DNA of 64,000 bases from assembly GCA_036172245.1 (NCBI GenBank), contig JAYWIR010000003.1, forward strand, positions 434,001 through 498,000, read 5' to 3'. This stretch comes from Raillietiella orientalis (taxonomy: Eukaryota). The position numbers and the translations under genes were made by a program. This document shows positions 1 through 64,000 of this stretch, piece by piece. Below the pieces are notes generated by a model. That model saw only the letters and a list, made by a program, of their open reading frames with translations, searched no databases and was not told the origin of the DNA. Position 1 is the stretch's first letter. Every line of letters begins with the position of its first letter.

Positions 1-1632
1 GCCTGGAAAAGCCGAGCATACCTCTCGAAGCACCAAGAAACCTCGGTCGCGCGACACGGGGGAAACGCCCCGCAGGTGGCGCTTTCATCCTGGTTTATTC
101 CGCCTTCCATCCTTGGAAGGGGGCTTTGCGGATCTCTTCTCTTACCCATTCTTTTCCCCCCTTCACCTTTCCTCCTCCTCATTCTCCTCCCCAAGCACCC
201 GCTCTTCACTCTCAGCCATCTTGTGCACCCAGCGAGAAGGCTTCCCCTGAGTAGAGGCTGCAGCCAGTAGAGGGGAGCCGCCGCTCAAGAAAATCTCCCA
301 GCAGAGCATCGGAGAAGAGAAGAGTCCTGAGGAGGAGTAGAAGGAGAATGGAGATTCGGGAGCCCGGGAGAGGGGCGTTGGATGTGGGGAAAACGGAAGA
401 CCCGTCGCCTTTTGAGAATACATCCGCTGGGCGGAACCCGGGAACTACGGCATCTGATAGGAACGCAGCTGGGGCCCCTAGTTGACTTTCTGCTTCCCCG
501 CATCTCAAACCAGGCAGGATGTCCTTGAGGCGAGCGCCCATTCGCGCCGCCCTTCCCCCTTCCTTCCTTCCCCACGCGTGCGTGCTGCATGGTGGAGGGG
601 GTGACTCGCTGGGCCTAGGCAGCGCAGCGCGCTGTGGACGTCGCGAGTCGCCCGAAGAAGAAAACATGAGGAAGGGAGGAAGACGAGAAGAAGGAAGGGA
701 AGAGAAGGAGGAGGAAGGGAGCAAGAGGAAGAGAAGATGGTTCTCCCGAGATTTCGGATTCCAAAGGGAACGAACGCACAGGGGGCGAGAGCGGGTCGTG
801 AGCGAGACGCAGCGACCCTCCTGGTGTCCCCGGAGAGCGAAATGCTGCAAGCGAAAGCAGGAGAACCAGAAGAATGGGGTGAGGGACCGGAGGAGGCGCC
901 GATGACTCTGGACCCTTCCTGCAGGGTACTCCGAGTGCGAAACGGCACGGTGCCCAGCGGCGCCTTTGAGCGGGTGAGTCTCGCTGAGCAAAGGTCGGCC
1001 GGCCGACCTTCTAAGCCTCGTGGAGGATGGGAGAAGCAAAGATCCCTTCCTTCAGCCGCGATGACGCGCTCTCGGCTAAGACCTGCCGCTGGCAAGGTCT
1101 GACCCCTTTCCTGACCCCTGAACCCACTGCCCACCTCTAAGGCGACCGGCATCCCCTCCCTCGAGCGCCCTTTATGTCTCCAGCATGCGTCATCTGGCGG
1201 GGGAAGGGAGTAGAGGGAATAGGTCGGAAGTGCTGCGAGTTTCCACCTGGAATCCGTTCGAGGGAGGCTGCGTCGTCACTTGAGGGGAAGGCGTGCGTTC
1301 CCTAGAGGCGACCGGGAGCTCCTGCAGCCTTTCTCCGATGGGGAGTCTCCCTTCTCCCCTGCCACCGTATTGTCTCCGCGCGCGTTCATCTGGATTCGAG
1401 CGTGACGTCCAGCCTCCGATCAGCAGTCCCACGCGCCGCATGAAGCAGAAAGGGATGCTTCAGGAAGGCGAGGGACCGACTTTTCCTGCCTCCCGGCGCT
1501 AGCGCGAAAGAAGAGAGGGGGATAGTGCGCGGAAGAGATGTTCCCGGGAATGCGATCCCGGGTGCCCTTTCTGAACAACCGGAACCTACCTGTGAAAGGC
1601 GGAAACGAGGCGAACCGCTGGTCTTTTACCAG

Positions 1633-3406
1633 ATGAGCTGGCGGATCTCTGCAACGGTTCCCAGAACGCCCTGCATTCCCTCATGAGGAGTAGCATCATC
1701 GTCACAGCGACGCACAAGATCCGCTCCGGGGGATGCATCCTGACCGTCTTCGTGGAGGAGGACTGCCACGTGTCCTTGGCGGTCCAGTACTTTCAGCATA
1801 AGCAGCTGACACGGGGATGGGCAGCGAAGGTACTCGTCTCTCTGCTCCCCCCCTACCTTTCCCTCCCGGCTCTGACCGAGTGCTCCTCCTCGAGCTAGGT
1901 ACGCCTGGACAACAAGAAGGAGGCAGTGGACCTGGGGACGAGGGAAAGAGAGATCCTCAAGACGGAATACACGGGAGCGGCGATCGACCCGAGGCAACTG
2001 CACTCCCTCGACACGTTTTACAAGTTGTCAGGAACGTCCCTCGTCAAGCAGGAAGCGTGCAGTCTTTTTGGAGACGAGTTTCCGGTCGGCAAGGTAGGTT
2101 TCTCTCCCCGAGGCACTGGGGAAGCACGAGGGAGGCAGGACAGCTTCCAGGAAGGATTGGTAGGCACGATTCCGACGCCGACCGAGCATGCGTCCTCGTC
2201 GCAGTCGCGCTCTCCCTTTGCTGCTGCGCCGCCGCCGCCTCCAGCAGCAGGTATGGTGACATTCCGACAGGAACCCTGGCGCGGATAGGAAATCTCTCCA
2301 GAAACCCCCGTCATGACCGCTCGCAAGCTCCTTGTGACGACGCATGCGGCTCCTGAGAACGGGACGAAGGGCGGAGTCCCCAACAACTCCTCCGCGACGA
2401 CGCATGCGGCTCCTGAGAACGGGACGAAGGGCGGAGTCCCCAACAACTCCTCCGCGACGACGCATGCGGCTCCTGCGAACGGGACGACGGGCGGAGTCCC
2501 TCACCACTCCTCCGCGACGACGCATGCGGCTCCTGCGAACGGGACGACGGGCGGAGTCCCCCACAATTCCTCCTCCGCGACGACGCATGCGGCTCCTGCG
2601 AACGGGACGACAGGCGACGTTCCCAGCAACTCCTCCTCCGCGACTCATGCGGCTACTTCCCGAGTGACCACTAGTCCCCCGAACGGGACCCTCGTCTACT
2701 ACGACCTGTACTACAGCTATGGCAACTCGCTGACCATAGAATTTGAATTCGTCGATGGCAAGGATGACAGCTTCCGCAAAGAGTCCCCCTTCATCCTGGT
2801 GTTCACGTCTATAAAGTACCGTAGGTGTCTCGGATCCTTCGTCTCCCGTTCGCGAAGCATCCATCCTTCCTCAGAGGTGCTCTGCTCCGAAGGAGAGTTT
2901 CTGTGCAGCAGCTACGGCCGGATGCACTGCATCAACGCGTCCTTGGTCTGCGACGGCAACGTCAACTGCGCCACGGTTCCGTTCCCCGACGACGAGCTCC
3001 AGTGCGCGTCACAAAGGTACTTCCAAGGAGGTACGAAAACACGAGTTTCGCGGGGGTCGGCGACCCCACCCCCTTCCCTTCCCTCCAACCCCCGATCCTT
3101 CCAGAGGATGTGGTCGGGATATTCCTGTGGCTCAGATGGTACAACTTCACTCACGTCTTCTTGCTGATCGGGAGCATCGCTGCGGTCCTGCTGCTGCTGT
3201 CCATCATCATGCGATTCCGGTGGCTGAGGAAGAAACGCGCGACGACCATCTTCAACCTTGAATTCTCCTCGACGAAATCCCTGGCACCAGACAAATACGG
3301 GGGGGAAAAGCAGGAGGGGGATCTCTTCCCGCCCTCTTACGAGTCGCTGTTCGTTAACCAGACGCATGTGAACCGAGAAAACACGACGGCCAAGATCAGC
3401 AGGTGA
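1633..3406 (+). CDS. Single-pass membrane protein with a CUB-like region interrupted by mucin-like repeats, one LDL-receptor class A module, a TM helix and a cytoplasmic PPxY motif; first (signal peptide) exon not found
   Basis: GT-AG exons chain in frame from 1633. LDLa-like CSEGEFLCSSYGRMHCINASLVCDGNVNCATVPFPDDELQC; TM FLLIGSIAAVLLLLSIIMRF followed by basic RWLRKKR; PPSY motif; stop at 3406. Confidence 0.7.
2336..2655 (+). repeat. Coding minisatellite, about 5.3 copies of a 60/63-bp unit (TTHAAPENGTKGGVPNNSSA)
   Basis: Unit gacgacgcatgcggctcctg(a/c)gaacgggacga... recurs at 2336, 2396, 2456, 2516, 2579, with a partial copy at about 2642. Confidence 0.97.
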
Positions 3407-4219
3407 TGAACCTCTTCAGCGACGGAGAAAGCTCCCGACAAAAGTTTCCCTAGCCGAGGAGCCAAAAAAAAAGAAAAAAAAAGGGACCTGTGGCAGAAAT
3501 ATGATTGAATGTGACCGCTCTTCAATAAACTTTCCCGTGTGTGATGCGGCGGCAGCACCTCTCATCATTTATTTACTTCGACGGTTCACCAGCTGCAAGG
3601 CAGGCAAAAGAGAATCACCCGCGACTGCACGCATGCGCTCACTCGGAAGAGCAATCGCTTTCCGAAACGGACGCGTCGCCGCCTCGGGCGATGTGGGCTC
3701 GCAGATGTGGGAGCAGGAGGAGCAGCGCCAGCGGGAAGGCCGACGCCTTTCCTCTGGCGCTGCTTCCCTCCCGCGCCGGGTGCATCCCCCATCTGGAGCT
3801 GTCCGGTTCTGCACGCACCGCGCGACCTGGTAGGCGTGAGAGAGGTCTTATCTCGGGCTGGACCCACCAGCAGCAGGAGGCCGTCGTCCTCGCCCAGTGC
3901 GAGCCGATGCTTCAACCCAAGAACGCATCCGGTTCGTACGAGATCGTCCTGGCCCCGCCGATGCTGAAGAGCATCCAACATCTTTTTTTCCCTCCTCCTC
4001 GTCCTCCTCCTTCTTGAGCAGGAAGAAGAAGCGAAAAGATGCCCGGCAGCAAAGGCACGTGCTGCTGGAGCACTCGCTTTCGTTTTCGAATGCGCTCCCC
4101 AACAATACCGGCACCGCGTCATTGTTGCCAGAACAATCTGCTTCCTGCGAGCTGGGCATATGCGTACGAACCGTTTGTACAAACCGTGCAAGAAGCCCTG
4201 CACGGCACCCTGGAAGACG

Positions 4220-7200
4220 ATGAAGAGCAGAAAGTGGAGGAGGCAGTCGTGGAGGAGTGAAAAACCGACCGAGCCGCGCATCCCCTCGAAGGACGGCACG
4301 GTCCACGCCAAGTGGTCCGCACGTTTAATAAATGAATGGAAAAGCACCACGGATAAGGCCAGCGTTCAGAGAGTGATTCCTCACTCCATCCTGGTCAGTG
4401 ACCAACGGGAGAAGCGAAGAGCTGACGAGGACGTTCCATTCCAGAAAGAAGTTCCTCCTCTTCTGCTCGCCACGTATTTGGGGAACAAAGTGGCGGTGGA
4501 AGAGCTCCTGGAGAACGGGTCCGACATCAATTGCAGAAACACAAAAGTAGCGTAACTTTCAGGCAGGGATGAAGTCCCCGCTCCCTCCTCGCGGGGGAGG
4601 GGGGGGGGAGGAGGTGTTTTTCATCTCACTTTTTCGCTTTGCTCCTTTTCCGTCCCTGCCGGGTCCGTTTTTCGGAACCGCTTCGTGCGAACACCCCCCG
4701 ACGCCGTGATCCCCGCGAGTGCAGCAGCTTCAGACGGCTCGCGTGCCGCCTCTTGCCAAGCCACCGCCGCACATGTCCATCGGCCAGCGGAACCACTTGT
4801 TGCTGTTTTCTTTTTTTTCCAAGACGATGGACTTGCTTCGTCGAGCGGGGGAGAAGACGAGAAGCGGACGTGCCCAATTCAGAAAACACGCAGCCTCGTT
4901 GTCCCGAGGGCACGCGAGGCTCCCGTTCTGCACGAAGACCGTCGTCCAGGGCGTACGACGCAGTCCGCGTGCCTCTTCTTCCGCCGCCCCCGCTTGCGTT
5001 GCGCCGTGCCATCCACCTGGGCATCTCCCGCAGAGAACACACAAAAAGGAAAACAGCGAAGGTCGGCTGCATTGCATCGCCGCCGCCTCGCTCTTTCCAC
5101 CTCATCGCTTCGGAACGTGGCAGCCGCCAAGTGGAGGCGGAACTTTTCCTGGGCTCGGCTTCCTCTGGCTGAAAGTTTCCACGCCACTCTTGCGTGGCGT
5201 AACAGCACCGCCGGCAACGCCTCGCCGAGTCTCTTGCCAGCACTGGGCGCGCTCCGCTGGTTTTCCACCCCGCTGGCGGCGGCGGCGGCGGCGGCGGCGA
5301 GGCGGAGGCGGAGGGCAGGCGTGGCGGCGACGTGCGTGACGCAGCGAAAAAAGGCGAACGTTCGACGATTCTGTTCCGCCCTGCTCGCTCTCCATCTGCT
5401 CGCGTGTGGATGGGTGCGCATCGGCAACTTGGATAGAATGTGTCGCCTGCACTCGTGTTCGTGTTCTTTTTTTTCTTTTTATCATCTTATTTATTTCATT
5501 CTTCTTCTTCCTGGTCCTGTTGCCGTTCCTTTTTGCTGGATTGGGAATTCCTTCCAGCGGTCCGAGGTGCCCTCGGGCTTTCCGACTTTGCTGGCGCTCC
5601 ACTCGCCGTGCGATCTCTCGCAGTGCAAAAGACGCACGCGGCTTTACGCCGAAGATGGGACGGAGCGGACCCCCCAACGTTGTCTTCCTTTCCGGCTGCG
5701 CACCGCCGCGCCACGCCTCGCCGACGCGGAACTGCGATAAGGGAAACTGCGACTTGGGAGGGAGGGAGGAGGGGGAGGGCTTTACCTTTGGCGTCGCCCG
5801 GGCTCTACGAGAGACGAAGGGGCGATCACCGTTTCGCCGCTTCCTCAGAACGAGAACACCCCGCTGATGGTTGCCGTGGCCACGAGTCAGGTGAACCTGG
5901 TGGACACTCTGCTCAGCAGAGGAGCCGACACCACCCTCACCAACGGGGCCGGACACAACGCCCTGATGCTCGCCGTGGAGAGCAGGAACCGCGCCATCTT
6001 CGATCTCGTCTGGTCGCACGTGCGGACCGCCAAGGACTTCGACGTGGACTCGCAGGACCAGGTGCGTGTCCGCCGTGGGGACCGCTCCCTCCCCCCTGCC
6101 GGCTCCAGGCACCTACTCCGTCCAGGATGGCTCCACGCTGCTGATGCTGGCCGCACGGAGAGGCTGGGACCACTGCGTGGAATTCCTTGCTCCCATCTCC
6201 CAATGCGGCAAGGACGTGCAGGACGGCAAGGGATTCACGGCGCTGATGCACGCCGTGCGGGCCGGAAACGCGCGCATGGTGGACGCCCTGCTGAAATTCG
6301 GAGCCGACCTCCTGAGGGAGAACAAGGTGGGCCGGCGGGTCGGAACGAGAGAGGCGCCCCAGGGCGAACCCGAAGCGATCTCGCAGCCGCGTCTCCCCCA
6401 CCCCCAATTGCGGGCCGCGGAGACGCGGAGGAGCTGCCCACCTGTCTCTTCCCGCCTGATGCTCGACGTCCGCCCTTCCCGGTCGAAGGGTACGAGGGGT
6501 GGGCGAGAAACCGGGAGGAGGGGAGGAGAGCGCGAATCGATCCCGGGAGGGCGAGGTGGCGCACCCTCCTTCCCTCCCTATCCCTTTTCCAGGACGGATG
6601 CACGGCAGTTTGCCTGTCCGCCAAGATCGAGAGCGCTGAGGTCCAGGAGCGCATTATCAGCTCGTTGCTAGACTTCTTGGACTGCAACCCCAAGCTGCTC
6701 AGACTGTTCGTCAAGGTGAGTCTCCGCGGGCGAGGATGCCGCTGCGGCGCGCAGAGCGATGGCACCACCAGCCCTCGCTTTTTTCCCCGTTCCCCTGGCT
6801 CCGCTCGGGCGGAGGAGCGGATGCCGACGATCTCTCGCTCCCCTGCCGCCTTCTCCAGGAATTTTCGGAGAAGAAAAACCTCTCCCGGAAGCTCAACAGC
6901 TTCAAAGGCACCACCACCACTCACCTCTTTCTTCTCCTCCATCACCATTATTTCCTCCCTTCATCCTCCTTCCTACCACCAACATGAAGACCTCTTCCTC
7001 CTCCACCACCGCCACCAACCACAACACACCGCCTCCGCCCTTCATCCTCCTCCTTTCTACCACCAGCAACAACACTATCTCCTCCTCCTCCTCCTCCTCC
7101 TTCTTCTTCTTCTTCTTCTTCTTCCTTGGAATGCCGCCTTTGACACAACTCGCGAGGCTGCTCGAACCCTCTGACAGCGAGGGCGCCTGCCACCCCTGCG

Positions 7201-10200
7201 CCCCAAGCATCGAGACCCTTTCGTCCGCGAAGGCGCGCGAGGAGAAGCGGTGGGACTCCCCGGAGGGTCCCGCGACCTTCCGGGGAGGAACGGAGGAGGA
7301 AAAGGGTGTGAGAGGGAAGGCGACGGCTTCTCGCGACGAAGACGCGCGCGCGCAGAGCACCCGAGAGCGTGCAGTCTTCCTGCCCACCGACCGCGCCCTG
7401 CGTCGTGGGCACTCCTTCGCCTTCGCCCCCTTCCGACTCTACGCACCGCTCGCCCCGACCGAAGCTCAGCTAGCGCAGATGGCCTCCGCCTGGTTAGCCA
7501 CGGGACCCCTGGGCGCTCCGCAGGAGGACGGCCTCCGAAGATTCGCCTTCCTCCTTTCTAGAAGGAGGGCGAGTCCCACCATCCAGGTGCAGCTCCTCCC
7601 TCCCCTGCCACCACCCTATCCTCCCTCCGCTGCTACCCGGCCTTCCCTACGGTCTTCTTCCTCCATCCTCCCGTCAGCTGGCGACCTCTTCCCGCGGGTC
7701 TCCAGTCGGCATCTCCCCCCAATCCAGGACCCAGAGAAGGAGATCATCAGCGCCTGGCAGCGGACCCACGAGACAGGGCCATTGTTCCCTCCGTGACCCT
7801 CGCTTTGCTCGTCAGCTGGTCCTAGAGGTGCCACCTGGGCGACCCAGGCCGTCCAAGCGAGATGGTGGGGCGCGCTTTGAGGATATGCAGGAGCCCATCC
7901 CCACTTCCGCGGGAAAAGGAGTTGGAGAGTGGGAGGAGGGGATGCCTCTTCGTCCCTCTCACCTCTACCCCTGCCCTCCGCGAGCCTCTCCGCCTCCTCT
8001 CTCCCGACTTTCTGTGCTCATCGCCGTCATCTCTTCCTCCTCCGTTCATATTCATCGTTCCCTCCGCCTCCCCCCCCTTTTATTTCGCGTACAGACACGT
8101 GCAGTCCGTATCCCGTCTCTCCCGTCCTCCAGTATTCCGCAAAGAAGATTCGGAAGGCCGCCGGCTCGCGAGCAGGCACCCCACAACCCTCCTAGGAAGC
8201 GTCACCGGAGAGCGACCCCGTCAGGGGCACCTCGTGGAGAGCAGGAGGGGGCTTGCTTGTTAGCGACTCAGGGAAGAGACAAAAAAGGTGGGGTGGAGTT
8301 AGGTTCGCTCTAGGTCCCTGGTCAGGTGTCACCCCACCCGACATCCCTTCGACGCGTGACGACCCCGCCGCCCCATACGAGGGGAGGGGTGGGGAGGATC
8401 CCCCGTTGTGGACGCGGTTTTCCTTCCGCTCTCTCGCGCGGGCATCTCTTCTCGGGAGGGGAGGGCGAGGAGGAGGGGTCTCCTGCCGGGGAAGAGCTAC
8501 GCCCTCTCTCCCCCCAATCCTCTCTTGCAGGGACGGGTGAGCATGTTCGCGGCGCCGCCCCCGGGTTGCACCAACTACGCAAGCGTTCTGGAGGAGTGCG
8601 TGGTCCACAGCATCCTGCTGCTGCGCTTCGGCACAACCGATGGAGCCCTGCTGCTGCGCAGGGTGCAGCTGGCCGAGAAGCTGCTCAAGGTGAGGGCGGC
8701 GGCTGGCAAGGGCAGTGTCCGCCCCCCACTTGGGGTGGTGGTGGTGGTGTTGAGGTGGGTGGGGAGCAGCTTGCCCTTGGGGATGAGCTCCGAGGGAAAA
8801 ACGGGGGCGGTGCGGAGCAGAAGAGAGGAGGAGACGCGCGCGGGGAGGAAAGAAGGACTCCTCTCACAGTGCCTCCCGCGTCCAGAGAGAACACCGGGTC
8901 CGGAACCTCCTGGGGGTGCCGTTGAAGCGGTAGGGTAGGAGGTGGGCACCTCTCACTCCCTCCTCCTGCCGTCCCCCGCTCTTTCCCCTCTGCCGACCAG
9001 TGCAGCAGCGGCGGACGGTGGCAGGAGATACGCTCGTCCCGGGAAGGGAGGGAGAGGACGCCGCCGGAGGACGCGCCCCGGAGTCGGGGAAGGATCAAGA
9101 AGGAGGGAAGGGGAGCCTCTTTCTGGGAGAGGGAAGTCCTGTACATCTTCTGCGGATTTCTGATCTCCCAGAAATCTCCCGACCTTCCGGCCAGGAGGTG
9201 GCGGGTGGGATGAAGAGGGGAGTGGGGGAAGTGGGGACGATTCTCTGCCGGGCAGGCTGACTGACCTCGGTCTCCGGTCGTCGTCCAGAGCATCGAGCTG
9301 TACATGCGGTGCCCTTGCATGCTGAAAGCCCTTTTGGTGGCGCTGGTGGTGCTGACGGTGCCCATCACGGAGGCTTGGAGCTGCGTCCCGGAAATCCATG
9401 AGCATTGCGTGCGCCGCAGCATCCTGGAACTCTGCATGCGGATCGTCCAGAGGTGAGCCACGAGAGGGGAAAGGGAACTTTCGTTGCCAAGGGGACGGCG
9501 GCCGCCGCCGCCCCCATTCCCACTCCCTTCATTTCGCTCCCTTCCCTGCTTGCCCCTCACCGGGAGGCATCGCCGACGACGCCCTGCTGCCGCGTCCACC
9601 TGCTGCGGAAACAGCCGGAACACGCACGGCTCCCCTCCCTCCTCCCCGTTTTCTTCCGCCTCTTGCGCTCCGCAACCAAGAATGGAGAAAAGGGCAGGGG
9701 AAGGGGAAAGGAAGGGGAAGGTGTTTTTCCCTTTTATCCCCTTGTCCAAACGTCACGGCACCTCGCCAGTTGTGAGTATTCCCCAGTGTCCTCTACGTTA
9801 CCTCCTAGTCTAGCCCGAGCCATGAGAAGTCTCCTTCACGATGCTACGGCGGAACCCCCTACCCCCTGATCCTGATCGCTCCCGATCGTGGGAGGGAGGA
9901 GCCTCGTTCGCGCCCCCTTCGATCAGCTGCCGTAGTGTCCGCGGAAGGAGGATCCTGAGGACTTTCCTCGCCTCTCGCACTTGCCCTCTCCCCCAGGTAC
10001 GGGAATCCCGAGGTGACCGCCCCCGAAGTCGTTGGCTGGGCGACTATCCCCATCTTCTTGGAGACCGCCCTCCAGAGGAGGGACGCAAGCGACAGCGGCG
10101 AGGGCGTCGCGCGGGCGGAGGTGACGCACCCCGACTGGGAGGAGATCGAGAGGAAGAAGTGGGACAGCGTGGGGAAGCTGGAAGGGTACCTCTGCCTGGT

Positions 10201-10564
10201 TCCCGAATCCAGGAGGAAGAGGGAGCTGTCCATGGTGCTGAAGGAAGCGCTGCGGAGCCTCAGAACGCCTTTCGGGAGAGTCTTCGGGAACCGAGGGGAA
10301 GGGAGCCTCGATCCCTGCTACGAGTGCGTCAGCAAGCTGCCGAAGTCTCGCGAGTTGAAGGCGCCTCGGGACCTCAAGGAGCAGTCGCCTCGAGAAGGAA
10401 TGGAGAATAGCGTCCTCCCGGGGAAGAGAAATGCCACGGAGTCCTCAAGGAGGCCAAGACTTTCCGGGAACCGAGAAGACAGGAGAGGAGAAATTGATTG
10501 CGTCAGGGTGGAGGCACGGGGAGAGGATCAAGGGGAATTGGCAGCCGAAGGAGTAGGGCAGTAA
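4220..10564 (+). CDS. Multi-exon ankyrin-repeat protein with a helical C-terminal region, possibly a divergent Fem-1-like protein; start and middle exons uncertain
   Basis: Ankyrin motifs on successive exons: PPLLLATYLGNKVAVEELLENGSDIN, NTPLMVAVATSQVNLVDTLLSRGAD, GHNALMLAV, GSTLLMLAARRG, GFTALMHAVRAGNARMVDALLKFGAD. Later candidate exons at about 7470-7586, 7728-7791, 8531-8689, 9001-9205, 9289-9451 and 9997-10564. The Fem-1 resemblance is weak and by eye only. Confidence 0.7.
5275..5311 (+). repeat. (GGC)n microsatellite
   Basis: ggcggcggcggcggcggcggcggcgaggcggaggcgg. Confidence 0.9.
7078..7123 (+). repeat. Compound (CCT)n(CTT)n microsatellite within a long pyrimidine-rich tract (about 6908-7125)
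   Basis: Read directly from the sequence. Confidence 0.9.
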
Positions 10565-11644
10565 TGAAGAATAAGGGAGGAAAGGAGTAGGAAAGCATCG
10601 GGAGAAAGAGGAGCGATGGAGTGGTAGTTGAAAGAAGGAGCGGGGCGGGTGGGCTGGCGTGGTGAGAAGGAGGTCTCCAGCGCACATCTCCTTCTCCCTC
10701 CTCCGGAACTAACGGCAGTGGCACGTCTTCCGTCGCGGGAACCCCCCGGGGACGATGATCGGACCGTGCGGCTGCTGTGTAATGAACAGCCTTCTTCTCG
10801 CAGGGGTGAGGACGAGAGAGAGGGGGGGCAGGGCAGAAGAGGGGGCGACACCTTTGGGGGCAGTGAAGACGCTTCCCCGTCTCTGGAAGCTCTGCCACGC
10901 CCCTACTGTTCTTTCTCCTTTCCAACATGCCTCTTCTAAAGTCCCTAGATGCCCCTGGAAAAGCAAAGACCCGCCGAACGAAGACGGCAAGATCTGCTTT
11001 CGCAGAGAGAGCCTTTCGAAGTCAAGTCAGACAGCAAAGTGTTTGTTTGCATCACAAGGAGGCGGAGGGGACAGGGTGCAAAGGAGGGAGCGCTGAGGGG
11101 CTGCAAACATGACCGCCTCAAGAGACGCTGTGACCGTCGCTGGGAGGGAACAAAAAGAAGGACCGGGAACGATCGGGATAAAGGAGGAAGTCAGAGGATC
11201 TCCCTCACCAGACGAAGGAGGAAGGCCGTGCACAGGATTTCCGATCCCGGAACGCTCCCAGGAAAAGTTTGGTGAAGAACCTCTGCATCCTGACACGTCC
11301 CGACGCCCTGCTAGGAAAAGCCCAAGGTCAGTGGTGAACACCTGCGGCGTTCTTGTTGGGGTACTGTTAGGTAGGCGCCCTATCTCTCAGAGCGGAAGCT
11401 TTCATAGCGAGAACGTCCTCCTAAAGGCAAGTTCGTTTCCTGTCTTCCCGTCAGGGGGACGACGGGAAGACAGGAACGGTAGAGACGTAGCGGGACATTG
11501 GCCTCTTTCCTCAGGTGGGAAACAGGAACGCGACTGCAATCATACCTTGCTAATGAAGGGCATGCGTTTTCATGGAAGCAGGCCATGAGTCTCCAGACAT
11601 GAGAAACGCAGGAGGATCGAAAAACAAACGAACACCAACAGCAA

Positions 11645-11666
11645 ACACACACACACACACACACAC
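11645..11666 (+). repeat. (AC)n microsatellite at the GC/AT compartment boundary
   Basis: acacacacacacacacacacac. Confidence 0.9.
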
Positions 11667-12434
11667 GAAAATCTTCTGCCGTAATCAGTTTGCTCCATGC
11701 ATTGCTATAGGGGGATTGCATGGGAGACCACCGTCAATGAGCCCATTCCCGTTATCACCACTTCAAATTCCGCTGCATTATTGTTCCATATTAATTTGAG
11801 GTGCAGGTTTTAAACAGTTCGTTTCATCACGGATGTATGTGCACACAAGTGCAGAAACTTATATGAAAAGATAACTTGGAGATTGCAATAGGCATAACAG
11901 ATGCAATATATTTGTAATCAGTACTCCATATTCACCACTTATAATACAACACTTGTGTTTTGTCAGGAGTCCTCCAAACATACCATCCCGTGCACAATTG
12001 ATGTACTATAAACTATCTGAAGTACTTGCAAATGCAAAAGTACTTTTCATCAGCCTACAAAACTACAGGAACCTGCTACGAACAAATGCCATGGGCACCA
12101 CCAAAACATATCCACGCCAGTAGGATTATGCATGTCACCTTTATGGTACTTTTTGTGCCCTAGGCAGGAATGATTCCTGAGTACACCAAATCACTGAAAT
12201 GTGTTCTACATTCTTGGGGGAACATGCTTCGCCTGCCGATCACAGCAGCTGACTTTTCTGCATCCATATACCACTGCTTTGGCTGGATACCAGTCTCATT
12301 GCTTGCAAACCACACTGGTGATAAAATTTGACACCTGTGAAAGGTCTGGCAACACCAACAGATTGGTACCTTCATAATTGCAAAGTACACTTTCAGCAAG
12401 GAGAAATCTGCTGGGGCAACTGCATGGCCAGCAT

Positions 12435-14566
12435 TTACACAACCTGTATGACTTTGGAAGGATTGGGAACAAGTTCTTGAAAGGAATTCTGGGGAACCAC
12501 TGATGTGGCACATGTTTTACTGATGAGGGTTTCTTTGCTCTCCACTCTATTTCTGGTTTCAGATCTTCTTCTGTATCTGTGCAGATGTGATGGGCATCCA
12601 CGATTGGAGCTAGACACCAAGTCCCTGGATGGAAAGGTTTGGGGAGGGGCCACAGGCGAGTGTCCCCAAGTAAATGCTTGATCAAAGAAGACTCCGGCAG
12701 GATCACAGACAGCTAAATGATATGGAGGAGGAGGCTCATAACTTGGAGTTTCCTCAAATGCTGTCAAGTTAGCCCTATCAAGAGGGCGATCAGGAGCAAA
12801 TGTTCGGGAAGACCAACAATGAATAAAGCACCCAACTGCCACCATAATCAGCAAACCACAAAGTAAGCAGCCAAGCACTGCGCCAATTATCAGGGAATTC
12901 TGAAAAGCCTGACATTGGCGATCAAAGAGATGTGTTGAGAAAATTTTTACCTGGTTGCACCCCAGTTCATCACTTAAGTCAGAGCAGTCATAGTTCTGAT
13001 TACAATGCCATGATGCTTGGATGCACTGAGAATTGCGGCATAAAAAGCTGCCAAGGTTGGCATTGCAAAGGTTGTGGGAACAACCTTGCTCATCAGATCC
13101 ATCAGGACACTCAGCAATTCCATTGCATCGCTGAATTAATGAAAAGCAATGATGGCCATCACGACATGCAATGGCATCACCGCATCGACCAACTAATGAG
13201 TCAGCAGCAGAGTGTTATAGGCTAGGTGGTTGCATCACTTACCACAACCCATTTCATCTACAGCAGAACTGCATTCAAAGATCCCGTTGCATCTGTGCTC
13301 ATAAGAATGAAAACAATCTGGAGTGTTTGCATCACATAAGGTGTGGTTGGCAGGGCAGTTGCCTATTTCTAAACTCCTTTAACAATCTCCTGTTATGTAC
13401 TTTACCACAATTCATCTCATCTGACAAATCCCTGCAGTCAGGATGTCCATTACATCTGTGGCGTTTGTGGTAACACTGATCCCCACTAGAGCAGAGAAAG
13501 TGGTCACTTGCACATAAGCCACAGCCCAACTCATCCTGGCCAGAAATACAATCCCAAACATCATTACAACGTTGGGTGTAAAGGTTGTAACAGCTATCCT
13601 CCAAAGTGCCACAAGACTGCAGTGGCTCCAAGCATGGTCCTGAAAGAAAACTTGAAAAGGGTGTGCAGTTGAGAAATGAACTTACTCTGGCAGGAGTTTT
13701 CATCACTGTAGTCCCCACACTCAGTCTGACCATTGCAAATCCATGCGGAGGAAATGCACTTATTATTGGAACAACGAAAACTATGGTTTCCACACTGTCG
13801 CCCATTCAGTTTACCTGAAAATTCCTTGAACAGAAATTTCACTAGCATATTACAGTTACTTTTAAAGTAGCTAAACAGGAATCCCCTGCTTTTCTTGGAA
13901 CTGTTGGTCATGGCAGCTGACTGATACATGATGACAACATCTTTACCAACACTTTCATATGGAGGAGGCAAGGTTTTCTGTTCACAGTATTTTTTCAACA
14001 TATGAACGGCACCATTTTTTGAAATGGAGTAAATATACAACCAAGAATCCGAACAACAGGATGGATTGTTGCATCTTAGAGGATTTTCTATCATATCAAA
14101 GTCAGAAAAACTAAGAAAATGCATAAAACACCTCTAGCATGAATCCCATCTCCACAGTCGTTTACCTAATTATGACTCTTTCGTTCACCTTCAGCTGTAT
14201 ATACCATGTACAGTTTTCATAGAATCCTGGCTCCAACGAATTTTCCTCGGATGAAATTGTCCTCTGTGGACCATACAACACTCGCATACATGTCTTATTT
14301 GATGTTCTTTCAAGATGTGGTCCGGAAATAAAATCATGATTTAAAATGCCAGATTCCCTATTTAAGATGTCAATTTCCCCAGGATCGGATGCAACCATGA
14401 CTGCAAAAAACAATACGAGTCAACCGAAGCCTTTAGGGTCATTTCTCCGATTTTTCAAATTAAAAGAATACACTATGTGAATTTTGAAAAATACTCCGCA
14501 CTTACCACTGTTGTATGCAGCATAATGTACTGCGCACCACAAATTCATGAAGAGCTTCACGTTCAT
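12435..14566 (-). CDS. LRP12/LRP10/LRP3-like receptor (CUB, about 6 LDLa modules, TM, PPPY); exact 3' end uncertain
   Basis: CUB motifs (NCTWYIQL...VIISFSDFDM, KYCEQKTLPPPY, RGFLFSY); LDLa modules such as CGNHSFRCSNNKCISSAWICNGQTECGDYSDENSC; TM IIGAVLGCLLCGLLIMVAVGC; EPPPPY. Short GT-AG introns keep the frame. Candidate ATG at 14566. Confidence 0.85.
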
Positions 14567-17127
14567 GTTACTCCGATATCAATAAAAAACGTCACTTATT
14601 TACTGAATCCCAATTTCATCATTACTGCTCTTAGTAACATACAAACACGTACAGAAATGTTACATATTGTACACACATTTTCAGCACGTACAAGGTTGTG
14701 TTTACATTGCTATGGAGCACGCTCGCCTAACATGAATTGATGCCATTCCAAAAGCAATAGTGATTATATATACGTACACACAAACATAAGATACGAATTC
14801 TTTCATTGATGTTCATTTATCAAATCGAAAAACAACGTTACAACAAATCGAAGCGAGGTCAATAATGCAGCAAATACTTTATACAGTAATAATTCAGATA
14901 GCTCACTAGTATGGTTATCTCACACGAGTGCTATAGAACAAACACAGGAAAATATAATTAAGCAAACCAAATTGTTAGCCTATTTCGACCTCTAGATCAA
15001 TGGAGATAGTGGAACACCGCTTGCCTCAAATAAATCTGAGCATGCGGAGCAAACTAAAATTATGGGTTCCAAAAATGACCACGAAATAAAGAGTTGTTTG
15101 GAATATACTCCTGCAGAATCTACATCTGTACAGTAAACACCTGAGCACAATTGTGTTTCGTCAGTTTCACTGTATATAACCAAAGCCACTTGCAAGTATG
15201 GTTTTCTAACTCTCCCGTCAATTCGGTGAGGCTTTTGACACCGATGAAAGCACACCTCTTCCCGAAAAGCATAACTTTCCTGATGCTCGGATGCAATCCA
15301 CATTCTTTTCCATTCTAACGAGGTATGCAATTGTACCTTGCTGTCAACAGGACAAAAATTGCTTTCTCCCCTTCCCGAAATCACGTAATCATTCAATGAC
15401 ATATTTAGGAATGAACTTCCAACCGGGGTGAACATTTTTTTGAAGACCATCTTAGTTGGGAATTGTGGCTGCTGCAGCAGCCAATTGTAAATTCGGAAAA
15501 CACGTGCTTCTTCGTGTGGGAAACACTAATTGCACACGTACGAACGCTAGAATTACCCAAGAATATAAAATCATTATCCCCTTTAATACAGACGTCATAC
15601 CGTATTCGTTATCTATTGAATAAAACTCTGTTCTTATCAGCTGAACATCTGATAGGCCACCCATTTGGTGGCCATTACATTGAACTACTTTGTGGAAGTG
15701 AACGGGCCCGTAGAACACGAAAACGAACCCACGTTAATTAAAGATATGTGGTGCAAGTAATTCTCCAGAGTTGCTTATGTACTCTTTTTTGCGCTAATCT
15801 CTTGCTTATTCTGCAACGGATTAGATTTTAGTAGTAGTCACGTTAAATTGTGTGCTATTTAGTGTTTTTCCTTCAATTCTCACGAACTTCATGTTTTCTT
15901 GGATGCCTTTCTGACTACATCACGCCCCATAATATCGTGCTCTACATCCCCATCCGTGGCTCAACGAATACTGATGAGCTATAATGTCCATCCATTATTT
16001 TATTCCCACAATTTCTAAATACATAAACTCCACCCAGATCTTCATGCAATAGCTGCTAAGATCCGAGCTGATTCCCCTAGAAAACATGCCCGTTTTTCTT
16101 CAGTTCTGCTTTTGTAACGGTGCTCGGCTGCCCAAGTTTCCTTTTCATACAGTTGGCATTGGAATAATTGCTTTGTCGTTTCTAAATTCGATGCCAGATC
16201 GTATGTAAGTGGCATATACGAACCTTTGTGACGAATCAACTAGGTACACATTCACTACAAGTATGCGTGATATCTCGGGACTTTTACCCTCTGCTGAATG
16301 GAAACGAACGTTTTTATTCAAGGAACACTACCAGCAAACCAATTATCGATTGGCTTTCTTGCTTTGCATTACACTTATGCACAATTCCTTGTAGTTCTAC
16401 CACTGCCTACTGCCCTATGACAAGATCCAAGTCCCCTCCGAACCCCTTACACAATCTTATGAGGGAGATGCAGGAGCAATCAATACCCATTAACCCACTC
16501 TGACATTAATGGCTACATTGTCATGAGGGTCTCAATTGATTACTTTCATTTGTTGTTGCTGTTGTTGTAAACAATTGCACTGTTGAGAGCACACATTTGG
16601 TCACTAGTAATTCTGAACACTCTTTTACTCCGAAACATGTGACACAACTGAAATGATCCTTGTGCACTCAAATCCTTGGGATTAGTAGTTGACCAACCAT
16701 GCAAGGTACAGTGGCATCTCAACAATTCCTTTTTAAGTTAACATCTAACAAAACTAATAACTGCATCATGAATTCAGAATTCATATATTTCCCAATAGCA
16801 AAACAACACAAGTGCCCACAGAGTTATCTCAAACAGCATTTCAAATTTTAAAGGCGAAAATGCTTCATTTTTTGTTTTTGTTTTTTATCAGTCTTACACT
16901 TATATTCACCTCATTCTATCATCATTCCTTCTCAAAATCCTTACATTTACCAGCAAAGCTGGTATAGGTTGCAAAGTATAAAATGCTGCTAACTGAACAA
17001 TGGTTATCAACGCATGTGACATTGGCAGAACACAAGAGATATGGTGTTGACATTCTTCTACTTTCTTGTAGACAAAAGAAAAGTCTCCTAATTTTAAGAA
17101 AATGGTCTCCCTCAAAGTTAGCTGATT

Positions 17128-18024
17128 TCATCTTCGCGTAGTCCTTCCAAAAGCATAACTAGTTTCCTTTTCTTCCTCCTTATTCCCTCTATGATGCACT
17201 TCAGAAAAACCCGTGGGTTGATGCGAACTGTATGCAAGTGAGGACAAGAAGTTCACTTCACAAGATATGTACCTGTTTCTGCCAAATAGATAACCTAATG
17301 CACCTCCAGCAGCCATTCCAGTCCAAAAATTTCCTTGACTAGATGGCGCAGATGGGTAATATGTACTATCAAATAATTCAGGACGAAAACCAGGTTGTGG
17401 AGGAGCTCCTCTGAATACATTATAACTACAATTGAAAAAGTTATATTCTTGATAGTCACATTCATGTTTACCGTTCAGAAGGCAGGCAATTGGAATACAA
17501 AAAGTACATAAGACCAACAATAACCAAAAGCCATACAAAGTGCAATGCAGTCCAACCATTTTCTACATTACCAAACAAATGTCCATGACTTTTTTTGTTG
17601 GAAAATTCCAAAGTGTATTCAACCTAGAGCACAAAAAAGCTTTCAATTAATTTAATTTCAAAATGCAATCAGAAAAATTTCACTCACTCCACAGGAATCC
17701 ACTAGCACATAGCTATCCTCTGGATAATCATAGCCCTCACAATTTACATCAATTCTGCCAAATTTGACACCCTGATGAAGCTCTGCTCTGCACTCCCACT
17801 GAAATTTTCGATATGGGATTTCTAAAAGACCGCAAAAGTTACCTGTGCATCGTTTCCATCTCTTCCTCGATTGTAACATTGCACAGAATCTGGTTCATAT
17901 GTTCCACAACCAGCAGACCCACCTACACACTTTAACTGAGGTATGCTAGGGGAACGGCGGCCGTTTGTCCAGCGGTATTTATGCAAGGTAAGGGTCTCAA
18001 CATCTCTCAATTTGATTTTTTTAT
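17128..18024 (-). CDS. SARAF: Store-operated calcium entry-associated regulatory factor (TMEM66); signal-peptide exon (about 18100-18245) unresolved
   Basis: LRDVETLTL...RRSPSIPQLKCVGGSAGC...VQCYNRG.DG.D.QWEC...FGRIDVNCEGYDYPED.YVL..SCG; C-terminal FWTGMAAGGALGYLFG and FGRTTRR*. Confidence 0.92.
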
Positions 18025-19617
18025 CTAGAAATAAAAGACTGCTGAGTCCAAGGCTGCTTTTTTAAATCATGGTCAATTTTTATGGTAAAAAGCAACAAAA
18101 ACATTTAGCAACCTTTGCAATACAGTTAAGAGCGCTAAAAATGCTTCGTGATGACACTGCCACACAAACCAAAAGCACCGTATCTACAGAACTAAGGAAA
18201 CTGTTTTACGATTATGGAATCATGAAGTATAATCCACGTCTTCATGAAACCTGACACAGGACCGCCTGCCCGTCACATTACCCACGCTAAAACGTAATTT
18301 GGAGTTAGGTGAAAATTATTAATGTTATGTTCCTTACAAAGCATTAAGAAGTATTAAAACTACGAATGCTTTCGGATTCACTGTAATCTATACTAAGTTA
18401 ATCAACCAAAATAAGATTAAGAGCTTAACGGTAGTTCTTCCATATTCACATGACTAACAACGTATAAAGCATTATTATCACGGATAGGTTCCACGTGCTG
18501 CTATTGCACAAAACGGTGAAAAGATTATACGATTCGGATGCACATGCCGAAACTCTTCTCGCATAACTATTGTATGTACTTACTTAGATGACCTCCACAT
18601 GTCGTGCTTAATTTAAAGATCAAAAAAATAATAATACAATGAGATGCCTCTCGAATCATTGGGGACAATTGTTTTCCAAGAAACCAAAACTGACTAACAC
18701 TTCCAACACGGTCACAAGCAACCTATCCAGGGATTGCTTCTCCCCATCACTGCAGCTAGTGACGATCATTCCTAGTCAAACCAGGATTCTCAAACTAGTC
18801 TAAAACAAAAAGTAAAAGAAAAAAGTCATGAACATTCTGGGCTCACGCATACTACTGCATTTGTGACTCGACTAGCATTTATTATATATTGCTTCGAAAC
18901 CAAATACAAATTGGGGTATCAAGCTATCGCTCCTAAAAACATTAGCTTCATATTTTAATTTAAGAACAATAATTTAAGAAAAGGACTTCAAAAATCCATT
19001 GTCCCTATTTTTCTTGAAAATCATAAAATTCAAACAAATTATTGAGCATAAACAGAAACTAATACGTAAACAATGCATTTTGTGGTCACTTTCAATAACT
19101 TCGGTATATATCTGCTTGATGTGCTCACCTGGTTTTAATATAGAGAACTCTCAAAAATCTATGTTAGTGAAGAAATGCTAAGGTTATTTATCAGATATTG
19201 GATATCCAACAAAATGAAGAATTATATTTTACATGAAATTTGTTCAAAACTCATAACAAATGTAACTAATAAGTAATTTTTCCTATTTATTAAATTCATG
19301 TTTTCTTTTTCGCATTTTCTGTTAATAACCATGTGCATATGAATCCATTTTTGAAAATAATTCTTCCGGAACAACTTTCTTTTCCATCATTATACTGATT
19401 TACAAATAAATTACTAAATGTATGTGTCTTTTTTTTTCTTGCAACTAATAAATGAAAAAAAAAATTCAAGCTATGCTTAAAATTATACTATTTCCAACTT
19501 CTTTCTTTGGAATTCCTCCCTTTCTCAACATGTGCAAAACCATGTGATACAAATACAAAGTAAATCAGTGAAAAGGGGCTCCGATGTTTTATAAAGTTAA
19601 AGTTTATTCTACAGAAT

Positions 19618-20290
19618 CTAACTATGAGTTAGAAGTAGAAATTGACACTTATCGTCAAAGAGCGTGTCATACAAGGTAAAAATTGGCTTCATAAAAATAA
19701 AAAGCCATGTAACAGCTGGAGTTGGAATATTACCAATCAGTGATTGTATTGAAAAAAATCTAGAATCCCATTCAAAGATCGAGAAATATAAAAGTCTTAC
19801 ATGAAATTCAGAGCACAATGTGCTCTCTTACTGTTGCATCCCAAAGGGAACCCTGAAAAGTAGAAATCCATTAGGTCTTCCGAACTATCCTGCCTTTCGC
19901 TCTGAATCTTCTTGAAATTCAAAACTATCCTCTGAAGTCTGTCATCACTATCAGCATCAAGGTCTTCCTTTGAACTCTGATACTCTCTTAAATCCCCATC
20001 ATCAATTCCGCCAATGCGATTAATGTTTTTAGGGCGATTAAACAAGAGAACTTCGAACAAAAATTGAAAAAAAGAATGATTTATTTTAACAGACATGTAT
20101 CCTAATGAATAATGGAATGTGAGTTCTATGACTCTGATCACTATCTATTATCACTCTCAATAACGTTTCTTGTAATACTTTTTCTATTAATCGAATTGAG
20201 AATGAATCATACATGCACTGCATTCACTGAAGGTCTATTCTTCTCAGAAAGGGTTCAGCATTCTCAAATGACCATTTTGCAGAGGGAGTT
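19618..20290 (-). mobile_element. Possible heavily decayed hAT-family transposase C-terminal fragment
   Basis: LIGNIPTPAVTWLFIFMKPIFTLYDTLFDDKCQFLLL loosely fits the hAT dimerisation pattern L.IP.TS...ER.FS.MK.I.T..R..L.D. Frameshifted; no TIRs seen. Confidence 0.25.
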
Positions 20291-21247
20291 GCTTACTCAC
20301 ACATGGGATATGGTGTTTTCTTTCGGAAAAAAAAAGTTTCAATATTTCGTAGATTTTCATGTATTTGCTTCAAACGACCATATATATATACACCCCAGCA
20401 TCATGATATCGACACAATCGCATTTTGATTTTTTGTTTTAGGGCTGTTGATGTAGATTTTATTTTGAAAAAGGGGTTAAAACTGTGATTGCATAAACTCG
20501 GCTTGTTATGTATATAGTTTTTTTATTTATCTCATAAGGCCTGTAAATTTTGACGTTATTTTTATTATAAAAAATAAAAAGTGCTTGAGGTCAAATAATA
20601 ACGACTGCTTTTCCTGAAAGTAGTTACCGCATGTCATGTATTTTGCGATAAATTACAGAAGGTAAAATATTGCTATCACTGGAATTGGTAATATTGATTT
20701 CCCTTGTTTTCTGTTGCAAAATTACGTATTTGTTTCATAATGAGGTAGTATTGAATGGTGTTAAGTGAAATAAACGTATATTATTGCAGTTAATTTTTCC
20801 AAAATCGGTATACATATTCGTAAAGTTCAAATCATGGGTGAGCATGAGTATCCCTAAGAATGAGTTTGCTCGATGTGTGTGTGTTTTTTTTCCTAGTTAT
20901 GATGCAAATTTTGGAGTTTTTTTTTCTAATTCGTAGGATATTTCTTGCCAGATAATACTTGGTGTGGGAGAACTGTTAAGCAATAACAGTTCGATCTTAT
21001 TTGTTTAGTAGTACCATTGGCTGGCATATTGTTCCATCATCTCACTCGGTATGCTTAGTGAACGGTGTTGCAAACTTCAGTATTCTGTGTTGCGATGTGT
21101 TGGTAACATCGTAATGAAAACAGATACATCACACGAAAATGTACATGAATGAATAATTGATTTGTTGATGGAATTGGCATTTCTTTTTATTATTGTTAAT
21201 AGAAGCACATTTTTAGTGATAGGTTTTCTTTAAGAGGAATATTCAAA

Positions 21248-21986
21248 ATGTCTAATCGGAAAATATTTTTAAAAGTTATTATACTTGGTGATACTGGAGT
21301 GGGCAAGACTTCACTAATGAATCAGTTTGTAAATAAAAAGTTCAGCAACCAATATAAAGCAACAATTGGAGCAGATTTTTTAACAAAAGAAGTGACAGTA
21401 GATGATAAACCTGTTACTTTACAAGTGAGTGGGTTCCGGAAATGGCTTTCAATTTTTTTTTTTTTTTTTACGTTGATGATTAATGATTTCAGATTTGGGA
21501 TACAGCTGGCTTGGAAAGGTTTCAAAGTTTAGGTGTAGCATTTTATAGAGGTGCAGATTGTTGTGTTCTCATATTTGATGTAACAACAGCCACCAGTTTC
21601 AAGTCTTTGGACAGCTGGAGAGATGAGTTTTTAATTCAGTCAGCCCCAAAAGATCCACACAATTTTCCATTTGTGGTGCTGGGAAACAAAATTGACTTAG
21701 AAAATAGAGCGGTAAGCAGGTGCAACAGTCCTTTAGATAGTTAATGCAATTTTATTGAAATGTGCAGGTATCCACAAAACGTGCCCAGCTATGGTGCCAG
21801 CAAAAGAACAACATTCCCTATTTTGAAACAAGTGCTAAAGAGGCTATAAATGTTGAAGTTGCCTTTCAAACTATTGCACGCAATGCTCTGGCTCAGGAAT
21901 CTGAAGTTGAGCTATTCAATGAGTTCCCTGACCAAATTAGATTGAACCATGAGAAAAATCCCTCCAATGATACATGTACTTGCTGA
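21248..21986 (+). CDS. RAB7: Ras-related protein Rab-7 (3 coding exons)
   Basis: [55 protein letters not shown]-terminal CTC prenylation motif. Confidence 0.98.
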
Positions 21987-22038
21987 ATGTGCATGTGATT
22001 ATTTTGAAGCTGTATACAAAATCATGGCCAAGAATGAA

Positions 22039-24437
<2,399 letters not shown>

Positions 24438-25627
24438 GATGTTGAAAGTTATAAGCATTTTCACCTTTCATGTACGATAAAAATCGTAATGAACCTTATG
24501 GTTGTAGTCGACTGAAGTTGTCCTCAAAACTACTGACTGAATTTTGGAAGTCATTTGTATAAGGACCTCACTCATTTTAAGCTGTAGCACTTTAAATTAT
24601 CATTATCTTCAACGAGCACTATCTACATTATCGTTACTTCGATTCACCTACGATCTGAATGCTTTATTTATTTGGAAAACAGCGTGCATTACCAATTTTG
24701 AACATTCAAGCTTCTGTTCATTTAGGAAATAAAGTGAAACAGCGCCAGTATCACTTAGTGCACTCGGTCCTGAAGCAAAACATTAATCAGGCAATAAATC
24801 CCTAATTCTAAGTATCAAAAAAAAATACCAAAAATCTCATTGCATCCCTTTTATCATTATCTGTATCCATCAACTATTTTAATTACGATCCATATTCAAG
24901 AATTAGTAAAATAAGATCACCTTTAAAGATTATAAACCTTTCAAATAGTTTGGCATAAGTCCTGGTCAATTCAAAGTATGTTTTATAGTGAACATAACAA
25001 AAATGAGCATTATGAAATCAAAATGCAAAATCAAAATGATGAAACTGTGGTTAGAGCGCAGTAATTGTGCACGGATATGAACTTTGAAAACTTAATTAAA
25101 TGTAAACTATTAAAAATACAAAGAAAGAAATCATTCATTTGCATATTTAAAAAACAAATGTGTTGGAGGTTTCGAGTTTGCTCCGCATCCTATACTTTGA
25201 TGCTGGTGTAATTACATTTAATGTGTAAACGAGTGTTGGATTTTCAATCATACTGGACTTTTTCCCTTTGAAATCATACACAGTGTGCAAGCATTATCGT
25301 TTGCAGACTCTAAAGGGTCCGATTTTTGTGGGCAAAGTGAACTACCTCATGATTTTCGTTTAAGAAAAGAATCAGCCAGAAAAATAAGAAAGCAATTTAT
25401 TAACTGGGTCATTAATGAGATCCAACTAAAATTTTTCCGTATTATATGCTAAAAAAACAATATGTTGAGCAAAAAGTTTTACTGGATCTACTTCCTGAAC
25501 AAGTCATCCGCCACTTCTCTTTGATCTGATGCGTCGGGGCAGAATATTGTTCTTGGTTTCTGCCAGTTTCATTTTAACCGATATTGCTGTGCCGAAGGCC
25601 ACATAAGGAGTTGTATCTTTCGAAGAT

Positions 25628-28600
25628 ATGATGCTTTCTTCAGTTTTGGGAAAGCTTTATACGGTTGGTTTTCTTAACGTTCATTGGAGAAGATCACCAA
25701 AGAATGGGTGGACCATTAGTCTTATGGTACAGCCCTATGAAAAGAGTTTGTCTTCGGTTCGAACCTTAGTGCAAAATAAAATTGCCAGTGCTGAGCTTGA
25801 ACTCGAAACGAAGTTGGTAAAACTGTATTGGACAGATTTCAAATATGAAAAATATTCATGCTATCCCTTAACATGGTTAAGAGATAACTGCCAATGCACT
25901 GAGTGTTTCAGCAAAGAAACGTTTTCTCGGCTATTACGAATTGATCAATTAAAAATAGGCCAAATTCCTTCCCAAATTCAGGTAACGAGAGGATTGAATT
26001 TCGTTGACATAAGGAATACTTAATTGCAATGTCAATAACAGGCTGTTATAAGAGCCATATCTAATACATCTCCCTAAGGAAATTTTCAAAAGATTTCATT
26101 CAAAATTGTGCATGTTGTTACTGGTTTTCTATCGTATTTTTACGTGTGTATTAATTTTACCATAATTTATCATCACGCAGTGTTGTATTTTAATTTAGAT
26201 GTAGGTTACTTTTTTTTTTTTTTTTTTTTTTTTTTAAGCTTTATCATTTAAAGATGCGTCATCTGTGCTGGAAATTCAATAGCGCTATTGAAACACCTTT
26301 GTCAGGAGCGTGAATTGCAAAAAAGCAAAGGTATCAGGTTTGTATTTTCACACATAACATGGGCATTGGCTGAAGCCAAATCGTAGTCGAGCTTCCAAAG
26401 CCGAACAAAAAGAACTTTTCCAGTGTTTCGTAACAAAAGAGAAGATCGTAATGTTTTTTTTTGAAGGGCGCATTTTCCTGAACTTCATAATTATATAATC
26501 ATTACGTTGCAGTAGCAGTTGACATTATGTTTCATGGAACTTCAGACTTTGTAAATATAGCTACACTAATGTGACAGTTTTTGAAAAGCATTCATTATTT
26601 TGGAAATAGATCTTTTGAAGTGATACACGATTATTATGAGAGTTAACAAAGTAATCAGCAGAATAGCAAGATAAAAGGAAGTTCACTAGAAATTGTTACA
26701 TAAGCTGCCATGGTGATGTACTGAGAATATTTCCTTGTGCTGAATTTGATTTAGCTTTTTGGTTTTTTCAACCGGAATTTTGATACTTTTTGGTAAATAA
26801 TGATACTTTTTAATGATTAAAAAAAATGAATTTTGATTTAAAAAAAATTTGGGGTTTAATCTTCAAGTTGTTTATTTTGATAGCTAGGAATATAACGATG
26901 TAAGTATACTTCAGTTTTACATTTCTGTTCATGGTAGGTGTTGGAAAACGAGAAACTGGAAGTTGGCTGGTGTGATGGCCATGTTTCTGTGTTCAGCTGG
27001 AATTGGTTGCAAAGCAGAAGTTTTAATAGATTTAATCAGAGAATCCGGAAGACATTCATTAAGCCCCAAAAACAGAAGTGGGGTCAAGAATTCTGGAAAA
27101 TTTTACCTAAGTAAATTTGAAAGCAATCTTGTATGCAAGCATTCTAAGTGTTGATTAGATTCAGTTTCGAAGACATCTTGAAAGATGATGATAAACTCTA
27201 TGATTGGCTTTGTGATCTTGATGTTTATGGTATATCATTGCTGAGTGGTGTTCCTGTGAAACCAAATCAGGTGCACGTTTTGGCTGATAGGGTGAAATAT
27301 TCAAAAAGAACTCATTATGGGTAAAATAAATATATACTTAGAACTGGAATGCTACCACTTTTTTATCCTTTCCTTGATGTAATTGTGTAATGGAAATTCT
27401 TTTTAAGTTTGAAAAATTCCTTCCCCTTTCCTCTCCCCTCTTGATAGCATATTCAAGTGCACTGAGGTTCAACACAAGTAAGCATATGTGAGAGTACCTG
27501 CTGTGCATTGAAAGCCATATTTCAAACAGTGTTTCAACTGTTTCTTATGAATATTATTCTTTGTAGTTGTTTTATAAAAACAATAATTGAGAGATTGCAA
27601 CTAAAAATTGTGTATATTATTTGTATTTGTAATATTGAAGTAGATAATATGTCAATTTATGAGAGTTTGAGCTGTATTTTCAGTGTTTCGTGTTGCAAAA
27701 TTGTAAGTGACTTTTAAGGTTTACATGCAAAAGTCATTGAACTTCTCCTCTTGTTTCTTTTTCTTTCACTTCACCAAGAAAAAAACATTCTGATGGCTTA
27801 TTTGAACTTGAAATTTAAGCATGAAGTAGCCGCTATAGGAATCAGTGTGTATGTGTGTGATTCCCAATACAAGGACCCCTGGATTTACAGAAAGTATGTT
27901 TAAAAACTGCGGACAGGCCTCTAACATTGCAGTGTTTTGACTGTACTTGTTTTATATAGTTCACTGAATTGCAATCATAAATTGATCTTTGCTAGACAGA
28001 ATATTGCTGTCAGTATGAGTTTTCCTCAAAAAGCAGAATCTGCTTATTTGGTAACCAGATTTATTTTTATGATATGAAAGTTGTGTTATTTAAATGACCA
28101 AAGATTTTAAAAAATTTGTAGGTAGTAAACAAAAAATTGTAATTTGTTTGACATGTTGGCTGTGAGTGTTTAAAAGTAATTGCTAGGAAACAATTTCCTT
28201 GCTGGTTTAAAGTATTTTTAATGATTTGTATATCTTGAGACCACCATTTTGATATTAGCATGTTAAGAAGGCGTTGATAAGTATTCAGCATAAGTGTCAC
28301 ATTACAGCATCATAAATTCACATTGAATACTTCTGTAGTCTTTGTGGAAGCCAACTACATTTTTTCAGGAAATGGATCTAATGAGTGTTTGATTTCCTTT
28401 TGATATGATTTTCAAAAAGGCAAAAATGGAGGTTTAAATTGAAACTAACGTCAGAAAATCAAGTAATTTTTTTTACACTGTCCAATACTTTCATTAATCA
28501 CACTAGTGCAAAAGTTTACACTTTTCTCAAACATTCGGATTTATTGAATGTCGTGGAAAACCTGATAATTTGTGATTTGTAACAGTAATGGAAGGCCATT

Positions 28601-29795
28601 TTGAAAGATTAAGATAAAAGTTAATTAGCTTAGATATTGTTAGGGGTCTTGAAAAGCATGAACTTCAAAACAAGAACTTAAACTTCTACAAGAACTGCAT
28701 TTTGATGTTAAGATATGTTCATGTGCATGTCAAAGTAGATATAGTTATTAAGTCTAGTACAATTGAAAGAGTACATATGCAACTTAAAAAAAAAAAAAAA
28801 ATCATTTATATTCCTATGATTATCATAAATTACATAGGCAATTTTTTCCCGTAAATTTCTTATTGTTTACTTGTTAAATAAAGTTTAAAAGAAAACAAAG
28901 CATAAAAACTTGTTTTGATTCCATACATGTTGATTTGCAATTTCACATTTTGTTTATGGATAGATTTTCTAGTTGTTTATTTCATAAATAAGATTGAAAT
29001 TGAGAGTGTTCAAAAGGATAACTTGTATTGTTAGCAGCATCAGTTGTGTATTATTGTTTATTCCCAGACACATATTTGATGTTATAGCCAGACCTGATGC
29101 TAGCAATGTTGCTTACACAGATGGTCCTCTGCAACTTCATACTGACCTTCCATACTATCTATATGTACCAGGAGTGACTCTTCTTCATTGCATTGTGCAA
29201 GATATTGGATCAAGTGGTCACAGTCTTGTATCTGATGGTCTCCAGGCAGCACAGCAGCTACGTGACAGATATCTTAGTCACTATGAAGTTTTGGTCAACA
29301 CTGATGTTGATTGGATAGATATTGGATTGGAGAATAATATACCATTCTATAAAATATGTTGTTCACCTGTCTTAAGGTCAGTATCTAATCGATCATTTTA
29401 AAAAATATCACATTATAACAGTGTAAATGATGAAGATCAAGTGGAATGTGTACGCTTCAGTCAGCCACAAAGAGATTCCTTTTTCACTACAAAACTTGAA
29501 AATGTTGAATCTTGGTATGAGGCATTCAAAGTGTTCTCTGACCTTCTTCATGATCCTGCTAACTTGATCTCCTTTCAGATGAAGCCAGGTAACATGAAAA
29601 GTCCTTACACTTGCATTCACTTGTTTACTTGTAGGAGAGATGCTTGCATTTGACAATACAAGGGTGGTTCATGGGCGAGGTCAACTCACTTCTGGAAATA
29701 AGCGTCACATGCAAGGCACATACATTGATTGGGATGAAGTACGATGTAGAAGGAGAACATTAGCCAAGAAATGTGGCAGATTTGCAGAATATTGA
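25628..29795 (+). CDS. BBOX1: Gamma-butyrobetaine dioxygenase-like (Fe/2OG TauD family, carnitine biosynthesis)
   Basis: Zn-binding WLRDNCQCTEC...WCDGHVS; NVAYT...LHTDLPYY..PGVTLLHC; FDNTRVVHGR; RHMQGTYIDWD; stop at 29793-29795. Confidence 0.9.
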
Positions 29796-31449
29796 CTTTT
29801 CTTGAAAATTATTTTTGTGGCTCCTTTATTCACAGTAAAACTTTTGTTTGCTGATACCTCCTTGTTTTTCATTTTTGATTTGGTACTAAATCAATATCAA
29901 ATCTCTAATCTTTCTTTCCATGAGAAGTTTTGCTTTTGAGATTGTACCAACCCACATTGCATCTAAAATTGTAGTCCTTTGAATGAAATATTCATAAACA
30001 AAGACCAACATAATGTATGTGTTCTGAAAGAAGTTTTCACTTAAAGAAAATGGAAAACTTACCTGAAATCATTAGATTTGTGTCCCAGTAAAAAGGCTAG
30101 TGAGTATCAGGAGTGACTTGATATCAATTACCTTAGATTGAAGATTGGTAAATTTGGACTGGATATAATTATTTCTATCTTTCATACATGCACCGGTGGT
30201 GATCCCCGCAGAATCGCTTTCACTTCTATTGATATAAGATGAATCTTTTGAAAAGATGCATCTTAGTGACCGTAGTTTTCTTATTGTTAGATGGGCAAAC
30301 AAACTAAAACTTTTTTTACTTTGAATACTTAATTGCTGTAATGATTATCTATACGTGTAATGTTTCATTGTCGGCTGTTTACTTTTCCCCATTTAAGCCT
30401 TGTATCGGTATTGCCCTAAGGCAGATCAGTACATGTCAACAATGATTGTGCTTTCAACATTTACTTGAAATTCAAAAATTCCAATTTCGTTTTTTTTTTA
30501 AAGAAAATTAATTAGTTTGTCTTAGGCTGCGTATGTACCACCTGCTGCAGAAGATCCCAGCGCGAATTTCGAACACTAAATTTTTCTAGGGTGGTAGTTT
30601 ACCCTAATCAGATATGTTTCATGCTAAGGAGTTCCTCGTATTCGAGTCTTCTATGCTCCCTATATTTATTATCGTAGGCTGTTTCGAAGGAAAAGTTCTT
30701 TTTTTGAAATTTTTCAAATTCTGTAAAAAATTCCCTTTGGAAATTTTGTACCCTCGTATCCAGTTCAAAAGTTTGTGTTAATAGTATGTGTGTAAGTAGC
30801 GTTATTATTAATCATTTCATAAAAGTAAAAAGTATTACGCCACCAATCTTATGATTTGTTTGAGCTATATTATGAAACTGTTGGCTTCTTTCATATTATC
30901 GAGTTACACTAGTCCTGATTCCAGATTGTGATTCATGAAATGGATATATGAAAGGGAAACATGTTCCATGGAATATATAACGAACATTTTGTTTTTCGTA
31001 AAAGTAAAAATTTGTCTTAATCGTGAGTGCCTTAATGAGTGGCAATGCAATCTTTGTGTGATCCATCCCAGTAGAACCCAACATTTTGTCTATTTAGGTT
31101 TTAAGGGCTCCCCGTCCCGCCTCCGTTTATTGTTTTGATGACACTCCACTTTTCATTTCCATCACAATTTTCATGCTCTGCGTTAGTGTGTTCAGCTGCT
31201 AGAGGATTTTCAAATAGGATCAGTGGCTTCAGTTCACTAGGAATACTTTGCACTTTTTCTGAAGGGTTCATTTTACCTGGTGACTCGTTCCCTGCACATA
31301 AACTTCATTCGATGCAATCAAGTTGAACTTCGAAGGACATTTCCATTATCAGCAAGAGTGCGCCGAAGAATACAGTGGCTGCTAGCTGTGGGCTAGCTGC
31401 AAGAGCCGATGACTCTGGCACTGGGACATCCAGTGAGCCGAGCATAAGG

Positions 31450-32490
31450 CGGAAAAACTTGGTGTCACTTCAATGATTGCTGCCTATACGCATTTCGACT
31501 ACGTTCTCTACTCGGAGAACGTAAGCAACTGTTTGCATGGTTTCCGGTAGCTCCCAAGTGCTCTCGGATAATCACCCTGCCTACCAGCGAGTTATGGAAA
31601 ACACCCAGGTTACAACTAGCATCAACGGCGTAGAAGACTGGGATCCTGTGACACATGTGCATTGTTTTCATACTTGCAACTCGATGACAAAGCACTGCGA
31701 GAGGAAGCCTACCGGTGGTGTCGGAGGAGCAGCAACCCTCCCAGAGTGACTGGGTACTAGGAACAGTACCACAGAAAGTACCCGGACAACTATGTGTAGA
31801 AGGACATTGAGATTCTGGAAAGACACCTTACCTTATTTCATCGCGGACATTTCCACATTTAGTATCAAGACCCAGACTGCTGGAACTCAGAGCAAATATT
31901 GGTGGCATTCCAACATTTGTTGTTCTCGAGAAGAGACATCGAAGTCAGAGACAAGGACCAGTTCCTCCAATACTTCGGGAAGAGGTGACCCCGCGCAACA
32001 AAACCTCGGTACAGAGTTCATGAAGTAGGAAATCAGGACAGCTTTTCCGGAACTTTGCAAGGATGTGACAGCGGAGTCCGATACCACTCCCACTACACAC
32101 TTTCAGCAGTACGTCAGCACAGTATTCCATCAGCCGCTGGATCAAGTTAAGATGGAAGACTGCTAGTCTTTTTATCAGAGTAGGATAAGACTTTCGCAAG
32201 TGGAACTCATTTAGACGGTGGCAAGAATGTTGGGAAACAGATTGCGAAAATACGTGGGATCGGTGACCTCTTCCTCACAAACATGCGATGTTTATGAGGT
32301 ACATGTGGAATAATGAAATAATCCCAGGTCTTAGGATTGAACAGATTCCTTGGCTAGATCTCACCTACTTAGAAAAGACCTTCTACTCTATGAAGTACAC
32401 GATACTTGCGAGGATCTGCGACAAATGGAATTCTAAGGAAAATTTCTAGCTTGTGTGGAAGTCATCCTGAAAGAAGTAGTTTTTGAACTC
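31450..32490 (+). mobile_element. Decayed Ty3/gypsy LTR-retrotransposon remnant (gag and RT fragments)
   Basis: IRVG*DFRKWN at about 32174 resembles the RT motif R.C.DFRKLN. LNRFLG/LTYL at about 32337 resembles LR.FLG..SY. Gag-like YAFRLRSL and QLDDKALREE occur upstream. Many stops and frameshifts; no LTR pair seen. Confidence 0.5.
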
Positions 32491-34512
32491 GCCATCAATA
32501 AAGCAACAAAAGATAACAGCATGGAGAGAGGATTTCTCCAGTGAGATAACCGACACCATTCTCTTCCTTCTTTAAGTAGAGACGGTGGCATCCTATGTTC
32601 CTAAAGGCAACGGCTAACGGGTATCTGTCTCTATACATGGTGGTGATTTCAGTGTTTAAGACGTCGTAAACACTGGAGTCATTTTTTTCATTCAGCAATG
32701 CACCAGCTGCCATTTTTTTTCCTTTTAGCTATAACCTCGTCTTCAGCGAACTTTCTGGTATTCTTTAATTTTGCAGACGGATCTATAAGAACACTTCCGT
32801 TTAGTTTGTTTTTTGTTTTTCCTTTTTTTCCCTAGAGATCGATGCATATTATCCAATTAAATTCCAAATAAGCATACTTTTTTCTTGAAAAAATATATCC
32901 GTTTAATAAGTAAAAGCACTAAACACTATCTATAGGAAGTAGTATCTAGTAAGTAAACTATTTACTATAGTAAATAGTTTGAAGAATCTTAAATGTGGTG
33001 AAGCGTCACATGAGGCACCTATGAAAATTCTGAATGATTTACAGTAAAGATTCAAGCTTAGGAAGCATGATGATGAATATACTACAGAAACCGCAAATTG
33101 CTAAAACTCTTGCATACTTCATTTTTTAGTCTTTCTTGAATCAAATCGGATTTGTCATGAGTTCTCTATGAAGTCAAAGTCGGAACGTTTATCTCTAATG
33201 GAGCTACCATATTTAGGAATTCCAAATAACGTGTCATGCCTCAATATGTAAACTAAAGCAAACCTCGAAACTAACTGCTTTCACCATAACCGGTTACAAT
33301 ATGATGTGTTGTAATAAAAAAAATATGTGGTTCTTGAGTATACTAATATCGCATACATCTCAACTGGAGTCCAATGCTATCAGAAGAAAAAGGGTGCGAT
33401 TCTTATTTACACATATACAAAGTCTTGCAGTCCACTGACAAATGAAATTCGTTATTAATAAGATAGCATGAGAACTCTATGTGTAGATATCAAAAAGACC
33501 TCCACGCATGGATCGTACAGAAGCCAAAAAGCTGATGGGAAGTTACTGATGATGTACGCTTGAACTATCATCAATTCTTTTTTGCAAATATGCTTTCATC
33601 AGACCTTACTGATGATAGCATCAACGCGGTTAGTTGGAGTGTTTGTGGAAACCGTAATAATAGTAACTCTGATCCACGCGGAGGAAATTTGCACGAGGAT
33701 GACGGTTGTAAGAGTTCTAAATAACTTGGGAAGCCAATTGTAATGCATTCCATCGCGAAGGTTCCTGGAATCGTGAGTGCTTTTGCCTTCAGATTTCTAA
33801 CTACATTTTCCGTGACCACAGGAAAAAAAACCTTGCCGATAGGTGAAGACCAACTTGCCATGTGGGCATTGTACTACGGATAATTTTCAATGCCCAGCTG
33901 CCGTCCCTGTTGGCCACGCCATAAGGTGTGTTTCGTTGGACCCACGCGGCTGCTTTGTTCATGAATAGGAAAGCAGTGGGCATAAATATTTGCACTCAGA
34001 ATCCGTTGAGTTTAAGGGAATATGCCTGTTTGTTCACGAATAGCAAATTGAAACTCGAAAATTAAGACCACCACCAAACCGTTTCAGCTACTTAATGTCG
34101 GAACGTGTGTGGTACCTTAAATTGCTTGAAACACCACGGGAGTTTTGGTACGGAAGTTGCATGCTAACTCCAATACATCCATTATTCATGCAGCACATCA
34201 AGACAACTGACTCTGTATTTGTTTTGAAAACAAATGAATATGAAACGAAAATACGGTGTTGATCACAGTGGAGAGCGAATTATTCTTTAGAGTTTTCTGA
34301 TGCATGTGAACTTCATTGGTGTGCATCCTGGGTGATATGTAACTTATTTTCCAAATGTAACTTATTTTCCGGTTATTCGAGGTACATAGAGTTTTCATTG
34401 TCTAAAGTCAAACATCGAACATAATCACTGTCAAAAGGAAAAACTCTAGATTGTAATCACCATTTAAGAAAATTTCTGTGATCACGTTAAAAACAGAAAC
34501 ATCGTGTGAGAT

Positions 34513-36013
34513 ATGCATAACTTACATAGATTACGTTGTGGGTTCACGAAAATATGTAAGACGCATTATATCCCAATCTTGTGGCAAAGTTCAGTAGATG
34601 GTCCCATGACTCTTTATAAGCAAAGAATTGTTGATGGAGAATTGCTTCCGGATGAGCAGCAAGAAAAGGTTTTACATCTATTGCAGCAGCTTCATGAAGA
34701 TCTGCTTACTTACAATTCTAAGCAATCACCCTTCAGGAAGACCTTTTTATCCTTATGGAAACAGAAAACTCCAAGAGGACTTTATATACATGGAACTGTT
34801 GGAGGAGGAAAAACAATGCTGATGGATCTGTTTCACAATGCATCTTCCATATTGGCCAAACAACGCACTCACTTTAATCAGTTCATGCTGAAAGTGCATC
34901 AAATGAACCATCAAATGAAAATGCAATCCAGACATATTCGAGGATATGACCCTATCCCTCAATTAGTAAATCAACTGGCTCAGTGCTGGCTTCTATGCCT
35001 TGATGAATTTCAAGTAAGTAGGATTGCCCATTTATTCACATAGTGCATCCAGGTTACAGATATTGGAGATGCTATGATCTTAAAGAGACTTTTTACTCTG
35101 CTGTTTGAACGTGGTGTCGTTTTAGTAGCCACAAGCAACCGAGTCCCTGATGATCTGTATTTGCATGGCCTCCAACGCAGTCAATTTTTACCATTTATAC
35201 CTTTGCTCAAAAAACATTGTCATGTGGTTAGTTTGGAACCAGGAATAGATTACCGCCGTCGTTTTACTGATAAACAGCAGTTTTATTTTGTGTGAGTATT
35301 AGAATGACTAGCATTTTAAGTCCTTACGATTACAGCAAAAGTCCAACCAGTGAACATCACTTAAACATGCTTTGGCATTTCCTTGTATCACAGGAAAATG
35401 ATATTGCTCGTCAGCGTACTTTAGCTGTTTGTGGGCACCATGTCACTTTGCAACAATGTTGTGGTGCATTTGCATATTGTACATTTGCGGAACTTTGTGA
35501 GCAGGTAAGGATTTAAAAGTTTAATCAGATGACAGCATCTGGTTCATAGCCTTTGGGAGCAATTGACTATTTGCATCTGTGTCAGATCTTTCATACTGTT
35601 ATCATTAGAGACATCCCTCAGATGACAGCATATTCAGTAAATTCAATGCGTCGTTTTATTACTCTCATTGACATATTTTATGATCAAAAGGTGTTACTTT
35701 GATCATTAGGAGTGCCTTCTTAGACATTTTTAGGTACGAGTAATTTGCTTAGCACAGGTTGAACTCTCCGAACTCATTACTACACACATTCAGTTGAGTA
35801 ATGAACCTAATCAAATGCAGAGAGAACTGATGGATGATCTCCAGATACAGAGATCTGTATGTTATTTTTAGTATTGCAGTTTGATTTTAAGAGTTTTAGG
35901 AATGCATGTTTGGGCAAGAAGAATTATATGCAGCAGAGCGTACTGTATCTCGTTTGTATGAAATGCAAACAGAGGATTATCAGGAAAAGTGGAGGAAGCA
36001 GCATCAGAGATAA
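34513..36013 (+). CDS. AFG1L: AFG1-like mitochondrial ATPase (LACE1)
   Basis: [21 protein letters not shown] (Walker A), [18 protein letters not shown] (Walker B), [33 protein letters not shown]; stop at 36011-36013. Confidence 0.96.
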
Positions 36014-36099
36014 CTAATCACTTAGTGCATATTATTGAAATTTTTAACCCTGGATGCATGTAGGAAGTTTTATAGTTGCTTATTACAGAATACAGATTA

Positions 36100-39000
36100 T
36101 TTTTATTGAAGTAAACACCATGTCTCTGAGTGGATTTTCCTCATGGGTCTTATAGTTTGTCCTGTGAGTCCAAGTAACACATTTATTATTTTTCTGTGGT
36201 TCTACAAGTTTTGAAAGCCCTTGAAGTAGCAAAATCATTTGCAATTATCACCCAAAAATTCTGATCCACTTTCTGATTAAAAAGGAGTGAAAATTGCGCA
36301 TCACTTATTCGTCATTGCCTTCAGATGACATGTACCCTAATAGGTATGTTCAGTACAAAATTTCAAATTGCTCCAAATCTGGAAGTCTATTTAACCAGTC
36401 CACATGAAACTCCCGAAAATGTACAAATCCCCTGGATAAAAAGGTATCTTTTAATAAGGCGAGGTAAAGGCAGATTTTGTTTAACAAGTGATTTATATTC
36501 GAATTCGGTATAAACAATTCTTTGGCATAACTGTGAAAATGTCTTTCTTGTTTCGTTGAACGTGAAGTAAACAAAATAGGTATCGTAACTACTCGATGGT
36601 TCGTATGTATATTAAAAGAACGATATTTGACACATGTGATATTCCCATGGTGTATGGAAAATGAGGAGGATACTGTGCTACCCTTTGTTAGTTTACAAAT
36701 ATCACTTGATAATTTTTTGAAGCAAATGTAGGAAGTGCATCGCGCATGTCAGCGATGTGAGGTGCGGGATGAGACGTTGCCTCATCGTAAATCACTGCTA
36801 GAGGCACTCTCGCCTGTTCATTGAGAGGCACAAATTGATCCTGGGAAGGATTAAGAACGCCGTGGTGGATGTAGCGAAGTGGACTCTTTTGTCAATCAGC
36901 CAGAAAGGATCTGAGGGTAGACTCCCAACCTTGCGACCCGACCTGGTACCTGCAGGAGGGTAATCGCATGATAGTACTCGGATTCTGCTGCCTGTTCGAG
37001 GGTGCAAAGGAGACGTTCAGCACAGCCAGGAAAAGCAAGCTGGAAAAATATAAAGTGGCCCTCCAGCTAACCAAGGACTCCTGCCCCTATCGTAGGTCCA
37101 CTAGGAGCCCGGGATCTAGAAAATGAATATCTAGTACTATACGATCTCGCAGTCCCTAGAAAGTACGAAGAGAAGATGAAGCACCTTATGGTGGCCTCGT
37201 GTATCCGATACAGTAGGGGTATCTACGTGACCCCATGTCTCAAGGAGAATACCGAAAGAAACTGAAGGCAATTTGCAGCCGGAAAAGACCAGCGAACTGC
37301 GCTCGCGAGATGTCCGCATCGGAGAACAAGATGCTAAAAGTGCACCGGAACAGGGGGCAACGAGCGCCCCAGATGGACGCAAGAGGAGGGCCGGAAGAAT
37401 AGGAAGAGCCCCTCCTGTAATGCTTTTTTCAATTGCATTCCCAAACAAATAAAATATATTTTTAATTAAGGGATGATTGATCTGATTGCGAGACTGTGTG
37501 AAGACATTACGAGTGCTAATTGTCTGCATTAAAACGAAGTGATCATTTCCAAAATCACGTTTTTGAACAGAGCATTTCAAATTCCGATATTCACGTAACA
37601 TTCACTTTTTCGTCCTTCCGGTGTTACCTGGTGGCCCAAAGGTAACAGACCAAATGTGAGCGCCAACTGGTTAATTTAATTATCTCCCATTTCATAGTGA
37701 GATTTACTCCTAATGAAGGAATAAAGGAGTGCTAGGTCAACTCTAGTAACTGATGCAAATACACATATCATGTCATCTGAATAAACATGAATTGTATCTG
37801 CTGGTCTGAAATTTAATGACTGCAAGTAATTAAATGCAGATGACTTTCATCAGACAGAAAAACAAGTTCCTAATTGGAGTGATATAATAATACGTGAATC
37901 TTCAAGTGAAAAATCTTTTAATTGGAAAAAAAAACACAAATTCCTTGTTTGGAGAAGTGACTTTGCGAAAGCAAATGTGATATCAAGACCGACTGGACGC
38001 ACAACATCGGAAGACTCACTGATCGTTGAGCACATAATCTTATGCAGTGCTTACACAGCTGAATGTTGAAGAGTGGACGTAGTAAAATTTCACTTTCAAC
38101 GGCTGAATTCAAGTGGCACACATATTCCGTAACTATACAGCTTTGCTTCTCAGTTAAGAATACAAAATTAAAAACACATTGTACTTTACACAGTTTTTTC
38201 CGGAGAGTTTTGCAAATAAAATCTACACTGATACCACTTGAAATGAAACACAATGACGTATTGCTTTCAATATCCAAATCCGGAAAATGCTGCAATTTCT
38301 TCTGTTGAAGAAATATGTCTTTTCTCGAGTCCTTGCTGCATAGTGGGTGCCAACAGGGTGGATTGTTCGTCCGTGCAGAAAGGTCTTTGTGAAGCCTTCT
38401 CAGATGCACAGTCTTGAATGAATGTATTGTCTGTTCTAAATTCGAGTAACGGGACAGTATCCCAAGGAATATTATTAAGGACGATAATAGTAATGCGAGT
38501 TAAAGAACTCCCATTTAAATCTGCAATAGGATACATTCCTTCATTTTTATTTGCTGACGAAAAAATCGTTCGTTCATTAAGCTACTGTTCAAAGTTTCCA
38601 TTTAGTCAGTGAAATCATAAATTTTATTGGGAATTGACTGGAAGTTTTAAGAATTCTTAACAGCGCTTTCACGGTTCACAAGAAAACTTCAATATTCGAC
38701 TTCTATTGTGGCACCATAGGGCGCTGTGACTATACGGATACCTTGCTCGTTTTGAACAAATTCAATAAATGACTTTGATGATGCACATGACTTTGATTTC
38801 AGCGATAAATGTGGAAGATCTATTAGACTCCTATTTTGCACCTTATCGCTATCGTTCAGTAAAAAAAATTGCTTGGTTAATCGACTGCTCAAAAATCCAA
38901 ATCTACCAAACAAGCAAGTACATGATATATGCAATTTACCACACAAGATAAACAATCAATGTGAAATAGTTCATTCACCAGCTAATTTTCATATTCTTTG

Positions 39001-40693
39001 TGATAAATGAGAGACAGTAAAGTGGTATAAAGGGTTTCTACGGCTCTTTAACTGATGTGTGAAATAATGATTCACAATCTCTACTTCTACTTGCTTTAAA
39101 GATTTGAGAGTTGAGTTTTTGCTCGAGGAAATCAACAAAACATTTTGTTTAACTTCATGTAACTCATTTTAAAAATTACTCCTGGAATGGAGGAAGAGTT
39201 TTTGGATTCTATTGATTAGAAGGATGACGATTGAAAGTGGCATAGTGAGTTTCGTTCCTGGCCGTCGTCGATCAATTCTTCCGAATGTTACGCGTGATAA
39301 AATTTAAAATACACATAAGAAATTCAAAATTGCATCCTGATGACACTTTTTCGCCTGGCTTTGGTATGTTTTAATTGTGTTCATTAGGGTGAGATCCATA
39401 ATAAGTTGCAGATGTTGTTTATTTCATTACTTCTTGTGACTTTGTTTCCGGAATAAAAATGGCAGCTACAAGTTACGACTAAATTGAAATTTTTGATGGA
39501 TTTCACGACAACAGAGCTGAGAGTAGAGCTGAGAGTTTCTGATGAAATAGTCCCTTTATTTTGATAATTCAAGTGAATCAAGCAAGTGCTTGCACTAGAG
39601 ATATGTGAAAGCTTCTTGTAAATTTTGAGCATGATCGGTGATAATGCTTCGCTCACTCAAAAGTCAGTGGGAAATGAATTATTAAAGAAATCGGAAACCA
39701 AATGCATGCAGTCAAGAAGATATTGACATATGCAAACACGAAGATAAGGAGAACCTCGAAGTAATCTCTTCCAGACTTACACCAAGATGAACAAAAAGCG
39801 TGTAGTTGTTACATTGCTTTTTGAAATGCATGACCTCCATGAGACCAAAGAATCCTTGAACTTTTCATATTGTTGTCGAATACATAAACAGAAGGGCGTA
39901 AGTAGTGTTAAATGAAGTGGAAATAGTGAAAATTTAAAACGATCGAATCGTTGGCTTTTTTTAAAAAAAACAAAGCATCATCCTCTGTGGTTGTTATCAT
40001 AGCTTTATTATTTACTTAAATATCGTTAAGTTTACGTATGTAAGAGGTTCAGTAAGTTGCGTTTATATTCATGCTTCTTCTACATAAATAGTAATCAAAT
40101 AGCTATATCCATGCTTTAATTCCTAGAAGCTGTTTCTCCGACTTTACCCCATCGTCAGTGAAAAACTGTAGCGAATTCCGAGGAACTCGTTGGAAAGTGG
40201 AATAGAAAATGAGCAGTTTTAAAGAAAAGAGAGATGTACAAAAATCCTGGAGTTCATTTTAATGTTCGTGACGAGGAATTTGCAACTGGTGTTGTCACGA
40301 TCAATTGGCTACTATTTCCACTAGCATTAGCATAGGAACGGCACTTATGCCTGCTGTCTGTACTAGAAGAAACTTGTAAGACGAAGTCTATTCATTGGAA
40401 GGATTCGATTGAAGTAGAACGGAGTAACCGCGACTTCTTTCCTTTTTTCATGTTGGCATTCCTTGAAGTGATTCCCGCTCCTAAATGCGACAGTCTTCGA
40501 GAAGTCGCTCAGCTGCAAGCGAAGCCGCGTGCGCGTGGAGGTTGTCGGCATGCGGTCCGCTGCACGGCTGGCAAGTCGGACTGAAAGAGTGCCCGGGGGT
40601 GAATGACACCGACGTCAACAAACTAGCAAATAAGCAAAGTGAACAGTCGCACGCACGTACAAGAAAGAGAATAGAATTTTGTTCGGACGTCAT
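36100..40693 (-). pseudogene. Decayed ionotropic glutamate receptor-like (NMDA/IR-type) gene relic, interrupted by a retrotransposon fragment; boundaries approximate
   Basis: Degenerate motifs occur in the expected order on the minus strand: DLNG..RITIIVLNNIPW...CASEKASQRPFC (S1 start and Cys loop), CFISSGISVDFICKTLRKKL, DVVRPVGLDITFAF...TRNLCFFF, AFNYLQSLNF (pre-M1), LTFGLLPLGHQVTPEG (pore-loop-like), then weak S2-like strings below 36700. Numerous stops and frameshifts. Confidence 0.4.
36734..37455 (+). mobile_element. 5'-truncated, decayed RLE-type non-LTR retrotransposon (NeSL/Utopia-like 3' end)
   Basis: CCHC knuckle CQRCEVRDETLPH.VNHC, then RHKLILGRI, LRPDLV, CLFEG..ETFSTARKSKLEKYK, IVGPLGA.DLEN, and the tail KYEEKMKHLMVASCIRYSRGIYV.HVS; AATAAA at 37448. 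Frameshifts and one stop. Confidence 0.8.
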
Positions 40694-40765
40694 GAATTTT
40701 TTTGATCTTTTTAAGTTTCATTTCAGTATGTTCCAAGAAGATATTTGTATGCGAGTGTGTTCAAA

Positions 40766-44000
<3,235 letters not shown>

Positions 44001-47000
44001 ACAGCATGTATGTGTGTTTAATATTGCTTCCATTACTGAGATCTTTAGTGTTGATTTCTCACATTAAAGTGATGGTGCTTCAGAATATTAGTGAGACCTG
44101 TGTTTTTCAAAAGAGGTGTACTGTAGTGGATATTTGAAATCGATACACTTCCATACCATCTTGGCATCAACTTTGATTGGGTAATTATCACATCAGCTGT
44201 GAACGTAAGCGTGCATCCAGCCTGAGTTCTAAAGTTTTATCTGTTGAAGTGAGTGAAATTAATTGTTTAATGAAAAGTGTAACTTTCAGTGAATTGAGTA
44301 TTATACAGTGACCGTTGTTTCCATTTTGAAATATTGCATTAGTGAAAGTAAAGTTTTCTGGCTTCAATTTGCTACACAAATAGCATGTAGAAACAAGAAT
44401 GCAATGGTGTTGTTGAATATGTGGGGGCATAAAGACTTGGCCTTGAGTAATAGCGATAGGAATGGATTTTAATCTCATAAAGTATCAATGTTATTGACAA
44501 TAATTTGAAGTTTCCAACTAGCAAAAATTACTAGCAATAATTATTTGAAGTAAAGCAGCATTATGCTCGTTTATCACATAATCTTGTTATTTTGCAATGG
44601 TCAATCCAGCATTTTTGTTATGTTACTGTTCACATGCATAGTAGTTCAAAGTGAATACATTAAGGAGTAGGTGCAAAAATGTAAGAAATCCTGTTGCTAC
44701 ATATATGAATTATGTTAATATAGCGTGTTCCTTGCATTTTTTGGAATAAACTTCACCATGGATTGGATTTTCTCATGGTGTTCACATATATTAGTTATTA
44801 ATTATAGGAAGTTTTCCTTAGTCAAAACCCTAGTCTTTGAAAGTGCCATATGTTTGTTCTAAAAGTTAAGTTCGAAGTTGTTTTCCGATTTTTTTACATT
44901 GTATTTTTGATGCTTGCAAGCCATAGTCCCTTAATGCTAATTCAGTTCGAGTTGGACTGCAATAAACCAGATTGTTTTTAATTTCATCCTGCAAAATATA
45001 CACCCTGGGTATCTTGATATTTTTGATAGTAAAATTTTTTGATCACTACCATGTATGCATTTTTCAAACTATGGGGGTTGCTCATTATTCAATAAATGTA
45101 TTAGTAGAAAGTGGATTTCTTACAATTGTACTAACTGTTTTATGAGTGCTAGTATAAGAGTCTGTCTTTTTACTAGTTGTGTTGGTTATTTTTTACAAAA
45201 AAATAACATCTATATATAGTATTAGGAGATATGGGTTTAATTTTAGATTGTTAAGGGTGAAGCAGATTTACAATCAAGGTAAAAGTGATGAATAATAGTG
45301 CACACAGTCATTTATGCAAATGTATGAAGAAAAGTGCAGGCAAACCAATGTGGAATCAAAGCAAAATCCAAGAAGCATTCTTAGGTTCCAAAAAGAGGAA
45401 TTAGAAAAAATGAATCGATTCTGAAGACACATTGTAGTCTAGGAAGCAGTTCTGGCATAAGTTGACAATCTACATAGAAACTCTTGGCTTTCAACTCTTG
45501 TTATCTTAGAGCAAACAAAGTGATCCCTCTCCAGGCATGAGAGGAACAGACTCCGAGTCCTTCCTGGATTCATAGGGCAGACCCCTTTCCTGGGGTGCCC
45601 CCTATTTGAAGAATTACACACACACCCTGTAGGTGACCACAGGTGGGATGGCATGAAACAACAGTGTTAAAGAGCCATGTGTGCTGTGAGGCATGTGACT
45701 GGCTCTTAATATACTTTGCAAACCAAAAAAAAGAAAATCCGAAAAAAAAAAAAAAGCTGGAAGGAAAAAACAGTGAAGCCAGAAGAAAAAAGAACCCAAG
45801 GATTTCCATCATCAATACTTTAGTTGAAGCTAGGAATATTTGTAACTCCACCACCATTACATTTTGACTTACAGTTCTCTGTTCATATCAACACATCCTC
45901 AACCCAACTGTCCATTCTCAACTATACATGATTCACAAAAGCTTCTATATTCACAGCAGTTTTTGCTTCAAGACATGAATCATATTTTCTAATCGAGAAA
46001 GGAACTAGAAGAAAAGGTTCATTCCCTTTGAGATTTATTTTCGAGAATTATTGTGTGCAAAAATTTTGAAAAAAATCCTACAATACCCACATCTGTGCAT
46101 TCTTAAGCAGAATATGCACAAGCAAAACTAAGCATAAGGGCGATAGTGTGTTCTAATAAGTGTTGTGCTAGGAATTGGTTTTCAAAACAGACAACGCATC
46201 TGAGCTAGAAATAGAATAAAACTTTCACCATAAATTGCACAGAACAGAATGAATGTTGATAATTTCCAAACCTCTAGGACCTGCTCAGATTTTCATTTTT
46301 TTCAGCTTCCATTGATGTACAACACTGCTGTAAGGGTGATGACTGCACTGTAAAGTGATGAATTTTGTTTTTAAAAAAAAAATCATAAACATGCCTTTGT
46401 CCGACCCTGTTGCCTTGGTTAACTGAAATACCACATACAGAAGGATCTCCAAGCCGCTCGTGATTTTCAGAGTCCATGAGGTAGTTTTTAACTGTCGAAA
46501 GTTTTCTCATTTCTACAAATACATTCTTTCGAACATGGGGCTATATCTTGTTTGTTTCGGATATTTGGACATATGTTATATAGCAATCCATTAATAGAGA
46601 TGCAAATTTCGGCTAGGTGACAATTCGCAGAACGTTGATAAAAACGGGACCTTGCGCCCTTTCTGAACATGGAAATTGTACTTCGAAATTGAATCTACCC
46701 CAGAAATAAAATAGTTATCCTATTAAAGTAAAATGAAATGGACTTAAATAATGAAATCACGTTGCTACTGATCAGTGTTGCAGCAGAATATTATCAAAAT
46801 GTCAACATCAAGTTCCCAATTTGCGTGATGAAGACCAAGCCTATATCCTGTCTATTTCGGAACTTCTAGAAAACGGCCGCTTTAGGAACTTCCTTATAGA
46901 ATTTTTCTAAAATAACGGGGGAGCCTAGTGACATCACAAATGCTGAACTTCTGAACTGTAAGGAAAACACTAAAAATGCTTAGATATTAAGTTTCACTAA

Positions 47001-50000
47001 TGAAAAATGAACAAGTTATCAACTGCAGCTTGGAGGAATGATAACAAGGGGGAAAAAAGCATAATTCGATACAGAATGAAGGCGAAATACCGACAACGGA
47101 GAGCACTGAACACAGGTGGTGATTGCTTTACAAAGAATTTCCTCTCCAGGAACTGATCGCACCAATAGCACAGTTTGGTGCGCGTCACCTTTCTGAGTGG
47201 ATTTTCGAATGATCCGTTCACTCATTGATGGAAGAAACAACATATACGTCCTCGGTAAAGTAAATAAGGGTAGGTAAATAGACCGACCCAACTGCTGTAT
47301 CTTGGTCAAACGAAGAATAAATAGTACAAAATACTTTTTTCCGCTTAACTCATGCGCAAATCACCTCAGTGAATTTTCATCTCTTTCCGCTGCTTAGAAA
47401 TTGCAATAAGAGGAACCAAGAGAAGCTACACGATGATGGCTTACCTAATTTCACCTTTCATCAAAACACACACAGGAAAAAACATTTACGTAAAAACAGA
47501 GATTTCGAGTGATCGCTTCGTACAAGCCAATGAGGATCTGACAAGTGGGCTTATACCTTGGAGGAGTGACGCAACAATAGAACCCGTATCCTTTAAAAGG
47601 ATGTCGTAGGCATATTGCAAGCAGTCGCTCGAGCCGAAGAGTGCGAAGCCCAGGTGCAAGTAGCCCAGGTTTGTACATTCTTGATGGGAGAGAGAAAAGG
47701 GATGAGGACAACTGGATAAGGGAGCAGATGAAAGAATGGAAGGCTACCTGTTCTTCCTTGAGCACGCGGCTGTCTCGAGAGGCGCTAACGACATGAGCTC
47801 CCAGAGACGGGGTTTTTCACGGTGTTCATTTGCCGTAGCCGCTTTATCATTCCTCCTCGTAGGCCATAGGGTTGCGCACGGGAAGGGGGCTGGCGGTTGT
47901 GCAGATAAGGGAACCGGCTCAAGAGGCTCAGTTTTTCGTTAAGCACCGGTAGTTGCGACACGGAAAGATTTAGAATTGTACATGAGTCGACCCTACCATC
48001 TGTGACCTGGGACCTGAAAGGAGGAACCCACTGGGAAGGAAGTGAGGTCCAGCTTCGGGGATTCGCCAAGCTAGAAAGAGAAATAATACTTATGGACTTC
48101 ATCTCTCCCCTCTTCCCCTTTCTCACAATACGATTGTCGGTAAGGGCCCCAAAGACAGGAGAGAGATGACGATGACGACACGAGGCTCTTCCTTTTCAAC
48201 CATGAGAATGAGTCAGAGGCACACTCCTCTGACCTGGCTGGTGAAGTAGCGCGTAGAGAGTCCTTCCCAGAGATCTGGGAGCAGCATGTGAGGGGAAGAC
48301 TGTTCCGAAAAGACAGGGACAGGGTGACAGAAACATCAGTCCCGTTCTGAAGGACTAAGGAGGAGGGCTTGAGGCTCCGGAAACCGTGGAAATGGGGGGA
48401 ATAGGGATCAAGAACCCATTCCCGGTCCGTTCATGGAAGAGGATGGAGGAACATCCCTTCCCGATTTTTCAAAAGGCATTGATGAGTTTCTAGTGAGAGG
48501 CAGAGAAGTAATGAGAATGGAGTGGGGAGGAAAGAGGAGGGTTAATGGTGGGCGTCGTGTATTTCGTCCAGCTTTCATCTGTGCTCCGATGCTGTGCTGA
48601 CAGGATCAGAAGGCGGATCTACCTCGAGTAGTAAGTGCACAGAAGGCGCAACGGATCGAGGTTTCGTTGCCATCCTGCAGCTGGAAGATCCCTCTCATTT
48701 ACGCTAACGATTTACGCTACGCTAAACCTCCCTGGAACAAGATAGGAGCACTGGGACTGCGTTTTCTTGCTGCCAGAAGACAGCGACGCTCCAGGAAACG
48801 GCTGAGAAAGCACAACTTTCTTGACTCGTGAGGTGGCTAGCAAAACAGTTCGGAGGAGAGAGGAACTCCCTAACACGTCCATCTCTTTTGCTTCCTCTGA
48901 GTACCACCTCTGTCCCTTTACAAACCATTCTTGGTCAGGTTGCAACTGCGACGTCCTCCATGCGAGGACATAGCGGACGGATGACTATCCCGCGACCTAT
49001 AGTCATCATTAACGATGCTCGCATGTGCTGTTTTCGTTCCGAGACATCTAAGTGGGTTGTTTTCCAGATAAACCTTTACAAAAAGTGGCAGACAGAGAAT
49101 ACGGAAGGCGCGAAAAGGCAAGAAGGACAGGAGTTTCCAAAACTCTGAGGGATGTAAAATTATGTGATCGTCTGTTCACATGCAAGAGAAATGAGTAAGA
49201 GAGGAAGCAGAGATATCTTTGGTTCTAAATGCTTCGTTTTTTTTCAATAGAGCTGCATCGAGGGAATCCATGGATAGTGTTCAAACACACGGACTCGTCT
49301 CTCATTGGTCTCGGCAAGCCTAGTCGCAGTGTCAAAGGAGTCAGTGTGGCTTGATGTAGTAATGTGGATACCAGGAGTCAGCGTCTGCTCAGAGCCATTA
49401 CAGGAGAAAGGATCTCTGCACGATCGAAGGAAAGCACCCTCTCCCCCAAGAACTCAATTAGATGCGGACGTGCACGCCAGATCAGATCACAGATCTGCCG
49501 GGCAAATCAGCATATTCTCACAAGTCCCCACACGGTAGGTGTGATGGAAAAGAGAAGAATAGGACCCTTTCAAGAGAAGGCAAACGAAATAGTCATTGTG
49601 AAATGCTCGGTTCCAGACGAGAAATGCATGTATGTTGTGACTGCTGGGGAACTCCGAGAAACCAGGACGAATATCTGAAGATCGAAAGCCGATGATGCCT
49701 CCTGCCAGAATCACTCACGTCTAGAATCCAGGGTGCACATACGAAATACTCTGTTGAAGGAATAGGGAGGACTGATAATGATATTAGCAATGTTTTACTG
49801 GATGATAGCGTTCAGAAGTTGTGCATGGATAAACGCTTTCAATTTGCATGAAAGCTTTTTAGTAAAGGAGGAGGAGGAGCAGAGAGAATCTGCGACAAAA
49901 CTCTGTGTACTCCCCATGAAAATTGATGAGCTCAGATCCCCTATGATCACGGAAAATGGAAGTTTTAAAAAGCACCTAACGTACTCATTTTGGATGCAGT

Positions 50001-52672
50001 TTTTTATAGAGGAAGAACTGCGTAACAGTTGATGGAAATATAGTCCGATATTATATGTTATGATTCGACACAGTTTAATCCAATAATTTTCCAATATCGT
50101 GATTTTTTATTTATCGTAACATCGGTAGCAGAGTAAAGCTCTGAATAGTAACGGCTCCATGGAGCATTTGAAAGAGCACTGGATATTTACACTTTCAAAC
50201 TATCCCCTCTTCACATCTGTCTTACTTTCCTATTCACTGGAAGCAGTATTGCTCATCAGGCTTCTGTGATGTGGGCTTGCCAGTTTGGCTCAGATGGATC
50301 TTATGGGGAAAATTCTCTTTTGTTTTCTCTGCGTCTCAAGATCGGACAGTTCTCAAGTTGAGCTCAACAAACTTCTAGTTTCGACACAAACATACCAATA
50401 ATAATCAGCTTCCTAAGATTCGATCTGCCCTCACGTTGGCAAGTGTCGTTTCTATTTGCATCTTTGTTTTGAAGGCCGATGGATAGATCACGCTTCCATC
50501 CTCTCGTGCTGCATTTTCCTTAGGATCTGAATCCCTGGGAACTTTCGCTTCCATAGAAACCGAACAACAAGTATATATACCTTTTCCACATGATAAATAT
50601 AAATTAATAATGAACCGCAGTTCCTCAGCTTCATTGTTAAGGAAAATCCCCGAGAGGTATAAAGGTATGGTCTGATGTCATTTGATGAATTCTTTCTTTG
50701 TGCAGTGCTGTGACAACAATAATTTTTTTTTTTAAGTACAAATATTGGTTCTGCTGTTTCCTTGGCGACAGCACAAAGAAAATACTGTAATACTTTCGAA
50801 AATATGAAAGGTAAGAAACGCTTTCTGGAAAGATACATTACTTGTAGTATATATATATATATATATTCCTAGCCTTAAATACTTTCCTAAATGGTTGTAT
50901 ACCTCAGAGTTACATGTTCTCCATGCACAATGATGATGGTATTAAGGAATTTCATGAAAGCGAAATAGCAATTAATGGACAAGAATATGATAAAAAGTTA
51001 CTGTTTTTTTTTTTTTTTTCCGGCTCAACGTTGATACAGGATCCACAGTTATGTAGGATCAGGAAGAAAGAAAAAAGTAAATTTACGTCAGCTGTTTTTG
51101 ACTAAAAGCCAAACTGATGCAGATGCAGTGGAGCATTCAATTTTTCGATTTTTACTCTCAAGACATTTTTAGAGCTTTGAATTTTCATTTAGTTATTCAA
51201 GACTGCTCCCCTAAACGTCCCAAATTCTACAGTTGAAACACATCAAATTGGAATTGCTGCAAACACAGCAAAATGTTTCAGACTTTATCTTCGACAGAGG
51301 TTTTGTTACTCAAATATTTTGCAAAGGGATGATTTCTTGCTTTTCGGGATTATGCGTGCGCTAAGGTTTGAAAAGGAATGCCAGTGAATCTTTTGAGTGG
51401 CTTTGTTCCGAAAGAACCTTGTGAGATCATTTCTGCGATGTTCTATCGCATGCTGCTGATACATTATTTGTTCCTGGCTTGGCTGATATTTACATTATTT
51501 TGCAATTATACGAGTACGTCTCGGATAACTTCGTCGAGCAAGTTGCACTTAACAGCTGTTGCCTTTTCTGCTGCGGAAAGTGAGCCGTCCTAGTGGCCGT
51601 TGGGCACCTCGGTGAATTTTCAAGCTAAAGTGCTTAAATTTCTGGAAACCTTGGAGCATGTAAAATTGGAATGAGGAAGAAGAAATGGAGGCGGTTGATG
51701 TTAGATTGCGCTCAGATGTTTACATCAGCGATGTCTCATTCTCATTGAGAATATGGAATGGCGTTCTCCATTCGTACTTCAGATGAGGGGAAGCGGATAT
51801 GGCCTTGCAGGCTATCCAAGTTCTGCTGCATCCACTTCAGCAGTACACGAAAAATCAATTTTTCATTTTTTTTACAGATACTGATCGTGAAATCATAATC
51901 TCCTCAAATCATAGCACTTCTGTGATTATTTTACTGTTTTTCGAGCTTACGATCAATTATTCCGTTTGCAAGTATATCAATGTTGAGTGGACAAGAACAA
52001 CAAGAAAGGAGCTAAGGGAAGCTCTGAATAATGAAGAGACACTTTTGAGCTCGGCCACAGAAAGCAAAGAAAATTGTGTGTTCAGTTGTATGGAGTTATC
52101 TGTGAACCATGTAGTATGCAAAATTTGTCTGTTTTTTTAAAGCAATCCTTATAAAATCCTGATCTTTGTACCATTATCTTGGTCTCATGCTTAAATAATA
52201 CAGAGTTTTGGAAGAAAATCGTTTAGTGTATGATCCTTGATTTACTATGGAGATCGTTTCTGAGAGAATTCTGCTTTAATAAGTTGAAACTATTCATAAA
52301 TCACCATGGAATCTAAGATATGAAGTTCTAAAGCGTGTCCCAAGGACACTCCCCCTTCACGTTTTTCTCAGAGAGGATGTATAGAAAGTATAAACATCTT
52401 TTAAATCAGTAAGATTAATCATTCGAAAGTCAGTTAAAACCAAATTTACCAGCATATAGAAAACATTAAAATAACTTGTTCTCTATGAATATAAATCTCA
52501 AGTGTAAGCTACAAAACCGGGACCTGACTAGATGATTGAACTGTTTGAACTCTTATATTTGAACTGTGCATGAAACGCGGTTAAATATAAAAACTTACAT
52601 TTTCATAGGGAAACACTGGATAATTTTATGCACTCCCTGAAATAAAATTATGCTTATTAATTGTTTTTTTAG

Positions 52673-53000
52673 GTTCTGCAGACAAATTCACCGCTGTGTC
52701 CCTGCCCTTACTCTTTCAAGGCATTCGTGTATTCCTGAAGCAAATTGATTTGGTGCAAAACCAAACATTTGATGTGATGATGAATGATGAACATTGCTTT
52801 CGAAGCTGTTTACTTGCAGCTGCATTTGCTTTTGAAGCTTCTGTGTCGTAAACATTTTCAATTTCATTTTTTTTAGGCACACATTCTAGTGGTTTCATTC
52901 TAAAATTCCACGAACTAATCTCAATAGATGTCTCACCAGAGTAGGCACATTTTCGTCGCCAGTGTTGTGAATCATTTCTGTTCCTGTACAGTGTTTCAAT
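52673..53000 (+). pseudogene. Exon-like relic weakly resembling the retinoblastoma-family pocket A domain
   Basis: An AG-bounded open segment LLFQGIRVFLKQIDLVQNQTFDVMMNDEHCFRSCLLAAAF aligns by eye with the RB pocket-A pattern LYY.V...LK.E.....NFS.LLND.IFH.SLLACAL. The next exon-like block contains a stop. Confidence 0.25.
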
Positions 53001-56000
53001 GTCTTTATCGAGTTTTTGTTCAAATAGTGCAGATAAATCCAAGAACAAATGCATAAGAATATGTATGTGAATGTACACACACGCACACACACACGGAAAA
53101 AAATGGATTTTCTCAGCGTGCCTTCTTTCAAGATCGTGAATACGTCGGAGACTTCGAACCATGCTCTGTGATCTGAATAACCGGGAGTCGAAATTAACGG
53201 ATAATATGCAGATTTCAAGTTGTAAGCAATTATTTTCTTCTGTTTACTTGGCAACGTAATGAAGATCAGTACTTTAAGGAAAGATCGTTGACCACTCATG
53301 TTCAAACTCTTCAATGATTTATATTTTTTTAGTAAAAATTCTCAATCTATTATTATGTAGATGCACCCAACGCTATACTGTATGGAAAGTACATACAGAT
53401 ATTTAGGGAGGAAAGTCTCTTAAAAGAGGTGACAAGTTAATATTAGCATTTTGTACTAATACCGAAGACAAGCTACATCCAAGAGAAAGAGAGAAAAAGA
53501 AGGATCATCCCAGAACAAGAAAAATGGAATATACTGTCCAGTTTTAGCTATCCGAAGCGTATAGAAGCAAATTTCAGCAGATCAAAGACGAGAATTACAG
53601 GAAACAAAATCATGAATCGAACTCTTTTGTTTGTTTGATTTTCGAAGGTTGCTCATTTTAGCTCAGAATATATCCCAAATACTAATTTTTTTCAATTCTT
53701 ACTGTTTGGGTTCCAATTTCACACTCATGATGAAGTGAGATTAATAAAAAAAAACAAATAGGTTCTTACATCCCAACAGAAGAGATCCCTTGGATTATAA
53801 TAGTAGTTTATGAATCCTAGTGTACTGATGCAAATTACTTCAGTTTTGGTAATTCTAAAGAAAACGAGATAATAAATTACTTTTTGATTTGTGAAAATTG
53901 CTATTTAGCAAGTTAAACATGAAGTCGAGATTCAGCCTATATTAAAAAGGAGCACTGGTTTTCAGTGGCAAGCAATGTTTTTACTCATTTGGATTGGTAT
54001 GCAGCATTATTACTTGAGGATTCAAATAACCTTGAAGATTACACCGAAGATAACCTAACGCACTAATTGTATAGTCACAACTACTAATTTCTGTCTATAG
54101 AAACTATTGTTTTCAAAGCAATAAAATTGCCCATGGAACCGATTCCTACTTCATTCCATAACATCTCTGTAAAATTGCTACCAGAGTTTCTTTTATCTGG
54201 GTACTGACTAGCAACAAATACGTGATCAGTAAAACTAACACGTGTTCATGAGCAAGTTCTTTTTCTTGTTTTCAATTTACGGACTCTTCAGCATGCTTCA
54301 AAAATTTTCAAGTTTTAATAAACTGAGTGCATTCAGTAAATGCTAATGTTTTGCATCAGTGAATAACAGATTTAAGTCAAAAATCTCTAGACATGAATTT
54401 GCAAGATGCTGCTGCTGACCTTTAACTCAGTGAACGTGCACTTAAAACTTTTGCGTTTTATAATTTAGTTTCATTATTCAAACCAATGTTTGATTACTGA
54501 AGTGAAAGAGATCAAACTTATGAAACCAAAAACTGATGGATGAAACGAATAAGATTTATGACTGAAAAAATAGGTTTGCAGTTGTCGGTGATTATTTTCT
54601 AAGAAATCAGGGATAAATGATTTTTCATTCGAAAAAAAAAAAACATCCTGTTCCTTGAGAAATGAAAATGATTGTATGTTTAGTGAAAATTCAATCTTCA
54701 CCTGTGATTTGAAGAAAACTGGTGGATTTATAGATTTCAAGTTTGAGAGGCATATCTAGTGCTAAGGTGTACTTCCTTGATGTACATCAATCGTATGATT
54801 TGCGTATCTTTACTTCTTAGGTATCATCTGATTTCTTAACTTAATGACAGCGTATATTTCTTTTAAGATTTAAGATGCACATGATTTATGAACCAATTGC
54901 ATGTGTGATCTCAACTCGTTCGCGTAAAGGAATTGCAGAATCAACATGTGAACGGCAAGGACAATTGCGAGAACCATCAATCAAAATTTCGTTGCACATG
55001 CAGTGCATTGAGTGAACTCAAATTCAAGGGAATGCAAACAACATACTGGTGTGGTCAGTTTGCGTGATCAATTTTCGTAATTGCATTCTAATTTTGAGAT
55101 ACCTTAGGTTTTCAGTAGAGCAGTTATTATGTTCGTTGATTTTGAAAAATTTTCTTGCTCAGAAATTGCAATTATTCAATGCGAAGAAAACAAAGCAGCT
55201 AAATCTTTGATTGAACAAGAAGAAAAAAAACTTGCAAACCGAATGTAGATGGTCGACTTAATTGAATGCTGAAGAATAAAACCACAAATAATATTACATA
55301 CAAAAAAAATAGGTCACAGTGCCCAAAAATTCGATTCGAAAAATCGGTAACCCAACGCTAAGTGAATAAACGGTGAAAACTTAATTCTTCAAGAAAAATT
55401 TCCTGGGTTTTATGCAAAGCAATTTTATTTGCGGTTGCTCATCAAAAATTATGATTTACATGTCTGTTTAAGAAAACAATTCATTGTATGCTGTTCTTGT
55501 ATGGCAGTCTGACCTTTGTCAATTGAAGACGAGGAAATTCAATCGGTGAAACACTTTAAATAATAATAATTGTTAACCACCTAATTCCTAGATAAAAGCA
55601 TAGCTAGAATATTCTTCACAAAATGTGCCCCAATTCGATTTTAATTTAAAACTAGAAATTACAGAGAACACATTTAAATCTAAGGGACAGCTGTCAAACA
55701 GTTTAGCAATATACAAAATCAAAGAGAAGCTTAGCCAGGGAACCCTGGTAAACTGAAGTCCTCCACCCTCCACACTTATATTTTTCCAAGCCATCAGTAA
55801 CAAGGAAAAAGGCCTTTAAGCTAATTTCGGATAATCTCTGATATTTTCAGAGAAATTATCTCTGAAGTCGCTCTAAAAGTTAGTGTGAAAATGATTACAC
55901 ATGTAGTTGAATTTGTGATCACATTCCATTGTATAGGATTTTCTAAGACCATTTGAATAGTTGAATCTTTCTTAAAATGAAGCTTGCTAAGCGACATCAT

Positions 56001-56192
56001 GTGATCCTATATGCAATTGAGCAATCTAATTGCAATCTATTAATTACTTTATGCAAAATTTCTAATCCTTCTCTAATAATTTACTTCAAATGCCTTCAGT
56101 TTTTAAAATAAAAGTCTATCCTGCGAATATACATTTCATATTTATTGGAAAATTGTCTTTGTGAAATGTTGCTTGTTGCCTTTCTATTTCAG

Positions 56193-59100
56193 CTAATTGT
56201 CATCGAAAATATTTCTTAAGAAAACAGAGCACACCAAATTACAAGGAAATTGAAGTTCCCGATGACGATGATTACATATGTTAGTAGACATTATTTATTC
56301 ACACTTTTTATGTTTAAAAAATGCATCTTCTATACTTTGTTGACAAATCTTCATCTGGAATCTACTGAAGGATTCTTGATGTAGACAATTCGGAGAAAAG
56401 ACTATCCTCAAACTGAATTTTCTTAGGGGAAAACAATTACATTGTGGATACTAACTAATAGAATTGAAGAATATTTGATTAGCGTTTTCATCCTTGCACT
56501 TATGAAAAACTGAAAATTAATTGGGATTCAGGATTATCAAAAAATTATTCACCTACCAGTTAGAGAGAGTTAATCTCTCTCATCCCTAAGCGTTAAAATT
56601 TGATATGGTGAGATCTTTAACTTTGGAGACATGTATCCGTTGTAAATGTTCATGTATTCCTTTATCTTTGGGAAAAAGGAGCGATAAAACAGAAAAACCT
56701 TTTCGTTATCCTGGAAAGATGGAATTGAAGCACAATTAGAATTCGTTGTTATGTGTAGTGTTACTATGTACGCTCGTATTATTCGTAGATTTAAAACCAA
56801 GTTTGTTAGTATCTATTTATTTCATTATTCGCCGGGTATGTTTTCTTAAAAAAGTCAATAGGAACACCTAATTGTGTTCTGTATAAAAATGCAAAGCATG
56901 CGTTGATAGATATTTTACATTTTAGACTGTGATACTTGTGATAAGGAATATTACCATGGATGTGACTTCCATTTTTTGGTGCACATTCCGGATAGGAAAG
57001 CAAATTGTGTGAGTTGCAAATAGTTTTCCGTTTCGTTTGCTTCCACATGTTTCCTTTTCATTCTACATTTTTAGATGATTAGTAAAGATAGAAAACCAAC
57101 ATTCCAAGATACAATGCCAAGTTTTCTTCGTCTGTGTAAATCGAAAATCGGCATAGCCGGAAATGGTATATGGACAGAAATAGCGTTGCCATCTGGAATT
57201 GTCTTTGGACCTTACAGAGGGGAAATCAGCAAGAACCTTTCAATGTGCAAAGAACATGGATATGCCTGGGAGGTAAACAGTTATTCATTTGCTTGAATAA
57301 ACTATATAACAGTACAGATCAAAAGCGAAAAAAAAACACTCTATTACATTGATGCTTGGAACACTTCCAAGGCCAATTGGATGCGTTCAGTCAACTGTGC
57401 TAGATACTCTGAAGAACAAAATCTCATAGCATTTCAATTCAAACGCAAAATTTATTACCGGACCTTCAAAGTTATTCCTCCTCATGTTGAACTTTTAGTG
57501 TGGTATGGTAAAGCGTATGCAAAGTTTATGGGGATTACAAAATACCAAGGCTATGTGAAAAATCAATCCCTCCACGATAGTAAGTATAAACTTTGTGAAT
57601 AAACTTGAAAATATTTCCAAGTGAAGTGCTTTTCTAACTCAGTTATATCATAGCCAGCGAGAAACTTGAATACTTGGGTCATGTAGCAATTTGCAGTTAG
57701 CGCTACTTTCTGCAACTTAAATTTAATCATTTTGTTTCTTTGAACATATTCAGATCTTCTTATGGATAAGTTTCTCGTAGACTTAGAACAGATTGCGCTT
57801 GTTCGTCTAAATCTCTCTGTGTGAGTTTAATTTTTATACGGTCATCACGATTAATTCAGTAAACCCTATTTTTCGAGTGGTATTATTAAAATGAGGTTTA
57901 CGAACTCGTGAAATGAAATTGCGATTTTTTATCAGAGTTCATTTCTTTGTGAGTTAAAACATAGGTTTTGTGATTCATAGTTTAGATAGCCATGTGATTA
58001 GCTTTCGTAGCATTTCGAAATGTCGAAATCCTGCATTTTTTCCTAAACGATCACAGTTCGTCCATTTCGTCTTTTCTTTGTTAGGTTTTCTTCATAGTTC
58101 TCCTTCTACGAACAGATTGTCTTCGAGGTGCAAAGAACCTTTTTCATCTGGCAAAACCTTAGAATTTCGAATCCAAGTAAAGTACTTTGTGATATCTTCG
58201 TAATCCAACAGGGAACAGCGATTGCTCAAATTCAGTGTGTTTCAATACAAAACTCGCAAAGTGAATCAGAACAATAATCGATGCTTAACTTATCATTTTC
58301 AATAAAAAAGAACAAAAAACCGACATTTTGGTACTGTCAGACTAATTCAAATATACTTATGCCGGAAGTTATGTATTTGCTAAAAACAAATTGACTAACA
58401 ATATCCGATTCGACCGATTTCCATTTCGTTATCATTGATAATCTAAATCTCATGTAATCCAATCCAATAACTAATCTGTTTTTTATACTGTGCGAAGTTC
58501 TTCATCTTTCAATCCCTGGGAAATTCCAGGTGCGGCCAATCTTCCACATGCATTTTTTTAATTCAGTTGGTCATTCATTTCGGTTTTATGGTCTTGATCT
58601 AGAAACGTTCGCTTGCTCTCGACCTTTGGATAGCAATTATATGTAACTAAAGAACTTTAAAATCGATTTCACAAATAGATTGATCAATCTTATTGATAAA
58701 TCCCCAAATTTTGAAATCATTCATTTATCTCGTTCAAAAAGAGCATTGAAATGATGCATTCTTCTCTTTACCCAGAAAGTTGTCCTACACATGCTTGCAA
58801 AATGTGCTCATCATATTTTCTAGAAGGTCGCCATGTTCACAATCACTTATGCTTCGATCGTTCTCGTCTGGGAAACCTTGTCGGTAGGTAAATCACGTCA
58901 CAATCACAAACTCTGAAAGCTTAATTGATGTTCTTGCAGATTTATGTTCTTATCCGAAAAATGTTTCGGTTAGTGTTTCTATCTTTTGTCAATTTGTAAT
59001 TGTATAACTTAACATCGGAAGAAATAAAACAGTCTTCAAACTGTCATTCCAGAACACGAGGCCTGATGGGGTGCAAAATGCCGGTGCAAGCAAAAGTGTT

Positions 59101-61288
59101 GTCACTATTCCAGAATCTTTTAAAACTGTAGTTTTCAAACGCAACTTTAAGGTATTCGTTTGGTGGCATTTCAATACAAAGTAAATAATTTCAGGTTCTT
59201 GGTCACACAGTGCTTTTTTTTTTTTCTTTTTCAGAAAAGGTTATCCTAAAGCTAACGCAAAACACATCAGGACTGCTAACGAAGAAAGTGCCTATGGTCC
59301 TACTTTGTCAGTCAATACGTAAGTTCAGTTTTGCTCTTCGGTGCCATCTTAAGTCGGTTTTCTGATATTGCAGAAGCTTAGATCTTTCCAGCATACGACA
59401 AATTCTTAGCGATAAGAAATTCTTGTCTAAAAGTATTGACCACATGTTCCGAGTCTGCACGCTAACAAAGAATTTGGAAAACTTGAGGGCATTTATTCAG
59501 ATACTTGATCACTTTGCAGCTTTTCCTGGATTTAGCAAACCACAGTACCCACATGAAAAGTTAAGACCAGAGTGTTGCATCAAAGCATTCGGAAAGCAAT
59601 TGTCCTACGTAGAACAGCCCACAAATACAGACTATGACACACTTCCACAGAAAAGTTATTCACAGCAATTTAATAGTAAATGTTTCAATCCATCTAAAAG
59701 AACATCACGGCGAGTTTTACGCAGAAAGAGCTGCGTTACATCAAGGCACTGTATGGAGCTAAAGAGAAGACCGCTAAGTTTATGTTCCTCTCAGGACATC
59801 AGACATTATTTTTCAAGCAAAAAAATTCTTATTAAAGCTGTAGATTGCCCAAACAATCTTAGAGTATCAACAAAGATTCGCAATGAAAATATAAATAAAC
59901 AATTTTCCTATTATCTCAGTACTGAGAAGTACTGTTATAAAAGATCAAAGCATCTGATTATTGAAACAAAGAAAAACTCCAATATAAGAAAATATTGTAC
60001 GTATAAGAATACTGTACATCGATTTTCTCAAACAAATAATCTAACGAAGCACAAGAGAACGCACACCGGAGAGCGTCCGTTCAAATGCCAAGATTGTGGG
60101 AAGAGATTCTCAGGTTCAAATGACTTAACCAGGCACAAGAGAACGCACACCGGAGAGCGTCCGTTCACATGCCAAGATTGTGGGAAGAGATTCTTAGGTT
60201 CAAATGACTTAACCAGGCATAGGAGAACGCACACCGGAGAGCGTCCGTTCACATGCCAAGATTGTGGGAAGAGATTCTCAGGTTCAAATGACTTAACCAG
60301 GCACAAGAGAACGCACACCGGAGAGCGTCCGTTCACATGCCAAGATTGTGGGAAGAGATTCTCAGGTTCAAATGACTTAACCAGGCATAGGAGAACGCAC
60401 ACTGGAGAGCGTCCGTTCACATGCCAAGATTGTGGGAAGAGATTCTCAGGTTCAAATGACTTAACCAGGCACAAGAGAACGCACACCGGAGAGCGTCCGT
60501 TCACATGCCAAGATTGTGGGAAGAGATTCTCAGGTTCAAATGACTTAACCAGGCATAGGAGAACGCACACTGGAGAGCGTCCGTTCACATGCCAAGATTG
60601 TGGGAAGAGATTCTCAGGTTCAAATGACTTAACCAGGCACAAGAGAACGCACACCGGAGAGCGTCCGTTCACATGCCAAGATTGTGGGAAGAGATTCTCA
60701 GGTTCAAATGACTTAACCAGGCATAGGAGAACGCACACTGGAGAGCGTCCGTTCACATGCCAAGATTGTGGGAAGAGATTCTCAGGTTCAAATGACTTAA
60801 CCAGGCACAAGAGAACGCACACCGGAGAGCGTCCGTTCACATGCCAAGATTGTGGGAAGAGATTCTCAGGTTCAAATGACTTAACCAGGCACAAGAGAAC
60901 GCACACCGGAGAGCGTCCGTTCACATGCCAAGATTGTGGGAAGAGATTCTTAGGTTCAAATGATTTAACCAGGCATAGGAGAACGCACACCGGAGAGCGT
61001 CCGTTTACATGCCAAGATTGTGGGAAGAGATTCTTAGGTTCAAATGACTTAACCAAGCATAAGAGAACGCACACTGGAGAGCGTCCGTTCACATGCCAAG
61101 ATTGTGGGAAGAGATTCTTAGGTTCAAATGACTTAACCAGGCACAAGAGAACGCACACCGGAGAGCGTCCGTTCACATGCCAAGATTGTGGGAAGAGATT
61201 CTCAAGATCGAACACGTTAATAAAACACAAAAGGAAACGTGTCAATGTAAGAAAAGTATCAAAGATTAATAAATTTAGTGGGTTCTGA
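56193..61288 (+). CDS. PRDM9: PRDM9-like histone methyltransferase (SSXRD, zinc knuckle, PR/SET, post-SET finger, C2H2 array); 5' exons and KRAB not identified
   Basis: Phase-compatible exons: 56193-56279 ([29 protein letters not shown]), 56926-57008 ([16 protein letters not shown], knuckle), 57075-57272 and 57318-57579 ([30 protein letters not shown]...IYYRT...ELLVWYG), 58776-58883 ([19 protein letters not shown]), optional 59235-59318, and 59520-61288 (ZF array). Orthology rests on domain architecture, not a phylogeny. Confidence 0.85.
60048..61230 (+). repeat. 84-bp coding minisatellite: 13 complete C2H2 fingers, one terminal finger lacking the last His, and a partial leading finger
   Basis: The TGCCAAGATTGTGGG unit runs from 60086 to 61178 at exact 84-bp spacing (14 occurrences). 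Confidence 0.99.
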
Positions 61289-64000
61289 AGAGAATACAAT
61301 TTGAGATAATAGACTCGTTAATACAAGGTTTTAGAGGGATTACATTATTTCCTAATCTAAGCGGAATAAATAGATATTAAAGGAGCATCCTGGATATCTT
61401 CGGAGGGAATGAGATTTTTCTGAGTAAATTTTAATTAACGAACAAGAATGTACAGAAGTATGCAAATGCAAATGGAAGCGTATCTCTACAAGCATGTGAC
61501 TGAAAGATGCACAAGGGAACCAATCAGTTTTTTTCATGAATTTAGTACCAAGGATTATTCATAACTTAGCACAAGCCTGAGTCAGCAATGCTCATAATTA
61601 ATATATTGTTTGAAAGCAATTCCATAAATTGTTAGCAAGGCTTAATGCATTCCAAAGCCAGCTGCTCAAGAAGAATAGCATTAATGATATCTGCAAATAA
61701 TGGAAACCCACACAGTCATCCTGAAAGAAAGAATTGTATCCATTACTACCTCAGAAATAGCAGCGATGATTTCAAACTAATCTCTGCAGTCAAGAAGTTC
61801 ATCCAGCAAAAGCTCGAGTTTCTTTTTTATAATCACTTTTCGTCTTTTCTAACTGTTCTAAATATATTCAAAACTTAAATATATTCAAGTTTTCAAGAAA
61901 TTCCATCAATTTTATTTTGTTAGATGTTCCTTAGTTGTTAGATGAAATCTGTACAAGCAATGAAAAACAGCAGGATATGCCTTCCTTCAGAATAAAAATG
62001 TTTCAAGGTGAGGTACATTATGTTGATTACAGTGAATTACTTCGGCGGAGCAATTGTTCATGCTTATCGAAACATTAAATCATATTTGTCATATTGAGAT
62101 CAGTACTGGTTCATGAACTTACTGTTTGCGTGATCCACAACAAACGTTGCTACATTCGTTAAAGACCGAAGAAGCAAGAGTGTAAAAAATATTTTCGTTA
62201 GTTTGCAAAGTTGTAATGACTGCTCAATGATCGGGCTTGCAATCCCCTTGGATCAAAGGGATTCCAATTCCAGAGTCCTAGATATAGTATTGATTATGAT
62301 AGGTTTATGCTAATAAACTTTCAAAATTGTTTCAGAATCATATATGTTGCTTTTTTAATAAACCATGATTAAGAAATACTATCTGCTCACATAACTGACT
62401 TGAATTAAAATACTCGGGGTGTATACTTATTTTTATAAATATAGTGGCAACATAGCATCAATAAGTACAAATGGATATGAATAAATGAAACGATGGATGT
62501 TATAACTTCAGGTTTCTTTCTGTGAATGATCTCGTAGCAATATTTATACTACTACTTTAGAAGAATGATTGATTCATTATGCCAACTCACTGACTTTTGA
62601 ACTTTTATTACACATCAATAATGCAATGTAAATTTTTAACGAAATCATTCGATTTCTTGCTCTGAGTATCTGCTGTTCATTTATTCAAATCATGTATCCA
62701 CAAAGTCATGAAAACAGATGAGCTGTCCTCTCTTGGAAGCACATAGCAATTACTACTAAATTGAGAAGACAGCTACAAGGAATGCCTGTTCTGATTTCAC
62801 TGTGCAGCTTAATAAGCACTTTTGTGAATTCACTGCTGCCTTTTGACAATCTTCTTGATTATCGACAGCATTAATACTCAACCTATGTAAGTGAATATGT
62901 GCACAGTTTTAATGTTTTGTAGGGTATTCTTGCTTTCAATGTGTAATGGCAAAGCACCTCATGTGTTTTAAAGTCACCAAATTTCAGTGCTATTATTGTC
63001 ACAGTTTTCTTTTTGGGGAACCATTGCAATGTCTGCAAGTGTACAGCTGTCAGTACGTTTGCTCCTTTCTCAATATCAGAAAACAAATTCCTGAAATAAG
63101 TGATTATACAACGTTAGCGTACTTTGTCAGAAAATGTTCCAATAGCATGGTGCCTTTGAGGAATGGTTTGAAAGGGAACTACGGTTTCTCCAAATAAAAT
63201 TGCACTAGCCATCCTTGGGGTTCTCTGCAATAGAGACAAATTAAAAGCAAATGTGATGGATGTACATCAGCTAGGAAACTAGGAGAGCATTTCATTGAAA
63301 TCGTAGTTTGCTCAATAGTAATCAGTAGTAGATCGCATACCATATCGTGCACCACCAGCTATGCTTTGTAATCAAACTGCATCCATTTTTAGCAAATGCA
63401 GCAGCTCCAAAGTTGGCTATAGCTGTCGCATCTGTGGGGAGTCACAGGGAGAAAATTTCTCAGCCATTGGTCTGTGCACATTAGCACACTGAATCATTTC
63501 ATTTTCCTTTTCTAGATTTACACGAAATTCTACTTTTCATTTACAGATCGAGCTTAACAAATAAAGGTAGGAAAAAAAATTTCTTTGATCGTGGTTTATC
63601 TAACGATTATCTTCTCTCTGTTCAAAGAGGTTATGCAAAAATTCCAAGTTTCCAAATGTATCACAGAATTCTATCCAAATTGGAAAGAAATTTACACATC
63701 ATCTGCAAATCTATAGTGTCCATGAATTTCTTTTCAAAGTCCGAAAGTTTTGTGCAATTTTTCTATTGACTAATATGATTTTGGTATGGTGTTTGCAATA
63801 CGCCTTTCGTGAAAGTTTGCCTTGGCAGTCTCGCGAGTGAATATTTCAAACATTCTATACTCACGGAGCTTGGCAATGGAATCTTCTTTTGAACTCAACG
63901 GAAAATTGCCAAGCTCCGGAGTTTCTAATATGTTTTCAGGGTTGATTATATAATTGAAGTGAAGTGCCTTTGCGGAAGTGGAAGATCATGCATCTGCTAT

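What the first reader, a model, noticed from the sequence alone, without database searches (positions are those of the whole stretch)
56193..61288. Invertebrate PRDM9-architecture gene with a monotonous zinc-finger array predicted to read (GCN)n triplet repeats
Seen: SSXRD, knuckle, PR/SET, post-SET finger and a single-exon 84-bp minisatellite array splice in frame. The tyrosines equivalent to human Y276, Y341 and Y357 are present (FGPY, IYYRT, LVWYG). All 13 complete fingers have G(-1), N(2), D(3), and 12 have R(6) (one K); the other changes are at non-contact sites (S/L at -2, K/R after the first His). Established: in hotspot-directing vertebrate PRDM9 the array is homogenised but varies specifically at -1, 3 and 6, and the C2H2 code links Arg6 to G and Asp3 to C, with Gly(-1) weakly selective. 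Inference: this could be an active H3K4/H3K36 methyltransferase aimed at long (GCN)n microsatellites rather than a complex motif, i.e. a repeat-targeted chromatin or recombination-marking system. Alternatively it may be one allele caught just after a single finger swept the array.
Basis: partly seen in the sequence, partly recalled or inferred. Interest (0 to 1): 0.85.

Follow-up and report, generated by a model that had tools for sequence, protein, structure and literature searches.

The report
Arthropod PRDM9-like gene, uniform finger array
An arthropod gene of the PRDM9 family carries thirteen almost identical DNA-reading zinc fingers; this most likely reflects a very recent expansion of the repeat, or an assembly error, and is not evidence for a special system that targets GCN repeats.

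Summary
On the + strand, 56193-61288, GT-AG exons encode an SSXRD-like motif, a C-x2-C-x7-C-x2-H knuckle, a PR/SET domain and a Cys/His-rich post-SET segment. One long last exon encodes an 84-bp minisatellite of 13 complete C2H2 fingers. All 13 have G(-1), N(2), D(3); 12 have R(6) and one K. The SET domain matches solved PRDM9 best, and the three catalytic tyrosines align. Neighbouring genes point to an arthropod, probably a chelicerate.

No KRAB was found in the 56 kb upstream. Five units are identical in DNA, three others are identical, and they alternate as a 168-bp block, so the uniformity is explained by recent common descent. The share of diversity at contact residues is 0.12, the lowest of 32 arrays compared, which is the opposite of the hotspot-PRDM9 signature. 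(GCN)n binding follows the canonical code but is untested. A published case, the minke whale reference, showed that a diversity-free PRDM9 array was most likely an assembly artefact. Neither reads, RNA nor the genome was available. Invertebrate PRDM9 is already known, so interest is moderate.

The parts
56193..56279 (+). Exon with the SSXRD-like motif ([25 protein letters not shown]). It starts with 2 bases that finish a codon, so at least one coding exon lies upstream and was not found.
   Evidence: Borders cag|CT and AT|gttagt. tblastn aligns it to the SSXRD region of at least 25 of 157 PRDM9-like proteins (best P0014, 64% over 25 aa, E 0.001). These include P0138, P0135 and P0059, where Pfam places SSXRD at the same residues. 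Pfam SSXRD itself did not hit the 28-aa exon.
56926..57008 (+). Exon with the zinc knuckle, C-x2-C-x7-C-x2-H ([15 protein letters not shown]).
   Evidence: Splices in frame to the previous exon. Homologues show the same spacing, for example CEKCKNYFLESCPAH in P0114. Pfam gave no hit on the 27-aa exon.
57075..57272 (+). PR/SET domain, N-terminal half, with the GxG motif (AGNGIW) and FGPY (Y276 equivalent).
   Evidence: Pfam PRDM2_PR 1e-05, at 25.7 bits and just under the 27-bit cut-off. Best solved match is PRDM9 4c1q at 2.2e-06.
57318..57579 (+). PR/SET domain, C-terminal half, with [15 protein letters not shown] (Y341 equivalent) and LVWYG (Y357 equivalent). It follows a 45-nt intron that holds a stop codon.
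   Evidence: Pfam PRDM2_PR 3.5e-29 and SET 5.2e-06. Among solved chains PRDM9 scores 9.6e-23 against PRDM12 at 5.6e-16 and PRDM11 at 3e-11. Homologues skip the 15 intron codons.
58776..58887 (+). Post-SET Cys/His-rich exon ([24 protein letters not shown]). Its ligand spacing is not canonical.
   Evidence: In frame by GT-AG splicing. No Pfam hit and no significant tblastn match (best E 2.3). The assignment rests on position and Cys/His pattern only.
59235..59318 (+). Possible 84-nt cassette exon. Including or skipping it keeps the frame.
   Evidence: Borders ttcag|A and AC|gtaagt. No homology support.
59374..61288 (+). Last exon: about 207 codons of linker, a degenerate finger, 13 complete fingers, a last finger without the second His, then the TGA stop at 61286-61288.
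   Evidence: Open frame of 640 codons from 59366. Pfam zf-C2H2 gives 14 stretches at 2.5e-78.
60080..61171 (+). 13 complete C2H2 fingers in 84-bp units, all with G(-1) N(2) D(3), and R(6) in 12 with K in one.
   Evidence: There are 8 variable columns of 84, of which 4 are synonymous and 4 non-synonymous.
60248..60751 (+). Core of the array: three exact copies of a 168-bp two-finger block (units 3 to 8, pattern ABABAB), followed by two more A units at 60752-60919.
   Evidence: The pairwise difference matrix shows 0 differences among units 3, 5, 7, 9 and 10, and 0 among units 4, 6 and 8.

Best explanation
This is a real Prdm7/9-subfamily gene of an arthropod, probably a chelicerate. It encodes an SSXRD-like motif, a zinc knuckle, a PR/SET domain with all three catalytic tyrosines, and a C-terminal C2H2 array carried on a coding minisatellite. 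No KRAB is recognisable.

The array is very young. A two-finger (168-bp) block was amplified by unequal exchange or gene conversion. The fingers therefore share their contact residues because they share their whole DNA sequence. Nothing here shows that selection fixed those residues.

By homology (inferred, not shown), the fingers tether the SET domain to DNA, where it methylates histone H3. By the canonical code each finger would read 5'-G-C-N-3', so this allele would favour GC-rich tracts with triplet periodicity. That preference is a by-product of the allele's current state and may be transient.

The gene lacks KRAB and has the lowest share of diversity at contact residues of all arrays compared. 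It therefore resembles the 'partial' PRDM9 orthologues, which in vertebrates show no rapid finger evolution, more than the hotspot-directing form.
For: Family:
- The SET exons match solved PRDM9 best: 9.6e-23, against 5.6e-16 for the next subfamily.
- 7 of 10 looked-up best-hit clusters are named PRDM9 or PRDM9-like, and none is named for another Prdm subfamily.
- The SSXRD exon aligns to the SSXRD of homologues.
- Only 2 SET positions depart from a consensus of 80% or more. Both are conservative: I for V and M for L.
- Prdm11 is specific to vertebrates and Prdm7/9 is ancestral to bilaterians (PMC4760075, passages).

Host:
- The best named hits of the AFG1L and PRMT7 exons are horseshoe crabs, ticks, a scorpion and insects, at 38-46% identity.

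Young array:
- Five units are identical, three others are identical, and they alternate. Edge units differ more, and the flanking units are degenerate.
- Synonymous and non-synonymous variable sites are equal in number, 4 and 4.

Not hotspot-like:
- PoD is 0.12 and contact diversity is 0.15, against 1.8-3.6 in all 31 comparator arrays.
- This PoD lies below the ranges given for vertebrates and cnidarians, full-length or truncated (bioRxiv 10.64898/2026.09.07.749791, section 7 read).
- KRAB: 0 of 118 upstream ORFs hit Pfam KRAB. The best E-value was 1.8 over 3026 ORFs with a PRDM9-KRAB profile built from 23 sequences.

Precedent:
- Concerted evolution of PRDM9 fingers in invertebrates, and runs of five identical fingers in a rodent, are published (PMC2779102, passages).
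Against: - No reads, RNA or population data could be obtained, so the array sequence itself and the gene model are unverified.
- Vertebrate PRDM9 arrays are also homogenised in DNA yet keep diversity at contact codons. No comparator had fewer than 4 contact tuples, whereas this array has 2 in 13 fingers. A recent sweep of this extent is therefore rare.
- The finger type is uncommon: G(-1) occurs in 3 of 361 homologue fingers, N(2) in 5 of 361, and the tuple GNDR in 0 of 361. That could hint at selection or at a per-base consensus artefact.
- KRAB and SSXRD Pfam models also miss the 3 named invertebrate homologues tested, so failing to find KRAB is weak evidence of its absence.
- The SET sits on a long branch (0.98 against a median of 0.24) and its place in the tree is unresolved. 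No outgroup Prdm subfamilies were in the tree.
Confidence: 0.6

Rival explanations
1. Assembly or polishing artefact. The true allele has fingers with varied contact residues. Collapse of the repeat, or polishing with mis-mapped reads, pulled the units towards a consensus.
For: There is a direct precedent. The minke whale reference PRDM9 showed no amino-acid diversity between fingers (PMC5519329, Table 1 legend). After long-range sequencing of many animals, this was judged 'most likely a mapping artefact' (PMC8925151, Discussion passage). The finger tuple here is rare in relatives: G(-1) in 3 of 361 fingers and GNDR in 0 of 361. A per-base majority of mixed codons could produce such a tuple.
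Against: The array is not a flat consensus. It keeps 6 unit types. Three variants are linked (columns 56, 58 and 71) in units 4, 6 and 8, with partial combinations in units 2, 11 and 12. All units are exactly 84 bp with no frameshift. The window has no N in 64 kb, which suggests long-read contiguity, and 1.1 kb is easily spanned by such reads. The sequencing technology is unknown to me.
Confidence: 0.2
2. The uniform GNDR array is a selected, stable adaptation that aims an active H3K4/H3K36 methyltransferase at long (GCN)n tracts, as a repeat-targeted system for marking chromatin or recombination sites.
For: The catalytic tyrosines and the SET consensus are intact. Under the recognition code, Arg at 6 reads G, Asp at 3 reads unmodified C, and small residues make no contact (PMC12264921, abstract and passages). 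Thirteen equal fingers would therefore fit a triplet-periodic GC-rich tract. The only amino-acid change at a contact site is the conservative R to K.
Against: Identity extends to synonymous sites and to whole 168-bp blocks, so recent descent already explains the uniformity. No binding, expression or chromatin data exist. The window holds a single (GCN)n locus of at least 17 bases (5276-5298), and the genome was not available to count targets. KRAB was not found.
Confidence: 0.12
3. Two genes. The SSXRD-SET exons and the long finger ORF are separate transcripts, that is, a SET-only PRDM9 remnant beside a stand-alone zinc-finger gene.
For: No homology supports the link between 58887 and 59374. 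Phase compatibility of one donor and one acceptor has a 1 in 3 chance. The finger ORF has an internal Met (in SIDHMF) that could start a separate protein. No RNA run could be listed.
Against: Insect and other homologues are predicted as single SET-plus-finger proteins (P0001, P0017, P0020). The finger frame stays open for about 235 codons upstream of the first complete finger in AT-rich DNA, as expected of a spliced last exon. Both orderings, with or without the 84-nt cassette, are in frame.
Confidence: 0.1

Closest known systems
Vertebrate hotspot-directing PRDM9 (human, mouse)
   Same: It shares the SSXRD-like motif, the C-x2-C-x7-C-x2-H knuckle, and a PR/SET domain with the three catalytic tyrosines at the same spacing. 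A post-SET Cys/His segment follows. The C2H2 array is encoded as an 84-bp minisatellite in one last exon and homogenised by concerted evolution.
   Different: No KRAB was detected. There is essentially no diversity at positions -1, 2, 3 and 6: PoD is 0.12, against 0.33-1.0 reported for full-length vertebrate orthologues. A role in meiosis is untested.
Invertebrate PRDM9 orthologues (Nematostella, Lottia, Capitella in PMC2779102; 28 cnidarians in bioRxiv 10.64898/2026.09.07.749791; NCBI 'PRDM9-like' of Ischnura, Bacillus rossius, Zootermopsis, Priapulus, Branchiostoma)
   Same: It belongs to the same subfamily by SET similarity, at 54-57% identity over the whole domain. Concerted evolution of the fingers is also shared.
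   Different: The relatives examined here keep varied contact residues. Hetaerina has 6 tuples in 12 fingers with PoD 0.47. Bacillus rossius has 4 in 6 with PoD 0.56. Priapulus has 6 in 6. This array has 2 tuples in 13 fingers. Its SET lies on a branch four times the median length.
Partial PRDM9 orthologues lacking KRAB (for example teleost PRDM9-beta; 'XSZ' truncated paralogues of cnidarians)
   Same: The SET-plus-finger architecture lacks a recognisable KRAB. The share of diversity at contact residues is low. Such forms reach PoD as low as 0.158 in vertebrates and 0.202 in cnidarians.
   Different: In those genes the fingers are old and diverged at all sites. Here the fingers are 95% identical on average, the hallmark of active minisatellite turnover.
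Minke whale reference-assembly PRDM9
   Same: A reference-genome PRDM9 array with no useful diversity between fingers.
   Different: That case was later judged most likely an assembly artefact. Here the question is open, and the array retains structured unit variants.

Membership tests
Prdm7/9 subfamily (PRDM9 family in the broad sense) | PR/SET domain closest to PRDM9 among Prdm subfamilies | tested here: met
   Among solved chains, PRDM9 scores 9.6e-23, 1.2e-21 and 1.6e-21. The next are PRDM12 5.6e-16, PRDM14 8.2e-15, PRDM1 2.2e-13, PRDM2 2.6e-13 and PRDM11 3e-11. The N-terminal half also matches PRDM9 best. 7 of 10 best-hit clusters are named PRDM9 or PRDM9-like. A tree with labelled outgroup subfamilies could not be built, because the tree holds PRDM9-like rows only.
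Prdm7/9 subfamily | SSXRD motif upstream of the SET domain | tested here: met
   The exon at 56193-56279 aligns to the SSXRD stretch of homologues in which Pfam calls SSXRD (P0138, P0135, P0059). The Pfam model itself did not hit the 28-aa exon, nor 3 of 3 named invertebrate homologues.
Prdm7/9 subfamily | Zinc knuckle between SSXRD and SET | tested here: met
   The C-x2-C-x7-C-x2-H spacing is the same as in homologues. There was no Pfam hit.
Prdm7/9 subfamily | C-terminal tandem C2H2 array in one exon | tested here: met
   14 Pfam zf-C2H2 stretches lie in one open frame, 59366-61288. That it is joined to the SET exons in an mRNA is inferred only.
Hotspot-directing ('complete') PRDM9 | KRAB domain | tested here: not met
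   0 of 118 upstream + strand ORFs (46000-56200, at least 28 aa) hit Pfam KRAB at E of 0.1 or below. A profile of 23 PRDM9 KRAB segments gave a best E of 1.8 over 3026 ORFs of the whole window. The test is weak, because a divergent or split KRAB could escape, and the 5' exon or exons are unknown.
Hotspot-directing ('complete') PRDM9 | Catalytic tyrosines Y276, Y341, Y357 | tested here: met
   The residues align. The spacings of 65 and 16 residues are identical in chain 4ijd_A.
Hotspot-directing ('complete') PRDM9 | Finger diversity concentrated at DNA-contact residues (rapid evolution) | tested here: not met
   PoD is 0.12 and there are 2 contact tuples in 13 fingers, the lowest of 32 arrays. 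The array does show the other half of the signature, high unit identity.
Hotspot-directing ('complete') PRDM9 | Germline expression, allelic polymorphism of the array, and partner genes ZCWPW1/ZCWPW2 | not testable with these tools
   No genome is held and no sequencing run could be listed.

The most novel reading that the evidence does not exclude
In this arthropod, a catalytically competent PRDM9-family methyltransferase has become fixed with a homopolymeric array of GNDR fingers. The array reads GC-rich trinucleotide repeats such as (GCN)n, including CAG/CTG- and CGG/CCG-type tracts and poly-Ala coding runs. Histone marking, and perhaps recombination initiation, would then be directed to microsatellites instead of to a complex, eroding motif. 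That would be a way out of the hotspot paradox, because the target regenerates by slippage.
Probability: 0.1. Interest if true: 0.75.

Novelty: new member of a known kind. Interest (0 to 1): 0.38.

Why it matters
PRDM9 outside vertebrates is little studied, and arthropod members have hardly been described. The four literature searches here listed no paper on arthropod PRDM9 arrays.

If real, this allele would show a PRDM9-type minisatellite just after near-complete homogenisation. That is the extreme end of the turnover that drives hotspot evolution. It would also give a natural protein whose predicted target is a simple repeat, which is easy to test in vitro.

If it is an artefact, it is a second warning, after the minke whale, that reference assemblies cannot be trusted for PRDM9 arrays.

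Tried and rejected
1. Whole genome of the window: none is held. Copy number, paralogues, partner genes and genome-wide (GCN)n counts could therefore not be done.

2. Sequencing runs: none was listed for 56193-60100 and no RNA holder was listed.

3. Earlier findings of the scan: nothing for this place or sequence. Three notes on other zinc-repeat minisatellites did not bear on this case.

4. Alternative exon 59033-59151: it is open in one frame, but its phase does not fit the next exon, and the tested join ran into a stop. I had set the preceding exon's end two bases too far in that test and did not rerun it. The phase argument is by hand. The exon was left out of the model.

5. A second, decayed SET copy inside the linker (59473-59837): weak collinear tblastn matches suggested it (best E 0.11). 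It was rejected because the SET profile scores E 16 there, at noise level. Chance matches of E 7e-4 occur elsewhere in the window.

6. KRAB by regular expressions, by tblastn with 157 homologues, by Pfam and by a custom profile: nothing was found.

7. The ranking against solved chains was used in its place.

8. Zinc-finger motif predictors were not available. The GCN reading rests on the published code.

9. Supplements of the cited papers were not opened. These include Baker et al. Supplementary file 3B with per-site diversities, and the cnidarian preprint's tables, which are closed. They may hold other arrays with very low diversity.


Full report
**What is there**

TRF reports a single array at 60042-61204 with period 84, 13.8 copies, 96% matches and no indels. 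It lies in a 640-codon open frame, 59366-61288 on the + strand.

Parsing gives 13 complete C2H2 fingers at 60080-61171.
- Every finger has Gly at -1, Asn at 2 and Asp at 3.
- Twelve have Arg at 6, and unit 12 has Lys.
- The remaining amino-acid differences are T/K at the second residue of unit 1, S/L at -2, and K/R after the first His.
- A unit without the Cys pair precedes the array, and a unit without the second His ends it.

Upstream, six GT-AG exons join in frame:
- 56193-56279: SSXRD-like motif.
- 56926-57008: knuckle, C-x2-C-x7-C-x2-H.
- 57075-57272 and 57318-57579: PR/SET domain, split by a 45-nt intron that carries a stop.
- 58776-58887: Cys/His-rich post-SET segment.
- 59374-61288: linker and fingers.

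An 84-nt candidate exon at 59235-59318 can be included or skipped without changing the frame. Exon 1 begins in mid-codon and has no ATG, so the 5' end of the gene is unknown.

**Family**

Pfam finds PRDM2_PR at 3.5e-29 and SET at 5.2e-06 on the second SET exon. It finds PRDM2_PR at 1e-05 on the first, just below the cut-off, and 14 zf-C2H2 stretches on the last exon. It calls nothing on the short SSXRD, knuckle and post-SET exons.

Against all solved chains, the three best matches of both SET exons are PRDM9.
- For the C-terminal half the PRDM9 scores are 9.6e-23 to 1.6e-21.
- The next subfamilies are PRDM12 5.6e-16, PRDM14 8.2e-15, PRDM1 2.2e-13, PRDM2 2.6e-13 and PRDM11 3e-11.

In those alignments FGPY, IYYRT and LVWYG lie on FGPY, IFYRT and LVWYG of human PRDM9. 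The two spacings, 65 and 16 residues, are those of Y276, Y341 and Y357. These are the residues that Baker et al. and the 2026 cnidarian preprint name as catalytic.

An exhaustive HMMER search found 2015 proteins at E of 1e-3 or below. Of ten best-hit clusters looked up, seven are named PRDM9 or PRDM9-like: Priapulus, Ischnura, Branchiostoma, Rhinoraja, Microcaecilia, Mixophyes and Timema. Three are uncharacterised or named 'ZNF665-like', and none is named for another Prdm subfamily.

The SSXRD exon aligns to the SSXRD stretch of at least 25 of 157 homologues. The best is 64% identity over 25 residues. The set includes proteins in which Pfam calls SSXRD at those same residues.

Across 82 and 157 homologue alignments, only two SET positions depart from a consensus of 80% or more. 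Both changes are conservative. The domain looks constrained and shows no sign of decay.

Vervoort et al. place Prdm7/9 among the subfamilies ancestral to bilaterians and Prdm11 as vertebrate-specific (PMC4760075, passages). In an invertebrate this SET can hardly be anything but Prdm7/9.

A tree of 82 PRDM9-like SET domains leaves the window's sequence unresolved.
- It lies outside the 37-row clade that holds the vertebrate sequences named (SH-aLRT 95).
- It sits on a long branch, 0.98 against a median of 0.24.
- No outgroup subfamilies could be fetched, so this tree does not itself prove membership.

**Host**

The window also holds LDL-receptor class A, ankyrin, SARAF, GBBH/TauD, AFG1-like ATPase and PRMT7 exons.
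- The best named relatives of the AFG1L exon are horseshoe crabs, ticks and beetles, at 40-46% identity.
- The best named relatives of the PRMT7 exon are a scorpion and then insects, at 38-39% identity.

'Invertebrate' is supported. The host is an arthropod, probably a chelicerate, with no close relative in the databases.

**KRAB**

None of 118 + strand ORFs of at least 28 aa between 46000 and 56200 hits Pfam KRAB at E of 0.1 or below. A profile built from 23 PRDM9 KRAB segments scores no better than E 1.8 over 3026 ORFs of the whole window. tblastn with 157 homologues finds nothing upstream.

As a control, Pfam finds KRAB in 7 and SSXRD in 5 of 27 homologues, but neither in the three named invertebrate ones. 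'Not detected' is therefore weak evidence of absence.

**How unusual the array is, and why it is uniform**

Thirty-one PRDM9-like homologues with tandem arrays served as comparators.
- Contact-residue diversity is 1.8-3.6 in the comparators, and 0.15 here.
- The comparators have at least 4 distinct contact tuples, and this array has 2 in 13 fingers.
- The share of diversity at contact residues (PoD, the statistic of Baker et al.) is 0.12 here, the lowest of all 32 arrays.
- That is below the ranges the cnidarian preprint reports. Full-length forms span 0.29-1.0 in cnidarians and 0.33-1.0 in vertebrates. Truncated forms reach down to 0.158 (section 7).
- Arthropod and priapulid relatives keep varied contacts: Hetaerina 0.47, Bacillus rossius 0.56, Priapulus 0.56.

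The finger type is rare. Among 361 homologue fingers, Gly(-1) occurs 3 times, Asn(2) 5 times and the tuple GNDR never.

The DNA explains the uniformity.
- Only 8 of 84 columns vary among the 13 units, 4 synonymous and 4 non-synonymous.
- Units 3, 5, 7, 9 and 10 are identical, and units 4, 6 and 8 are identical.
- These units alternate as three exact 168-bp blocks.
- Differences accumulate towards both edges.

This is the picture of a minisatellite in which a two-finger block has just been amplified. The contact residues are equal because the whole units are equal. Concerted evolution of PRDM9 fingers in invertebrates (Nematostella, Lottia, Capitella) was described in 2009. So was a run of five identical fingers in Peromyscus leucopus (PMC2779102, passages).

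**The (GCN)n idea**

A recent review states the code (PMC12264921, abstract and passages).
- The residues at helix positions 6, 3 and -1 read the 5', central and 3' base of a triplet.
- Arg, Lys or His read guanine.
- Asp reads unmodified cytosine.
- Small residues do not reach the base.
- The residue at position 2 can make cross-strand contacts.

I could not test this. No motif predictor, genome or binding data were available. The window has one locus with at least 17 bases of (GCN)n, a GGC run at 5276-5298. The inference is reasonable as a statement about this allele. Nothing shows that the gene is 'aimed' at such repeats.

**The artefact risk**

[quoted passage not shown] A later long-range sequencing study found high diversity between repeats. 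It called the reference's lack of diversity 'most likely a mapping artefact' (PMC8925151).

Against an artefact here:
- The array keeps six unit types with linked variants.
- Every unit is exactly 84 bp.
- The 64-kb window has no N.

I cannot settle this. No run could be listed.

**Verdict**

This is a genuine PRDM9-family gene in an arthropod, which makes it a new member of a known kind. It carries an exceptionally uniform and evidently very young finger array.

The likeliest account is recent concerted expansion, about 0.6. Assembly homogenisation is next, about 0.2. A selected repeat-reader, about 0.1, and a two-gene arrangement, about 0.1, remain as minority readings, and the last can coexist with the others.

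Two hallmarks of hotspot-directing PRDM9 were tested and not met: KRAB, and diversity focused on contact residues. The claim of a recombination-marking system is not supported, although SET catalysis looks intact.

Noticed in passing
window 1-12000: This stretch is about 60% GC, against 33-43% for the rest of the window. It is still metazoan-like: it holds LDL-receptor class A and ankyrin ORFs, a 60-bp tandem repeat at 2336-2654, and a (GGC)12 run at 5275-5311. The switch falls near a CA-rich stretch around 11400-11700. It could be an isochore-like boundary or an assembly join.
   Followed up: partly
window 12435-43696: Neighbouring genes seen as exon-sized ORFs: an LDL-receptor class A protein on the - strand (12435-14133), SARAF-like (17128-17562, -), a gamma-butyrobetaine/TMLH-type dioxygenase (25607-26023 and 28988-29401, +), AFG1-like ATPase (34510-35043, +) and PRMT7 (42544-43230, +).
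   Followed up: partly
window 60028-61317, - strand: A 429-codon open frame runs antisense through the finger array. It repeats with the same 84-bp period. It is most simply a by-product of a repeat unit that has no stop in that frame.
   Followed up: no
window 59473-59837: Weak, collinear tblastn similarity to SET domains appears in frames other than the coding one (best E 0.11). A SET profile scores E 16 there, so I treat it as chance.
   Followed up: yes
P0017 (Hetaerina americana), P0001 (Bacillus rossius), P0003 (Priapulus caudatus): PRDM9-like arrays of insects and a priapulid show the vertebrate-type pattern. Units are 83-85% identical, and 47-56% of the diversity lies at the four contact residues. 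P0003 holds four SET matches in one predicted protein, which suggests tandem copies merged by annotation.
   Followed up: partly
window 57075: The first PR/SET exon begins exactly with ATG after its acceptor site. A transcript starting in the preceding intron could therefore encode a form without SSXRD and knuckle.
   Followed up: no
window 47019-48430 and 52716-53341, - strand: Several overlapping ORFs of 110-175 codons lie in the 12.5-kb gap between PRMT7 and the PRDM9-like gene. The two I scanned had no Pfam match. They may be repeat or transposon remnants.
   Followed up: no
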